Origin: a virus | Lineage: Duplodnaviria > Heunggongvirae > Uroviricota > Caudoviricetes | Reading direction: 5' to 3' (one strand) | Virus record (IMG/VR): IMGVR_UViG_3300006100_000010 | DNA length: 49,503 nt | Shown here: positions 1-49,503 of the stretch, piece after piece | Position numbering within the stretch: position 1 is the first letter of the stretch | Layout: every line of letters starts with the position of its first letter | The notes under the pieces: generated by a model | What the model was told of the DNA's origin: nothing | Database searches by the model: none | What the model saw: the letters and a program-made list of their open reading frames with translations, nothing else | Program-made: the position numbers and the translations under genes

Positions 1-1
1 G

Positions 2-313
2 AGATCAGAAGAGAAACTGGGTTCTGAGATTGATCAGGCATTCTATGAGTATGGTCCATATCTCACAAGGGACTGGAGAAGAGAAGATCTTAACTCTCTC
101 ACCGACATCAAGTTCAAATCACTAAATTGGCACGAAAATAAGTTCGTATTCATCCATAAGTTTACAAAGCAATTGGAGGATGCCAGCCTAAATAGAGCGG
201 TGTGTCTTTGCGAAAAGTGCAAGACCGTAACTGAGAGCGCCATTTTTTTGGGAGGAAGCTTCACTGTCAAAGATATTTTCATTATTTCAGCTGGACTTGA
301 TGAACTTATTTGA
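2..313 (+). CDS. 5'-partial protein, probable baseplate hub assembly protein (T4 gp26-like)
   Basis: Open frame from base 2 to TGA 311-313 (not in ORF track) with C-terminal CLCEKCK motif, directly upstream of a gp51-like ORF; the family call rests on motif and synteny only. Confidence 0.45.
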   Translation, partial: RSEEKLGSEIDQAFYEYGPYLTRDWRREDLNSLTDIKFKSLNWHENKFVFIHKFTKQLEDASLNRAVCLCEKCKTVTESAIFLGGSFTVKDIFIISAGLDELI

Positions 314-509
314 GCTTAATGCTCGGATGGCGGTGAAGCTTGGACAATCGTTCGATACGCTGTACAATCTTGAATACATGGAGTATTCTTACCTATTCAA
401 CATTATTAAAAAGGACCTTGAAGAGAAGCTAGAGGATAAGCCCTCAATAGAGTCTATGCCAAGCTCTCCTATTGCTGTGAATCTTCCACCGCACCTAAAG
501 CTAAAATAA
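297..509 (+). CDS. Baseplate hub assembly catalyst-like small protein (T4 gp51-like)
   Basis: 70 aa with 'SFDTLYNLEYMEYSYLFNII' pattern resembling gp51-family proteins; overlaps the upstream gp26-like ORF. Confidence 0.45.
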   Translation: MMNLFELNARMAVKLGQSFDTLYNLEYMEYSYLFNIIKKDLEEKLEDKPSIESMPSSPIAVNLPPHLKLK

Positions 510-512
510 ATA
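505..512 (+). promoter_or_regulatory. Late promoter-like motif RATAAATA (representative copy)
   Basis: AATAAATA/GATAAATA, resembling the T4 late TATAAATA, precedes many genes: + strand 505, 5246, 9608, 12980, 14846, 15348, 21052, 23623, 48258; - strand 36509, 42053, 42286, 42900, 43499, 44221, 44982, 46130, 47612. Confidence 0.7.
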
Positions 513-531
513 ACAAAAAGATTAGTGTTTA

Positions 532-2157
532 GTGGGCGATAAACTTAAAAAATTCATAGACCTATTTGCTAAGGAAGCTGCAAATAGAGTAGAAATAGCT
601 TCGACTAATCTTGAAACCTACAAGAAGGCTAAGGCCGAAGCTTTGAAATTTACTACTCCAGTAAACGCGACTTACCCTACTCTTGGAAGCCTAATCAAAG
701 ATCTTTTTCCTGAAGCCGGCGGTGTTGATAATTCATTATTCCGCGATTTATACACAAGTCTTTTGCTAGACAAAGAAGACAAGTCAGCTGTTTCTTCTCT
801 TTTTAAAATTAAGGACGCTCCGATTCAATATAAGAACGAACTTGCTATTCAAAACCTAGGTGGAGAAGCCTACTTTAATTCTGTGATGAGATCAATAGGC
901 TCAGAACTCATCAAAGCAGACCTGAAATTTGATAAGTTAGTTGAGTCAGTAAAAGTGGGCAAACCGGATGGCGATCTTGCTGAATTTATAGAAGATGCAA
1001 TTGGAAAGTCTGGAGGTCACTATCTTGGCAAAATATTAAACTCTGCTGAGTTTTACGATGCTTTACTTGAAAATGGAGATCCAGTTGGTAAAAAGGAAGC
1101 TAAACCTACAAGTCCAGTAAATCAACCGATTGAACAGGTCAAAGAAAAAACAAAGGCTCCAATAAATGAATTTGAGCCTGTGGCCAAGCCGATAACTCAA
1201 AGTTCTGCAGTCAATCCTGAAAAAGGGGAAACCTCAAATCAAACTGAAGTTTCGACATTGACCGGCTCAGTAACAACTACGCCAGTTAAATTACCTACTG
1301 AATCGACTGTGCCTGAGTCTGGGACAACAGTCAATCTAAACCTTGAATCTAAAGAAACTCCAGCAATATCCTCTCCAATCAATACAAGTCAATCGAATGT
1401 TTCAAATGTTGTAAACAATAGCTCTACGATTACCTCAAATGCATTGAACTCAATCAAAAATGTAGAAGGCAATACGACAAAAGAGAACACTGAATCGGCT
1501 ACTACAAATAATTCGATTAACTCTAAGTCAGAGTCAAGTGATAAGCAATCATATAGGGAAATTAGAGACGCTATGGCTTACCTTGAAAAGATAACCAAGA
1601 CCTCAACGACCAATAACACATTAAACTCAAAAACAAACAAAAAAGAAAAGTCAGTTGAAAAAGTCTCAGCAAATACGGAGACATCTCCGATCAATGAAGA
1701 AAGCAAAGAGAGTGAGGAGTTAGTTGATTCTAATGAATTGGCGCAAGCCAAGTTTGATGCTCTAACCAATTATGTAAATCAATATGATAAAATGAACAAA
1801 GAAGAGTCAACTGAAGTTAAGTCAGAGGCTATACCGACCCTTCAACCTAAATCAAAGGATATGACTGAAGTGGTAAAGACAGCACCAAGCATTCCAAATA
1901 AACCCGCATCTCAAATTAAAGAAAAAGAGAGCACAACCTCACTAAATACTTCAGAAACATCAAATAATACTGGAGTATCTATGGTAGAGAAAAATACAGA
2001 GTCCAGATCAACGGTTACCGATAAGGTAACAGAAAGCAGTAATTCGACTGCTGCGCCTCAATCTATAAACATTGATATGAGCGAGGTCGCGCATAGATTG
2101 GCCAGATTAGAACATGTATTGACTGGAACACTTGAAGTAAAAATAGTAGAATCATGA
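532..2157 (+). CDS. Hypothetical virion protein with long Ser/Thr/Asn-rich low-complexity region
   Basis: 541 aa ORF (GTG start) behind a late motif in the baseplate gene neighbourhood. Confidence 0.6.
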   Translation: MGDKLKKFIDLFAKEAANRVEIASTNLETYKKAKAEALKFTTPVNATYPTLGSLIKDLFPEAGGVDNSLFRDLYTSLLLDKEDKSAVSSLFKIKDAPIQYKNELAIQNLGGEAYFNSVMRSIGSELIKADLKFDKLVESVKVGKPDGDLAEFIEDAIGKSGGHYLGKILNSAEFYDALLENGDPVGKKEAKPTSPVNQPIEQVKEKTKAPINEFEPVAKPITQSSAVNPEKGETSNQTEVSTLTGSVTTTPVKLPTESTVPESGTTVNLNLESKETPAISSPINTSQSNVSNVVNNSSTITSNALNSIKNVEGNTTKENTESATTNNSINSKSESSDKQSYREIRDAMAYLEKITKTSTTNNTLNSKTNKKEKSVEKVSANTETSPINEESKESEELVDSNELAQAKFDALTNYVNQYDKMNKEESTEVKSEAIPTLQPKSKDMTEVVKTAPSIPNKPASQIKEKESTTSLNTSETSNNTGVSMVEKNTESRSTVTDKVTESSNSTAAPQSINIDMSEVAHRLARLEHVLTGTLEVKIVES

Positions 2158-2405
2158 TAACCACAACTGAAAAACAAAACATCGTTAATATTTACAAAAA
2201 ATACGGTGTAATACACGATAAGCTGACTGAATTGTCAAATGCTGCTGCGTCAATTGAAATGGCACGGACGAAGTTGAGTCAGGAACTTGAGGATATTCGA
2301 AACAGTGAACGTGAGTTAATAAATAAAATAGAGAAAGAGTCTGGTATAAAGCTAGGCCAAGCTGAACTTCTTGAAATAATTAAATATGATGGAAACGAAG
2401 GATAA
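2154..2405 (+). CDS. Hypothetical coiled-coil protein
   Basis: 83 aa, overlaps both neighbours in operon fashion. Confidence 0.6.
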   Translation: MITTTEKQNIVNIYKKYGVIHDKLTELSNAAASIEMARTKLSQELEDIRNSERELINKIEKESGIKLGQAELLEIIKYDGNEG

Positions 2406-3183
2406 ATTTTATCTAGCCTTTATCGGAATCCTTATAGTAATTCTTCTTTGGCTTTCATGGAGGGTCGAAGCGGTAAAGTCTGCTGGTGCAAGCCAAGCCG
2501 ATGAACTTAAGAGATCAATTATCGCATCCGACTCGCTAGTCAAAGAAGCAAACGGTCGATACGCTAAACTTGAAGACTATTATAAAAGCGAGAGGGATCT
2601 AACTCTTGAACTTAAGAATTCAAATAGAGACTTGTACAATACTATTATGAGTCAGGGTGAGAGAATACTCAACCTAACTTCTTCTGTCATATCTCTAAAG
2701 GGAGAAGTATCTAATGGATTCGGTAAATTCAACCCGGCAGATTCAAGCCAAATCGGATTAGCTCTTAAATATCCAGAAGAAAAGGACCCATTCATAAAGT
2801 GGGACGGATTCATCAATAAAAACACGGCTAGCTATCGAGGCAATTGGTCTTTTGGTAAGCTGCCTATACAAATAGTGGTCACTGAAGACAAGAGAGGACT
2901 TTGGAAAAACCGAATAGTTGGGCCAGACTGGTTAATAATTGATTCTTTACAAGTTAATAGTTTACCTCCAGATAAGTATGTTCCAGAAGTAGAGAAAAAA
3001 ATTGAATTTATATTGGGAGCAAGCTACTCTAAGCCTATTTTCACTAGGGATCTAGGAACTCTTGGAATTGCTGGTGGAATCTCAATACTAAGTCAGCACA
3101 ATCTCATGCTTACTCTAAATACTAGAGAAGAAGTTGGACTTGCTTACTACTATAAGTTTAAATCAATCAAGAAGAATAAATGA
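2386..3183 (+). CDS. Membrane-anchored protein (N-terminal TM helix, coiled coil, beta-rich C-terminus)
   Basis: Hydrophobic FYLAFIGILIVILLWLSW segment followed by heptad-rich region. Confidence 0.6.
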   Translation: MMETKDKFYLAFIGILIVILLWLSWRVEAVKSAGASQADELKRSIIASDSLVKEANGRYAKLEDYYKSERDLTLELKNSNRDLYNTIMSQGERILNLTSSVISLKGEVSNGFGKFNPADSSQIGLALKYPEEKDPFIKWDGFINKNTASYRGNWSFGKLPIQIVVTEDKRGLWKNRIVGPDWLIIDSLQVNSLPPDKYVPEVEKKIEFILGASYSKPIFTRDLGTLGIAGGISILSQHNLMLTLNTREEVGLAYYYKFKSIKKNK

Positions 3184-5234
3184 GGACTAGCCGTTTTGTA
3201 AGCCTTACTCCGTATTGTGTGGTCGAATACATGTTTGACCAGTTAAACTCTACTGACTTTTATACAGATAACTTTACGTTATTGAAAAATAGTTATACTA
3301 ATACACATCAAATATTTAATGATGAGGCTTCGTATAACACAACAAAGAATATACAGGGACTTAGCGCTACTGGATTAGGAAACAATACATACGTCTATTT
3401 AGATTACGAGAAGATCCCTAATTATCTGCAATACGATAGTACAAATATCGTATCAGTACCAATTAACGGTCATGATGTTGTAATGGACCAAGTCCGTTTT
3501 CACTTTGTTTCAGGCTTTAGTTTTGATAACTTCAAAGCCCTAATACTTACTGTTAAAAATCCAGAAAACGACGGAAAAGAAAATATCTTTGCAAATATTC
3601 TTCTTTCCCCAATCACGTTGCCGCTAATGATGACGTTTAATCCCAAGCCTTTGTTTTTGGGAAATGCATTATATGACAGATACATTGACATCTTTGTTCC
3701 TTCAATCAAGAATGTAAACGAAGATTACCAAATAGCTCTAAACCAGTCAACGACCTTTGCTGCTGCAATAACGCCAACTGATACTGGATATTCAGGATTC
3801 ATTAACAATAGTCCAATACTTATTGGTTTGTCCGAGTGCGGAACGTCTAGCACTCTATACACAAATATCGGTCAGACCTACCAAACTTATGGAGTGACTG
3901 AGTATTTTGAAGCATCCGTTTCGCAAAGCAACGAGTTTGATGGAGTCGGAGCCTACATAAATGAAGCATCTGATGGAGACTATATTGATTTCTACCTAAC
4001 ATTTAATGGAGGCTTTCCTGAGGACCTAATCTCTATTCTAAATTCAAGAAATCCTTCTGCTGATTGGATAATCGTGCATCAGCTTAGCGTGTTTGAGCAA
4101 GTAGGAACAGATTTTATTAATACTTCAAGGTTTGCCTTTTTTCAAGAGAGCGCGTTTGATGCACCTAATGTATTTAGGCCTGTTCTTACGTATGCGAACG
4201 AAGCAGTCAGCATGTCAATTGACTATATTGCTAGGCTTACCAATAGACAGAATGGCGAGCAAATCATTCGTGAAGGATCATTTACCCTAACTTCTCCAAA
4301 AAAATACGGAAGAAGCCTCGTTACAATGCCTTTACTTGATAAGCCGCAGTCACATAAGATCTACAATAAGCTTATACAAAATAGCTATGAAGCAACCAAG
4401 TTGTTTATTGAGCCTGCACTACCTAGCGCATTTAATCTGACTTCAACTACGACAACTGGTCAATCGACTATCACTAAGTACGTGCCAATCTTTTTTAATA
4501 ACAATAATATTTCAATTTCACACGCAAGTTCTCTAATCAAGACAAGCGATAAGACAGACGAAGTAGTGTTTGGTCCTGGTCAACTCAGATTTGTGCTTTC
4601 ACCTTTTGACAATGTCATAAAGCTTAAAGTTTTTACTTCAAGCACATCGTCTAGCACAACGACTCTTACTCCGCTAGATCTAAACATCAATTCATCAACC
4701 TTTAAACTTGTGTTTGACACAGATAATGGAAAGATCTCTACCCTAAATGCAAACGATTCCCAATTGGAGAATCTATCAACTGGTGTAATTGTCTTTAAAG
4801 TATCAAAGGCAGACAGTTCGACTATTGTAAAATCAATGAGTCAAACAGTATACCTAGTCTCGGTTGCACCAGATGGAACCGAGACTCTGATGTACACCGG
4901 CGAATGGAGAAACACAAGTCAACAGTCTGATGTCGATGCTGCGATAACTGCAGCAAGAGACGCAGCAAACACTGCACAAAACACGCAAACTGCACTAAAC
5001 CAAATAATTCAAAAGGTTACGGCAAACGAAGAAACTTTGGCCACTAAACAGCTATTGGATTCTAATAAATTAACACTCAAACCAATCGCACCGGCATCAA
5101 TCGTTAATAAGTTTGGAGTTACTGCCGCGAAAGGAATACAACCGACTTCATCAACCGTTAAAGATACTGGAAGTACTACCACTAGTCAAGAGACAACAAC
5201 CTCTAACAAGGTTGGAGTTACAACAGCTATTTAA
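3180..5234 (+). CDS. Hypothetical large structural protein
   Basis: 684 aa beta-rich ORF in the late cluster; no recognisable catalytic motif. Confidence 0.6.
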   Translation: MRTSRFVSLTPYCVVEYMFDQLNSTDFYTDNFTLLKNSYTNTHQIFNDEASYNTTKNIQGLSATGLGNNTYVYLDYEKIPNYLQYDSTNIVSVPINGHDVVMDQVRFHFVSGFSFDNFKALILTVKNPENDGKENIFANILLSPITLPLMMTFNPKPLFLGNALYDRYIDIFVPSIKNVNEDYQIALNQSTTFAAAITPTDTGYSGFINNSPILIGLSECGTSSTLYTNIGQTYQTYGVTEYFEASVSQSNEFDGVGAYINEASDGDYIDFYLTFNGGFPEDLISILNSRNPSADWIIVHQLSVFEQVGTDFINTSRFAFFQESAFDAPNVFRPVLTYANEAVSMSIDYIARLTNRQNGEQIIREGSFTLTSPKKYGRSLVTMPLLDKPQSHKIYNKLIQNSYEATKLFIEPALPSAFNLTSTTTTGQSTITKYVPIFFNNNNISISHASSLIKTSDKTDEVVFGPGQLRFVLSPFDNVIKLKVFTSSTSSSTTTLTPLDLNINSSTFKLVFDTDNGKISTLNANDSQLENLSTGVIVFKVSKADSSTIVKSMSQTVYLVSVAPDGTETLMYTGEWRNTSQQSDVDAAITAARDAANTAQNTQTALNQIIQKVTANEETLATKQLLDSNKLTLKPIAPASIVNKFGVTAAKGIQPTSSTVKDTGSTTTSQETTTSNKVGVTTAI

Positions 5235-5275
5235 TAGGGCATAGAGATAAATAAAATAAAAATAAGCACTGCAAA

Positions 5276-6874
5276 ATGACAAACTTTGTTCATTCAGTTC
5301 TATCTGAACTTACAAAAAATACTAGCTTAAACTCTGAGCCACTGGTGCAGATGCTAGTGGAATCAACTAATAAATCAATATCTTTGGGTGAAAGCTCAGA
5401 GAAAATTTATAAGAGCCTAAAAAGTGGACTTACTACAGTAAACCATGCGCTTAAAAATCCTTTACTTGAGAATCTTATTTCTCAATTTGAAAAGAATGAA
5501 GTGACTCCAGAATCAAAACTTGCTTCACTTGCAAAGGAAGTAAATATTGGATCTAGTCTCTCTGCAATAAAATTATCAAAGGCGTATGCAAACCCAATAA
5601 TAAAGACTCAAGTTGATATGTTTGAATCTACAATTGCAAAGGGAGCTCCAGATTTTGGAATGAGTCCAAACTTTGTTAAGGCATTTGAAGTATATTCATA
5701 TGAACCTGCAGTAAAGAAGGAAGTAAATCGAGTTAAGGCTTACATGATCACTAACGAAGCTAAATTAAACATGCTTCACACAATATTCACATTTGAATCA
5801 TTTGGATCTCCAATATATGCAGGAGTAGTTTCTGATCTTAAAGACATGTTGATCAACGAAAGTTATACTGCAGACATCCTTAAGATAAAATACGGTAATT
5901 CAATTGGTCTAGTTAACGATTTGATCAATGCACTTCGTATTGTTGAATCAAGAGAGTCTAACGGTTTTACTTTAGGTGAAGGAAATGGTGACACTCGAGT
6001 AAGTAACTTAATTGCTCCAACTATAAAGATCGAAGAAGGAATGCTTCTCTATGCAGACAACAGATTTATTGCAATTCGTGAAGCCAAAGGATTGACTGGA
6101 AACGAATCTAAAGTATGTGTGGACGAATCTATTAAGATCACCGAAATGCAACCAGACTTTGTAAAATCAACTCAACCTCAATTTTACGCATTCTGTGAGG
6201 CACTAGCAACGCTAGGATTCGCAAAAACAGGTGACGGAATGGGAGTTGAATCTTCAGCAATTCGTAACTTTAAATTAGGATTCAAGATGAATGAAGGTAA
6301 AGACTTTGATCTATACCTTAATGACACTAAGATGGATTCACTAGATTCAGTAAACGTTTCTGAAGCAGTAGCCCTTCAATCGGTTGCAATAAAAGAGAGA
6401 CTTAATCTAATTCTTGAAAACGTAGAGACTCTATGTAATCTTGAGTTCATCAAAGAAGTAACAAACGACCGTCTCCTAAAAGAAGCTCTTGTTCTTAACA
6501 TAAACGAAGAATTTTTTGTTTGTGAAAAAGTAAACGCAGCAGACAGAAAGTGGTCAAAGGTTGATGAGTTCAAACTCTTTGAATTATTCAAATCTAATTT
6601 TAATTACGACATAAGCAATATATTTAAAACTAAGATCGAAGAAGGTTTTGCTGAGATCAAGAAAATCGAAGAGCAAAAGAAATCAATTGAACTTAGCATC
6701 TCTAAACTTGAACCATCTATCGCTAAAATATCAGAAGCATGCAAAGTAGCTGGATTGGATCCAACTGAAGTAAGCAAACTTGAAATGATCAAGGAAGAAC
6801 TTGAAAATAAAGTTAACGAGCTAAAGAAGAACTATATCGCTTTGGACATTTATAAAAAAAAAGAATTAGTCTAA
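5276..6874 (+). CDS. Hypothetical late protein (possibly extended by -1 frameshift to 7119)
   Basis: 532 aa after GATAAATA; ends just past an A9 run that opens an 87-codon -1 frame. Confidence 0.65.
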   Translation: MTNFVHSVLSELTKNTSLNSEPLVQMLVESTNKSISLGESSEKIYKSLKSGLTTVNHALKNPLLENLISQFEKNEVTPESKLASLAKEVNIGSSLSAIKLSKAYANPIIKTQVDMFESTIAKGAPDFGMSPNFVKAFEVYSYEPAVKKEVNRVKAYMITNEAKLNMLHTIFTFESFGSPIYAGVVSDLKDMLINESYTADILKIKYGNSIGLVNDLINALRIVESRESNGFTLGEGNGDTRVSNLIAPTIKIEEGMLLYADNRFIAIREAKGLTGNESKVCVDESIKITEMQPDFVKSTQPQFYAFCEALATLGFAKTGDGMGVESSAIRNFKLGFKMNEGKDFDLYLNDTKMDSLDSVNVSEAVALQSVAIKERLNLILENVETLCNLEFIKEVTNDRLLKEALVLNINEEFFVCEKVNAADRKWSKVDEFKLFELFKSNFNYDISNIFKTKIEEGFAEIKKIEEQKKSIELSISKLEPSIAKISEACKVAGLDPTEVSKLEMIKEELENKVNELKKNYIALDIYKKKELV

Positions 6875-7120
6875 ACGAAGAGATCGAAATCCACTCTAGA
6901 AAGAATAAGTATCGAGTAGGAGAGACAGTAGAAGCTGGAGAGAGATTGGGAACGGTGACTGCGATCAATGGATCAACTGGAATTTATCTAGTGATGATAG
7001 GATCAAAAAACATACCATTTAAGGAATCACAACTAAAGAAACCGGCGGCAAAGTCAAAGAAGAAAGATACAGCAATGAAGAGAAATAAGATGCCTGCAGA
7101 AAGGGAATCTAAATTATAAG

Positions 7121-7146
7121 AAAAAGGGAGCAAATGCTCCCTTTTT
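7121..7146 (+). terminator. Rho-independent terminator (possibly bidirectional)
   Basis: AAAAAGGGAGC-AAAT-GCTCCCTTTTT. Confidence 0.85.
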
Positions 7147-7223
7147 AATTTTATGAAGTCTTTTAGTATAGTATAAGCGAGAACTGACGGCTTTCCCCAT
7201 AGTATAACTATAAAACACATAAA

Positions 7224-8027
7224 ATGGATACAAGAATAGACTTTAATACTGCTAAGAAGTTTGACCAGCTCGAACTAGTAGATTGGAAAACTCGATATGC
7301 AGATTTTAAGTTCTACGTAAGAAAGGGCCTACAGGAAGTCAAGTACAACATCGGAACGAATGTTACCAAGAGCCCAAATAGCGGAGAATACATCAAGCCA
7401 CTCACTTCTGCAGCATACGGACCTGCAATGAACGTCAATGAGGTATTCAACCAAGACGATATCTGGTTAGATATTGGCGGACACATCGGATGTTTTGCAA
7501 TAAGAATGGCAAAGCAATTTCCTAAGATCCAAAAAGTTGTTTCATATGAAGCTCTACCGCACAACGTCTCTTTTGCCTTGGAGAATATTGCAATCAATGA
7601 TGTGAAAGGCACATGCGAATATGTACAGAAAGCGATTGTTCCCGGAAATGATAAAGACATTAGCTTCTTTATCTCAAGTGATTCAGGCAAACACTCTATC
7701 CTTCCAATAAACGGCAGGGACACTATAATCGTACCGGCGATCAACATCAATGAAGCAATCAAGCAACATGGTGCAACTGCGATCAAAATGGATGTGGAAG
7801 GAGCAGAATACGACCTAATCAAGGCAGTGACTGACTGGTCAAAAATAAGAGTCGTTATTGTTGAATACCACTTCATGTACAAGCCGCTCAAGGCAAATAG
7901 AGTACAGAAGTTCCAAGAGATCATGGAAATAATCAGTGCAAATTTCGATACCGTTCGTAAGATCGAAAGCGTTGAATACGGCAAGAACTTCATTACTCAC
8001 TTTGTTGGAATCAAGACCGGTGCATAA
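7224..8027 (+). CDS. FkbM-family SAM-dependent methyltransferase
   Basis: WLDIGGHIGCF motif I, YEALPHN motif II, IKMDVEGAEY. Confidence 0.85.
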   Translation: MDTRIDFNTAKKFDQLELVDWKTRYADFKFYVRKGLQEVKYNIGTNVTKSPNSGEYIKPLTSAAYGPAMNVNEVFNQDDIWLDIGGHIGCFAIRMAKQFPKIQKVVSYEALPHNVSFALENIAINDVKGTCEYVQKAIVPGNDKDISFFISSDSGKHSILPINGRDTIIVPAININEAIKQHGATAIKMDVEGAEYDLIKAVTDWSKIRVVIVEYHFMYKPLKANRVQKFQEIMEIISANFDTVRKIESVEYGKNFITHFVGIKTGA

Positions 8028-8466
8028 TAGTCCATACAATTTACTACAAGAAATCTATCGTAAGCATCCCTGGAGGATGCTCATCTGCTGTATAATGCTT
8101 AACTGTACTTCAAGAAAGCAGGTGGATCAGGTTCGAGAAGAATTTTTTAAGCGCTATCCGGATGCACTTGAAGCTGAGATGGCAGATCCTGAAGAAATGG
8201 CAGAGCTAATTGCCCCGCTTGGATTTAAAAACCGAAGAACTAGCACAATAATCAGGTTCTCACACGACTGGGTCAATTTAGATTGGGAAGAGCCTAGTGA
8301 GTTATATGGAATAGGCAAGTACGGACAGGATTCATGGGAGATATTCCAGAAAGGCAATCTAAACGTTGAGCCGACTGACGGAGTTCTTAATACTTATCTT
8401 GATTGGGCAAAAACCCAAGTCAACGAACCCAGTATAACAAATTATGTTTCCGAATCTAACAAATAG
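8020..8466 (+). CDS. HhH-GPD DNA glycosylase, MBD4-like
   Basis: PWRMLICCIMLNCTS and helix-hairpin-helix LYGIGKYGQDSW; the likely start is GTG 8020 rather than 7936. Confidence 0.8.
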   Translation: MHNSPYNLLQEIYRKHPWRMLICCIMLNCTSRKQVDQVREEFFKRYPDALEAEMADPEEMAELIAPLGFKNRRTSTIIRFSHDWVNLDWEEPSELYGIGKYGQDSWEIFQKGNLNVEPTDGVLNTYLDWAKTQVNEPSITNYVSESNK

Positions 8467-8529
8467 CACTAAGCAAGCAACCGTTATCACTCTTGCTATA
8501 GTGATAACCATCTTATCACTTCTAATATT

Positions 8530-9612
8530 TTGTCTTATATGAAAGGACTTTATGCATACTTTGGTCTGCTTGACCTGCACACAATTGACTCTCCTGGACA
8601 CTCATTCTATCAATTGGGTCTAATGGACTCAATCTGCCAAGAATTTGGGATCAATGGACTCGATTTCTTTTCCTATTATCCGGAGAATGAAATAAAGTCT
8701 ACTGAATACCATAACTATCCGGATACTCAGCTTGGCAAGCTATTTACTGAGTATCTAGCGCAAATTGTTGAAAAAAAAGAAATGGATCTTGAAGCCGTGG
8801 TGAAAGCCATAGCAAAAAAGGAATATAAAAAGCTGTTTCTTAAGGCTAGATTTAGAAATCTTTCTACTCTCACTAAAAAATGGAAAGATGCTAGCTATTT
8901 TGAAGAGATTATCGATACTGCAATTCATTCAGGGTACGCAAAAGAAGACATTATTATACTGGACACCGATCTTTCTCTTTCTGACTCTTTTGTCAAAGAG
9001 TATGAATCTCGAGTGACCATTAAAATACCGTCTATTGATTTTCCAGGAATATCGATGTCTTTCCTAGACAAGTGCATAGAAATTCGTAAGGCTGAAAAAA
9101 GCAAAGAGTTTGGTCCAGTTTTCTATGGAAATATTGATACTACGAACTACAAGAGTGGAAATGCAAAGAGTGAAATGCTCGGCGACGTCCTTACTTACTT
9201 TAAAAATAACGCTAGATTTGTCGAAGAACCGTTTACAATAATAAGTAAAGGTTCAGATATTAAATCCATCGATGAATCAGTCCACACAATCGACCGCAGA
9301 AATCGTCACTTGATCTGGGACGAGCTTGAAAGAAAGTCAATCATGCTCAATGTCACCAAGGCAAAATACGCAGAGAGAAAATTCATTCCGGCCAGGATAT
9401 ACGAAGCACTGATCTTTGGCATGATCCCAGTATCTTATGACTTTGAATTTCTAAGCAACACATTCTCATTCAGCACAATGGCAGATCTCAATGAGATTAT
9501 TCGTTACCTAAAGGAGTGTTCGCAAGAAGACTTGACCAAAGCCTATCTGCATTTCGTCAATCAATACAAGGAATATGAGGCAAGCCGAATTTTAAGTATC
9601 ACAACTAAATAA
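8530..9612 (+). CDS. Putative GT-B glycosyltransferase
   Basis: C-terminal FIPARIYEALIFGMIP resembles the 'RxxEAxxxG' nucleotide-sugar-binding motif; FYGN motif upstream. Confidence 0.5.
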   Translation: MSYMKGLYAYFGLLDLHTIDSPGHSFYQLGLMDSICQEFGINGLDFFSYYPENEIKSTEYHNYPDTQLGKLFTEYLAQIVEKKEMDLEAVVKAIAKKEYKKLFLKARFRNLSTLTKKWKDASYFEEIIDTAIHSGYAKEDIIILDTDLSLSDSFVKEYESRVTIKIPSIDFPGISMSFLDKCIEIRKAEKSKEFGPVFYGNIDTTNYKSGNAKSEMLGDVLTYFKNNARFVEEPFTIISKGSDIKSIDESVHTIDRRNRHLIWDELERKSIMLNVTKAKYAERKFIPARIYEALIFGMIPVSYDFEFLSNTFSFSTMADLNEIIRYLKECSQEDLTKAYLHFVNQYKEYEASRILSITTK

Positions 9613-9632
9613 ATAATAAGAAAGACTACTAA

Positions 9633-11489
9633 ATGTATAGTTTTTCTGAATACTTAGACAGGAATAATTACGATTATTACGCACGACAAATACTTACCCA
9701 AAACGAACAAGTAATAACTCACGCCTTAACTTTTGAGAATATTACATGGGAAGCAGATCTACTAAACTCAGTAGAGGATCTCATACCGGAAAGTTTCAAT
9801 TTACACTTAGACTTGATCCTAGATGGAGGATCTAAAGCCATATCTCACTACTACCACGAATTAGCAAAAGGCAAAAACGTAATTTTAGAGAAAGCCAAGG
9901 CAACTCTAGATTCAGCAAGTGTCACTCAAATTGACGAGGCATTTACCTCATTTATGCATGAGGTCAAAACAAAAATATCACAGCTAAACGAACAGTTTAC
10001 CTCAACGGTTGATCCTGGAATGGCGGCTGCCGGCATTGATCCTGATTCCATTACCAAAGCAATGGCAGGGTTTAAAACTGACGGTGACACAGATAAAAGT
10101 AAATCTGGAATATTTGAAACGATTAAAGAATTACTTAGTGCCTTAACCGAAGGTGGAAGTTTCTTTGGAATCCTACAGCTTATTTTAGATGTAGTTGGAC
10201 TTATCGGTGGACCGGGTTGGGGCACAGCCGCCGACTCTATAAATGCAATCATCTATTTTCTTAGGGGTAAAACTTTACTTGGAATATTATCAATTGTATC
10301 TGCAATTCTTGGCGCAGCCGCAGGCCCTTTAAAAATGCTTAAGTTTGGAAAATCTGCAGCAAAAACTGAGGAGATCATAATAACTTTAACCAAGAGTGGA
10401 AAGTCAAGGGAAGCTGCTGAAATGTTAGTAAAACTTCCAGCAAAAGAGCAAGGAATTGTTATGAAAGCTCTGCGATTTATTGCGGGCAACATAACGGAAG
10501 TAATGGCAAAGGCAGGTAGCGCAGTTTCCAAGTTTTTTACTGAGTTTCTAACAAAGGTTACAAGCTGGATTCCTGGAATAGGTGGTCCACTTAAAACTGT
10601 GTTTGAAAAGATTGGTGCAACTTTGGAAAAATGGACTGCAAGTTTAACTACCTTTTCTAAGGAATTTAAAGAGGCTGAGTCTACTGCTATTAAAATTTCA
10701 ATGAAGGAAGCTGGCACACATATTGCAACTATGCTTCAAAAGGGCGGCAAGATGGAATTAGATGAGGCCGCAAACCTAGTGAGAGTCTTGGATAAAGAGG
10801 GAAAACCAATCGGCTCTTTTTCAAAAGAGTTTTTGAAGAAGTCTAAGGTGCTAAACGATAAAATGCCCGGACTATATAAAGATCCTAAAGCTCTAGTTAA
10901 CTATTACAATTCAGTAAGCAAAACAACTCCTAAATTTACAGAAGCGATCGGTAATTTCTTTTCTACTGCATTTAAGGCTAAATTTAATACTGCAAAGCTT
11001 GCGATATTCCTAGGAAAGGAATTTATTAAATATTCTACAGGAAACCCTAAACAGGGCCTAACCCTGACTGAACCTGAATATCAATATTATGGAAATTCTA
11101 CATTGAATTCTATTATAAAAGATGAAATGAAGAAAAAGGAGGATGCGACTGGCGCAAAATATGCAGCTGAAGTTACTCTAGATTCGTCAGATGAATCGAC
11201 GATGAAATTAGTAACTGGTTATCAAAACGAGTATGCAAAACTTGTAGGCGAGCCAAGCATAATAAATGTTGCTTATAACAAATTTAGAAACGACGATACT
11301 GAAAACGAGTTTAAAGAATTTTGGGATAGCGTTGCTGCTGGTAAAGTAAAGAAAGAAGAGGATGGAGCCGTTGTAAGAACAAATGCCGACTCAGAAGCTG
11401 AGCCTGCTCCTTCTGAGAGGCCCTACAATGAATCCTTTTCTGGAAACAAGATACTTTCTTATTCAGAATACCGTAAATTTAGCCGATAA
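9633..11489 (+). CDS. Hypothetical late protein with hydrophobic Gly/Ala-rich central segment
   Basis: 618 aa; late motif upstream; starts MYSFSEYL and ends KILSYSEY. Confidence 0.65.
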   Translation: MYSFSEYLDRNNYDYYARQILTQNEQVITHALTFENITWEADLLNSVEDLIPESFNLHLDLILDGGSKAISHYYHELAKGKNVILEKAKATLDSASVTQIDEAFTSFMHEVKTKISQLNEQFTSTVDPGMAAAGIDPDSITKAMAGFKTDGDTDKSKSGIFETIKELLSALTEGGSFFGILQLILDVVGLIGGPGWGTAADSINAIIYFLRGKTLLGILSIVSAILGAAAGPLKMLKFGKSAAKTEEIIITLTKSGKSREAAEMLVKLPAKEQGIVMKALRFIAGNITEVMAKAGSAVSKFFTEFLTKVTSWIPGIGGPLKTVFEKIGATLEKWTASLTTFSKEFKEAESTAIKISMKEAGTHIATMLQKGGKMELDEAANLVRVLDKEGKPIGSFSKEFLKKSKVLNDKMPGLYKDPKALVNYYNSVSKTTPKFTEAIGNFFSTAFKAKFNTAKLAIFLGKEFIKYSTGNPKQGLTLTEPEYQYYGNSTLNSIIKDEMKKKEDATGAKYAAEVTLDSSDESTMKLVTGYQNEYAKLVGEPSIINVAYNKFRNDDTENEFKEFWDSVAAGKVKKEEDGAVVRTNADSEAEPAPSERPYNESFSGNKILSYSEYRKFSR

Positions 11490-11490
11490 G

Positions 11491-12330
11491 ATGAAATTAG
11501 AGAAATTTAAAACCTACTCCCAAAGGTACGAAAAGGACCCTAGAAACTTTGAAAAAATGGTGATTTTTGCTTCACCTAGCGATAAGGGTCTTGATCTTTT
11601 TGAAACAATACACGATGCTAAATTGTTAGGCAAGCCTTTTGAAAAGCCAGTAGTCACATGGAACGGATTTGAATTGGGTCTTAATGAGAGCCATACAGTA
11701 TTCAATAGGATCCAGATGCCAGAATACGAGGAAGTTGCCGATGCTTTTAAAGAAGAACCATTTATTCCAAAAACAGTCTCCTCTCGAAATGCAGTAAGCG
11801 GGCTAACGTTTCCAATAACTGGAATATCCGGTTCTGACAGGGAAGACTTTAAAACTCTAGGCAAATTTAAAAAGTCCGAGAAGACCTTTGATAAGTTTAG
11901 GGAAAAGTTGGTACCTCTCACTAGATTCTCAGTGCTTGCCTTTAAAGGTGAACCGATTCACATACAGGAAAAAATAAATAAGGCAGGATTTGATATTGAT
12001 CCGGAAAGATTCAAGTATCAGGAGAGCATCTCTGACGCTCTAAAAAAGATCCATGCAAAATATCCTACTGATTTTCAAAATTTTGATTTCATAGATGTTG
12101 GCGGAGGCCGAGCCTACCTAGAGTCGTTTGATTCAAACTCAAAGCTGACCCCTTCCCAATTGGTAAAGATGTACGAATCGGTCTATGAGAACTATTATGA
12201 AACTCGACTACCTAGCTGGTTTAAAAACCAATTATTTGAAAAATATGTAAAACCGTATTTGGCAACTAAGTACTTTGATTCTATGCTACTAAAGCCAAAA
12301 AATTCAATGGACTTCAAAAAATTTATATAA
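11491..12330 (+). CDS. Hypothetical protein, weak ATP-grasp-like features
   Basis: Likely start ATG 11491, right after the upstream stop; the fold guess is tentative. Confidence 0.5.
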   Translation: MKLEKFKTYSQRYEKDPRNFEKMVIFASPSDKGLDLFETIHDAKLLGKPFEKPVVTWNGFELGLNESHTVFNRIQMPEYEEVADAFKEEPFIPKTVSSRNAVSGLTFPITGISGSDREDFKTLGKFKKSEKTFDKFREKLVPLTRFSVLAFKGEPIHIQEKINKAGFDIDPERFKYQESISDALKKIHAKYPTDFQNFDFIDVGGGRAYLESFDSNSKLTPSQLVKMYESVYENYYETRLPSWFKNQLFEKYVKPYLATKYFDSMLLKPKNSMDFKKFI

Positions 12331-12522
12331 GTGATCATAATTGATTGTAATAACAAAAAGTTTGAAATGTGTCTCAAGGAGTATCGCAAGAGAAGCGACA
12401 AGGCTGGCACAATTAGTGAATTAGTTAAACGTAAGAAACACACAAAACCTTCTGAAAAAAGAAGAGCCGAGATTCTTGCTGCAAAATATCGTAACCTAAA
12501 AGCAAAAAATGATGAACTTTAA
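12331..12522 (+). CDS. rpsU: Phage-encoded 30S ribosomal protein bS21
   Basis: 63 aa basic protein, LKEYRKR..KAGTISEL.KRK...KPSEKRR pattern of S21. Confidence 0.85.
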   Translation: MIIIDCNNKKFEMCLKEYRKRSDKAGTISELVKRKKHTKPSEKRRAEILAAKYRNLKAKNDEL

Positions 12523-12988
12523 CGAATTCATAAATGAGGAGTCTCTGGAAAGCAGATCTGCCGCTGGAGTTGCCATCATTTACAATAACAAGATATTGCT
12601 AGTTCATCCTACTGGAGCTTCATGGCAAAAGGGGACTTGCGGTATTCCAAAGGGAGGTATTGATCCTCATGAAGACACACTAGATGCTGCACTCAGGGAA
12701 CTAAAGGAGGAGACTGGAATAACTCTTGATCCTTCTGCTCTAGACAAGTCGCCTGAAGTAGTCGTATCACAACACCCCAAGAAAAATAAGTTACGTCACC
12801 TCACGTACTACATCTGCCGAATATCGGATCTATCCAAGATCGGACTCACGTCCGAAAGGGTACCCAAAGATCAACTACAGCTCGAAGAGATTGATTGGGC
12901 AAAATTTATGAGCGCTGAGGAAGCCTATCCAATAATGGCACAGAGCCAGTTGATTATCCTAGATCGTCACCTTACTCTAAATAAATAA
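12509..12988 (+). CDS. Nudix hydrolase
   Basis: Nudix box GGIDPHEDTLDAALRELKEETGI. Confidence 0.92.
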   Translation: MMNFNEFINEESLESRSAAGVAIIYNNKILLVHPTGASWQKGTCGIPKGGIDPHEDTLDAALRELKEETGITLDPSALDKSPEVVVSQHPKKNKLRHLTYYICRISDLSKIGLTSERVPKDQLQLEEIDWAKFMSAEEAYPIMAQSQLIILDRHLTLNK

Positions 12989-13003
12989 AAATAAAGAGTA
13001 GAA

Positions 13004-14263
13004 ATGTCATATCTCGTATCATACAGTCGTTGGAAAATGTTAACGGAATCTGCAAACGGTCAGCTTTCAAATGACGAGTTAGTAGCGATAGATTCGACAG
13101 GTGACTTAAAGCTAAACAAGGCAGCTGCAGCTGCCTACGCTAAAATGAAGGCGGCAGCTGAAGCAGACGGAATTCGCTGGAAACCAATTGACGCATATCG
13201 TGATATTGAAGATCAACAGAAAATGGCAGCTGACTTCGGTCAGTTTAAAACCGGCGGAAAAGCATCTACTCCAGGAAACTCAAATCACGGTTGGGGCGGA
13301 GCAGTTGATTTGGACATAAAGGCTGGCGGCCCAGAATACAAGTGGTTAAAGGCTAACGCTTCAAAATTTGGATTTTCAACTATCCCTGATCAGCCATGGC
13401 ACTGGGAACACACCGCAAGCACAAGGTCAATGGAAACGTCAACTGGCCAACCTAAAGAATCTGAACCTGAACTTCCAAAGAACCCTACTGCACCAGATGA
13501 GACTAAACTTGCAAAGGTTGATCAGTTTTACAATGCATTGGGAGAAATAGCTTCGCCGATATCTCAACAGGATGATAAGACTTATTCATTTAGTAAAGCG
13601 GTAAAAGCCGTACAGACGGGCTTGGAGCTCCTAGGTTATCCTCTTGCTCAGCATGGAGTAGACGGACTCTTTGGTCCTGAAACCAAAGCTCAGGTTGATA
13701 AATTCCAAAAAGATAACTCACTACCTGAAACTGGCACAATCGATAAAGCGACAGCAGATAAGATCACTGCCCTACTAAAAGAAAAGAAGATCTCAGATAA
13801 GGACGTTGAAAAATATGCATCTAGCACTTCACTCGACGTAAAGATGAAGGACGACGATTTTTATAAGTCTCTACTTACTACACTAGGCGCACCAATCACT
13901 GACGACAATCTTAAATTTCTTTATGCATGGAGACAAGTGGAAGGAGGTACCGCAAAGAACAATCCATTCAATACCACATATCAACTGTCAAAGGACAAGG
14001 ACAGCACCAATTACAACAGCGTAAAAGTTAAGAATTATTCTACTCCTGAATATGGAGTTGAAGCGACTGCCAGAACGCTAATGCTTCCATACTACACAGA
14101 TATTCTAAACGGACTAAGAAACGATATTGGTCTGGACGCACTATCTAAATCAAAGGGACTAGTTACTTGGTCAGGAAACAGTCCAACTTACCTTAACTTA
14201 TTCTCAAATGTGGTGAAAGGCTATGCTGCAGGTAATGCTCCTGCGCCTCATAATATTGCATAA
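13004..14263 (+). CDS. Modular peptidoglycan hydrolase: M15B (VanY-like) peptidase, PG-binding domain, C-terminal NNPFNTT domain
   Basis: AYRD, SNHGWGGAVD and PWHWEH (M15B); DGLFGPETKAQVDKFQKDNSL (PG-binding); NNPFNTT motif. Confidence 0.8.
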   Translation: MSYLVSYSRWKMLTESANGQLSNDELVAIDSTGDLKLNKAAAAAYAKMKAAAEADGIRWKPIDAYRDIEDQQKMAADFGQFKTGGKASTPGNSNHGWGGAVDLDIKAGGPEYKWLKANASKFGFSTIPDQPWHWEHTASTRSMETSTGQPKESEPELPKNPTAPDETKLAKVDQFYNALGEIASPISQQDDKTYSFSKAVKAVQTGLELLGYPLAQHGVDGLFGPETKAQVDKFQKDNSLPETGTIDKATADKITALLKEKKISDKDVEKYASSTSLDVKMKDDDFYKSLLTTLGAPITDDNLKFLYAWRQVEGGTAKNNPFNTTYQLSKDKDSTNYNSVKVKNYSTPEYGVEATARTLMLPYYTDILNGLRNDIGLDALSKSKGLVTWSGNSPTYLNLFSNVVKGYAAGNAPAPHNIA

Positions 14264-14324
14264 TTTTCCAAAGTTTAAAACTTAGTGTCTCTGCATTGTA
14301 TAAGAGACCTAAACAAATAAACAA

Positions 14325-14825
14325 ATGGAAGATAACACAACAGACGTAGCACCAGGTGCCACAGAACAAGTCACAACTCAAGAAGATCAAACCCTAGAAC
14401 CAGGTCATGTTCAGGAAGTTATTCCTGAAGTAGAAGATCCTCTAACCAAGCTAATTAACGCTAGAACTGGAAACTTTGAGGTAAAGATCGGCTATGCTGA
14501 ACTTAAATACCTTAAAAATCACCTTCAGTCAAAGATTGAATGGAAAGGTCCAAACGAGGCTTATTTGTTGATAATGGCTACGCTCAGCATCAGCGATATT
14601 ATAAAAGGAATGGATCCCAAGACTCCTGCTGCAGTGCCTTTGCAATTTCCAGCAACAATTATCGAATCTCTAAACTACTTCATCAATAAAGTAAAGGGCA
14701 CTGGAATTGATTCAGCTCAAAAATTATTTTCAATTGCAATGATGTTCAGACCTGCAACCGAAGCGATCTCTAAACTCGATAAGCAGATAGAGAGCCTAAA
14801 TGCCGCTCCTGCTGAAAAAAACTAA
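14325..14825 (+). CDS. Hypothetical protein
   Basis: 166 aa ORF with A-rich start context. Confidence 0.6.
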   Translation: MEDNTTDVAPGATEQVTTQEDQTLEPGHVQEVIPEVEDPLTKLINARTGNFEVKIGYAELKYLKNHLQSKIEWKGPNEAYLLIMATLSISDIIKGMDPKTPAAVPLQFPATIIESLNYFINKVKGTGIDSAQKLFSIAMMFRPATEAISKLDKQIESLNAAPAEKN

Positions 14826-14871
14826 AAAACCTGAGCACGAGGTTAGATAAATAATAAAAAACTAAACCGAA

Positions 14872-15288
14872 ATGAAAGTTCAAAATTTTGCAGGTTTTAT
14901 GAAATCTCGTACACTCAACGAGGACGATATGTACGGAAGTAACAACTTCGGTAGCACTGACCAGACTGAAGAGTGGAGAGACGATCAAAACACATATAGC
15001 ATGGACGGAGGCGCATTTGGTGCAAATCCGGCAGATGAAAAAGACGAAGATCACATGGATGATAATCCAGAAGATCAGGATAATATGGAAGAAGGCGAAG
15101 AAAAAGAGGTAACTCTCGAAGATCTTAAAGCCATGATCGAGGATCTTACTGAAAGAGTTGAAAAACTTGAAGAAGGCGAAGAAGGTGAAGAACCTAAAGA
15201 GGGAGAAGAAGGTGAAGAAGGCGAAGAGCCTAAAGAGGGAGAAGAAGGTGAAGAGCCTAAAGAGGGAGAAGAAAAACCTGCAAAGTAA
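14872..15288 (+). CDS. Highly acidic protein with EEGEEPKEG repeats (scaffold/internal head protein candidate)
   Basis: Late motif upstream; short coiled coil then tandem GAAGAAGGTGAAGARCCTAAAGAGGGA repeats. Confidence 0.65.
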   Translation: MKVQNFAGFMKSRTLNEDDMYGSNNFGSTDQTEEWRDDQNTYSMDGGAFGANPADEKDEDHMDDNPEDQDNMEEGEEKEVTLEDLKAMIEDLTERVEKLEEGEEGEEPKEGEEGEEGEEPKEGEEGEEPKEGEEKPAK

Positions 15289-15308
15289 TCCTTAATTCAT
15301 AGATTTTT

Positions 15309-15343
15309 AAAATGGGCGGACGTTTAACGACTGCCCATTTTTT
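15309..15343 (+). terminator. Rho-independent terminator
   Basis: AAAATGGGCG...TGCCCATTTT followed by T run. Confidence 0.75.
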
Positions 15344-15360
15344 GTTTAATAAATAATCAT

Positions 15361-15798
15361 ATGAGCCACTACATAAACAACCTAACGCTTCCTCTATTTG
15401 AGACATTTTGTCGTAAGACTCAAGTAGACGGAAAGACAATCGAAGCCAAGATAGGAGACAATACGTTACTGCTAAAAGTCGCAACTACTCCAGCGAGTCA
15501 AGCGCAGGGTTACATGGGAGCAAAAGAGTCACCAAATGAAAATGAAGGTATTATGTTTGTGTATGACGAGCCGATGCCGCTTTCCTTTTGGATGAAAAAC
15601 GTCAACTTTCCACTAGACATAATGTTCTTTGATTCGGAAATGCAGTGTGTCGGTTACGAGACAATGGATCCATACCGTGGCGAACCTGACACAGCAATAA
15701 AACACTACATAAGTAAGAAACCTGCAAGATTTGCAGTCGAAGTCATGGCTGGCTGGTGCTCCAAGAACTTTAAAGAGGGCGCCACTCTTTCTTTTTAA
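15361..15798 (+). CDS. DUF192 family protein
   Basis: VATTPASQAQG, GIMFVY, FWMKNVNFPLDIMF, FAVEVMAG. Confidence 0.85.
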   Translation: MSHYINNLTLPLFETFCRKTQVDGKTIEAKIGDNTLLLKVATTPASQAQGYMGAKESPNENEGIMFVYDEPMPLSFWMKNVNFPLDIMFFDSEMQCVGYETMDPYRGEPDTAIKHYISKKPARFAVEVMAGWCSKNFKEGATLSF

Positions 15799-15837
15799 AG
15801 CTGCAAAACTTTTAGTATCTTGTACTAAAAGCTACAT

Positions 15838-17220
15838 ATGTCAATAAAACAAATTTTCGATGAGATTGCTAGCGAGTCTGGCTCAAACCGAAAGATGGAG
15901 ATCCTTGAATCTCACAAAGACAATCCTGTACTCAAGCAGGTTCTATACCTTGCAAACTCACGTAGAGTAAAGTTCTACATCAAGCAAATTCCAAAATACG
16001 TACCTTGCACTGAGAATCCTGCAAGCCTAGAATCGGCTCTTCCGGCACTCTCAGTTCTTTCACAGCGAATCGTGACAGGAAACGACGCGATCCAGCACCT
16101 CACTGAAATACTGAGCGATCTTACAGCAGAGGATGCATACATCATCGAGCGCATCATCGACAAAGATTGCAAAATCGGAATGGGTACGACCAACATCAAC
16201 AAAATATTTCCTGATCTTATCGAGGAGACCCCTTACATGGGAGCTCGAGCATTTAGCAGAGAAGCAGTGCTCAAGATACTCGACAAAGGCAAGGCACTAA
16301 GCCAAATAAAAATGGACGGTCGTTACTGCAATGCAGTGATCCGTAGGGGAATCGTCGATCTGGAAAGCCGACAGGGAGAAACCAATCACCTTACTGGCGC
16401 AACCTTCCTCTCTGAGCTTACCGGCTTTCCCGACTGCGTGCTGAATGGTGAGCTTACAATGGACGGGATCCATCGCTACATAAGCAATGGAATTATTGGA
16501 TCGCTCATCACAATCATCGGCAAAGTGGAAGACGACAAAGACGTCTCAAAAGAAACAGAAAACTTTTATGCTGAAAACGGAATGACAGTCAGCGAAGCGC
16601 TTAAAAGGATCAGGTATACTGTCTGGGACACTATTAGCATCGAGGAATATGGATCAAAAGGCTCAAATGAACCGTACTACAGGAGGTTACAGAAGGTCTC
16701 AGAATACATTACAGCGTCCAGCTCCACTATGGTATCCCTGGTTGAAGTGGTTGAAGTGACTACTTACCCTGAAGCAATGTCCCACTTTCAGAAACTAATT
16801 AATGCCGGACACGAAGGAACCATCTTGAAAGCGTATGACGGCCCGTGGAAAGACGGAAAGCCAAACCACCAAATAAAGCTGAAACTCGAGATTGACCTCG
16901 ATCTCAAGATCGTGGGTTTCAATTACGGCACCGGCAAAAATGAAAAGCTCATCTCCTCAGTCACTTGCGAAAGCTCAGACGGAAAGCTTAGAACTTCTCC
17001 GACTGGTATAAAAGAAAAGACGATGCACTGGATCACTGAAAACCAGGAGGCACTGATGGGAAAGATCCTTAAGGTCAAGTGCTCAGGGATCTCACAAGAC
17101 AGTCTAAATAATTACTCACTGCTTCACCCGGTATACAAGGAGATTCGTGACGACAAAGAGGTCGCTGACTCTTTGGAGACTATCCTTGACATAGAGGCAA
17201 TGGCAAAAGGTTTAAAGTAA
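15838..17220 (+). CDS. ATP-dependent DNA ligase
   Basis: Motif I KMDGRY, motif III LNGEL, motif IV EGTILK, motif V IKLK, OB-fold C-terminus. Confidence 0.92.
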   Translation: MSIKQIFDEIASESGSNRKMEILESHKDNPVLKQVLYLANSRRVKFYIKQIPKYVPCTENPASLESALPALSVLSQRIVTGNDAIQHLTEILSDLTAEDAYIIERIIDKDCKIGMGTTNINKIFPDLIEETPYMGARAFSREAVLKILDKGKALSQIKMDGRYCNAVIRRGIVDLESRQGETNHLTGATFLSELTGFPDCVLNGELTMDGIHRYISNGIIGSLITIIGKVEDDKDVSKETENFYAENGMTVSEALKRIRYTVWDTISIEEYGSKGSNEPYYRRLQKVSEYITASSSTMVSLVEVVEVTTYPEAMSHFQKLINAGHEGTILKAYDGPWKDGKPNHQIKLKLEIDLDLKIVGFNYGTGKNEKLISSVTCESSDGKLRTSPTGIKEKTMHWITENQEALMGKILKVKCSGISQDSLNNYSLLHPVYKEIRDDKEVADSLETILDIEAMAKGLK

Positions 17221-17224
17221 AACA

Positions 17225-17797
17225 ATGATAAGACAAATATTTAGCCTTTTTGGCTATACGATAATTGAGACTCAGGTCTATGAAAAGACACTGGGTGACA
17301 TGAAAGACGCTCTGGCTGAGTGTAAAAATGAACTGCAAAGCCAACTTGAGCCCCCTAAATTAACTGCTGAAATATCCTTTACTGAATTTAAAAAGCGGGA
17401 AATGGACACTCTCGATCCTAAATACGACCCGTGGAATCTTTACTGGCGAAAGTACTATTCCGATGCGCATCTTGCCTACTACTTACGCAAACTTTCAAAG
17501 CATCCTGACGTAATAAAACCGTTTTTTGAAGCCTTTGCAAACTTTTCATGGGTAGGAACTGCTGACTACATGCGAAAGGTCAAGTGGTACTGGGCAAGAA
17601 ACAACACTTCTCCGTCTGTCCTTGACTTACATGAGTGCGTGTTTGGTCTACTTGAGTCAGCTCTCGTAGAAATTGAAAAGACTGGGATCACCGACTCAAC
17701 AGTAGAGTCAGGCGGATTTAAAGTAAGAGTCGTGAGGTCACAAAACAAAAAGACCAGAGTAACGATCCAATTCGATAAATCTCTGATCAACGCATAA
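17225..17797 (+). CDS. Hypothetical protein
   Basis: 190 aa, operonic spacing. Confidence 0.55.
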   Translation: MIRQIFSLFGYTIIETQVYEKTLGDMKDALAECKNELQSQLEPPKLTAEISFTEFKKREMDTLDPKYDPWNLYWRKYYSDAHLAYYLRKLSKHPDVIKPFFEAFANFSWVGTADYMRKVKWYWARNNTSPSVLDLHECVFGLLESALVEIEKTGITDSTVESGGFKVRVVRSQNKKTRVTIQFDKSLINA

Positions 17798-17830
17798 AAC
17801 CTAAGCTGTCCAAGCTAAGTATAAAAAATT

Positions 17831-18025
17831 ATGGGATTCTATCAGCAGAGACTTGAAGAAGTAGAAAAGCTTAAAAAGGAGTATGAAAGACTAGGACACG
17901 AAGCTTTTATTGCATCTTTTGCAAAAGTCGATGCCTTCACTGGACCTGCAGATTCAATCCACTTCCTAAACGATTTATTTAAAAAAGAAAAAGAAAAAAG
18001 AGAATGTACTACATCGCAAAAGTAA
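17831..18025 (+). CDS. Hypothetical protein
   Basis: 64 aa, overlaps next gene. Confidence 0.5.
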   Translation: MGFYQQRLEEVEKLKKEYERLGHEAFIASFAKVDAFTGPADSIHFLNDLFKKEKEKRECTTSQK

Positions 18026-18204
18026 AGTTTGAGACATACGACGAAAAGACTGGCCGTACCAAGAAAATGTACGAGCAATACCTTGTTGACGCAGAATCGG
18101 TTTCTGCAGCAGAAGAAAAGGTAAAAGAGAGATTCAAAGACTCAATCGCAGATCATGCAGTAGTCTCAGTTCAGGAATCTAAATTGATGGGCGTAATAAA
18201 ATAA
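18004..18204 (+). CDS. DUF4494-like protein
   Basis: YIAKVKFE...EQYLVDAESVSAAE...VQESKLMGV pattern known from Bacteroidetes and their phages. Confidence 0.7.
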   Translation: MYYIAKVKFETYDEKTGRTKKMYEQYLVDAESVSAAEEKVKERFKDSIADHAVVSVQESKLMGVIK

Positions 18205-18207
18205 GCA

Positions 18208-18510
18208 ATGAAACAGCTTCCAACAGTAGTCGCAGAGAACATCTATACAATGCTCGAAAAGAAACTAGGAGTTAGCCGGGATCATTATGAACGTGAGGCA
18301 TTCATATACCATTATGGAGTAGTCACAGGTGCCCCAAAGGATCACCGGTTACTCTGCAAAGACGGTCAAGCTCGCACTTTTTTCTGTAGCCCACAAAAGA
18401 AGCTATGGGTTGAGGGTCCGGGCACAGACGAGGTAAACCTCATACTTAAACAGGTGAGTAAAAGCGTTCTTCGCAGTCAGCAACTCGAGGAATTTACGGT
18501 AAGCAGATGA
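18208..18510 (+). CDS. Hypothetical protein
   Basis: 100 aa, operonic. Confidence 0.55.
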   Translation: MKQLPTVVAENIYTMLEKKLGVSRDHYEREAFIYHYGVVTGAPKDHRLLCKDGQARTFFCSPQKKLWVEGPGTDEVNLILKQVSKSVLRSQQLEEFTVSR

Positions 18511-18941
18511 CAAACGGATTATTTGTTCCATGGGATAAGGATTCCGAATTTGCAAAAGCGCTCTTTGAGACTCTTTCTGAGAATCTTGCACGTCTTAAGA
18601 TGGAGCATGGAAAGTGGCCAGACTCCCTTATTTTTCATGGAAGGCTGGGACTTGAGCTCTTCGAGTTTATCAATATGATGGGATGGAATCTCAATAAGTT
18701 TAATCCATCAACTAATGTGATGAGCACTGACAGGATCACTTACGAGTATACAAAACCTCTTTCCCAAATAGAAGACCGCGGCGGAACGATATTTGACAAG
18801 TCGCTTAGCGACACGACAGTTAATGGAATACCTGGAGTTGAAACTGTCGCAAAAATAAAATCGGCTTACTCTGGCAATCTTGCCTACACGATTGAAAGAA
18901 CAGTAAGACCTAAGCTTGAAACAAAACTCATAAGAAAATGA
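18507..18941 (+). CDS. Hypothetical protein
   Basis: 144 aa, 4-nt overlaps on both sides. Confidence 0.55.
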   Translation: MTNGLFVPWDKDSEFAKALFETLSENLARLKMEHGKWPDSLIFHGRLGLELFEFINMMGWNLNKFNPSTNVMSTDRITYEYTKPLSQIEDRGGTIFDKSLSDTTVNGIPGVETVAKIKSAYSGNLAYTIERTVRPKLETKLIRK

Positions 18942-19186
18942 ATAAAAAACTAATAGTATTTGTAATAACACTAATGTGGTTAGCATTTGGCATCTTTTTA
19001 TGTACTGAAAAATCCATGGAAAAGAATTGCGAAAAACTAATTACTCCATGCACACAGTCGATCGATAGTCTAAACGAAGTCATTACGAATCTTACAATAG
19101 ACAACACTCGATACGAGATCGTGTTAGAAAAGATTCGTGAGAAAGACTCAACGATCGTAGAAAAAGCTTTAAGAGAAGTAGAATGA
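18938..19186 (+). CDS. Small membrane-anchored coiled-coil protein
   Basis: N-terminal TM helix LIVFVITLMWLAFGIFL. Confidence 0.55.
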   Translation: MNKKLIVFVITLMWLAFGIFLCTEKSMEKNCEKLITPCTQSIDSLNEVITNLTIDNTRYEIVLEKIREKDSTIVEKALREVE

Positions 19187-19410
19187 AGCCGGAAACCAAA
19201 CATTATTTTTCTCCTGACAAGTTATACGGAGATGCCATCGATTACGTAAGAACCGATGAGGACGGCACTATGTGGGTGGGAAACGGAGAGTATGAAAGCC
19301 AGGTAAATTTTTGCCCTTTTACTGGAACTCCTGCCGTGACTCAAATGAAAATAAAAAAAGAAGGATCTCTTGAATGGGCAAAAGGGGAGCCGTACACTGA
19401 ATATGAATAA
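19183..19410 (+). CDS. Hypothetical protein
   Basis: 75 aa with NFCPFTG motif. Confidence 0.55.
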   Translation: MKPETKHYFSPDKLYGDAIDYVRTDEDGTMWVGNGEYESQVNFCPFTGTPAVTQMKIKKEGSLEWAKGEPYTEYE

Positions 19411-20653
19411 CCTAGATAAAAAGTACACTGAACTTTTGCAAGACATTCTCGATAATGGCACTGTCAAAAAAGACAGAACCGACACGGGAACAATTTCGGT
19501 GTTTGGAAGACAGATAAAACACAAGATGTCCGAAGGATTTCCACTTCTCACCACAAAGAAGATGTACTTTAAAGGTATCGTAACCGAACTATTATGGTTT
19601 TTAAGAGGAGACACAAATATAAAGTTCTTGGTTGATAATGGATGTAATATTTGGAATGGTGATGCTTATAAGAATTTTGAGAAACAATGTGTTCCTGGTA
19701 CTGGTAAGAAAATGTCTCAAGAAGAGTTTATTAACTTTATCAAAACAGATGATGAGTTTGCTAAGAATTGGGGGAGTTTGGGTCGAATATACGGGGCACA
19801 ATGGCGAGACTGGGGTGGAAGGGTTTCTAATAAACACCAAAACCACAACGGAACAAGCGGTGTACATTTTAATGGCATTGACCAAATACAAAACATCATA
19901 ACCAAGTTAAAAACAACCCCAGATGACCGTAGGATGCTTGTTACGGCTTGGAATCCAGATGAAGTTGATACTTGCGTTTTGCCACCTTGCCATTATGGGT
20001 TTCAAGTTTATACAAGAGAGTTGAGTGAAAAAGAAAGAATGGACACTCTTACTCAAAATGAACAAAGACTAATTTATGAAGAAGTTCAAAGTTTTAAGAA
20101 TGTTAGAAGAAAAAAAATCAAAGAATGTTTAGATGAAAAGAATATTCCAACCAGAGCAATCTCATTAATGTGGAACCAGCGTTCAGTCGATACATTCCTT
20201 GGCCTTCCGTTCAATATAGCTTCTTATGGCCTACTTTTAGAGATACTTGCAAAGATTACAAACATGATTCCAGATGAATTAATCGGAAACTTGGGCGATA
20301 CACACTTATATCTTAATCATATCGAACAAGCAAAAGAACAAATTGGAAGAGAATTGAGTATAGAAGAGAGAATTAATTTAGCTCAGTCAGAATATTCAGA
20401 GGGAAATGAGATGGATTTAGATATACAATTATCTGGTTCTTCAACAAAAGAAGAAACACAGCAGGTTTTAGATTATTATGGAGTTCCAAAAAGAACTCGT
20501 GAACCATATCCACTTCCAACACTAACAATGAACCCAATATTTTTAGCTAACTTAGAACACAAAGGACTGGATGAAGCGATAAATGGGCAAGTAAATTTTA
20601 AACTTGAAAACTATAAATCTCACCCAGCTATAAAGGCAAATTTAAGCAATTAA
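19403..20653 (+). CDS. thyA: Thymidylate synthase ThyA with two insertions
   Basis: DRTDTGT, PLLTTK, ELLWFLRG, YGAQWR, LPPCH, QRSVD, LPFNIASY; likely start ATG 19403 (MNNLDKKY). Confidence 0.96.
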   Translation: MNNLDKKYTELLQDILDNGTVKKDRTDTGTISVFGRQIKHKMSEGFPLLTTKKMYFKGIVTELLWFLRGDTNIKFLVDNGCNIWNGDAYKNFEKQCVPGTGKKMSQEEFINFIKTDDEFAKNWGSLGRIYGAQWRDWGGRVSNKHQNHNGTSGVHFNGIDQIQNIITKLKTTPDDRRMLVTAWNPDEVDTCVLPPCHYGFQVYTRELSEKERMDTLTQNEQRLIYEEVQSFKNVRRKKIKECLDEKNIPTRAISLMWNQRSVDTFLGLPFNIASYGLLLEILAKITNMIPDELIGNLGDTHLYLNHIEQAKEQIGRELSIEERINLAQSEYSEGNEMDLDIQLSGSSTKEETQQVLDYYGVPKRTREPYPLPTLTMNPIFLANLEHKGLDEAINGQVNFKLENYKSHPAIKANLSN

Positions 20654-20656
20654 AGC

Positions 20657-21031
20657 ATGATAGAAAATTCAACATTATACGTAGGCGGAAATTCAATTCT
20701 AGTATTTATAGGAAAAGGAATTGCAAAACTTGGTAACGTGATTGAGTGGATTGGAGAAAAGCTTTTAACTTTTGGCAATACCGTAGTTGCAAATAATAAG
20801 ACGCAAAAAGTAATCAATCCTTCAGCAAAGCTGCCAAATCCTTTTACTTTAATTATCAGTTTCACAGTAGATGGATCTGACAAATATCAAATGGTTCTTC
20901 AGGGAAAGTACAAACAAAAATACATAATAAAGGAAAAGGAATCTGAGAATCCAGACCTTGTTGATTTTTCAGAAGACGAACTATTCATGATCATCAATCA
21001 GAACAGGAATAGCTGGTTTAAAAAGGACTAA
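20657..21031 (+). CDS. Hypothetical protein
   Basis: 124 aa. Confidence 0.55.
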   Translation: MIENSTLYVGGNSILVFIGKGIAKLGNVIEWIGEKLLTFGNTVVANNKTQKVINPSAKLPNPFTLIISFTVDGSDKYQMVLQGKYKQKYIIKEKESENPDLVDFSEDELFMIINQNRNSWFKKD

Positions 21032-21081
21032 CTCTGTCACTCACTTGCATAGATAAATAATAAAGTAAAAATTTATCTATT

Positions 21082-21399
21082 ATGGCATCATTCAATACCA
21101 TTCATATATTCGATAACGGCACAATTCAAGTAATTGGCGAAAAGAGCGGAATTGTAAACCTTAGTCAGGTTGCATCAAGCACTGCTTTTATTGCCAACGT
21201 AAAAGCTTCAATTCCTTCTGCTAAGTTTGCAGACTATCGAGTAATCCACATATTTGAAGGTAATGACGTGAAGTATTTGGCTTCAACTCCAATGAATAGC
21301 ATATCTTTTGGAGGAAACACTTCAGTAAAGATAGCAGCACTTGACCAGGCAAAATATGGTGCATTTATTGCTGAGGTAATCGCTCTTCTTCCAGCTTAA
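21082..21399 (+). CDS. Hypothetical late protein
   Basis: 105 aa behind GATAAATA at 21052. Confidence 0.6.
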   Translation: MASFNTIHIFDNGTIQVIGEKSGIVNLSQVASSTAFIANVKASIPSAKFADYRVIHIFEGNDVKYLASTPMNSISFGGNTSVKIAALDQAKYGAFIAEVIALLPA

Positions 21400-22214
21400 G
21401 AGTATTTAAACTCATCATAAAACCACTTGTAATGGGTCTTTATCCAGTTACATGCATGGTCTCCCAAGACTTCGCGATAGTCTTCCCTAAGAGGTTCTAA
21501 CTTCTTTCTTATCGTATGGTCACCGTATATTCCATACACTGAATCGTCCTCTTTGGTGATCTGTTCAATATTATTAAAGTCGTGCTCGTATTCTGGCACT
21601 CCCAGATAATTGTAGACGCGAGCCATCTCATACTTAGGATTTTTAGCCAAGCTTTCGTACTTCACAAAAAGAATCTTTTTAGCAGTACCGTCCTTTAGCA
21701 TCTGACTCAATCTCTCAATCGCAAGACCGACAGGCTGACTGTTTGCCCATAGGTCAATCCTCTTCTCAGTAGTAGTGCCGCTCATCTTTGAGTGATCGAC
21801 TATTCCTGAGTCCATGTGTTGGCTCTTACGAAAGTTCTTCTCCATTGAGGCATAGATCCCACGAAGGTCCCTGACCATGCAGATCATCTTGGGATCCGGA
21901 TAGAATGAATTAACGAAGCCGTAGTGTATGCCCCAACCTCTGCTCTTATCAATCACATAAGGTCGATCTGTGATGGAATTAAAAAAGCCAAGAACTCCTT
22001 CACGACAGAAACCGGTAAATCCCTTCTTCATTAGTTCTGAGTCCTGTGCCTTAAATTCGGGAGAATTACTGTAGTTGCTCCTAGCTGCGTATATTAGTTC
22101 TAGGACGCCTGAGGTCGGAGTCACATAGAAATCTGGATTCTGTCCCAATATGTTTTGAAATAGGGTTGAACCCGCTCTAGGTAGGCTCGATTGAAAAAAT
22201 AGTTTTTGTACCAT
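21396..22214 (-). CDS. Sulfotransferase family protein
   Basis: PAPS-binding SSLPRAGSTL, IDKSRGW, MVRDLRGIYAS, VKYESL. Confidence 0.88.
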   Translation of the reverse strand: MVQKLFFQSSLPRAGSTLFQNILGQNPDFYVTPTSGVLELIYAARSNYSNSPEFKAQDSELMKKGFTGFCREGVLGFFNSITDRPYVIDKSRGWGIHYGFVNSFYPDPKMICMVRDLRGIYASMEKNFRKSQHMDSGIVDHSKMSGTTTEKRIDLWANSQPVGLAIERLSQMLKDGTAKKILFVKYESLAKNPKYEMARVYNYLGVPEYEHDFNNIEQITKEDDSVYGIYGDHTIRKKLEPLREDYREVLGDHACNWIKTHYKWFYDEFKYS

Positions 22215-22215
22215 G

Positions 22216-23100
22216 TTAAAATGAATTTATTGAAGCAAGGATCTCGTCTTGTGAAAAGACGTTTAGATCAAATACCGGACACTCGTGCAGAGCTCCATGG
22301 AATGAGTAGTCAAATAAATAACTGTCAGGTAACTTCACGTCTTCTGGCAGGTTGGCCTTTATGTTATTGTGAATTGAGTAGCCAAAAAGTTCTGGAGAAG
22401 TTCCAACCCAGAGAACTGTCGAAGGTAGATTTAGAGCCGATGCTGCGTGTTGGAGCGATGAATCGATTAAGACTCGCTTTGTTGAAACAAGCAACATTGT
22501 AAAGAGCTCAATATTTGAAAGTTGACCCGAAACTACTTCTGTTCCTGGAATGACCTGTGCTGGATCTCTACACACTTGAATTATGTGGTAGCTCTTGGAA
22601 AATTCCTGTACTATTCTATTTGCAATCAAAGGCGGCATGTCTCTACACCATGAATAAGGATAAGGTTGATTTTTCATGGGTCCACCGTTAGTGTGTAGGA
22701 TCATTACTGGACGATCCCTTCTCCACTTATTGATTCCATATTGAGTCTGTCTAATGTTGAAAGAAAGAGTCGGCATCTCACCAGAATAGGTCAGGTTGTA
22801 TAGCTTACACCAATTCGCAATAAGAGGCATCGTCTTGCTAATGTGATCCGTCGTGTAATACGGCTCGTGCTTAAATATAAGAGTGTCCTTGCCTTTAATG
22901 TAGTCCTGATAGAAGTAGGGCGTGTTGCCTATTCTATACACTCGACTAACTGATGGCATGTTTAAGAAAACTTCAGGATAGGCACAAACCACGATTAGCT
23001 CACGATCAGGGTGGTTATTTTTAATACACTGCGCGACTGCTGTTGCTGCAACGTGTTTACCGAGGCCTCCTTCGATATGAAAAAGAGAATATTTGCTCAT
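22216..23100 (-). CDS. Glycosyltransferase, GT9 (heptosyltransferase)-like
   Basis: IEGGLGKHV N-terminus; LIDSSLQHAASALNLPSTVLW. Confidence 0.75.
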   Translation of the reverse strand: MSKYSLFHIEGGLGKHVAATAVAQCIKNNHPDRELIVVCAYPEVFLNMPSVSRVYRIGNTPYFYQDYIKGKDTLIFKHEPYYTTDHISKTMPLIANWCKLYNLTYSGEMPTLSFNIRQTQYGINKWRRDRPVMILHTNGGPMKNQPYPYSWCRDMPPLIANRIVQEFSKSYHIIQVCRDPAQVIPGTEVVSGQLSNIELFTMLLVSTKRVLIDSSLQHAASALNLPSTVLWVGTSPELFGYSIHNNIKANLPEDVKLPDSYLFDYSFHGALHECPVFDLNVFSQDEILASINSF

Positions 23101-23164
23101 TTTTTAATAAATAATTTTTTAGATTGCTAAATTTATGGTATATTAAAAATCATCTAACCAAAAA

Positions 23165-23308
23165 ATGTTAACCTTTATGCTACTTATTATACTTAGAAAG
23201 GCTTATGGGTTCTTTGAGCTTAATTGCGGATGGTTCTTTGTGAACGGTCGCAAGCGTGAAGCATGGAATAGATACATCGCTAAAAAATACAAAAGTAAAA
23301 ATTTTTAA
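23165..23308 (+). CDS. Small hypothetical protein (47 aa, FELNCGWFFVNGRK motif)
   Basis: Below ORF-track cutoff; A-rich start context, aromatic-rich sequence. Confidence 0.5.
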   Translation: MLTFMLLIILRKAYGFFELNCGWFFVNGRKREAWNRYIAKKYKSKNF

Positions 23309-23315
23309 GAAAAAA

Positions 23316-23348
23316 GTGAAACTTAAGTCAAACCTTAAGTATAAATAA
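23316..23348 (+). promoter_or_regulatory. tRNA-array promoter 1: GTGAAACT-N15-GTATAAATAA
   Basis: Identical two boxes and 15-nt spacing at 23316, 27901 and 29434. Confidence 0.75.
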
Positions 23349-23368
23349 CAAAAAACGAAACATCTTCA

Positions 23369-23452
23369 ATGCTATTCAATAAAAATATGATCCTAGTTAT
23401 CGATTTCCAAGTGGAGACGGGGATAGATCGCATTGATAATGACGTGAGTTAA
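23369..23452 (+). CDS. Putative leader peptide 1 (MLFNKNMILVIDFQVETGIDRIDNDVS)
   Basis: Between promoter and terminator; stop lies 22 nt before the hairpin, as in leader 2. The start codon is uncertain. Confidence 0.45.
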   Translation: MLFNKNMILVIDFQVETGIDRIDNDVS

Positions 23453-23474
23453 GAAAAGTTCTAATAAAGAAAAG

Positions 23475-23505
23475 AACCTCAACTCACACCGAGTTGAGGT
23501 TTTTT
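23475..23505 (+). terminator. Terminator/attenuator hairpin upstream of tRNA-Asp
   Basis: AACCTCAACTC-ACACC-GAGTTGAGGTT plus T run. Confidence 0.85.
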
Positions 23506-23513
23506 ATTTTTAT

Positions 23514-23586
23514 GGACCTGGCGCATAACGGCTGGTGTACCCGACTGTCTATCGGTGTTTAGAGGGTTCGACTCCCTTCAGGTCCG
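23514..23586 (+). tRNA. tRNA-Asp(GTC)
   Basis: GGACCTG/CAGGTCC acceptor; loop CTGTCTA; T arm GAGGG-TTCGACT-CCCTT. Confidence 0.88.
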
Positions 23587-23646
23587 CTAAAATACTTCAC
23601 AGCAAAAGTCGTAAGTTCGAATGATAAATAATAAAAAGAAAGTATC

Positions 23647-24327
23647 ATGAAAACTTGCGAAAACTGTGGAAAAGATCACACTGGAGAATACGGAAGTGGT
23701 CGATTTTGTTCTTTGAAATGCTCTAGGGGATTTAGTACTAAAGGTAAGAGAAGTGAAATCAATAAAAAGGTATCAGCTGCTCTTAGCAATAGTGGGAACA
23801 CTCCAGTCAAAAAAAGTTGCAAGTTATGTAAGAATGAATTTGCTGTTGCTTGGAATAAGCGTAGGCAAATGTATTGTTCATCTTCATGCGCAGCAAAAGA
23901 TATTGGTTGGAAAAATAGTCATTCTAAAATCTCAAAGAGCAAGTGGTCTGAAATAAACAAAAGATCTTATGCTTTAGGTAAAAATCGAATTGCTGGTGGA
24001 ACTACCAAGTGGCTCAATTACAAAGACATAAAAGTTCAAGGAACGTATGAACTCGCTGCTTGTAAAAAGCTAGATCTACTTAAAGAAAGAGGTGAAATTT
24101 TTAAATGGGAATATGCAGTAAATCGAATATCCTATATAGGGATCGATAGAAAAAAGCACACATACTTAATTGATTTTACAGTTACACTACCTGATGGAAG
24201 TATTAAGTTCATCGAAGTTAAGGGAAGAGAAACTGATAATGATAAACTAAAGTGGAATGCGGTAAGAGAAGCGGGACATACTCTTGAAGTATGGAGAAAA
24301 TTTGATTTATTATCTAAAGTTCTTTAA
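23647..24327 (+). CDS. Free-standing PD-(D/E)XK (TnsA-like) endonuclease with N-terminal Cys-rich zinc fingers, homing-endonuclease-like
   Basis: YLIDF...FIEVKG catalytic motif; several CxxC/FCSxxC motifs; own GATAAATA promoter; inserted between tRNAs. Confidence 0.75.
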   Translation: MKTCENCGKDHTGEYGSGRFCSLKCSRGFSTKGKRSEINKKVSAALSNSGNTPVKKSCKLCKNEFAVAWNKRRQMYCSSSCAAKDIGWKNSHSKISKSKWSEINKRSYALGKNRIAGGTTKWLNYKDIKVQGTYELAACKKLDLLKERGEIFKWEYAVNRISYIGIDRKKHTYLIDFTVTLPDGSIKFIEVKGRETDNDKLKWNAVREAGHTLEVWRKFDLLSKVL

Positions 24328-24331
24328 AAAT

Positions 24332-24404
24332 GCCGAGATAGCTCAGTTGGTAGAGCGCAACACTCATAATGTTGAGGTAACGGGTTCAAACCCCGTTCTC
24401 GGTA
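24332..24404 (+). tRNA. tRNA-Met(CAT), probably elongator
   Basis: GCCGAGA/TCTCGGT; loop CTCATAA. Confidence 0.88.
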
Positions 24405-24416
24405 CGAAAATAACAT

Positions 24417-24489
<73 letters not shown>

Positions 24490-24492
24490 CTA

Positions 24493-24657
24493 AGTCAGTA
24501 GTAACGTGAGAGTTACTTCGAAATCCATTATCAGGACGGTGTCGGTGGTTCGAATCCATCTCTCCCCACTAAGAAGAAATTCTTAATTTTTAACTTGGGG
24601 AGATAGCTCAGCTGGTAGAGCACGTAAAAGAAAAATCTCTCGCAACTTTCTCTGACT
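24493..24657 (+). ncRNA. Y RNA-like RNA 1 (YrlA-type order: T arm, closed acceptor stem, D arm)
   Basis: AGTCAG-TAGTAAC-GTGAGAGT-TACTTC pairs with CTCTCGC-AACTTTCT-CTGACT; inside are T arm 24544-24560, TCTCCCCA/TGGGGAGA and D arm GCTC..GAGC; near the Ro60 gene. Confidence 0.8.
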
Positions 24658-24696
24658 AATTTTTTAAAAGCTAGGAGAATTTAGTATTATCTACAC

Positions 24697-25074
24697 ATGG
24701 ATAATAATTTAAGAGAACTAAGCAACCAGTTGTTAGCGATGCCAAAACAAATGGCAGACACACAACTCATAATCTTGGAAAAGAGCCAAGAGGCTCAGAA
24801 GATCGAGAACGAGATCTCTGAGATCGAGACTAAACTGAAGATGTCTATAGCAAATAAGCTGGACGAAAGCGGTAAGAAAGTCTACTCAAATGCAGATGCT
24901 AGAGAAGCTGCATTCGTCGAAGCCTGTACTGGTGAGTTTGACCTAATTGAATTAAAGTCAAAACTAGCAGCCATACAAAATCAAATTCAATTGTCAAAGA
25001 TTGCATATGAGAGGGTCGGCAACGAACAAAAGAATCTAAGAATAGTGTTACAACTATTTTCAGAAGCGGAATAA
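24697..25074 (+). CDS. Hypothetical coiled-coil protein
   Basis: 125 aa between Y RNA 1 and the Ro60 gene. Confidence 0.6.
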   Translation: MDNNLRELSNQLLAMPKQMADTQLIILEKSQEAQKIENEISEIETKLKMSIANKLDESGKKVYSNADAREAAFVEACTGEFDLIELKSKLAAIQNQIQLSKIAYERVGNEQKNLRIVLQLFSEAE

Positions 25075-25167
25075 ATTTTTTCAATAAACTTGAAATAGCG
25101 ACAATAAACTTAGTAAGTTTATTAAACTAAATCAAGTTTACCAAATAAAAACCTTGTACTAAAAATT

Positions 25168-26793
25168 ATGGCAAAATTTAGAAACCAAAATCTTCGCAAC
25201 ACGCTCGCTGGTATGCAGCCTGATGCGAAGCTGGTTGAAGCAGCAACCCTGCCTAAGCCAGACACCAAGAACCGTCAAGGTCACGCAGCTTATTCTATGG
25301 ATAAGTGGCTTCACCTCTTGACAATGCTAAACACTCTCAAACTCGAGAACCAGTTTTATCGTTCTGAAAACGAAACGATGAAAGAGCTCAAGGGTCTAGT
25401 GGATGTTTGTGCAAAGGAAGACGCTTATCTAGTAGCACAGTGCATCGTGTATTCACGTTGCGTCGGTGAAGGTATGCGTTCAGTAAACCACCTAGCCGCA
25501 AGCTACCTTGCACCACACTGTGCAGGAAAAGACTGGGCAAAGCGTTTCTACTCACTGTGGAACAAGAAGACTCAATCAGGCGGTACTATCTTCAGACCGG
25601 ATGACATGTCAGAAATTGTTGCTTGCTTCTCAGCAATGAACAAGACTGCTGTGACAAACGCAATGAAGAAAGGATTCAAGGATGCTCTTGAAAAGCTAGA
25701 TGCATACTCTCTATTGAAATACAAGGGAGATCTGATCGACGTTGCTAACCTAGTTCACCCTAACCCTAGCCTGTCAAAGGCAACGGCAAAGGTTGATAGC
25801 GAAAAGGTCTCAGTGCTTTCAGCGATCATGAAGGGCTTGCCAGTGTCAGCCGACACTTGGGAAGTTGCTCAGTCTGATGCAGGTCAAGAAGTTGCAAAGG
25901 CCGTAAAGGCAGGTAAGCTTACTGAAACTCAAGCGGAAAAAGTCCTAAAGGAAGCTAAGGCTGAAAACTGGAACGCTCTCTTGACAGAAGGAAAGCTGGG
26001 TATCCTTGCAGCACTTCGCAACATCAGAAACATCATAACAAATGATGCAAAGGCTGCGGCAATCACTGCACTATGCGATCTACTTTCTGATGGCGTAGCG
26101 ATCCGTAAGGGAAAGATCATGCCGTACCAAATCGATATGGCTCACGAAGTCCTAACCTCTGAGTTCAGCAACATGGAATCTCGTAAGATCGCTCAAGCTC
26201 TTTTGAAGGGATACGAAGCGGCAGTGCCGAACCTAGCAGAAATGCTTCCTGGCAGAAACCTGATCATGGTTGACTTTTCTGGATCTATGGGTACACAAGT
26301 AGTCGATCCAAACAAGAAGACACGATACAAGAGCTCATGCTTGGATAAGGCAGCGCTGATTGCAGCAACGATAGCAAAAGCAACAAACGCGGATATTATT
26401 CGCTTTGGATCTGATGCAGAGTACGCTAAATACAATGCAAATGCAGACGTCTTCACTATTGCTAACGCAATGAAGAGAGACATGGGAGGAACAAGCCTTG
26501 AAACTGCATGGAATGTAGCTCAAAGATCTGGCACAAAGTACGATAGAGTATTCATACTCTCAGATAACGAATGTAACCGTGGCTCAAGCTACAAGGCATA
26601 CGAAAGATATGTCAAGGCATGCGGAAGCCCATACGTTTACTCAGTGGATCTAGCCGCATACGGAACAGCTCAACTCGCAGGAGATAAGGTTCGTTTCTAC
26701 TACGGCTACGGATACTCAATGTTCGATGACATCGCGAAGAGCGAGTTCAACCCGAACTACCACCTCGAAAAGGTGAAGAAGATTGTGATCTAA
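25168..26793 (+). CDS. rsr: Ro60/Rsr RNA-binding protein (TROVE + vWA)
   Basis: TROVE-type N-terminus (GHAAY, NQFYRS, GMRS, AMKKG, AALRNIRNI) and vWA MIDAS motifs VDFSGSM, GGT, ILSDNE; flanked by Y-like RNAs. Confidence 0.9.
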   Translation: MAKFRNQNLRNTLAGMQPDAKLVEAATLPKPDTKNRQGHAAYSMDKWLHLLTMLNTLKLENQFYRSENETMKELKGLVDVCAKEDAYLVAQCIVYSRCVGEGMRSVNHLAASYLAPHCAGKDWAKRFYSLWNKKTQSGGTIFRPDDMSEIVACFSAMNKTAVTNAMKKGFKDALEKLDAYSLLKYKGDLIDVANLVHPNPSLSKATAKVDSEKVSVLSAIMKGLPVSADTWEVAQSDAGQEVAKAVKAGKLTETQAEKVLKEAKAENWNALLTEGKLGILAALRNIRNIITNDAKAAAITALCDLLSDGVAIRKGKIMPYQIDMAHEVLTSEFSNMESRKIAQALLKGYEAAVPNLAEMLPGRNLIMVDFSGSMGTQVVDPNKKTRYKSSCLDKAALIAATIAKATNADIIRFGSDAEYAKYNANADVFTIANAMKRDMGGTSLETAWNVAQRSGTKYDRVFILSDNECNRGSSYKAYERYVKACGSPYVYSVDLAAYGTAQLAGDKVRFYYGYGYSMFDDIAKSEFNPNYHLEKVKKIVI

Positions 26794-26860
26794 TCAGTCA
26801 CAACACTAGACTGGGATGGAGGAGACTTCTACCCAGTCACAAAATGTCGAAAGACACAAA

Positions 26861-26870
26861 GTTCTTTGAA
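26861..26870 (+). promoter_or_regulatory. rrn-type boxA-like element with upstream GNRA hairpin (26845-26856)
   Basis: GTTCTTTGAA; related copies at 24319, 29674, 30109 and 30379. Confidence 0.5.
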
Positions 26871-26877
26871 AGACATA

Positions 26878-27004
26878 ATCAGGTAGCAACGTAAGAGTTA
26901 CTTCGTAGTGCAATTGGTAGCACAATTTTTTTGGGAAAAATGGGTTGCGGGTTCAATCCCCGTCGAGCGGCGAAAGCCGAATACTCTTACACTTTCCTCC
27001 TGAT
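26878..27004 (+). ncRNA. Y RNA-like RNA 2 (non-permuted D, anticodon TGG, T arms inside the stem)
   Basis: ATCAGG-TAGCAAC-GTAAGAGT-TACTTC / ACTCTTAC-ACTTTCCT-CCTGAT; anticodon-like loop TTTGGGA at 26930-26936. Confidence 0.75.
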
Positions 27005-27013
27005 ATTTTATTA

Positions 27014-27154
27014 AAGACGTAGCAAGAATAGAGTTACTTCGCAATTATTGGTTCGAATCCAATATTTTCTCACTGGGAAAATTAGACAAATGGTTAAGTC
27101 GACAAATTCATAATTTGTTTTTCAGAAACAACGCTCTACTCATTTTCTCGTCTT
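27014..27154 (+). ncRNA. Y RNA-like RNA 3 (T arm, closed acceptor, D arm, anticodon arm CAT)
   Basis: AAGACG-TAGCAAG-AATAGAGT-TACTTC / GCTCTACT-CATTTTCT-CGTCTT; arm ACAAA-TTCATAA-TTTGT. Confidence 0.75.
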
Positions 27155-27163
27155 AAATTTATA

Positions 27164-27294
27164 AAACTGATAGCAATGGATAAGGTTACTTCGAAAATTA
27201 GCTCAGTTGGTTGAGCGTTTATATTCCAATAAAAGGTCATTGGTTCAACTCCAATATTTTCATCCAAACATACCTTACCGATTTTCTTCAGTTT
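27164..27294 (+). ncRNA. Y RNA-like RNA 4 (complete cloverleaf with encoded CCA nested in the stem)
   Basis: AAACTGA-TAGCAAT-GGATAAGGT-TACTTC / ACCTTACC-GATTTTCT-TCAGTTT; inner GAAAAT/ATTTTC acceptor followed by A-T-CCA (27262-27266). Confidence 0.75.
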
Positions 27295-27298
27295 ATTT

Positions 27299-27371
27299 GC
27301 GGAAGTAGCTCATTTGGTAGAGCGATAGCCTTCCAAGCTATAGGCGGCCGGTTCAAGCCCGGTCTTCCGCT
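27299..27371 (+). tRNA. tRNA-Gly(TCC)
   Basis: GCGGAAG/CTTCCGC, U73; loop CTTCCAA. Confidence 0.93.
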
Positions 27372-27412
27372 CTAGATAGTTTTGTACTTTGTTACAAACA
27401 TCAAAATAACAT

Positions 27413-27485
27413 CGTGAGGTAGAGCAGTGGCCAGCTCGTTGGGCTCATAATCCAAAGGTCGTAGGTTCGAATCCTACCCTCGCAA
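27413..27485 (+). tRNA. Second initiator tRNA-fMet(CAT)
   Basis: C1:A72; anticodon stem TTGGG/TCCAA with one G-U. Confidence 0.85.
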
Positions 27486-27539
27486 CAACGGAGAGTAGAC
27501 GTAAGTCTTCTAACAAAGAAGGGGTTTACTCAAAGACAT

Positions 27540-27684
27540 AAATCAGTAGTAACGTGAGAGTTACTTCAATATTTGACTATTAATCAGAAGGTCTGGGTTC
27601 GAATCCCAGTGCGGAGAGCAATCTCAGTATGGTGTAAATGGCAGCATAAAAACGAAAAACCACTCTCGCAACTTTCTCTGATTT
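27540..27684 (+). ncRNA. Y RNA-like RNA 5 (anticodon-like arm ATT, T arm, GCAA-closed acceptor, D arm)
   Basis: AATCAG-TAGTAAC-GTGAGAGT-TACTTC / ACTCTCGC-AACTTTCT-CTGATT; stem almost identical to RNA 1. Confidence 0.78.
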
Positions 27685-27692
27685 TTTTAAAT

Positions 27693-27764
27693 GCCGCGTT
27701 CGTCTATCGGCTAGGACATCTCCCTTTCACGGAGGGAAGAGGGGTTCAACTCCCCTACGCGGTA
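27693..27764 (+). tRNA. tRNA-Glu(TTC)
   Basis: GCCGCGT/ACGCGGT; loop CTTTCAC. Confidence 0.9.
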
Positions 27765-27769
27765 CTAAA

Positions 27770-27883
27770 TTAACTCACGGAGTTCGCTAGCAGATGGTAG
27801 AGATGCAACTACCTGGGTGCAGCGGAGTTGACCAGATCAACATTGACCTATGATTTATCTAAAAAGCGGGCACCGTGAGTTAA
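27770..27883 (+). ncRNA. Unknown structured RNA A
   Basis: Perfect 11-bp closing stem TTAACTCACGG/CCGTGAGTTAA; inner hairpins GGTAG/CTACC, GTTGA/TCAAC, TTCGCT/AGCGGA. Confidence 0.5.
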
Positions 27884-27900
27884 AAATAAAAAACCAAAAA

Positions 27901-27933
27901 GTGAAACTCTATTTGAGTTTGGTGTATAAATAA
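27901..27933 (+). promoter_or_regulatory. tRNA-array promoter 2: GTGAAACT-N15-GTATAAATAA
   Basis: Same boxes and spacing as 23316 and 29434. Confidence 0.75.
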
Positions 27934-27940
27934 TAAAGTA

Positions 27941-28063
27941 ATGAAAAACTATCGTAACATATCAAATCACTCATGCAGCTGGAATCACATTCCAACAGGA
28001 GTGAAGTTTGTGTCTACACTAAAATCAACTGGTGCAGGAAAAAACGAGGTTCGAATAAGTTAA
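27941..28063 (+). CDS. Putative leader peptide 2 (40 aa, MKNYRNISNHSCSWNH...EVRIS)
   Basis: ATG 7 nt after the promoter; stop 22 nt before the terminator; 3' end contains a strand complementary to the terminator. Confidence 0.55.
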   Translation: MKNYRNISNHSCSWNHIPTGVKFVSTLKSTGAGKNEVRIS

Positions 28064-28085
28064 CAGTAAAAATAACTATATAGAG

Positions 28086-28116
28086 AACCTCGAACCACAA
28101 AAGTTCGAGGTTTTTT
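28086..28116 (+). terminator. Terminator/attenuator hairpin upstream of tRNA-Val
   Basis: AACCTCGAAC-CACAAAA-GTTCGAGGTT plus T run. Confidence 0.85.
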
Positions 28117-28122
28117 GTTTAT

Positions 28123-28197
28123 AGTCTCTTAGCTCAGTTGGTTCAGAGCGGTTGCCTTACAAGCAATAGGTCAGGGGTTCGACTCCCTTAGGGACTA
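28123..28197 (+). tRNA. tRNA-Val(TAC)
   Basis: AGTCTCT/AGGGACT; loop CTTACAA. Confidence 0.92.
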
Positions 28198-28282
28198 CTT
28201 AAAAGAAAGTAATTAAAAAAAATGAAGCGAAAGCGAAAATATAAACGGTAAGAGCACGTAGCCTTTGAGTTACGTGGTGAAT

Positions 28283-28356
28283 GACTTCGTAGCTCAGTTG
28301 GTAGCAGCAATACACTTTTAATGTATGGGTCGTTGGTTCAAATCCAACCGGAGTCA
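28283..28356 (+). tRNA. tRNA-Lys(TTT)
   Basis: GACTTCG/CGGAGTC; loop CTTTTAA. Confidence 0.9.
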
Positions 28357-28367
28357 CTGATTACAAT

Positions 28368-28439
28368 GCACCTATAGCTGAGCGGTAAAGCTGCGCCCTC
28401 TTAAGGCGATGATCCCAGCTTCAAATCCTGGTGGGTGCA
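28368..28439 (+). tRNA. tRNA-Lys(CTT), atypical T stem
   Basis: GCACCTA/TGGGTGC; loop CTCTTAA; C in place of G53 gives a C-C mismatch. Confidence 0.7.
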
Positions 28440-28462
28440 CACCATTAAAAACAAAGAGAGTC

Positions 28463-28969
28463 ATGATGAAGTTAAGCGATTTTAGAGTATTGGTTCTTAA
28501 TGCAGATTATCAGCCTGTCAACATGACTTCTTTTAAGAAGGGCTGTAAGTTGGTCTACAAAGGAAAGGCAGAAGTTCTTACATTAGACGAAGAAAACAAC
28601 CTGACCTCTGCAGTGCTTACTGAGGTTCGACCAAAGGTAATTAGACTCTTGCAGTACATTTACCTTCCTCATCGGAAGATGAGCCTCACTAAGCAAAACA
28701 TCTACAAGCGCGACGGATATCGTTGTGGCTACTGTGGATCCAAAGATGAGTTGACAATCGACCACATCTTGCCTAAGTCCAGAGGAGGTAAAAATAGCTG
28801 GGAAAACCTAGTTACTTGTTGCTCAAAGTGCAACAGCAAAAAGGACAACCAGACCCCAGCTGAAGCTCGAATGAAATTGAGAGTTGAGCCACACGCGCCG
28901 ACTTTCAAGAGCTTGATTGGGTTAAGTAAAGACTCAAGTCTCACTGACGCTCTAGTAGCTCAGTGGTAA
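28463..28969 (+). CDS. HNH endonuclease
   Basis: VLVLNADYQP N-terminus, CGYCG, LTIDHILPKSRGG, NLVTCCSKCN; the ORF-track start lies inside tRNA-Lys, so ATG 28463 is preferred. Confidence 0.9.
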   Translation: MMKLSDFRVLVLNADYQPVNMTSFKKGCKLVYKGKAEVLTLDEENNLTSAVLTEVRPKVIRLLQYIYLPHRKMSLTKQNIYKRDGYRCGYCGSKDELTIDHILPKSRGGKNSWENLVTCCSKCNSKKDNQTPAEARMKLRVEPHAPTFKSLIGLSKDSSLTDALVAQW

Positions 28970-29046
28970 GTTAAGTGTCTTGCATGCTCTGATGAAATTC
29001 GACTGCAAGGTCTCGGTAGGCAGAACGCGTCTGAACCTACCCACAC

Positions 29047-29122
<76 letters not shown>

Positions 29123-29198
29123 AGCAAGGAAGTAGTTTGCAGAAAGTTGTGCCGTGTTCTGCTGATGAAATTAAACCCTTGTGACAACGGTGCAACCC

Positions 29199-29270
29199 GG
29201 TCATATAGCTCAGCGGGAGAGCGCTTCCTTGACGTGGAAGAAGTCGGTGGTTCAAATCCATCTGGGATCA
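29199..29270 (+). tRNA. tRNA-Val(GAC)
   Basis: Loop TTGACGT; acceptor has one A-G mismatch. Confidence 0.82.
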
Positions 29271-29329
29271 CTAAGTCGCAGAAAGGTAACTCCAGTATTT
29301 GATTACCGTTGCCCTCCTGCGACTCCACT

Positions 29330-29401
29330 GCCTCATTAGCTCAGTGGTAGAGCTGCTCATTTGTAATGAGCGGGTCGGCAGTTCGAATCTGTCATGAGGC
29401 T
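29330..29401 (+). tRNA. tRNA-Thr(TGT)
   Basis: GCCTCAT/ATGAGGC; loop TTTGTAA. Confidence 0.93.
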
Positions 29402-29433
29402 CTCAAATAAAAAGTAATTTATTTTCACACAAA

Positions 29434-29466
29434 GTGAAACTCTTTAGTAAAATATTGTATAAATAA
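29434..29466 (+). promoter_or_regulatory. tRNA-array promoter 3: GTGAAACT-N15-GTATAAATAA
   Basis: Same boxes and spacing as promoters 1 and 2. Confidence 0.75.
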
Positions 29467-29490
29467 CTAAGACTATTAAAGTCAAACAAA

Positions 29491-29586
29491 ATGAAAAAGC
29501 AAGCCTACATACGAATTTATAGACCGTGCCAACCGTTAGCATGGCAGCTAGGCTTGTCGAATCATAATTCACTAAGCCGATTCTGA
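29491..29586 (+). CDS. Putative leader peptide 3 (MKKQAYIRIYRPCQPLAWQLGLSNHNSLSRF)
   Basis: A-rich start context after promoter 3; its 3' end overlaps alternative pairings. Confidence 0.5.
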   Translation: MKKQAYIRIYRPCQPLAWQLGLSNHNSLSRF

Positions 29587-29687
29587 TCCCCTGGCCAGTG
29601 AATATCTCAAATCCATAATTTTACACAACCGATTTTAGGAATGCACTGGCCTCTAGTAGGAAGGCTTAATAATGTTCTTTGAATATT

Positions 29688-29762
29688 GGTCCCTTAGCTC
29701 AGATGGTTAGTAGCATCTGACTCATAATCAGAGGGTCACTGGTTCAAGTCCAGTAGGGACCA
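29688..29762 (+). tRNA. tRNA-Ile2(CAT, lysidine type) probable
   Basis: GGTCCCT/AGGGACC, GACTCATAATC arm and CTGGTTCAAGTCCAG T arm resemble bacterial tRNA-Ile2. Confidence 0.78.
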
Positions 29763-29769
29763 CACATAT

Positions 29770-29851
29770 GGGTATACGCCGAAGTTGGAGAGTCGGGGCG
29801 GTCTGTAAAACCGTTGCATTAGCTGAACAGGTTCGAATCCTGTTATACTCA
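29770..29851 (+). tRNA. tRNA-Tyr(GTA)
   Basis: Loop CTGTAAA; long variable arm. Confidence 0.9.
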
Positions 29852-29856
29852 CACTT

Positions 29857-29934
29857 GGAAAGGTAGCGCAGTTGGTCAGTTCGCACCGGACTGAAAATCC
29901 GGCGATGTGAGTTCGATTCTCACCCTTTCCACCA
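29857..29934 (+). tRNA. tRNA-Phe(GAA), CCA encoded
   Basis: GGAAAGG/CCTTTCC; loop CTGAAAA. Confidence 0.92.
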
Positions 29935-29935
29935 A

Positions 29936-30027
29936 TCAGTATGGGTTAATTGCCTCGAGAGACGTCTCGATATAAAAACCGGTCTTCGCTTAGAAGATAG
30001 ATGTTGGTCTGGAATCCAACTGCTGAA
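29936..30027 (+). ncRNA. tRNA-like structured element of unknown identity
   Basis: TCAGTA/TGCTGA closing stem, TCGAGA/TCTCGA, TCTTC/GAAGA and GTTGG/CCAAC arms; non-canonical loops. Confidence 0.4.
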
Positions 30028-30030
30028 TAC

Positions 30031-30103
30031 GGCCTTGTAGCTCAATGGATAGAGCATCTGACTACGGATCAGAAGGTTTAGGGTTCGAGTCCCTACGAGG
30101 TCA
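30031..30103 (+). tRNA. tRNA-Arg(ACG)
   Basis: Loop CTACGGA; canonical arms. Confidence 0.93.
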
Positions 30104-30122
30104 CTAACGTTCTTTAACGAAT

Positions 30123-30204
30123 GCTCGGGTGGTGAAATAGGTAGACACGTCAGACTTAAACCCTGGTGGATTTTTCCGTGCGGGTTCGATTCCCGCCTCG
30201 AGTA
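30123..30204 (+). tRNA. tRNA-Leu(TAA)
   Basis: Leu-type D loop and long variable arm; loop CTTAAAC with A-C mismatch at the stem base. Confidence 0.82.
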
Positions 30205-30209
30205 CTAAT

Positions 30210-30283
30210 GGTCCTGTAGCTCAGTTGGATAGAGCATCTCACTTCTAATGAGACGGTCGGGGGTTCGAATCCCTTCGGGACTA
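30210..30283 (+). tRNA. tRNA-Arg(TCT)
   Basis: Loop CTTCTAA. Confidence 0.93.
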
Positions 30284-30289
30284 CAAACT

Positions 30290-30373
30290 GCCTCGATGGC
30301 GGAATCGGTAGACGCGTCGGTCTCAAAAACCGATCGAAGATAGTAGGTGCGGGTTCGATTCCCGCTCGAGGTA
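30290..30373 (+). tRNA. tRNA-Leu(CAA)
   Basis: Loop CTCAAAA; long variable arm. Confidence 0.92.
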
Positions 30374-30611
30374 CTGAAGATCTTTGAAATATTGGAACAA
30401 AAGAAATTGAAATGTTGCTGAAAGCACTTCAATGAAAAGTTAGAATGAAAGCTTTAGAGTCATTTGCAATAACACACGCAAAGGCTTTAAAAACCGCGAG
30501 CCGGATGAAAGGTCCGGACAGGTTGCAGATGATGATACTGTTAGTAGGTCTAGCTAAGTAAAAGAAGGGAGTAAGTAACAGAGTAAGGCACATAGACTAA
30601 TTAGTCTATAA

Positions 30612-30682
30612 CACAGCGGACAGTGCACCGGCTTAGCATTTGCGTTTGGCGCCGGGGAGGTGGGTTCGAATCCCACTAGTCA
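30612..30682 (+). pseudogene. Degenerate tRNA (Pro TGG-like relic)
   Basis: Perfect T arm GTGGG-TTCGAAT-CCCAC and D-like GTGC/GCAT, TTTGG triplet region, but no convincing acceptor or anticodon stem. Confidence 0.35.
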
Positions 30683-30704
30683 AATTAAGTGATGTGTCAG
30701 TTAT

Positions 30705-30777
30705 CGGGATGTAGCTCAGTTGGTAGAGTACTCGGTTTGGGACCGAGACGCCGGAGGTTCGAGTCCTCTCATCCCGA
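30705..30777 (+). tRNA. tRNA-Pro(TGG)
   Basis: CGGGATG/CATCCCG; loop TTTGGGA. Confidence 0.93.
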
Positions 30778-30780
30778 CTA

Positions 30781-30891
30781 AGGACTTAAATAAGCTGAGG
30801 TGGTAGAGAGTGCCATAGGTAAGTTGACGACGGTCGACTGAGAGAAGGGGTACTACACGGTGACGGACCTCTGTAAATGCTCAGCTGTCCT
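30781..30891 (+). ncRNA. Unknown structured RNA B
   Basis: AGGAC/GTCCT and AGCTGAG/CTCAGCT closing stems; inner GTGGTA/TGCCAT, AGTTGAC/GTCGACT and GGGGT/ACCTC helices. Confidence 0.5.
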
Positions 30892-30895
30892 ACTT

Positions 30896-30975
30896 GCCCA
30901 GGTGGCGTAATGGCAGCCGCGCCAGACTTAGGATCTGGTGTCTTTGACGTGTCGGTTCGAGTCCGACCCTGGGTA
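30896..30975 (+). tRNA. tRNA-Leu(TAG)
   Basis: GCCCAGG/CCTGGGT; loop CTTAGGA. Confidence 0.92.
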
Positions 30976-30980
30976 CAAAA

Positions 30981-31062
30981 TGTCCGGTGGCGAAATTGGT
31001 AGACGCACCATCATGAGGAGGTGGCGGTTTTTATCGTGCGGGTTCGAATCCCGCTTCGGACA
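30981..31062 (+). tRNA. tRNA-Leu(GAG), irregular acceptor stem
   Basis: Leu D loop, loop ATGAGGA, long variable arm; the acceptor needs a 1-nt bulge. Confidence 0.68.
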
Positions 31063-31180
31063 CAAGATCTAATAGTGTAAACGCGTAGCGGCCGACACAT
31101 GATGGTTCGTCCTTTTAGACGATAGAGTTAAACTCAGCCACATATAGGAACGATAAGGCCTCCTTAGATCAAAATAACAT

Positions 31181-31303
31181 GGGGAAGAATGCAAAACAAA
31201 CACTTTGTCGCACATTCTTCGGAAACGATAGCAACAGATAGAGTTACTTCGCAATCAATCTGTAAAATTGACGTTTGGTATTGAGAGATACCCTTCCCCA
31301 CCA
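31181..31303 (+). ncRNA. Y RNA-like RNA 6: tRNA-Tyr-like body with native CCA end and the conserved stem in place of the D arm
   Basis: GGGGAAG/CTTCCCC-A-CCA; TCAAT-CTGTAAA-ATTGA; GGTAT/ATACC; ACTTTGTC-GCACATTCT-TCG-GAAA-CGA-TAGCAAC-AGATAGAGT-TACTTC. Confidence 0.7.
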
Positions 31304-31304
31304 T

Positions 31305-31375
31305 GGTCTTGTGGCCGAGTGATTAGGCGCAGCTCTGCAAAAGCTGATACACTGGTTTGATCCCAGTCGAGACCT
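31305..31375 (+). tRNA. tRNA-Cys(GCA)
   Basis: GGTCTTG/CGAGACC, U73; loop CTGCAAA. Confidence 0.9.
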
Positions 31376-31382
31376 CTTAAAT

Positions 31383-31453
31383 ACGTTCGTGGTGCAATGG
31401 TAGCATACCGGTCTCCAAAACCGTTGATGGGGGTTCGAATCCCTCCGTTCGTG
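31383..31453 (+). tRNA. tRNA-Trp(CCA)
   Basis: Loop CTCCAAA; acceptor has two U-U mismatches. Confidence 0.78.
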
Positions 31454-31466
31454 CAAAAAATAAATT

Positions 31467-31541
31467 GGGTACATAGCTCAGAGGTAGAGCAATCGGCCGT
31501 TAACCGATTGGCCGCAGGTTCGATCCCTGCTGTGCCCGCCA
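31467..31541 (+). tRNA. tRNA-Asn(GTT), CCA encoded
   Basis: GGGTACA/TGTGCCC, G73; loop CCGTTAA (C33). Confidence 0.88.
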
Positions 31542-31563
31542 ACGAATCTAGCGGATTCATAAT

Positions 31564-31634
31564 TGTCCCTTCGTCTAATGGCAGGACATCTGATTTTGGC
31601 TCAGATAATTGAGGTTCGAATCCTTGAGGGACAA
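31564..31634 (+). tRNA. tRNA-Gln(TTG)
   Basis: TGTCCCT/AGGGACA; loop TTTTGGC. Confidence 0.88.
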
Positions 31635-31644
31635 CAATAACTAT

Positions 31645-31718
31645 GGGGAATTAGCTCACTTGGCTAGAGCGCCTGCTTTGCAAGCAGGAGGCAGCGAGTT
31701 CGACTCTCGCATTCTCCA
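31645..31718 (+). tRNA. tRNA-Ala(TGC)
   Basis: G3:U70; loop TTTGCAA. Confidence 0.94.
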
Positions 31719-31786
31719 CTTGAGGGAGGTGGGATGACCACCCAACGATTCAGCTCGTCACTGAGTCGGCTTCCCCAAAATAACTA

Positions 31787-31861
31787 GGACAAAAAGGTGT
31801 GGGGAGGATCGCACGCTGGGCTCGCAACCCAGAAGACTGGTTCGTGTCTCCAGTGAGTCCA
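31787..31861 (+). pseudogene. tRNA-like element with initiator-type anticodon stem and CGC triplet
   Basis: CTGGG-CTCGCAA-CCCAG, GTGT/GCAC D-like stem, ACTGG/CCAGT T-like stem with 9-nt loop, only 4-bp acceptor GGAC/GTCC. Confidence 0.45.
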
Positions 31862-31864
31862 TAT

Positions 31865-31938
31865 AGGCAATTAGCTCATTTGGTTAGAGCGCCGATCTGA
31901 TACGTCGGAGGTGCCCAGTTCGAGCCTGGGATTGCCTA
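31865..31938 (+). tRNA. tRNA-Ile(GAT)
   Basis: AGGCAAT/ATTGCCT; loop CTGATAC. Confidence 0.92.
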
Positions 31939-31954
31939 CTTAAAAACAAAAACA

Positions 31955-32410
31955 ATGTCACTAAAAGCAACAATCTATGCGGACTTTATGACTGCATTTA
32001 AAGCAAAAGAAGAAAAGGCAAAGTCTGCTCTGAGCATGCTGAAGGCAAAGATCACTGAAGCCGAAAAGGCAAATAAGAATCAGGAACTTACTGATGCTGA
32101 AGTGCTAAAGGTGATACTTGCTTCGGTGAAACAGAGAAAGCAATCGATCGGCGAATTTGAGAAGGGCGGCCGACCTGATCTTGTTGAAAAGGAGGCGGCA
32201 GAGCTCAAGGTTCTTGAAGCATACCTTCCAAAACAAATGTCTCGCGAAGAGATTGAGTCTGAATTGCGTACGATCCTACTTGGTTTTGGCGAAAAAGAAC
32301 CGCATAACAAAAAGGTGGGACAGAGCATGGGAATGTTCAATAAGAAGTTTCCAGGAATGGCTGACCCGAAGGTAGTACAAGAGGTCATAAATTCTCTGGT
32401 TGCTGCATAA
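31955..32410 (+). CDS. yqeY: GatB/YqeY domain protein
   Basis: MSLKATI..D...A.KAK, KQRKQSI..FEKGGRPDLVEKEAAELKVLEAYLPKQMS. Confidence 0.92.
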   Translation: MSLKATIYADFMTAFKAKEEKAKSALSMLKAKITEAEKANKNQELTDAEVLKVILASVKQRKQSIGEFEKGGRPDLVEKEAAELKVLEAYLPKQMSREEIESELRTILLGFGEKEPHNKKVGQSMGMFNKKFPGMADPKVVQEVINSLVAA

Positions 32411-32421
32411 AAATCAATAAT

Positions 32422-32504
32422 GGAGAGTGCCCGAATGGACGAGGAACCTGTCTTGAAAACAGCTGGGTGTAAAAGCTTTGGGGGTTCGATTCCCTCACTC
32501 TCCG
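32422..32504 (+). tRNA. tRNA-Ser(TGA)
   Basis: GGAGAGT/ACTCTCC, G73; loop CTTGAAA; long variable arm. Confidence 0.88.
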
Positions 32505-32540
32505 CCGAAAACCAATAGTCATGGAAAAAAGATCTCCGAA

Positions 32541-32963
32541 ATGTCGGACGCTGAGTTTACTGCCTTTGCTGAAAAGGAAAAGGCTGAAATACAACTCGCT
32601 AAGAAAAAAGAGCTGCTCGATCGCTGGAATAATCTTCCTAGGTTCGATGAGGTGCACCAAGTTCCTATTCTGCCTCAGGTAGACGATCCAAGGGAATGGT
32701 CAGAGTTTTATGTAAAGAAACTCATCTCATCTGGAGCTATTCCCAAGGAGGCCCTAAAGGATGGAGAGCATTACGTGGGATCCCATCGCAGAGCGCAAGT
32801 CGCTCGATGGAATTCTGAAATGGGTCGATTTGAATACTGGAGAACCAAGTTCAACCAGACTTTCATCGACTACTGTAATCACTTTGAAGACGACGACGGG
32901 TTTTCTCTGTTTGTTCCAATTGGCACTGCCTCGAAAGATCAGTTTGAAAAGAACGAAATATAA
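32541..32963 (+). CDS. Hypothetical phage protein
   Basis: The ORF-track start lies inside tRNA-Ser; first in-frame ATG outside it is 32541. Confidence 0.6.
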   Translation: MSDAEFTAFAEKEKAEIQLAKKKELLDRWNNLPRFDEVHQVPILPQVDDPREWSEFYVKKLISSGAIPKEALKDGEHYVGSHRRAQVARWNSEMGRFEYWRTKFNQTFIDYCNHFEDDDGFSLFVPIGTASKDQFEKNEI

Positions 32964-32966
32964 TTT

Positions 32967-33055
32967 GGAAAGGTACTCAAGATGGCTTAAGAGGACGCTT
33001 TGCTAAAGCGTTAGGTCGGGTAACTGGCGCGTGGGTTCAAATCCCACTCTTTCCG
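32967..33055 (+). tRNA. tRNA-Ser(GCT)
   Basis: GGAAAGG/TCTTTCC; loop TTGCTAA; long variable arm. Confidence 0.92.
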
Positions 33056-33119
33056 CAAAAAGACTGTTGATGTAGGCTGTCAGCCATAGAGGGGTGAGTC
33101 AAACATATTCCCTTCACAT

Positions 33120-33193
33120 GGAGTCATTAGCTCAATTGGTAGAGTGCCGGGTTGTGGTCCCGGAGGCAATGGGATCGAAGCCCATATGACTCC
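33120..33193 (+). tRNA. tRNA-His(GTG) with encoded G-1
   Basis: G-1:C73; loop TTGTGGT; T loop ATCGAAG. Confidence 0.88.
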
Positions 33194-33198
33194 CTCTT

Positions 33199-34131
33199 TT
33201 ATTTGTTAGGTTTGCCGACCGCTTTGGTTATGTCGTCTGTTGTTATTCCTAAACTTTGCATAATATCATACGAACGAAGTAGTGCATCAATTGCGACATT
33301 ACGTTCAACTGAATGTTTAGAAAACACTTTTCCTAACTGTACCTGAAGTTCAAATATCTTTTTTACAACTTCTAATTTTTCTGGAGAAGTTATGTCAACT
33401 GAATTCAAACGATCTGCTAAACTCTCAAAATAATTTAGCTGGGTTTCAATATTTTCGGCGTACTCTTTGAGGTATACCGGTTTTCTATTAAACGGCTTAG
33501 CTTGTTCTAAGACCATTATTGATAATTCCTTTTTAATTAAAGGCGAAAGTGCTGACTCAAATTTAGAGATGACTTTGGGTTGACCGACAAAAGGTATAGT
33601 TAAAAAAGCCTCTTCAATATTATCGGGAGTAAAGACCTCTTCTGCTTCCTTGAGGCTAATGCCGCGGACAGCCATGCTCCTGTTAAATTCCGATGCGTCT
33701 ATGATGTCAGCAATTATATCATCATCACTAAGAGTTACTGCATCTCCAGTTAACGAAAATATAATGTGCTCGTTCGTCTGTTCTTTGCTAACTTGCGGTT
33801 CATACCTTTGAAATTTTGAATAGATCACACGGGCAATCTGATTTTCATACATTGGAGTAGTGTGCGGATTATAAGGAATCTCTAGGGTTAAATCAATTCC
33901 AATACTTGAAAAAGAAGTTTCGGTATCATTTTCAATGAGCGATATTTTTACAGAGTTTTCAGTAATGTTATCGAGCTTACAAACTGACTTTACACTATCA
34001 AATAGTTTAGCTATTGCGACTTTAACGGCTTCCTTTACACTAAAATTATAATCTAAATTAATTGTAATATACACTGCATCAGGCTGAGCAGATTCATTTA
34101 TCCTGTTCCACTTTGAAAAATTAAGTAGCAT
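33199..34131 (-). CDS. Hypothetical protein with FSKW..INE leader
   Basis: 310 aa; MLLNFSKWNRINES. Confidence 0.62.
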   Translation of the reverse strand: MLLNFSKWNRINESAQPDAVYITINLDYNFSVKEAVKVAIAKLFDSVKSVCKLDNITENSVKISLIENDTETSFSSIGIDLTLEIPYNPHTTPMYENQIARVIYSKFQRYEPQVSKEQTNEHIIFSLTGDAVTLSDDDIIADIIDASEFNRSMAVRGISLKEAEEVFTPDNIEEAFLTIPFVGQPKVISKFESALSPLIKKELSIMVLEQAKPFNRKPVYLKEYAENIETQLNYFESLADRLNSVDITSPEKLEVVKKIFELQVQLGKVFSKHSVERNVAIDALLRSYDIMQSLGITTDDITKAVGKPNK

Positions 34132-34136
34132 GAAAA

Positions 34137-34667
34137 TTATTGATTTTTTAAAAGATCTAATCCATGTACTGCAAGCTGATCTAGAAGTTCTAGAGCAGAG
34201 CCGCGATAGACGATTGCTCCTTTTGTGTGATATATTCGCGCAACGCTACAAGTGTCTGAATCAAGATCAATTTCAATAATGTATTCAGCATCATTGAACG
34301 CAAACTTAAAATAGATGAATCCGCCGTCTACTCTATAGCTAACGCCTTCTCCATCGAGCCTTCTAAGAAAGTGCACGATCTGGGCGATGTCTTCGTATGC
34401 TACAATCTCAAGCTCTTCTTCTGGCGTAAATTCAAGTCCGTGAATTCCTTCCTTGTCGACCGTTGCTTCGTTAACAAATTCAGAAAAAGTAAGGATAAAA
34501 TTTTCTTTGAGGCCCTTGTGTTTCGTCTTTGCAAAGAGTTCAAGTTCCTTTTCTGGCATCTCCTCTGCAAGCTCTTTTACCTTCTTACTTGCGCCCTTCA
34601 TTTTACCCCTCTTTTGAGCAAGAGCCATTGCAAAAAGCCTCTGTTGTGATTTTGATTTTGCTGGCAT
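34137..34667 (-). CDS. DUF3008-like N-terminal domain protein
   Basis: MPAKSKSQQRLFAMALAQKRG...FAKTKHKGL, then an internal FSEFVNE motif and a second domain. Confidence 0.65.
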   Translation of the reverse strand: MPAKSKSQQRLFAMALAQKRGKMKGASKKVKELAEEMPEKELELFAKTKHKGLKENFILTFSEFVNEATVDKEGIHGLEFTPEEELEIVAYEDIAQIVHFLRRLDGEGVSYRVDGGFIYFKFAFNDAEYIIEIDLDSDTCSVARIYHTKGAIVYRGSALELLDQLAVHGLDLLKNQ

Positions 34668-34668
34668 G

Positions 34669-36489
34669 TTAAAAATCGCAGTCTACCGAATATTTTAAAG
34701 GTCCATCAACTGTATCGATTGTCCAATCCGCAGTAGATCCTGTGCTTAACTTATATATGCCGTAGACGCCTAGACCTGCTGCTACTACAGGGAAAGGCAC
34801 AACATATGCCGCTGCATATGCTGCAAGAGCGCCCTTTGCAATGCTCTCTAATTTATCTGCAGTAAACTCCTTTAGTATTTTCTTACGAATTACTGCATCC
34901 GCTGCAAGCAATAACGCTTTGTTTGGATCATTAGGCTTCATCTTATCAATGTATTGAGCCTTTATTGTCTTAACAAACCAATTATTATAAAGTCTTTCTC
35001 CTTTAACTTCATCATCATTAATAACACCTTTTGCAGGCTTCCAAAATGCCTCGTCTGAAAACTTATTTTGGATTGCTTCGCTTGCATCTATTGCAAGTTG
35101 GTCATCCTCTTTTGTGCGGGTAAATTTACCAGTAGTCGATGTAGATTGTGCTGTACCTGCAGAAGACTGAGTCGATGATTTTGCAGAAGTAGAGGTAGCA
35201 GAATATGATTTTGCAGTTGACGTAAATGCGTTTGAATCAAATGATTCAAAAATGCGCATGTTAAGATTAAGATAACTCTCATCTATCTTTTCAGTCTGTA
35301 GCTTATTAACGAGTTCAGAAGTGATAGTAGTGCCAGTCTTATCAGCTAGACCGAACCCTGATTTAAGGGCTGCGATCATCTTTTCAGTAGTCGGCCCGTA
35401 CACTCCATCTGCTCCGTATTTTGCAAATGCGACGTATAGGTCAGAACCTGCTAATTTTTTGCTAAATTTGTCGATTATTAGCTGTTGAATCTTTTTTAGT
35501 GTTTCATCCCCCTGTGGTACATTTGCTTTCTTAAGTCCACCTTCTGGAAGCTTAATGTCTCCAGTAGCTGCAGATGTTCCGCCTACTGCCTTTAAGAATA
35601 GATCAGTGTTGAAGTCGGCAGGTAGAGGTGCAGTCTCCTGTTCGTAGAGACGGCTCTCGTTTTTAGCAACTGCAGGACTTTCTGCCGCTTTTGCTGGAGT
35701 GCCTAACGTAAGCATTTTATCAACTACATTCTGGTCAATCGACTCAACCGGATCGCCATATTCGTCTTTGATGCTGAATCCGGCAATAATTCCTTTGACG
35801 AAATTCGCAGAAGCGTCGCCAAGAGTTCCAGCTTTAAGTTCAGCCTTTACTTTTGCAAATATCGGATTTGAGCTCAGTTTAGGGTCTTTCAATAGTGCAA
35901 AATACGCCTTCTTGATTGGAGAAAATGCAGGATCCTTTGAAGTCACTTTAGCAATATTATTTAGAGCGATTGGAGTAGTGATTTTTACTGGAGCTTGCGA
36001 TACGCTTGCTTTTCCAGTAGCCGATGCATTTGCGGTAGATACAGTTTGAGTAAGGATGCTCGCTTTTGCTGAATCTGTCACTAGGCTCTTAACTTCTTCC
36101 TGGGTAATAATTGTACGATCTGCAGGTAGGCCTGGGGCTTCTGATCTTGGCGATATGGTGAACGTTATTAGCTGCTTGTTCGCGTTATCCTTGTCGACAT
36201 GGTATATCACAAAGTTATTCTTAAGATCCCCTAGACCAGGATAGTATGGAAGCCACTTTGGCTGATTTTTTATCCAAGTAAGTATGCTGTTCCACCCGTT
36301 TTGAGTGATTTTACCAGTTGCCTCATCGATTACTCTAAGATCGTGAACTATCTTGATTTTAAAGCTTTTTTCGTCAACTGGAATACCTACGACCTTTTGA
36401 CCGAATCCTGCAGTCTGTTTTGTTCTGCCTGGAAATTCAGCTTCGTTTAATACTTTCCATTTTGAAAAGTCCGATACTATGTGATTCAT
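34669..36489 (-). CDS. Late protein with a PG-binding-like motif
   Basis: 606 aa; LKKIQQLI...ADGVYGPTT; leader FSKWKVLNE; GATAAATA upstream. Confidence 0.62.
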   Translation of the reverse strand: MNHIVSDFSKWKVLNEAEFPGRTKQTAGFGQKVVGIPVDEKSFKIKIVHDLRVIDEATGKITQNGWNSILTWIKNQPKWLPYYPGLGDLKNNFVIYHVDKDNANKQLITFTISPRSEAPGLPADRTIITQEEVKSLVTDSAKASILTQTVSTANASATGKASVSQAPVKITTPIALNNIAKVTSKDPAFSPIKKAYFALLKDPKLSSNPIFAKVKAELKAGTLGDASANFVKGIIAGFSIKDEYGDPVESIDQNVVDKMLTLGTPAKAAESPAVAKNESRLYEQETAPLPADFNTDLFLKAVGGTSAATGDIKLPEGGLKKANVPQGDETLKKIQQLIIDKFSKKLAGSDLYVAFAKYGADGVYGPTTEKMIAALKSGFGLADKTGTTITSELVNKLQTEKIDESYLNLNMRIFESFDSNAFTSTAKSYSATSTSAKSSTQSSAGTAQSTSTTGKFTRTKEDDQLAIDASEAIQNKFSDEAFWKPAKGVINDDEVKGERLYNNWFVKTIKAQYIDKMKPNDPNKALLLAADAVIRKKILKEFTADKLESIAKGALAAYAAAYVVPFPVVAAGLGVYGIYKLSTGSTADWTIDTVDGPLKYSVDCDF

Positions 36490-36571
36490 TATTCGAAATT
36501 CTTTTTTTTATTTATCTTTAATGTAGGGCCCAATTGTAGTACTTTAATTATACACCATTAAACTTAAAATC

Positions 36572-37144
36572 ATGAAAAAGTTAATTGCAATAGCATTCTT
36601 TGCGGTAACTATAACAGTTCATGCACAAACAAAGCTTGATACTCTAATATTCAATAAAGTAAATGAATATCGCGCTGAAAATTGCTTGTCTTCACTAAAA
36701 TGGTCAGAATCAGCTACTTGTGTTGCACAAAACCAGGTAGAATATTGCTATCGTATAAAATATATTTTTCACTATCAGACGGATAGCTCAGTAAACGATT
36801 CAAGTTTTAAAATTGAACCAAACTTTCAAAAAAGATTCAAGCAGGGAGGAGTTAACATATCCGGTAAAACCTGGACGATTGCTGAGAATCTTTTAGTATA
36901 TGTAGATACTACTGATAATTATACTGAAAGTCTTGAGAAAGTTGCAAATGAGACTATTTCTGGATGGAAAGAGTCGCCTGAACACAATGCAATGATGCTG
37001 AGAATCGACCTTGAATATGCAGCAGTCGCTCACACGATCGGCAAAGAATTCGTAAAACGTTGGTTTGATCCAATAATGTTTGAAGACTACGAAACAATAT
37101 TTCAAGGAAAAGCTTATTATATTGCGTTAGACGCGTATAGATGA
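36572..37144 (+). CDS. Secreted CAP (SCP-like) domain protein, copy 1
   Basis: Signal peptide MKKLIAIAFFAVT; VNEYRA, AENL, WKESPEHNAMML. Confidence 0.82.
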   Translation: MKKLIAIAFFAVTITVHAQTKLDTLIFNKVNEYRAENCLSSLKWSESATCVAQNQVEYCYRIKYIFHYQTDSSVNDSSFKIEPNFQKRFKQGGVNISGKTWTIAENLLVYVDTTDNYTESLEKVANETISGWKESPEHNAMMLRIDLEYAAVAHTIGKEFVKRWFDPIMFEDYETIFQGKAYYIALDAYR

Positions 37145-37729
37145 TTAAGGTATCTTTTGAGTATCAACTCCAGTATTTATGTCAGTCTGAGTATTGACCA
37201 CTGCTGCCTTAACTTTAGGTTCACTTGAATTTCCAACTTCACGTAAAGAGCCAACTGTCTTATTTAGATCTTCTGGATGCGCCTTCATTTTATCAATTCC
37301 ATAGTCAATCAATGCGTGAGAAGTATGAATTCCAAATACTCCATCGTTAAACGCTCTGGTTTTACCGATACGAGTAGTATATGTCTTGTATTTGGTGTCA
37401 CTCATTAAAAACTCTTGAAACTTCTTGATGTCAGGATTTCCATCTTTTCCCTTTTGATTATATCCCTTGTTTGTAAAGAATTGAATTGCCGAATTAAGTT
37501 GATCATTTGTTAATTTGGAAAGTGCATCAATATATTGGGCGACAGTCATTTTAGAAACAGCAGCTGATCCTCCAAGTAAAGTAGGCAAAAACTCAGAATT
37601 AAACATCATCAGAAAGTTCGCTATTTCTGGATCAAGAGATGGCGCTTTTACTGGAAGGGGTGTAATTGTTTGTTTAGGCTTAGCCTTTTGTTCATTTATT
37701 GCCTTCCATCTTGAGAAATTTAAAATCAT
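37145..37729 (-). CDS. Late protein with PG-binding-like motif, paralogue of 38366-38908
   Basis: MILNFSRWKAINE; IKKFQEFL...DGVFG. Confidence 0.6.
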   Translation of the reverse strand: MILNFSRWKAINEQKAKPKQTITPLPVKAPSLDPEIANFLMMFNSEFLPTLLGGSAAVSKMTVAQYIDALSKLTNDQLNSAIQFFTNKGYNQKGKDGNPDIKKFQEFLMSDTKYKTYTTRIGKTRAFNDGVFGIHTSHALIDYGIDKMKAHPEDLNKTVGSLREVGNSSEPKVKAAVVNTQTDINTGVDTQKIP

Positions 37730-37805
37730 CGTGAAACTTTTTATTATTTATTTAATAAGTAACGATATTGTAGTATTTTAATTATACACCATTAAACCTA
37801 AAATC

Positions 37806-38369
37806 ATGAAAAAGTTAATTGCAATAGCATTCTTTGCGGTAACTATCTCAGCAAACGCACAGACTCACCTTGACACTTTGATCTTCAATAAAGTCAATGA
37901 GTATCGCGCTAAAAAAGGAATAAAGCCGCTTTTCTGGAGTGATCAAGGCTATCGAGTAGCAAAAAACCAAGCACAATATATAAAGCTGCTTAAAGCAGTA
38001 ATCCACGATCAAATAGATAGTGTAAGTCCGACTTTTAAATTGGAACCAAATTTTGTTAAGCGTTTTTCAAGACAGGGAATTTGCGTAACTGATACTAACT
38101 CATACGAAGCTGAAAATCTTGTAGCGGTCGGAGACACTGTTGCCTTTGTGAGCGATGAGGAAGTCGCAAACCGTGCGATTAACTCTTGGAAGAATTCACC
38201 GGCACATAATTCAATGATGCTTATGAAAGAAGTAACGTTCGCTGGTGTTGCGAACGTTATTGGAAGTGAATTATATGATGTCGCTGGAATAGATCCGGCA
38301 ACTTTGGAAGAAACAATTATTCAAGTAAAAGGATATGTTTACTTTATTGCGCTAGACGCTCACAATTAA
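37806..38369 (+). CDS. Secreted CAP (SCP-like) domain protein, copy 2
   Basis: Same signal peptide; AENL, WKNSPAHNSMML. Confidence 0.82.
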   Translation: MKKLIAIAFFAVTISANAQTHLDTLIFNKVNEYRAKKGIKPLFWSDQGYRVAKNQAQYIKLLKAVIHDQIDSVSPTFKLEPNFVKRFSRQGICVTDTNSYEAENLVAVGDTVAFVSDEEVANRAINSWKNSPAHNSMMLMKEVTFAGVANVIGSELYDVAGIDPATLEETIIQVKGYVYFIALDAHN

Positions 38370-38908
38370 GGAACATATTGAGTTCCGGTTCCAGTCTTAA
38401 CATCAGAAGGAGTAGCGACCTTTGCCGCTGGCACGTTTTGACCTGGTTCTTGATGAATTTGCGCAGCAGTTGCAGTAGTAGCTCCTACCGTCTTATTTTG
38501 GTCTGATGCGTGACTGTATTTTATTATTCTATACTGAACTAACGCATTTGCAGTAGCTCTACCGAGTTTACCATCATCGAATTTTTCAGTCTTATCTTCA
38601 GCAGTAGTGAAAGTTTTAATTTCAGTCTTTGACATAAGGTATTGCTGAAGCTTAGTGATTGCTTCATTTGGCTGTTTATATCCTTTATCTGTAAAGAACT
38701 GTATTGCTCCGTTAAACGAATCGAGAGTTAGAGTTTTTAGCTTTGCAATATAGTCAGCAATTGTCATATTTGTTGGATCTCCAGTAAGAGTCGGAAGATA
38801 TTCAGTATTAAATATCTCAAATACCTTTTTTGCTTCTGGATCCATTGCTGAAACTTCATGGGTAACTTGCTCGTGTAAAGCGCTCCATTTCTTAAAATTT
38901 AAAATCAT
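38366..38908 (-). CDS. Late protein with PG-binding-like motif, paralogue of 37145-37729
   Basis: MILNFKKWSALHE; ITKLQQYL...DGKLGRAT. Confidence 0.6.
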   Translation of the reverse strand: MILNFKKWSALHEQVTHEVSAMDPEAKKVFEIFNTEYLPTLTGDPTNMTIADYIAKLKTLTLDSFNGAIQFFTDKGYKQPNEAITKLQQYLMSKTEIKTFTTAEDKTEKFDDGKLGRATANALVQYRIIKYSHASDQNKTVGATTATAAQIHQEPGQNVPAAKVATPSDVKTGTGTQYVP

Positions 38909-38939
38909 TTCTGAAAGTTTTTTATTATTTATCTAGTGA

Positions 38940-39659
38940 TTAAGGCAAACGCTCAAATATCTTATCAGCAAAGCCTAAATCTATCGTTTCTTCAGGCGAA
39001 AGTATTGTGTCATAATTTAAAAGATTGGCCAAATGCAGGCGAAGCTGTTCCCTTTTTTCCTCTGCTTTTTCTGAGAAAGTTATCTTTGCCTCTGGTAGTA
39101 TTGACTTTATCTCAAAGGTCTTTTGTTTGGCCAGGATCCTCGATATTGCACCTGCAAGGTGACCGCCCCCTTCCTTTTCCTCTTTCTCAAGCATTGAATC
39201 AAGATAGATGTTCTCCATGATCCAGTTGTTTCTCTTGGACTCGTCTGCCCACTTTTCAAAGATCTTGGTGTGTCCAGCGATACCGTCAGTGCCGTAGTGT
39301 ATCATGAATCTTGAATTGGGCATCATTATTCTCTCATCTGCCGCCTGCAGTATTACGCTACCCATGCTCATGGCATAGCCGTAGACTTTTATGGTGATGT
39401 GACAGTTTGAATATTTAATAGCGTCGTAGATCGCCATTCCGTGGTACCAGTCACCTCCTGGATTATTCATTATGACGGTTATAGGTTTCTTATTCTTGGA
39501 TTCAAGGACGTGCATGCCTTTGATGAAACACTCAGTCATGTTGTGATCGACTCCGCCTTCGCTTCCGTCTTCGTGAGTGTGCATGCTTCCCATGTAAATC
39601 ATTCTCGATTGGAGATCGAGGTTTAATGAAAACCATTTTTCTACGTCTCTAACAATCAT
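38940..39659 (-). CDS. clpP: ClpP-like protease subunit
   Basis: MNNPGG, YAMSMGS (catalytic Ser), RFMIH (catalytic His). Confidence 0.85.
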   Translation of the reverse strand: MIVRDVEKWFSLNLDLQSRMIYMGSMHTHEDGSEGGVDHNMTECFIKGMHVLESKNKKPITVIMNNPGGDWYHGMAIYDAIKYSNCHITIKVYGYAMSMGSVILQAADERIMMPNSRFMIHYGTDGIAGHTKIFEKWADESKRNNWIMENIYLDSMLEKEEKEGGGHLAGAISRILAKQKTFEIKSILPEAKITFSEKAEEKREQLRLHLANLLNYDTILSPEETIDLGFADKIFERLP

Positions 39660-39750
39660 TGAAATGAATTTATTTGAAGTGCTCTATACTATATTATTTA
39701 TTTCAAATCGATTTTAAAAATTGCTTCTATTTTGAGTATTAGTTTCAAAC

Positions 39751-40629
39751 ATGATGAAACACATACAAATATCAGCTGACCGAAAACTAAATAAGCTGAA
39801 GGGTACTAACACCTATTTTAATGAGATTGACCGAATCAAGAGATTAACTATCGACCAGGAAGTTGACCTGGCAACCAGAGCAAAAGCCGGCGACAAGGCC
39901 GCGATGGACAAGCTGATCGAGGCAAACCTCAAGTTCGTGGTGTCAGTAGCAAAAAATTACACATCAGATCCAGTCCTAGTGCAGGAGCTCATTGCCCAAG
40001 GCAATATCGGAATTATCCGTGCAGCGCAAAAATTTGATCCTACTCGCGGATTCAAGTTCATAACGTATGCAGTTTTCTGGATTCGTAACGAGATTCTTGA
40101 ATACTACCTAAAGTACAATAGAGTGGTTCACCTGCCGTTGCACGTCGAAAACGACCTTAGAAAGGTAAAAAGGGTGCAGGCAAAGCTTGAACAAAAGTTT
40201 GATCGAACCCCTACCTTAAACGAAATCGAAGATGAGCTAATCAAAATAGGAGAGCCGATTGATCTGGACAAGCTTAGACTCATACTTGAAGTAAAGGATC
40301 ATGCCGTGCCCCTAGTGACTGACGACCCTGAGTCATACGATCCAATCGAGTGGATAGAGGTCAAGTCAGAGACTGAAGTGACGATGCAACAGCTTGAATT
40401 TAGGGAAAAGATCGACGAGATACTTGAGGTACTCAGCCCAGACGAGAGGTCAATTGTGAGAAAGAGGCATGGATTTGACGGGTACGGCCCAATGGAATTT
40501 GAAGCGATTGGGATCCAGCACGGAAAAGGCACAGGTTGGGCAAGTCAGAGATATGCGATAGCGATGCGAAAAATGAGGGCTAAGCTCCACTTGATAAATT
40601 CATCAGAAGAGATCACTTTTTCTCTATAA
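39751..40629 (+). CDS. RNA polymerase sigma70-family factor (RpoD/RpoH-like)
   Basis: Region 2 LIEANLKFVVSVAKNY, QGNIG, KFDPTRGFKFITYAVFWIR; region 4 LSPDERSIV..RHG. Confidence 0.92.
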   Translation: MMKHIQISADRKLNKLKGTNTYFNEIDRIKRLTIDQEVDLATRAKAGDKAAMDKLIEANLKFVVSVAKNYTSDPVLVQELIAQGNIGIIRAAQKFDPTRGFKFITYAVFWIRNEILEYYLKYNRVVHLPLHVENDLRKVKRVQAKLEQKFDRTPTLNEIEDELIKIGEPIDLDKLRLILEVKDHAVPLVTDDPESYDPIEWIEVKSETEVTMQQLEFREKIDEILEVLSPDERSIVRKRHGFDGYGPMEFEAIGIQHGKGTGWASQRYAIAMRKMRAKLHLINSSEEITFSL

Positions 40630-41206
40630 GGTAATCTTCAAACTTTGAGCTTTTTGGCTTGGTGTTAGTAAAGTAGTATTTCTCCTCGTGCTCTGCATAG
40701 TGTAGAGTCTTCCAAAAACCAGTAGGGATCCTGGCCCCGCTTTGCACCTTCTTTGCTGGGCCGCTAAAATCAACATCGATCCTGACCATCACTGGGTACT
40801 GTTGAGCAAGCTTACGCTCGTGATCCTCAAGAAACCTCCACGTTCCACGATTTAAGTTCTCCTGCTGTAGCGCGCAGTTCGCATAGGAAAAGGTCGCAAT
40901 GAGAGCTAGCGAGTCGCAGTCAAAGTCTGCAGCTGGCGCCATGTGTCCCTTGTCCCACTCGTTATCCGCATAGTCTTTATTGCCAGTAGTTATGAGCCCG
41001 GGCTCAGGTTTAAAATCAAGCCCCTTGCGTGAGTATTTGGATTCGGTGCATAACACTTCATACTCTACCCAAACAGGCTCCCTAAATTCCTCTGAGTAAC
41101 CGACCGTGTAGTGCGGTTTCTGGACTATCTTTATTTTAGTAGAGGGTTGGGTTGCAGCCACTGTAAAAACAAAGAGGGTAAGCAATAGGACTCTTAACTT
41201 AAGCAT
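40613..41206 (-). CDS. DNA/RNA non-specific endonuclease (NucA/EndoG family) with signal peptide
   Basis: WDKGHMAPAA, NCALQ...LNRGTW..LE, IPTGFWK. Confidence 0.88.
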   Translation of the reverse strand: MLKLRVLLLTLFVFTVAATQPSTKIKIVQKPHYTVGYSEEFREPVWVEYEVLCTESKYSRKGLDFKPEPGLITTGNKDYADNEWDKGHMAPAADFDCDSLALIATFSYANCALQQENLNRGTWRFLEDHERKLAQQYPVMVRIDVDFSGPAKKVQSGARIPTGFWKTLHYAEHEEKYYFTNTKPKSSKFEDYLIEKK

Positions 41207-41226
41207 GGGATAAGATTCTTTTTATT

Positions 41227-42033
41227 TTAGAGATCCCAGTCAGTGCTTGCAGCTACTGTGAGGTATTGTGTTCCGTCAAACTTGATGCTACCGCCTGCAC
41301 CACCGAACGGGTCGTCTGCATCCCATACTGCAGAGTTCACATTAGTGACCGTTCTTGCATGGGAACTGGAATCAGTAAGCAAGTGACCGGAATCCGTCGC
41401 AAGGAGCAGCAGCTTGGTTTCAGGCAGGGCAGTTAGCGGTGCAGTAGGTGTAGTAAAAGGTTCAGTGTAGATACATTTTGCAGTCCATCTAAAGTTAGTG
41501 ATCTTTCCGTCTACTAGACTATCGAGGCCTCCGTCTTTTGGTTCTGCGCCAATGTATAAGGTATTACCACCGCTTGGTATCGCGTCATTATAGGTCGCGT
41601 CAGATCCAATCTGTGAACCATTAACGTAGAGTCGTAGTAGTCCGTTATTACGAGTCGCTGCTATGTGGTACCAGTTAGTTGTATTAAAGCTGACTGTTCC
41701 ATCGACCCGATTGGTTTCATTAGACCACCAGTATGCGTGGTGTCCGCCGTTCTCTATGCTGATCGCGTTAGGCGCTGGGTAAGTTCCTAGCGAGTAAGGA
41801 CGTGGGTGTGATGTAGGGTTGCTCCAACTTGCGGCCTTGATAAAAAATTCAATAGTAAAGTCGACTCCGGCAACGTGTGGTGGAGTCCTCTGTAGCTTGC
41901 TGCCGCCAGCTGCGCCGGGTGCCTGACCTGCTCTGGCCATTCGCACTGCCTGTTCGTATATAGCATCGAGCTCAAATCTCTGATTTATTGATCTTTGTTC
42001 GGGAGTCTGGTGTCCCCAATTGATAAATGACAT
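41227..42033 (-). CDS. LamG/concanavalin A-like domain protein
   Basis: DFTIEFFI, WYHIAATRNNG.LRLYVNG, YTEPFTTPTAPL. Confidence 0.8.
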   Translation of the reverse strand: MSFINWGHQTPEQRSINQRFELDAIYEQAVRMARAGQAPGAAGGSKLQRTPPHVAGVDFTIEFFIKAASWSNPTSHPRPYSLGTYPAPNAISIENGGHHAYWWSNETNRVDGTVSFNTTNWYHIAATRNNGLLRLYVNGSQIGSDATYNDAIPSGGNTLYIGAEPKDGGLDSLVDGKITNFRWTAKCIYTEPFTTPTAPLTALPETKLLLLATDSGHLLTDSSSHARTVTNVNSAVWDADDPFGGAGGSIKFDGTQYLTVAASTDWDL

Positions 42034-42079
42034 GATTAAAGTGTGTTTTAGTTATTTATCAATGGTGCCTAAAAATCTC

Positions 42080-42280
42080 TTAGCTCTTTAGGTATTCTAT
42101 TTTTGCTGGATCGAAGTCGACGAGTCCGTTCGGCTCGTATGGAAAGTCGCCGACTGATTTTTTAACTAGTGCGTCAACTGGGTGTGACACCTTTGGAATG
42201 GGCAGGGGACCCACTGGGACGTCCCTTTTTGGAAGGTCGTTAGTCTTTATTAGCTTTCCGGAAAATACGCCAGGCATCAT
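42080..42280 (-). CDS. Hypothetical protein
   Basis: 66 aa directly behind GATAAATA at 42286-42293. Confidence 0.5.
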   Translation of the reverse strand: MMPGVFSGKLIKTNDLPKRDVPVGPLPIPKVSHPVDALVKKSVGDFPYEPNGLVDFDPAKIEYLKS

Positions 42281-42288
42281 AGGATTAT

Positions 42289-42894
42289 TTATCGCCAGTC
42301 AAACTTGAGAAAGTCGGCAAGATTATTCGGATAGTTCGGGTGATTTAGGGCAGCGTAACTCACATAAGAGTCTGGGTCCTTTGCAAGCTGGACTAGGATC
42401 TCGCCTGGAGAGTTAGGATTCCCAGCGACCAGGAGACGTACGTCAGCCAATCGGTCCCCTGCAAGCTGGGCTAGGGTCGATTGTTCCGCGTTCTGGTGAT
42501 TGGCAACCACCAATCTTACATCAAAGTCAGCGTCCTTTGCCAGGAGGCCCAGCACCTCGCCTGGAGAGTTAGGATTCTTGGCGACCATTATTCGAACAAG
42601 GTCGGACGGATCCTCTGCAAGCTGGATTAGAGACTCGACTGGAGCGTTAGGGTTCTGAGCGACTCTTACTCGTACCTGAAGGTCAAAGTCAGTTGCCAGC
42701 ACGGCAAGGACTTTCTTTGGTGTGTTCTGGTGATTCGCGACGCCTGATCTTATATCAGGATTTGAGTCTGCTGCAAGCTCGACAAGAGTCTTCGCTGGAG
42801 TGTTAGGATTCCTCACAAGAGCATTGAGATCATCTACCGGATTCACATTTGATTCGAGCAAAAATTGGGAATATGATTTGATATGCATCTGCAT
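42289..42894 (-). CDS. LRV/HEAT-like repeat protein (7 units)
   Basis: 26-aa units VR..VA.NPNxP...L..LA.D; C-terminus HPNYPNNLADFLKFDWR. Confidence 0.85.
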   Translation of the reverse strand: MQMHIKSYSQFLLESNVNPVDDLNALVRNPNTPAKTLVELAADSNPDIRSGVANHQNTPKKVLAVLATDFDLQVRVRVAQNPNAPVESLIQLAEDPSDLVRIMVAKNPNSPGEVLGLLAKDADFDVRLVVANHQNAEQSTLAQLAGDRLADVRLLVAGNPNSPGEILVQLAKDPDSYVSYAALNHPNYPNNLADFLKFDWR

Positions 42895-42902
42895 AGAGTT
42901 AT

Positions 42903-43493
42903 TTATCGCCAGTCAAACTTAAGCCAGTCAGCTAGATTATTAGGATAGTTCGGGTGTTCTTGAGCCGCCTGGCTCACTTTAGGCTGTAAATCCTTTGCTA
43001 GCTGAAGTAGGGTCTCGATAGGCACGTTAGGATTCTGGGCGACTCCCTTTCGTACACTCCATATAGCGTCCTTTGCTAGCTGAAGTAGCGTCTCGTCTGA
43101 AGTGTTAGAGTTACTGGCAACGTGCCATCTCACATAAGAGTCTGGGTCCTGTGACAGGAGGGCAAGGGTCTCCGATGACGTGTTGGGATTTTCAGCTATA
43201 GCCACTCTCACTCTAGTGTCCTTTTCCTTTGAGAGCTGAAGTAGAGCCTCAGCTGGAGTTTTCGGGTTCCGGGCGACACATCGTCTCACTTTAATTTCAG
43301 GGTCCGCTGCAAGCTGGGCTAGAGCCTCAGCCGGAGCGTTCGGGTTCCAGACGACTTCTAGTCGTACCTCCAACTCAGGGTCCTGTGAAAGTTTCATTAG
43401 GACATCGGCTGGAGCATTAGGGTCCCTGGCTAGTGCCCGGTCCGAGTCATATTTCTCTAGTAGTAAACTTGAGTAAGGTTTAACGTACTTCAT
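42903..43493 (-). CDS. LRV/HEAT-like repeat protein (7 units)
   Basis: As above. Confidence 0.85.
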   Translation of the reverse strand: MKYVKPYSSLLLEKYDSDRALARDPNAPADVLMKLSQDPELEVRLEVVWNPNAPAEALAQLAADPEIKVRRCVARNPKTPAEALLQLSKEKDTRVRVAIAENPNTSSETLALLSQDPDSYVRWHVASNSNTSDETLLQLAKDAIWSVRKGVAQNPNVPIETLLQLAKDLQPKVSQAAQEHPNYPNNLADWLKFDWR

Positions 43494-43501
43494 AGAATTA
43501 T

Positions 43502-44212
43502 TTATCGCCAGTCGAACTTGAGAAAATCCGCTAGATTATTAGGATAGTTCGGGTGGTTTTGAGCCAAGTGTCTCACAACAGAGTCTGGGTCCTTTGCCAA
43601 CTGGAGTAGAGACTCGATAGGCGCGTTAGGGTTCCCGGAGACTGCAATTCTTATAGAACGATCTGAGTTCTGTGAAAGTTTCGCTAGGATCTCCACTGGA
43701 GTATTAGGATTCTCGGCGACCATAAAACGCACGTCACTGTCGGCATCCCGTGTAAGGTCCACTAGGGTCTCGGCCGGAGTGTTCGGGTTATTGGCTACGC
43801 CCTGTCTCACTTCATCGTCTTCATCCTCTGCAAGTTTCACTAGGGTCTCGGCCGGAGTGTTCGGGTTTTCAGCGACTCTAAATCTCACTTTATAGTCTCC
43901 ATCCTCTGCAAGTTCCACTAGGGTCTCGGAAGGGAGCTTGGGACTCTCGGCGACCTTTCTTACGACATCGGGGTCGGAGTCTCGTAAAAGTTTGACAAGG
44001 GTCCTGGGTTCAGTTGCTGGGTGCTTGGCGACCAACCAGCGAATCAAGGCCATGGGGCTGCTGGCCAGGTGGTGTAGGTCCTCGGCATCCACTCTTGGCG
44101 AATTGATAAACTCACGGATCTTGCCGAGCTCTTCGTCAGTTGGATTAGTGATATTGAACTCAAGGCGAGACTCAAGCAAAAATTGTGAATATGATTTGAC
44201 GTGTAGCTTCAT
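43502..44212 (-). CDS. LRV/HEAT-like repeat protein (about 8 units)
   Basis: As above; first units degenerate. Confidence 0.85.
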   Translation of the reverse strand: MKLHVKSYSQFLLESRLEFNITNPTDEELGKIREFINSPRVDAEDLHHLASSPMALIRWLVAKHPATEPRTLVKLLRDSDPDVVRKVAESPKLPSETLVELAEDGDYKVRFRVAENPNTPAETLVKLAEDEDDEVRQGVANNPNTPAETLVDLTRDADSDVRFMVAENPNTPVEILAKLSQNSDRSIRIAVSGNPNAPIESLLQLAKDPDSVVRHLAQNHPNYPNNLADFLKFDWR

Positions 44213-44223
44213 ATAAGATATAT

Positions 44224-44973
44224 TTATCGCCAGTCAAACTTGAGAAAGTCGGCAAGATTATTAGGATAGTTCGGGTGTTCTTGAGCCTTTTGGCTCACTT
44301 TAGGGTCCGGGTCCTCTGCCAGTTGGAGTAGGGTCTTGATGGGAGTGTTTGGGTTCCTGGCGACAACTCGTCTCAGACTAGCGTCCCCATTTGCTGCAAG
44401 CTGGACAAGGGTCTCCACTGACACGTTAGGGTGCTCGACGACTCTCCATAGCACACGGTAATCGTCGTCCTCTGCAAGTTCAGCTAGGACCTCGGCGGGA
44501 GTCTTTAGGTTATCGGCGACGTTCCGTCTTACTTCACTGTCTCTATTCCTTGCAAGGTCCATCAGGATCTCCACTGGCGTGTTAGGGTTCTCAGCGACGC
44601 CACATCTCACCAAATAGTATCTGTCCGCTGCAAGCTGGGCTAGAGTCTCCACTGGAGTGTTATGATTTCGGGCGACGTTCCGTCTTACGTCAGAGTCTGG
44701 GTCACGTGCAAGGTCAATTAGGGTCTCCACTGGAGTGTTAGGGTTCGAGGCGACCCTCCATCTCACTTCAATTTCAGGGTCCTTTGCAAGCTGGACAAGG
44801 GTCTTGATGGGAGAGTTATGATTCCTGGCGACTCCTTCTCTCACTTTAACTTTAGGGTCCTTTGCAAGCTGGACAAGGGTCTCCACTGGAGTGTTAGGAT
44901 CTTGGGCGACGTCCTCTCTTGACCGGTCTGATTGCTCTAGTAATAAGCTTGTGTAAGGCTTTACGTGCTTCAT
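44224..44973 (-). CDS. LRV/HEAT-like repeat protein (9 units)
   Basis: Likely start MKHVKPY at 44973. Confidence 0.85.
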   Translation of the reverse strand: MKHVKPYTSLLLEQSDRSREDVAQDPNTPVETLVQLAKDPKVKVREGVARNHNSPIKTLVQLAKDPEIEVRWRVASNPNTPVETLIDLARDPDSDVRRNVARNHNTPVETLAQLAADRYYLVRCGVAENPNTPVEILMDLARNRDSEVRRNVADNLKTPAEVLAELAEDDDYRVLWRVVEHPNVSVETLVQLAANGDASLRRVVARNPNTPIKTLLQLAEDPDPKVSQKAQEHPNYPNNLADFLKFDWR

Positions 44974-44987
44974 ATAAGATATATTTA

Positions 44988-46124
44988 TCACCAGTCACCG
45001 AGCGCCCAGTCTGTAATATCTTCGGGAAAGTTTGGATTTTCTTCCGCTGCTTTGCGGACTCTCGGGTCGGAGTCCGCTGCAAGGTGGACGAGAGTCTCCT
45101 TTGGAGTATTAGGGTTCGAGGCGACTCCTTCTCTCACTTCAACTTCAGGGTCCTTTGCAAGCTGGACAAGGGTCTCCACTGGAGTGTTAGGGTTCCTGGC
45201 GACTCCTTCTCTCACTTCAACTTCAGGGTCCACTGCAAGCTGGACAAGGGTCTCCACTGGAGTGTTAGGGTTCGAGGCGACCATCCATCTTACACTAGAG
45301 TCTGAGTCCTTTGCAAGCTGGACAAGGGTCTTGATGGGAGAGTTATGATTCCTGGCGACTCCTCCTCTCACTTTAACTTTAGGGTCCACTGCAAGCTGGA
45401 CAAGGGTCTCCACTGGAGTGTTAGGGTTCCAGGCGACCATCCATCTTACACGAGAGTCTGAGTCCTTTGCAAGCTGGACTAGGGTCTTGATGGGAGAGTT
45501 AGGATTCTTGGCGACACTATGTCTCACATGAAATTCTGAGTCCCCTGCAATCTGGGCAAGGGTCTCGATGGGAGTGTTAGGGTTCCAGGCGACAATATGT
45601 CTCACATGAGAGTCTGAGTCCCCTGCAAGCTGGACTAGAGCCTCAGCCGGAGTGTTAGGGTTTGCGGCGACCCCCGCTCTTAGCTCAGATTCCGGGTCCT
45701 CTGCAAGCTGGACTAGAGCCTCCTTTGGAGTGTTAGGATTCTTGGCGACACTATGTCTCACATAAGAGTTTGAGTCCCCTGCAAGCTGGACTAGAGCCTC
45801 AGCCGGAGTGTTAGGGTTCCAGGCGACAATATGTCTCACATGAGAGTCTGAGTCCCCTGCAAGCTGGACTAGAGCCTCAGCCGGAGTGTTAGGGTTCTCG
45901 GCGACCATCTGTCTTACACGAGAGTCTGAGTCCTTTGCAAGCTGGACTAGGGTCTTGATGGGAGAGTTAGGATTCCTGGCGACTCCTGATCTTATATCAG
46001 GATTTGAGTCTGCTGCAAGCTCGACTAGCGTCTCCACTGGAGTGTCAGGGTTCCTGGCAAGGCTCAATCGTGACAGGCCAGATTGCTCTAGTAATAAGCT
46101 TGAGTAAGGTCTAATGTGCTTCAT
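44988..46124 (-). CDS. LRV/HEAT-like repeat protein (14 units)
   Basis: Likely start MKHIRPY at 46124, behind GATAAATA at 46130-46137. Confidence 0.85.
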   Translation of the reverse strand: MKHIRPYSSLLLEQSGLSRLSLARNPDTPVETLVELAADSNPDIRSGVARNPNSPIKTLVQLAKDSDSRVRQMVAENPNTPAEALVQLAGDSDSHVRHIVAWNPNTPAEALVQLAGDSNSYVRHSVAKNPNTPKEALVQLAEDPESELRAGVAANPNTPAEALVQLAGDSDSHVRHIVAWNPNTPIETLAQIAGDSEFHVRHSVAKNPNSPIKTLVQLAKDSDSRVRWMVAWNPNTPVETLVQLAVDPKVKVRGGVARNHNSPIKTLVQLAKDSDSSVRWMVASNPNTPVETLVQLAVDPEVEVREGVARNPNTPVETLVQLAKDPEVEVREGVASNPNTPKETLVHLAADSDPRVRKAAEENPNFPEDITDWALGDW

Positions 46125-46341
46125 AGGATTATTTATCGCGCCAAGTACAAAAAGGTCAGGAGAACAGTAGCTGGCCATGGGGGATTTTTTTAAAAGCGCG
46201 AGGGCCTACTTTTCTGGGAGACCGGGGTTACAAAAAAGGCATAACCGAGTGGGCCAGTCCAGGGGATTTTTTTCCCAATGGAGAGGGGCATAAAAAAAGG
46301 GCTCCTTACTTGGGGCCCCTTTAAAATAAAATTAGGAATAT

Positions 46342-46665
46342 TTACTGGAATTGCAGGCCCATCATAAGTACTGCCCAAGGCTGTCCTTGCCCTCCCCCTA
46401 GGATATTGTCAGCCCTAAAGTATATTGCTTCAGGCGCGTTATCACTGGTTCCTTCTGCGTCATAGATAGAATCAAATACTACTGCATATTCTTCATGGCT
46501 CATAACCTCAGTTATTTTACCATAACCGGCATAGCAATTTATCACCACACCGGCATCGTCTGCAAAACCAACAACATAGACTTCGTCTCCTACTTGAGGA
46601 GAGTCACCGTTAAAGCCTTTGTCCTCTTTAATATACTGGCCAAATTTCTTAATTTGAATTTTCAT
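46342..46665 (-). CDS. Hypothetical protein with KFGQYIKE leader
   Basis: 107 aa; late motif upstream. Confidence 0.58.
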   Translation of the reverse strand: MKIQIKKFGQYIKEDKGFNGDSPQVGDEVYVVGFADDAGVVINCYAGYGKITEVMSHEEYAVVFDSIYDAEGTSDNAPEAIYFRADNILGGGQGQPWAVLMMGLQFQ

Positions 46666-46699
46666 TTTTAAGTACTTTTTAGTTATTTATTTGCGTGAT

Positions 46700-47300
46700 G
46701 CTACTAAAAATCAAAAAAGGCCAGGAGCACAGTCTGGCCATGGGGGATTTTTTTCCTAATGGAGAGGGGACCTGAATCCAAACGCGCAGGGGTCCCAAGA
46801 TCCCGGGCCCCAGTGGAGAGGAGTGAGCGACCGCTGGCCGGGCCTATAGTTACAAAATTTAACTTGAGTCTTCCCCAGTCTTCCAAGTCTTCCCTTGCTA
46901 GCCGGTCCAGTATAGTCATCCAGCTAGCCTGTCCAGGCGCCCTGCCAGGAGGCGCCCAGGAGGCGCCAGGGGCCTGCCTGGCCTGTCCAGGGTACCCCAG
47001 GGCCGGAGACACCAAGCCCCAGGCCAGACCGGCTAGCCTGGGAGCCAGCCAGGCGCTGGACCGGGCCCGAAGGGTCTCTGCTGGGCTAGTTAGACCTGCT
47101 AGATTAATCCGCAGCGGGTCTCTGGTCTAACTTCCCAGCCTGCTAGCTGTGCAGCAGAGACCTGTGATCCTGCTAGCTAGGTGCCAGCCAAGCCGCGTCT
47201 TAATCCAATGGGGTCTCTAGCACGACTTCCTAATTTTTCTAAGCAGCAGGTCTCTGGCCGGACTAGCAGAGACCCCAAGCAGGACTTGAATTCTTAAACA
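46700..47300. repeat. GC-rich non-coding repeat region, origin/terminus candidate
   Basis: Six GGTCTC in both orientations at 47073-47274; CCAGG/CTAG-rich; shares blocks with 46171-46288. Confidence 0.5.
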
Positions 47301-47330
47301 GCAAGAGCCGACCTTACGATCAGCTCTTGC
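47301..47330 (-). terminator. Hairpin, probable terminator for 47353-47592
   Basis: GCAAGAGC...GCTCTTGC. Confidence 0.5.
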
Positions 47331-47352
47331 AAGAAATTAAGATTTACCAGAT

Positions 47353-47592
47353 TTAGCTAACTGACTGAGTCGGTTGTGCCCATCCGTTGATTGCCTCTAC
47401 TCCAGACCAGTTAGTGTAAACTGTCTTACCGCCAGCTAGAGACACTTCAAAGACTTCGTGTCCGTCTGATCCAATACCTGCTGTGTAGATAAGAGTGATG
47501 TTTGTAGGAACCAAGCGGAGACCGTGTCCAGTCGGTGAGATTACCCCATCTGAATAACGATACTCGTCTACGCGTACCAATTGATTTGCCAT
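47353..47592 (-). CDS. Hypothetical late protein
   Basis: 79 aa behind GATAAATA at 47612-47619. Confidence 0.6.
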   Translation of the reverse strand: MANQLVRVDEYRYSDGVISPTGHGLRLVPTNITLIYTAGIGSDGHEVFEVSLAGGKTVYTNWSGVEAINGWAQPTQSVS

Positions 47593-47648
47593 TTTAGTTT
47601 GATTTTTTTATTATTTATCCCTTTACCAGTGTAGAGTCTCTTGAAAAA

Positions 47649-47699
47649 TAAAGTTAGCAAAAAGTTTTTCCGTGTCAGGGGCTTTAGTTATATTTACTT
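47649..47699 (+). promoter_or_regulatory. Early promoter-like element, copy 1
   Basis: AAAGTTTTT-NN-GTGTCAGG-N-GC-N-TT-N-GTTATATTTACTT, repeated at 49381-49431; TATATTTA resembles the Bacteroidetes -7 box TAnnTTTG. Confidence 0.65.
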
Positions 47700-47719
47700 A
47701 TCACCAAAAATAAAAAAAC

Positions 47720-47884
47720 ATGTCACTTAAGCAAGCACTGATGAACTCGCAGGAAATTTCAGAAAGTGAAGCCACCCAGAGGATACGGGAAATGCGGCAA
47801 CTGGTATGGGACGGCGAGGACCCGGAAGAGGTTCTTTACGAGGAAGGCCTCGAACCCGACTACGTCCCTGACCTCCTATTTTAA
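47720..47884 (+). CDS. Small acidic hypothetical protein (54 aa)
   Basis: MSLKQALM...DPEEVLYEEGLEPDYVPDLLF; first gene after the promoter, below track cutoff. Confidence 0.6.
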   Translation: MSLKQALMNSQEISESEATQRIREMRQLVWDGEDPEEVLYEEGLEPDYVPDLLF

Positions 47885-47903
47885 AACCTAATAAACCAAA
47901 AGC

Positions 47904-48164
47904 ATGAATTGGAAAGTAAGATTAGACCGCTACCTTACGTCACCGCCAGACGATGACTACGACCGCTGGTCTAGTGCTGTGATGGAGGCGCACGACCAAG
48001 AGTTCTATGAAGCGAACTGCCCCTGGCTGGGGGAGTCACAGTACGACCGATGGCTTTCAAAATGTTTCGACGAGAAGAATCTTGAACCCAAAGCCGCTGC
48101 TGAACTTATCGAAAGGACACACCGATTCTTTAAGATACCTCGACCCGTGACCGGCACCAAATAG
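47904..48164 (+). CDS. Hypothetical protein
   Basis: 86 aa. Confidence 0.6.
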   Translation: MNWKVRLDRYLTSPPDDDYDRWSSAVMEAHDQEFYEANCPWLGESQYDRWLSKCFDEKNLEPKAAAELIERTHRFFKIPRPVTGTK

Positions 48165-48196
48165 CTGGACTACTCCGTAGATCTAATACTGGCCAG

Positions 48197-48221
48197 AGGC
48201 TCCCCAAAAGGGAGCCTTTTT
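48197..48221 (+). terminator. Rho-independent terminator
   Basis: AGGCTCCC-CAAAA-GGGAGCCT plus T run. Confidence 0.85.
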
Positions 48222-48283
48222 CAGTTTCTGGAAACCTGTCACCGGGTTTTAGTATTTTATAAATAACAAAAAAGCCGATCCAC

Positions 48284-48490
48284 ATGAGTCCCGAAGAAAT
48301 GATAAGAGAGTATTACCTAGAGCTGGGAGAACCCGAGCCGCTGACCCTAAACCGGACTGTGCTGCACGAAGACAGTTCGATCGTCTCTGTCCAGTACGAG
48401 ATACTGCCGAATGCCGCTGTCACGGCAAGGACCATTAAGCTTAAGTGCATCTTTATGCGGGACGGCTCTCACCTAATAACTAAGATCTAA
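48284..48490 (+). CDS. Hypothetical protein
   Basis: 68 aa behind TATAAATA. Confidence 0.5.
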   Translation: MSPEEMIREYYLELGEPEPLTLNRTVLHEDSSIVSVQYEILPNAAVTARTIKLKCIFMRDGSHLITKI

Positions 48491-48805
48491 ATGAACCCAA
48501 AGCTGGAATCCTTCTGGGAGACTCTGAAACCCGGACTTGACCGTACTCCGGAAAGTCTCGTCCACTTCAGCTGGGCGCTGGAAGACTGGGAAGCCGAGTC
48601 TCTTGCTGTCGCGCTTGACCTGTTCAGCAAGGAACCCGTCCTGCTTAAGCACGAACTTGCCTCTCAGCTTGAAGAACTGGACTGGCTTATGCAGAGGCTC
48701 CTTGAGCTTGAAGAGTACGAGTGCTGTGCTAGGGTAAAGGAGACGCGGGAGAGGGCTAGCGTCAGAAATCAGGATTTACTTAAACCAAAAAGAAGAAAAA
48801 GATGA
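48491..48805 (+). CDS. Hypothetical protein with UVR-like C-terminal motif
   Basis: ELEEYECCARVKE resembles the ExEEYExAAxIRD coiled-coil motif. Confidence 0.55.
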   Translation: MNPKLESFWETLKPGLDRTPESLVHFSWALEDWEAESLAVALDLFSKEPVLLKHELASQLEELDWLMQRLLELEEYECCARVKETRERASVRNQDLLKPKRRKR

Positions 48806-49002
48806 CATACGAATTAGCAAAAGGAGTCCTAGCCGAGGATTATCCGGACGGTCGCACCCGAGTCTGGGGCAGGTGTAAAAGAACAGGTCGAGTATGGGAA
48901 AGCTGGCCTAGCACCGAATTGGTAGAAGCCTGGTTAAGGGGCGAAGGGTCTCTTAGCCCAGCCGAAGAGAGCTTCATCAGGAAGGGGGAGTCTCCCGAAT
49001 AG
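48802..49002 (+). CDS. Hypothetical protein
   Basis: 66 aa, 4-nt overlap. Confidence 0.5.
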   Translation: MTYELAKGVLAEDYPDGRTRVWGRCKRTGRVWESWPSTELVEAWLRGEGSLSPAEESFIRKGESPE

Positions 49003-49023
49003 ATAACACTAAAATTAAAAAAG

Positions 49024-49383
49024 ATGCCACCTAAAAATCCGCTAGAAAAGATAATCCACTGGATTGGCACGCCGCTTTCTCTGGTGCTGCACACCGTCTT
49101 CTTCGTCGGTATGCTGCTGCTCATACCGCTGGGCGTGTCAAAAGAGGACGTGATGCTTGTGCTGACGACGCTCGTCTCTCTTGAGGCCATCTACCTGAGC
49201 ATCTTTATCCAGATGGGGGTCAACCGCCAAGTCGAAGCACAGGAAGAGACCAGAAATTTCATCTCTACCGGACTCACTACCCTGCAAGAAACGATTGAGG
49301 AAGTACAGGAAACCGTCGAAGAAGTACAGGAAACCATTGACGAACCTGAAGAAGCGGAGGATCCGGCGTCTCTAGAAAAATAA
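49024..49383 (+). CDS. DUF1003 family membrane protein
   Basis: Two TM helices; LTTLVSLEAIYLSIFIQMGVNRQ. Confidence 0.8.
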   Translation: MPPKNPLEKIIHWIGTPLSLVLHTVFFVGMLLLIPLGVSKEDVMLVLTTLVSLEAIYLSIFIQMGVNRQVEAQEETRNFISTGLTTLQETIEEVQETVEEVQETIDEPEEAEDPASLEK

Positions 49384-49431
49384 AGTTGCTTAAAAGTTTT
49401 TTAGTGTCAGGAGCATTCGTTATATTTACTT
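49381..49431 (+). promoter_or_regulatory. Early promoter-like element, copy 2
   Basis: Matches 47649-47699. Confidence 0.65.
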
Positions 49432-49447
49432 CTATAAATCAAACAAG

Positions 49448-49503
49448 ATGAAAAACACAAAAAAGATTGAAGTACTTCAGGCAATACTACTCGGCCAAGA
49501 GAC
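49448..49503 (+). CDS. 3'-partial hypothetical protein
   Basis: ATG in A-rich context after the promoter; frame open to the window end. Confidence 0.4.
   Translation, partial: MKNTKKIEVLQAILLGQE

What the first reader, a model, noticed from the sequence alone, without database searches (positions are those of the whole stretch)
26878..27294. Non-permuted tRNAs nested inside Y-type stems (RNAs 2 and 4), one with an internal CCA
Seen: RNA 4 holds a full cloverleaf (C-GAAAAT/ATTTTC-A, then T-CCA at 27263-27266) wholly inside the module. Its anticodon loop is an imperfect 6-nt ATTCCA. RNA 2 has D, anticodon (TTTGGGA, same loop as the real tRNA-Pro) and T arms in normal order plus an extra GAAA hairpin. 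Inference: these could be precursors from which a tRNA-like RNA is excised, or substrates that bring tRNA-processing enzymes to Ro60.
Basis: partly seen in the sequence, partly recalled or inferred. Interest (0 to 1): 0.7.

Follow-up and report, generated by a model that had tools for sequence, protein, structure and literature searches.

The report
Phage Y RNAs holding normal-order tRNA look-alikes
Two small RNAs beside a phage Ro60-like gene each carry a complete tRNA look-alike, in normal tRNA order, clamped by the handle shared by all the Ro60-partner RNAs here. This layout is conserved across many uncultured phages but was not described in the papers I could read.

Summary
RNA 4 (27166-27292) encloses a full cloverleaf (27192-27262) with a 6-nt anticodon loop, followed by T-CCA (27263-27266). 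RNA 2 (26879-27003) has a 4-bp acceptor-like stem, D, anticodon and T arms in tRNA order, and a GAAA hairpin.

Both are conserved classes. 23 distinct RNA-4-type and 23 distinct RNA-2-type sequences from related phage contigs keep about 97% of pairs, and most pairs show compensatory changes. Tertiary pairs covary too (15:48 and 19:56).

The class travels with the Ro60/Rsr gene. It also occurs in GenBank phage csAssE-Sib, where two such RNAs are annotated as tRNA-Tyr and tRNA-Lys.

They are not ordinary decoders. Anticodons differ among close relatives. RNA-4 orthologues with 7-bp acceptors never have the C74 that 98% of these phages' real tRNA genes encode.

The internal CCA is not general (0 of 13 in the 7-bp class). 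It recurs in 5 of 10 sequences of the 6-bp class, so processing of that subclass is not excluded.

Best reading: these are Y RNAs (Rsr partners) whose tRNA mimic is tethered by its acceptor end, the reverse of the permuted YrlA. That makes them a new variant of a known kind.

This scan noted the same kind on other DNA before (e1-5779857, e1-1598606, e1-5713440).

The parts
25168..26793 (+). rsr: Ro60/Rsr orthologue (TROVE ring plus vWA domain), the presumed protein partner
   Evidence: Pfam TROVE 27.3 bits against a cut-off of 23, and vWA_Ro60 24.3 bits, below its 27.7 cut-off. A profile of 12 phage orthologues matches Thermus phage phiLo Ro60 (9KOP/9L5Y, E 6e-25, full length), Xenopus Ro60 (1YVP, 1.5e-9) and D. 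radiodurans Rsr (2NVO, 9e-8).
26879..27003 (+). RNA 2: Y-type handle enclosing a tRNA-like body in D, anticodon, T order
   Evidence: Model R2 finds 23 distinct members, 96.8% of cells paired, 29 of 35 pairs with changes on both sides.
26879..26901 (+). RNA 2 handle, 5' strand: lower helix, UAGCAA internal loop, upper helix, start of GUUACUUC
   Evidence: Shared with all the Y-like RNAs. Helices covary.
26902..26967 (+). RNA 2 tRNA-like body: 4-bp acceptor-like stem (26902-05/26964-67), D arm 26908-23, anticodon arm 26925-41, T arm 26947-63
   Evidence: Rfam tRNA 44.4 bits, model positions 5-66. Covariation in every arm.
26968..26979 (+). RNA 2 extra hairpin, 4 bp with a GAAA loop
   Evidence: Present in 20 of 23 distinct members, mostly with a GNRA loop; stem pairs covary CG/GC.
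26983..27003 (+). RNA 2 handle, 3' strand
   Evidence: Pairs with 26879-26899.
27166..27292 (+). RNA 4: Y-type handle enclosing a complete cloverleaf
   Evidence: Model R1 scores it 146 bits. 23 distinct RNA-4-type members.
27166..27191 (+). RNA 4 handle, 5' strand, ending in the invariant GUUACUU
   Evidence: Mean column identity of the GUUACUUC motif is 0.98.
27192..27262 (+). RNA 4 cloverleaf: acceptor of 6 bp plus C.A, D arm, anticodon arm with 6-nt loop, T arm
   Evidence: Rfam tRNA 49.9 bits. ARAGORN tRNA-???. All four stems are 100% paired across 13 orthologues. The Levitt 15:48 pair covaries.
27263..27266 (+). T73 followed by internal CCA
   Evidence: Read directly. CCA in this register occurs in 5 of 10 distinct 6-bp-class orthologues and 0 of 13 of the 7-bp class.
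27272..27292 (+). RNA 4 handle, 3' strand, with the UUUCU loop strand
24491..24665 (+). RNA 1 (context): same handle with a permuted, YrlA-type tRNA-like body
   Evidence: Rfam YrlA RF02553 32.3 bits, E 1.8e-5, below the gathering score of 69.
27012..27158 (+). RNA 3 (context): same handle, permuted body. Its T arm plus acceptor strand is 91% identical to that of RNA 4.
   Evidence: (repeat family D12).
27539..27690 (+). RNA 5 (context): same handle, body ordered anticodon arm, T arm, closed stem, D-like arm
   Evidence: (partial tRNA match, 26.7 bits).

Best explanation
RNAs 2 and 4 are two conserved classes of phage Y RNA, that is, partner RNAs of the phage's Ro60/Rsr protein. Each has the handle common to all the Y-like RNAs at this locus: a lower helix, a UAGYAA/UUUCU internal loop, a bulged upper helix and an invariant GUUACUUC. 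This handle is presumably what Rsr binds.

The variable 'effector' end is an L-shaped tRNA look-alike written in normal tRNA order and joined to the handle through its acceptor end. In RNA 4 both strands of a 6-7 bp acceptor stem continue through single-stranded linkers into the handle. In RNA 2 a 4-5 bp acceptor stem is followed by a small, mostly GNRA-capped hairpin that may stack on it to give a closed acceptor.

Canonical YrlA is attached through the anticodon-stem end. This layout is the reverse: it places Rsr next to the acceptor end and leaves the tRNA elbow and a complete anticodon arm exposed.

The RNAs are most likely transcribed with the tRNA array and cut out by the tRNA-processing machinery at their outer ends. 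They then act as tRNA mimics on Rsr, as tethers or gates for a tRNA-binding or RNA-degrading partner, and not as decoding tRNAs.

Shown here: the folds, their conservation, the link to rsr, and the departures from genuine tRNAs. Inferred: Rsr binding, the stacking of the RNA 2 hairpin, the transcription unit, and the tether or gate role.
For: 1. Fold. Covariation supports every helix of handle and cloverleaf on unfitted alignments, on model-fitted wider sets of 31 and 23 distinct rows, and in unguided RNAalifold.

2. L-shape. The Levitt pair 15:48 switches between G:C, A:U and U:A. In L015-L017 the elbow pair 19:56 changes from G:C to A:U.

3. Link to Rsr. The gene is a Ro60 orthologue. Of 31 IMG/VR loci with a full-length R1 match, 25 hold rsr within the stored stretch, against 2 of 48 pattern-only loci. 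The class spans phages whose Rsr is only 29-53% identical to this one. Eighty pattern matches in cellular genomes gave no R1 hit at E <= 1e-10.

4. Not decoders. Anticodons differ among orthologues (UGG, UAG, AGG, CAG, GUG, GCU, UCA and others) and loops are 6 to 8 nt. Mean column identity is 0.68 in the anticodon loop against 0.98 for GUUACUUC. C74 is present in 0 of 13 of the 7-bp class but in 384 of 391 genuine tRNA genes.

5. Precedent. YrlA is a tRNA mimic modified by TruB and DusA, and Yrn1 has a D-like element, an anticodon arm and a T arm in tRNA order (PMC4201824; 10.1101/312249). A phage Ro60 binds phage Y-like RNAs and host PNPase (PMC12135203).
Against: No binding, expression or end-mapping data exist for any member, and no cultured host is known.

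The handle does not carry the published GNCGAAN0-1G Ro-binding motif in a clear form. Rfam YrlA does not match RNAs 2 or 4 at all, even at E <= 10.

The recurrent CCA (5 of 10 in the 6-bp class), the invariant G1-C72 and the following A in RNA-4-type sequences look like features kept for RNase P or 3'-end enzymes. The csAssE-Sib members have canonical 7-nt loops and pass as tRNA-Tyr and tRNA-Lys. Some members may therefore be processed, or even decode.

G36-G37 is kept in 17 of 23 RNA-4-type loops, so the loop is not free of constraint.
Confidence: 0.65

Rival explanations
1. Precursor model. RNase P cuts 5' of the nested acceptor, and a 3' activity cuts at or after the CCA or discriminator. 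This releases a free tRNA-like RNA, or leaves a nicked two- or three-piece Y RNA whose handle strands stay paired on Rsr, as in M. smegmatis YrlA.
For: RNA-4-type sequences have a 6-7 bp acceptor stacked on a canonical T arm, an invariant G1-C72 and a following A. CCA lies in tRNA register in the window, L011, L024, L113:1228 and L104, which is 5 of 10 in the 6-bp class against 0 of 13 in the 7-bp class (Fisher p 0.0075). Only 45 of 391 genuine tRNA genes here encode CCA. M. smegmatis YrlA is cut by RNase P and gains CCA in vivo, and both halves stay with Rsr (PMC4201824).
Against: The 7-bp class has A or T at position 74, where 98% of the phages' real tRNA genes have C. RNA 2 has a 4-5 bp acceptor with a hairpin on its 3' strand, a poor RNase P substrate by the 7-bp rule cited in PMC4201824. 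The handle and both linkers are conserved, which a disposable leader and trailer would not need.
Confidence: 0.2
2. They are ordinary decoding tRNA genes, and the flanking stems are merely processing signals of the tRNA operon.
For: They score above the Rfam tRNA threshold. The csAssE-Sib copies are annotated tRNA-Tyr and tRNA-Lys and have 7-nt loops. They sit inside a tRNA array.
Against: This window's RNA 4 has a 6-nt loop. Anticodons change between near-identical orthologues and include nonsense anticodons. The window already has a full set of tRNAs, including Pro-UGG. C74 is absent in the 7-bp class. The flanks are the rsr-linked handle, found only with rsr. RNA 2 lacks a full acceptor stem.
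Confidence: 0.05
3. They are decaying tRNA pseudogenes or chance tRNA-like folds next to repeated stems, with no function of their own.
For: This window shows irregular features: a 6-nt loop, a C.A mismatch and a short acceptor in RNA 2.
Against: About 97% of pairs are kept, with compensatory changes in most pairs, across phages whose Rsr is 29-80% identical. Tertiary pairs covary. Slid and shuffled controls fail.
Confidence: 0.02

Closest known systems
YrlA (Rfam RF02553), the tRNA-like Y RNA of bacterial and mycobacteriophage Rsr (Chen et al. 2014, PMC4201824; structure 6CU1, bioRxiv 10.1101/312249)
   Same: Encoded beside rsr on the same strand. A long stem is formed by the 5' and 3' ends. 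The effector end is a tRNA mimic with canonical D and T arms, U8, G18-G19, T-loop residues and a covarying Levitt pair. Several Y RNAs occur per locus.
   Different: YrlA is circularly permuted (T arm, closed acceptor stem, D arm), has no anticodon loop and joins the Ro-binding stem through the anticodon-stem position. RNAs 2 and 4 run D, anticodon, T, keep a whole anticodon arm and join the handle through the acceptor end. RF02553 does not match them even at E <= 10. The handle motifs (UAGYAA, GUUACUUC, UUUCU) differ from GNCGAAN0-1G.
Deinococcus radiodurans Yrn1
   Same: As described in PMC4201824, its effector domain has a D-like element, an 'anticodon arm' (5-bp stem, 6-nt loop) and a pseudouridine-containing T arm in tRNA order relative to the Ro-binding stem. 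This is the same orientation as RNAs 2 and 4, and RNA 4 here also has a 6-nt loop.
   Different: Yrn1 has no full D arm, no variable region, no detected dihydrouridine and no acceptor stem. The phage RNAs are complete cloverleaves scoring 44-66 bits on the tRNA model.
M. smegmatis YrlA (cut by RNase P, CCA added)
   Same: A 7-bp acceptor-like stem in a Y RNA that tRNA end-processing enzymes recognise. This is the precedent for the CCA-bearing subclass of RNA 4.
   Different: There the cut opens the closed loop of a permuted body and CCA is added after transcription. Here the CCA is encoded internally, and cutting would separate the tRNA body from the handle.
Thermus phage phiLo Ro60 with Yrl1 and Yrl2 (PMC12135203)
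   Same: A phage Ro60 with phage-encoded Y-like RNAs. It is the closest solved relative of this Rsr and forms a RYPER-like complex with host PNPase.
   Different: Yrl1 and Yrl2 were picked by a CGAA motif and predicted folds. 'tRNA' occurs only twice in that paper's text, so it appears to describe no tRNA cloverleaf.

Membership tests
Y RNA (Ro60/Rsr partner RNA) | Encoded next to a Ro60/Rsr gene and on the same strand | tested here: met
   RNA 2 starts 86 nt after the rsr stop, and RNA 4 is 373 nt after it, both on the + strand. 25 of 31 loci with the RNA also hold rsr, against 2 of 48 without it.
Y RNA (Ro60/Rsr partner RNA) | Long stem formed by the 5' and 3' ends, with a conserved bulged or looped helix | tested here: met
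   Lower and upper helices covary. Internal loop and bulge are conserved.
Y RNA (Ro60/Rsr partner RNA) | Published 5'-strand Ro-binding motif (GGUCCGA in animals, GNCGAAN0-1G in YrlA) | tested here: inconclusive
   There is no clear match. The invariant elements are UAGYAA and GUUACUUC. In RNA 1 the Rfam YrlA alignment places ACUUCGAA on the motif position.
Y RNA (Ro60/Rsr partner RNA) | Physical binding to Ro60/Rsr | not testable with these tools
   Needs co-immunoprecipitation or a gel-shift assay.
YrlA (RF02553) | Score at or above the Rfam gathering threshold (69 bits) | tested here: not met
   No match for RNAs 2 or 4 at E <= 10 or at the gathering score. RNA 1 reaches 32.3 bits.
YrlA (RF02553) | Permuted order: T arm, closed acceptor stem, D arm, with the handle at the anticodon-stem position | tested here: not met
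   The order is D, anticodon, T, and the handle joins at the acceptor end.
YrlA (RF02553) | tRNA-type tertiary nucleotides, with a covarying Levitt pair | tested here: met
   Pair 15:48 is G:C, A:U or U:A. Pair 19:56 changes from G:C to A:U in L015-L017.
tRNA (RF00005), as a decoding tRNA | Cloverleaf scoring above the gathering threshold (29 bits) | tested here: met
   49.9 bits for RNA 4 and 44.4 bits for RNA 2.
tRNA (RF00005), as a decoding tRNA | 7-nt anticodon loop with an anticodon kept among orthologues | tested here: not met
   RNA 4 has a 6-nt loop. Anticodons vary in both classes, and RNA 2's UGG is unique among 23 members.
tRNA (RF00005), as a decoding tRNA | 7-bp acceptor stem with free ends | tested here: not met
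   RNA 4 has 6 bp plus a C.A mismatch, and both strands continue into the handle. RNA 2 has 4 bp followed by a hairpin.
tRNA (RF00005), as a decoding tRNA | 3' flank like the phage's own tRNA genes (C74 in 384 of 391) | tested here: inconclusive
   The window's RNA 4 reads T73-C74-C75-A76 if the C.A pair is counted. All 13 orthologues of the 7-bp class lack C74.
Yrn1-type Y RNA | Effector domain with D-like, anticodon and T elements in tRNA order relative to the Ro stem | tested here: met
   The order is shown. The Yrn1 description is taken from PMC4201824. Sequence homology was not tested.

The most novel reading that the evidence does not exclude
The phage equips one Ro60 ring with a panel of tRNA-shaped RNAs tethered at different points of the tRNA body. 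The acceptor-tethered ones (RNAs 2 and 4) expose a full anticodon arm whose positions 34-35 change quickly while G36-G37 (RNA-4 class) or A36-A37 (RNA-2 class) persist. They could serve as decoys or sensors for host enzymes that attack or modify tRNA anticodon loops, such as anticodon nucleases, and hand the damaged or bound RNA to Rsr and an exonuclease. In the CCA-bearing subclass, RNase P and 3' processing could instead turn the RNA into a split Y RNA carrying a chargeable tRNA-like end.
Probability: 0.12. Interest if true: 0.85.

Novelty: new variant of a known kind. Interest (0 to 1): 0.6.

Why it matters
What the tRNA-like domain of bacterial Y RNAs does is still unknown (PMC4201824; 10.1101/312249).

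A second, well-conserved family presents the same tRNA shape to Ro60 in the opposite orientation, often in the same phage beside the permuted form. This gives a natural experiment. Partners that need the acceptor end, the elbow or the anticodon arm can now be told apart.

It also shows that Y RNAs are more diverse in phages than the Rfam model captures. They can hide in tRNA arrays, as with the two csAssE-Sib 'tRNAs' in GenBank. Counts of phage tRNA genes and of apparent suppressor tRNAs may therefore be inflated by these mimics.

Tried and rejected
- Rfam at relaxed threshold over 26700-27900 gave no YrlA or Y_RNA match for RNAs 2 or 4.
- Nucleotide search of GenBank phages with rsr plus the RNAs found only tRNA-sized matches.
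- The closest GenBank Rsr by protein is 33% identical, so there is no cultured relative.
- R1 and R2 searches around rsr in a 635-kb uncultured phage, Gordonia phage Rabbitrun, Xanthomonas phage Tenjo and crAss001 found no convincing nested form. Only csAssE-Sib has it.
- The genome contigs pattern scan returned 80 loci with no R1 hit. This serves as a chance control. Bacterial Y RNAs with other motifs would not be found this way.
- A single-sequence PDB search and NCBIfam gave nothing for Rsr. A profile was needed.
- No whole genome is held for this window.
- The promoter and terminator scan shows nothing above shuffles between rsr and RNA 5, so transcript ends could not be inferred.
- I considered whether RNA 2's acceptor stem and hairpin always sum to 8 bp. 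The sum ranges from 7 to 9, and three paralogues lack the hairpin, so this stays a suggestion.
- The Sim and Wolin reviews and Burroughs and Aravind 2016 are not held in the library. Absence of prior description is therefore judged only from the papers I could read.

Full report
**Setting**

The window looks like part of a large uncultured phage. It encodes thymidylate synthase, an ATP-dependent ligase, ClpP, a sigma-70-type factor and a VanY-type lysin. It also holds 31-32 tRNA genes on the + strand between 23.5 and 33.2 kb.

The ORF at 25168-26793 is a Ro60/Rsr orthologue. Pfam finds TROVE just above threshold and the Ro60 vWA domain just below it. A profile of twelve phage orthologues matches Thermus phage phiLo Ro60 over its full length (E 6e-25), and also Xenopus and human Ro60 and Deinococcus Rsr.

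Five RNAs around this gene share a handle whose 5' strand ends in GUUACUUC. That motif occurs 6 times in the window against 0.88 expected. RNA 1 (24491-24665) is a sub-threshold match to Rfam YrlA (32.3 bits, E 1.8e-5). This ties the set to known Y RNAs.

**The observation**

RNA 4 encloses a cloverleaf at 27192-27262. It has six acceptor pairs plus a C.A mismatch, a canonical D arm and T arm, and a 5-bp anticodon stem with the 6-nt loop ATTCCA. T-CCA follows at 27263-27266. Rfam's tRNA model gives 49.9 bits, and ARAGORN reports a tRNA with an undefined anticodon.

RNA 2 has D, anticodon and T arms in tRNA order (44.4 bits, model positions 5-66), a 4-bp acceptor-like stem made with the CUUC end of the handle motif, and a GAAA-capped hairpin. 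Its loop TTTGGGA equals that of the genuine tRNA-Pro at 30705.

**Conservation**

The Rsr protein retrieved 37 related IMG/VR loci, and most carry arrays of the same handle.

Thirteen distinct RNA-4-type and fourteen distinct RNA-2-type sequences were aligned with MAFFT, with no structural guidance. On these alignments 97.2% and 97.6% of cells pair. 23 of 33 and 22 of 35 pairs change on both sides. No shuffle of 500 reaches the observed values, and sliding the partners drops pairing to 41-54%. RNAalifold predicts the handle-plus-cloverleaf fold unaided.

Covariance models built from these alignments widened the sets to 31 and 23 distinct rows with the same result. These wider alignments are fitted to the models, so they lean toward the structure.

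Tertiary contacts covary as well. The Levitt pair 15:48 is G:C, A:U or U:A. In L015-L017 a D loop with A19 goes with a T loop with U56. The nested bodies therefore very likely fold into the tRNA L-shape.

**Distribution and link to rsr**

A pattern scan of IMG/VR for the motif followed by a D arm hit at least 119 stretches, and 79 new loci were returned. Of these, 31 have a full-length R1 match of 69 bits or more. rsr lies in the stored stretch in 25 of those 31, against 2 of the other 48.

The same pattern in 80 loci of cellular genomes gave no R1 match at E <= 1e-10. This shows both the chance background of the pattern and the specificity of the model.

The carriers include phages whose Rsr is 36-53% identical to this one. 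They also include the GenBank phage csAssE-Sib (Rsr 29% identical). There a permuted module and two nested modules lie just upstream of the 'Ro sixty-related protein' gene, and the nested ones are annotated as tRNA-Tyr and tRNA-Lys.

**Are they tRNAs?**

Several tests say not in the decoding sense.

- Anticodons differ among orthologues, even near-identical ones, and include nonsense anticodons. Loops are 6-8 nt. The loop is the least conserved part of the body, with mean column identity 0.68 against 0.98 for GUUACUUC.
- The window already has a full tRNA set, including Pro-UGG.
- A test internal to these phages is sharper. Of 391 genuine tRNA genes in the window and 31 related loci, 384 have C at position 74, although only 45 encode full CCA. 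All 13 distinct RNA-4 orthologues with a 7-bp acceptor have A or T there.
- RNA 2 has only 4-5 acceptor pairs, and its 3' strand runs straight into a hairpin.

**The CCA**

CCA is absent from the 7-bp class. In the class with six pairs (the window's class), reading the flanking C and A as a mismatched seventh pair puts N73-CCA in register in 5 of 10 distinct sequences: the window, L011, L024, L113:1228 and L104. This comes from at least four lineages (Fisher p 0.0075 against the 7-bp class).

That is more than base composition would give, so the CCA is either retained from a tRNA ancestor or used. M. smegmatis YrlA is cut by RNase P and gains CCA while both halves stay on Rsr (PMC4201824). A similar nicking of this subclass therefore cannot be excluded.

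**Mechanism**

In YrlA the Ro-binding stem continues from the anticodon-stem position, and the acceptor stem is a closed hairpin (PMC4201824; 10.1101/312249). Here the handle joins at the acceptor end, so the elbow and a complete anticodon arm point away from Rsr.

Yrn1 of Deinococcus has the same order in a much less complete form, including a 6-nt 'anticodon' loop (PMC4201824).

I therefore read RNAs 2 and 4 as Y RNAs with an acceptor-tethered tRNA mimic. They would act on Rsr as tethers or gates, by analogy with Yrn1 and PNPase and with phiLo Ro60, Yrl and PNPase (PMC12135203). Rsr binding, the transcription unit (no promoter or terminator signal above background) and the role itself are all inferred.

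**Novelty**

The papers I could read describe the permuted YrlA, the partial Yrn1 and plain phage Y-like RNAs. None describes a complete normal-order cloverleaf inside the Ro-type stem. Two reviews and one comparative paper could not be read.

This scan has noted the same kind of RNA on other DNA (e1-5779857, e1-1598606, e1-3767688). One note, e1-5713440, describes features that match my L022 row.

I class it as a new variant of a known kind, of moderate to high interest.

Noticed in passing
window 23514-33193 and loci L001-L037: Genuine tRNA genes of this phage group encode C at position 74 in 384 of 391 cases, yet full CCA in only 45. The usual 3' flank is CAA or CTA. This looks like a processing signal specific to the group.
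   Followed up: partly
window 27047-27069 and 27239-27261: RNA 3 (permuted) and RNA 4 (normal order) share a T arm plus acceptor strand at 91% identity, with the same GAAAAU/AUUUUC acceptor. In this phage they look like circular permutations of one body. Relatives such as L003 do not share this.
   Followed up: partly
L042 3602-3886 (GenBank OR575929.1, phage csAssE-Sib): Two genes annotated tRNA-Tyr(gta) and tRNA-Lys(ttt), just upstream of the Ro sixty-related protein gene, lie inside Y-type handles with GUUACUUC (R1 66.7 and 69.7 bits). A permuted module precedes them at about 3466-3590.
   Followed up: partly
L035 2444-2860; L009 1019-1080: A GOLLD RNA (276.9 bits) and a freshwater-1 RNA (86 bits) lie in the tRNA/Y-RNA regions of related phage contigs. 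This points to freshwater phages.
   Followed up: no
L015 6401-6543, L016 6398-6541, L017 6744-6884: RNA-4-type members have a D loop AGCUGAUA and a T loop UUUGAAU. The elbow pair G19:C56 is replaced by A19:U56.
   Followed up: partly
alignments A3 and A4 (anticodon loops): Positions 34-35 vary, but G36-G37 is kept in 17 of 23 RNA-4-type loops. The RNA-2 class mostly reads CUNNAAC (A36-A37). These are the dinucleotides recognised by position-37 modification enzymes in real tRNAs. Ancestry or selection is unresolved.
   Followed up: no
L010 3260-3393, L011 1468-1601, L035 3583-3717: A second RNA-2-like paralogue in some phages lacks the GNRA hairpin altogether. Others carry a different hairpin (L012 5846-5987).
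   Followed up: no
window 28409-28969: An HNH endonuclease ORF sits inside the tRNA array, overlapping the 3' end of tRNA-Lys (28368-28440).
   Followed up: no
window 43502-46178 (- strand): Three adjacent genes encode leucine-rich-repeat-variant/HEAT repeat proteins. Two CAP-domain proteins lie at 36572-37144 and 37806-38369, and a sigma-70-type factor at 39751-40629.
   Followed up: no

What the first reader, a model, noticed from the sequence alone, without database searches (positions are those of the whole stretch)
31181..31303. 'Inside-out' Y RNA: tRNA-Tyr-like RNA with native CCA end whose D arm is replaced by the Ro-type stem
Seen: 7-bp acceptor GGGGAAG/CTTCCCC, A73 and encoded CCA; anticodon arm TCAAT-CTGTAAA-ATTGA (GTA); 5-nt variable loop; T stem GGTAT/ATACC with odd loop TGAGAG. 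At the D-arm position the two halves of the shared module occur in reversed order (3' half first) and are joined by TCG-GAAA-CGA, so the ends of a Y RNA are closed by a GNRA loop. A competing hairpin (GAAGAATG 31184-31191 with CATTCTTC 31213-31220) would break both folds and could act as a switch. Inference: a potentially aminoacylatable or CCA-bearing Ro ligand, i.e. a tRNA-Tyr mimic tethered to Ro60. It lacks the long variable arm of bacterial tRNA-Tyr.
Basis: partly seen in the sequence, partly recalled or inferred. Interest (0 to 1): 0.86.

Follow-up and report, generated by a model that had tools for sequence, protein, structure and literature searches.

The report
tRNA-framed phage Y RNA with CCA
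A large uncultured phage encodes, inside its tRNA gene array, a small RNA with the ends of a tRNA whose D loop carries the folded "handle" shared by the RNAs around the phage's Ro60-like gene. It belongs to a conserved, apparently undescribed family that is most likely a tRNA-processed partner RNA of that protein, not a tyrosine tRNA.

Summary
Window 31181-31303 (+) has a 7-bp acceptor stem, discriminator A, encoded CCA, a 5-bp/7-nt anticodon-like arm (GTA) and a T-like hairpin. Where a D arm would sit, it has the Rsr-linked handle in reversed strand order, capped by GAAA.

It is not a one-off. A covariance model found 69 copies (47 distinct) in phage and metagenome contigs, nearly all inside tRNA arrays. 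All six helices covary: 91% of cells paired against 67% in shuffles and at most 55% when slid.

The "tRNA-Tyr" reading does not hold across the family. Loops read GUA, CAU, UGA, UGG, UUC or GAA, or are 8-9 nt long. Only 24 of 47 copies encode CCA.

Most relatives keep a 2-3 bp D stem, a G18-G19-like GG and a canonical T loop. The handle is therefore an insertion in the D loop, and the window's copy is a derived form without an elbow.

The competing hairpin is strong only in the window's own subclade.

Best reading: a Y RNA with native tRNA ends, cut out like its tRNA neighbours and bound by phage Rsr. Binding, expression and charging are untested.

Neither Rfam nor the papers I searched describe it. 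This scan had already noted related handle RNAs, including a tRNA-shaped one, on other DNA.

The parts
31181..31187 (+). Acceptor stem, 5' strand (GGGGAAG). T at position -1 (31180), as in array tRNAs.
   Evidence: Pairs with 31293-31299. The helix is 98.8% paired with 6 of 7 pairs covarying in 47 sequences. Position -1 is T in 38/47 copies.
31188..31192 (+). AA (like tRNA positions 8-9), then TGC, the 5' strand of a 3-bp D-stem remnant.
   Evidence: TGC pairs with GCA 31251-31253. This helix is 89% paired and shows compensatory changes, though many cells are gaps.
31193..31201 (+). A-rich strand (AAAACAAAC) on the tRNA side of the handle.
   Evidence: The same A-rich strand precedes the 3'-type handle strand in all six handle RNAs of the window and in family members.
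31202..31209 (+). Inner helix of the handle, 3'-type strand (ACTTTGTC).
   Evidence: 8 of 8 bases pair with 31237-31244. All 7 modelled pairs covary.
31210..31218 (+). Internal-loop strand GCACATTCT. It ends in the family-invariant TTCT.
   Evidence: TTCT is invariant in alignments A1, A2 and A5. It is a 9-nt strand in almost all members.
31219..31228 (+). Outer helix TCG/CGA closed by a GAAA tetraloop. In the other handle RNAs this is where the free ends lie.
   Evidence: The helix is 99.3% paired, with CG, UA, AU and GC variants. RNAalifold on a plain MAFFT alignment recovers it independently. The cap is GNRA in 34 of 45 members.
31229..31236 (+). Internal-loop strand TAGCAACA (family motif TAGYAA).
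   Evidence: Invariant T, A, G, A, A. The same motif occurs in the five other handle RNAs of the window.
31237..31244 (+). Inner helix of the handle, 5'-type strand (GATAGAGT).
   Evidence: Pairs with 31202-31209.
31245..31254 (+). TACTTCG motif, overlapping GCA (3' strand of the D-stem remnant), then A (like tRNA position 26).
   Evidence: TWCWTCG is near-invariant in the family. In window RNA1 the same TTCGAA stretch aligns to the 5' CGAA motif of the Rfam YrlA model.
31255..31271 (+). Anticodon-like arm TCAAT-CTGTAAA-ATTGA (GTA).
   Evidence: The stem covaries and is 85% paired. A GUAA loop is kept in about 17 distinct relatives with different stems. Other clades have CAU, UGA, UGG, UUC or GAA loops, or loops of 8-9 nt.
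31272..31292 (+). 5-nt variable region CGTTT, then the T-like hairpin GGTAT-TGAGAG-ATACC with a non-canonical 6-nt loop.
   Evidence: A canonical TTCRA T loop is present in 32 of 47 relatives. The window's subclade has lost it, together with the D-loop GG.
31293..31303 (+). Acceptor stem 3' strand CTTCCCC, discriminator A, encoded CCA. tRNA-Cys starts 1 nt later, at 31305.
   Evidence: The discriminator is A in 42/47 and CCA is encoded in 24/47. The gap to the next tRNA is 0-15 nt in many relatives.
25168..26793 (+). Phage Rsr/Ro60-like gene (541 aa), the presumed protein partner, 4.4 kb upstream on the same strand.
   Evidence: Pfam TROVE scores 27.3 bits against a cut-off of 23. vWA_Ro60 scores 24.3, below its cut-off. 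PHROG 850 'RNA-binding protein', E 1.6e-34. No PDB match by sequence.
24493..24660 (+). RNA1: the same handle in the canonical YrlA layout (handle 5' strand, small stem-loop, T arm, TCTCCCC-A, loop, GGGGAGA, D arm, handle 3' strand).
   Evidence: Sequence. Rfam YrlA match 24515-24649, full model length, 32.3 bits, E 1.3e-5, below the gathering score of 69. Handle strands.

Best explanation
It is a Y-RNA-type non-coding RNA built on a tRNA frame.

Shown:
- It folds into a four-way junction made of a 7-bp acceptor stem with free ends, a long arm, an anticodon-like arm and a T-like arm.
- The long arm is the conserved handle: an outer helix with a GNRA cap, a 9x8-nt internal loop (TTCT opposite TAGYAA), an inner helix, and a TACTTCG/A-rich loop.
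- It lies in a co-oriented tRNA array with tRNA-like flanks.
- The handle is the same one carried, in normal strand order, by five other RNAs around the phage's Rsr (Ro60) gene.

Inferred:
- The RNA is transcribed with the array.
- RNase P cuts at G31181. The 3' end arises when the next tRNA is released 1 nt after CCA, or by trimming and CCA addition in relatives that end in CAA or CTA.
- The handle docks on phage Rsr.
- Moving the ends from the handle to the acceptor stem lets the tRNA-processing machinery mature this Y RNA.
For: Structure:
- 69 model matches, 47 distinct.
- 91.0% of cells paired against 67.3% in shuffles, 288 double-change cells against 87.5, and 0 of 500 shuffles as high. 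Slid partners give at most 55%.
- Acceptor and outer helix are recovered de novo.
- The proposed fold costs -27.4 to -29.2 kcal/mol against an MFE of -29.9.

tRNA-type processing context:
- Members lie on the strand of tRNA arrays, often 0-15 nt from neighbouring tRNAs.
- Position -1 is T in 38/47, compared with 159/217 for neighbouring tRNAs.
- The 3' tails CCA, CAA and CTA resemble those of the window's own tRNAs.

Rsr link:
- The handle's 5' half occurs six times on the + strand of the window, all between 24.5 and 31.2 kb around Rsr. It also clusters around Rsr in related loci.
- The partner strand shows compensatory changes in all six RNAs.
- RNA1 is a sub-threshold YrlA match.
- 15 stretches found by the RNA pattern alone hold an Rsr homologue, mostly on the RNA's strand and often 0.3-0.7 kb downstream of it. 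One further record does as well.
- 10 distinct Rsr loci fetched by protein hold a family member.

Precedent: M. smegmatis YrlA is cut by RNase P in its 7-bp acceptor-like stem and gains CCA while bound to Rsr (Chen 2014, PMC4201824).
Against: - There is no expression, end-mapping or binding data.
- The candidate does not match Rfam YrlA at E up to 10.
- Its CGAA-type motif reads TTCGCAA.
- In the window it lies 4.4 kb from Rsr.
- Several 8-12 kb stretches that hold a family member show no Rsr. These are fragments, so this is weak evidence.
- The window's Rsr has no sequence match in the PDB.
- The window's copy lacks the elbow (no GG, 6-nt T loop). Recognition by enzymes that read the elbow is therefore doubtful for this copy.
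Confidence: 0.6

Rival explanations
1. It is an aminoacylatable tRNA-Tyr mimic. Tyrosyl-tRNA synthetase would charge the CCA end, so that Rsr is tethered to EF-Tu or the ribosome, or the RNA decodes.
For: G1-C72, A73, encoded CCA, and a regular loop CUGUAAA with U33, G34, U35 and A37. A GUAA loop is kept in about 17 distinct relatives whose stems differ. Chen 2014 raised possible charging of the cleaved M. smegmatis YrlA.
Against: - Other family members have CAU, UGA, UGG, UUC or GAA loops, or loops of 8-9 nt. Several GUA members have A33 or C33.
- There is no long variable arm, no D loop and a 6-nt T loop in the window's copy.
- The window already has a normal tRNA-Tyr at 29770-29852.
- Only 24 of 47 copies encode CCA.
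Confidence: 0.1
2. The RNA is real, but the handle binds a protein other than Rsr, and the nearness to Rsr only reflects a shared tRNA/RNA-repair island.
For: Some long stretches with the RNA show no Rsr. Earlier notes of this scan describe tRNA-mimic RNAs next to rsr that track a different gene, DUF7873. That is a lead only.
Against: - The handle clusters tightly on both sides of Rsr in many loci whose Rsr is 36-80% identical to the window's.
- In one clade the RNA sits 0.3-0.7 kb upstream of Rsr on the same strand.
- Pfam scans of 20 window ORFs found no DUF7873.
- RNA1, which carries the same handle, matches YrlA.
Confidence: 0.12
3. It is a conformational switch. The 5' acceptor strand (GAAGAATG) alternately pairs with the handle's CATTCTTC, which would break both the acceptor stem and the handle.
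For: A perfect 8-bp match in the window. The best fold that includes it costs -28.0 kcal/mol, against -29.2 for the cloverleaf-type fold. Own-partner duplexes average -7.65 kcal/mol against -6.97 for swapped partners, with 0.15% of 2000 swaps as low.
Against: - The test ignores relatedness among the sequences.
- Duplexes are weak (-2.5 to -7 kcal/mol) in most clades outside the window's own.
- TTCT is also invariant in handle RNAs that have no acceptor strand to pair with.
- L046 carries an A-C mismatch at the one position that appears to covary.
Confidence: 0.1
4. It is a dead chimera, or simply the junction of two tandem Y RNAs (the 3' half of one followed by the 5' half of the next).
For: Handle RNAs do occur in tandem near Rsr. 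The element is absent at the matching place in L001, where Leu(gag) is followed directly by Cys.
Against: - 47 distinct copies keep the whole unit, from acceptor 5' strand to CCA or CAA, with compensatory changes in all helices.
- A 3-bp stem with a 4-nt, mostly GNRA, cap joins the two halves in 34 of 45 members.
- The unit sits between tRNAs with tRNA-like spacing.
Confidence: 0.03

Closest known systems
YrlA (Rfam RF02553), the tRNA-like Y RNA of bacterial and phage Rsr/Ro60; especially M. smegmatis YrlA (Chen et al. 2014, PMC4201824; Wang et al. 2018, bioRxiv 10.1101/312249)
   Same: An RNA encoded near Rsr on the same strand that joins a protein-docking stem to a tRNA-like body. M. smegmatis YrlA has a 7-bp acceptor-like stem, is cut by RNase P and receives CCA. 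The window's RNA1 carries the same handle and is a sub-threshold YrlA match.
   Different: - YrlA is a circularly permuted tRNA with a closed acceptor stem-loop, and its Rsr stem extends the anticodon stem.
- Here the gene itself is in native tRNA order, the acceptor is open and ends in CCA, an anticodon-like arm is present, and the capped docking module sits in the D loop.
- The candidate gets no YrlA score at E up to 10.
- The handle's hallmarks (TAGYAA/TTCT loop, TACTTCG) are not those of the YrlA model.
Yrl1 and Yrl2 of Thermus phage phiLo with phage Ro60 (NAR 2025, PMC12135203)
   Same: Phage-encoded Ro60 that binds phage-encoded Y-like RNAs found next to its gene. A CGAA motif lies in an internal loop of a 5'-3' stem.
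   Different: Those RNAs have the classical stem-bulge-stem layout with their ends in the stem. They have no acceptor/CCA end and are not part of a tRNA array.
tmRNA and viral tRNA-like structures (for example TYMV TLS)
   Same: tRNA mimics with a free CCA end and an acceptor/T-arm minihelix that tRNA enzymes process (introduction of Wang 2018).
   Different: tmRNA has a G3-U70 alanine identity pair and an mRNA module. Viral TLSs are 3' UTR elements. Neither carries a Ro-type handle. Rfam tmRNA and TLS models do not match here.
Handle RNAs next to Ro60-like genes noted earlier in this scan on other phage DNA (AI notes e1-5340916, e1-4043237, e1-5340902)
   Same: A closing stem followed by an AGCAA-type motif, shared by several small RNAs in different layouts next to a Ro60-like gene. 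One note describes a CCA-ending tRNA that carries the handle.
   Different: In that note the handle lies inside the anticodon stem. Here it lies in the D loop. I did not see those sequences, so whether the handles are the same was not tested.

Membership tests
YrlA (Rfam RF02553) | Score at or above the Rfam gathering threshold (69 bits) | tested here: not met
   No YrlA match over 31181-31303 at E up to 10. The window's RNA1 reaches 32.3 bits.
YrlA (Rfam RF02553) | tRNA-like domain in permuted order (T arm, closed acceptor stem-loop, D arm), with the Rsr stem in place of the anticodon stem | tested here: not met
   Native order, with an open acceptor and the docking module in the D-loop position.
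YrlA (Rfam RF02553) | Encoded within about 4 kb of Rsr on the same strand (criterion of Chen 2014) | tested here: inconclusive
   Same strand, but 4,388 nt after the Rsr stop in the window. Many relatives lie 0.3-0.7 kb upstream of Rsr.
YrlA (Rfam RF02553) | GNCGAAN0-1G motif | tested here: inconclusive
   The window has TTCGCAA. Relatives have TTCGAAGG or TTCGGTAA. RNA1's TTCGAA aligns to the model's CGAA.
Y RNA in the functional sense (Ro60/Rsr ligand) | Bound by Ro60/Rsr | not testable with these tools
   Supported only by the shared handle and by co-location.
tRNA (Rfam RF00005 / ARAGORN) | Detected by tRNA models | tested here: not met
   Not called by ARAGORN or by the Rfam tRNA model, even at E up to 10.
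tRNA (Rfam RF00005 / ARAGORN) | 7-bp acceptor stem, discriminator base, 3' CCA | tested here: met
   GGGGAAG/CTTCCCC, then A, then CCA. The stem covaries.
tRNA (Rfam RF00005 / ARAGORN) | D arm with G18-G19, and a 7-nt T loop that together form the elbow | tested here: not met
   The window has no GG and a 6-nt TGAGAG loop. 26 of 47 relatives have both features.
tRNA (Rfam RF00005 / ARAGORN) | 5-bp anticodon stem and 7-nt loop with U33 and purine 37 | tested here: met
   TCAAT-CTGTAAA-ATTGA.
bacterial tRNA-Tyr | Long variable arm, with a GUA anticodon kept in orthologues | tested here: not met
   The variable region is 5 nt. The anticodon-like loop differs between clades.
bacterial tRNA-Tyr | Charged by TyrRS | not testable with these tools
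Ro60/Rsr (the neighbouring protein) | TROVE domain plus vWA domain | tested here: met
   TROVE 27.3 bits against a cut-off of 23. vWA_Ro60 24.3 bits, below its cut-off of 27.7. PHROG 850, E 1.6e-34.

The most novel reading that the evidence does not exclude
These are tRNA-framed Y RNAs whose anticodon-like loops have diversified. GUA, CAU, UGA, UGG, UUC and GAA all occur, and copies within one phage differ from each other. The idea is that each imitates a particular host or phage tRNA. They might act as decoys or sensors for anticodon nucleases of anti-phage defence. Alternatively they might be charged RNAs that bring Rsr to synthetases, EF-Tu or the ribosome. Either way, Ro60 would be tied directly to the tRNA conflict between phage and host.
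Probability: 0.12. Interest if true: 0.85.

Novelty: new variant of a known kind. Interest (0 to 1): 0.62.

Why it matters
Y RNAs are known as Ro60 partners whose tRNA-like part is a closed, permuted mimic without a CCA end. Here a whole phage-borne family has the opposite layout. It has real tRNA ends and sits among tRNA genes, so the cell's tRNA-processing enzymes can probably make it.

This gives a concrete, testable case for three open questions:
- how Y RNAs arose from tRNAs;
- which tRNA-binding factor the tRNA-like domain recruits;
- whether a Ro60 ligand can carry a free, possibly chargeable, CCA end.

It also supplies 47 natural variants of the docking handle for binding and structural work. 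Finally, it warns annotators that spacers in phage tRNA arrays can hold structured RNA genes.

Tried and rejected
- ARAGORN and Rfam (gathering scores, and E up to 10) gave nothing on the candidate.
- blastn of the region against 50,697 phage records matched only the flanking tRNAs.
- The pattern GCAAAACAA..TAGYAA..TWCWTCG added only chance hits.
- RNAalifold on a plain MAFFT alignment recovered only the acceptor and outer helices, because the AU-rich helices are misaligned.
- A fixed-offset, anchor-based pairing count was blurred by bulges and mis-anchoring: 64% paired on the diagonal against 31-50% off it. I therefore relied on the model-fitted alignment together with its slide and shuffle controls.
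- I considered reading the handle as the anticodon arm and the small arm as a variable arm, which would be the YrlA layout re-opened at the acceptor. I rejected it for three reasons: relatives keep TA-GC...GGTAAA-GC-A around the handle; L035 and the 2699-2845 copy in L070 have a separate long variable hairpin; and the 9002-9135 copy in L088 has a separate D-like hairpin.
- The Rsr protein has no PDB match by sequence.
- No whole genome is held for the window.
- The scan of species genomes gave one true hit, on a 1.5-kb MAG contig.
- Pfam scans of large ORFs in RNA-bearing stretches without Rsr were uninformative.

Full report
**Setting.** The window looks like part of a large uncultured phage with about 40% G+C. 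It has 32 ARAGORN-called tRNA genes, all on the + strand between 23.5 and 33.2 kb. A 541-aa ORF at 25168-26793 passes Pfam's TROVE threshold and has a sub-threshold Ro60-type vWA match. It also hits PHROG 850, "RNA-binding protein", at E 1.6e-34. It has no PDB match by sequence. I call it Rsr.

**Checking the observation.** These are the acceptor GGGGAAG/CTTCCCC, A and CCA, TCAAT-CTGTAAA-ATTGA, the 5-nt CGTTT, GGTAT-TGAGAG-ATACC and TCG-GAAA-CGA. ARAGORN and Rfam do not call the region, even at E up to 10.

The handle's 5' half is TAGYAA, then a 7-8-nt helix strand, then TACTTCG. It occurs six times on the + strand, all between 24.5 and 31.2 kb. A script that looks for the partner strand (a complementary helix strand followed by ..TTCT and the outer-helix complement) finds it downstream for five of them, each with compensatory outer and inner helices. 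Only for the copy at 31229 does it lie upstream, at 31202. The reversed order of the two halves, joined by a 3-bp stem and GAAA, is therefore real.

**Relatives.** A protein-guided search with Rsr fetched 37 phage loci. blastn and a regular expression found full-length homologues of the candidate in several of them. DNA patterns specific to the reversed arrangement then brought in 21 viral and 56 metagenome stretches.

I built a covariance model from six sequences and my proposed structure. It matched 69 places, 47 of them distinct, with E from 6e-31 to 9e-6. A scan of one genome per prokaryote species gave a single true hit, on a 1.5-kb MAG contig. The family therefore appears to be phage-borne.

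**Structure.** On the 47 distinct sequences, 91.0% of pair cells are standard pairs, against 67.3% in shuffles. There are 288 cells with changes on both sides, against 87.5 expected. No shuffle out of 500 reaches the observed values, and sliding the partners gives at most 55% paired.

All six helices covary:
- acceptor, 98.8% paired
- outer handle helix, 99.3%
- short D-stem remnant, 89%
- inner handle helix, 86%
- anticodon-like stem, 85%
- T stem, 81%

That alignment was fitted to the model and so leans towards it. RNAalifold on a plain MAFFT alignment independently recovers the acceptor and the outer helix, both with compensatory changes.

For the window's sequence, the proposed fold costs -27.4 to -29.2 kcal/mol, close to the MFE of -29.9.

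**What the family shows about the anatomy.** The handle is very regular. From 5' to 3' it has:
- an A-rich strand;
- a 7-8-nt helix strand;
- a 9-nt loop strand ending in TTCT;
- a 3-bp helix with a 4-nt cap, GNRA in 34 of 45 members;
- an 8-nt strand starting TAGYAA;
- the complementary helix strand;
- TACTTCG.

Many relatives read TA-GC-[handle]-TACTTCG-AAGGTAAA-GC-A. That is U8/A9, a 2-bp D stem, a G18-G19-U-A-like GGTA, the D-stem 3' strand and position 26. Two variants (L035 and the 2699-2845 copy in L070) also carry a separate long variable hairpin. One (the 9002-9135 copy in L088) has a separate D-like hairpin.

The handle is therefore best described as an insertion in the 5' part of the D loop. 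It is not a stand-in for the anticodon arm, which is the arrangement in YrlA.

A GG just after TACTTCG goes with a canonical TTCRA T loop. 26 sequences have both, 14 have neither and 7 are mixed. The window's subclade has lost both. Its copy is a derived form without a tRNA elbow.

**tRNA identity.**
- The GUA loop is kept in about 17 distinct relatives whose stems differ.
- Other members have well-formed loops reading CAU, UGA, UGG, UUC or GAA, or loops of 8-9 nt containing UGAAA. Several GUA members have A33 or C33.
- Copies within one contig differ. L097 has three tandem copies with different acceptors and loops.
- The discriminator is A in 42 of 47. CCA is encoded in 24 of 47, and the rest end in CAA, CTA or similar, like most tRNAs of the window.
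- The window also has an ordinary tRNA-Tyr with a long variable arm at 29770-29852.

"tRNA-Tyr mimic" is thus a trait of one subclade, not what defines the family.

**Processing context.** Members lie on the strand of the tRNA arrays, often 0-15 nt from their neighbours. In L113 and L115 the element sits between tRNA-Leu(gag) and tRNA-Cys, as in the window. In L001 those two tRNAs are adjacent and the element is missing. Position -1 is T in 38 of 47, against 159 of 217 for neighbouring tRNAs. In the window, tRNA-Cys starts 1 nt after CCA. All this fits maturation by RNase P and the 3' tRNA-processing enzymes, but that remains an inference.

**Link to Rsr.**
- The handle clusters on both sides of Rsr in the window and in related loci.
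- RNA1 (24493-24660) carries the handle in the canonical YrlA layout. It matches Rfam YrlA over the full model at 32.3 bits, E 1.3e-5, below the gathering score of 69. Its TTCGAA aligns to the model's CGAA motif.
- Fifteen stretches found through the RNA pattern alone hold an Rsr homologue, and in one clade the RNA lies 0.3-0.7 kb upstream of Rsr on the same strand. One further record has Rsr outside the held stretch.
- Some 8-12 kb fragments show none.
- Pfam scans of 20 window ORFs found no DUF7873, the alternative partner that earlier notes of this scan raised for other tRNA-mimic RNAs.

**The switch.** The 8-bp alternative hairpin exists, and the best fold containing it (-28.0 kcal/mol) is nearly as good as the cloverleaf-type fold. 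Across the family, own-partner duplexes are slightly stronger than swapped ones: -7.65 against -6.97 kcal/mol, with 0.15% of swaps as low. That test ignores relatedness, and most clades outside the window's have weak duplexes. TTCT is equally invariant in handle RNAs that have no acceptor strand to pair with. I treat the switch as possible in this subclade but not as a conserved feature.

**Comparison with what is known.** YrlA RNAs are circularly permuted tRNA mimics with a closed acceptor stem-loop, and their Rsr-binding stem extends the anticodon stem. They lack a free CCA. The exception is M. smegmatis YrlA, which RNase P cuts in its 7-bp acceptor-like stem and which then gains CCA. Thermus phage phiLo Ro60 binds two classical stem-bulge-stem Yrl RNAs.

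The present family has what M. smegmatis YrlA gains by cleavage (free acceptor ends and CCA) encoded in the gene. It also has the docking module capped and placed in the D loop. It fails the tests for membership of YrlA and of tRNA. I found no description of it in Rfam 15 or in four full-text literature searches.

Earlier AI notes of this scan describe related handle RNAs next to Ro60-like genes on other phage DNA. One describes a CCA-ending tRNA with the handle in its anticodon stem. These are leads, not evidence, and I could not compare the sequences.

**Verdict.** This is a real, conserved, structured RNA gene. It is a new variant of the Y-RNA/tRNA-mimic kind. Most likely it is a tRNA-processed ligand of phage Rsr (confidence about 0.6). 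The tyrosine-charging and switch ideas remain minority readings.

Noticed in passing
window 31064-31180: A 117-nt spacer between tRNA-Leu(gag) and the candidate, with a closing stem GATCTAA/TTAGATC. It has 78%-identical homologues in L013:18576-18676 and L014:8261-8361. It is missing in L113 and L115, where the same two genes lie 5-13 nt apart. It may be another small structured RNA (fold z-score only -1.9).
   Followed up: partly
window 24493-24660: RNA1 has the handle in the canonical YrlA layout, with a 7-bp acceptor-like stem GGGGAGA/TCTCCCC closed by a 28-nt loop. It matches Rfam YrlA at 32.3 bits, below the gathering score, so standard annotation would miss it.
   Followed up: partly
L003:11835-11906, L005:11950-12022, L001:11916-11990, window 26903-26966: The tRNA-like domains nested in the handle RNA just downstream of Rsr carry different 'anticodons' at matching places. 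ARAGORN calls them tRNA-Stop (tta), SeC (tca) and Cys (gca); the window has a TGG-like loop. Annotators could mistake these for suppressor tRNAs.
   Followed up: no
L097:89-523: Three tandem copies of the family, 27-36 nt apart, with different acceptor stems (GGGGAAG, GCCGAGA, GCCCAAG) and different anticodon-like loops (GUA, UUGAAAA, UGG). L070 has three copies. L088, L069 and L080 have two each.
   Followed up: partly
window 28409-28969: An HNH endonuclease ORF (186 aa; Pfam HNH_5, E 7e-17) lies inside the tRNA array and overlaps the 3' end of tRNA-Lys(ctt).
   Followed up: no
window 30779-30895 and 31720-31864: Two further gaps in the array, of about 117 and 145 nt, hold no called gene. The first has a closing stem GCTGAG/CTCAGC. 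blastn found no homologue among the fetched loci.
   Followed up: partly
L020:7871-8029: Another layout: a tRNA-like 3' half, then the handle's 5' half (CAGTAGTAACGTGAAAGTTACTTCG), then a T arm and CCCTCCCAACCA, which pairs with a GGGAGGG about 150 nt upstream. It is a weak model hit (16.7 bits) and I did not analyse it.
   Followed up: no
window 31955-32410: A YqeY-like protein gene (Pfam PF09424, E 2e-36) is embedded in the tRNA array.
   Followed up: no
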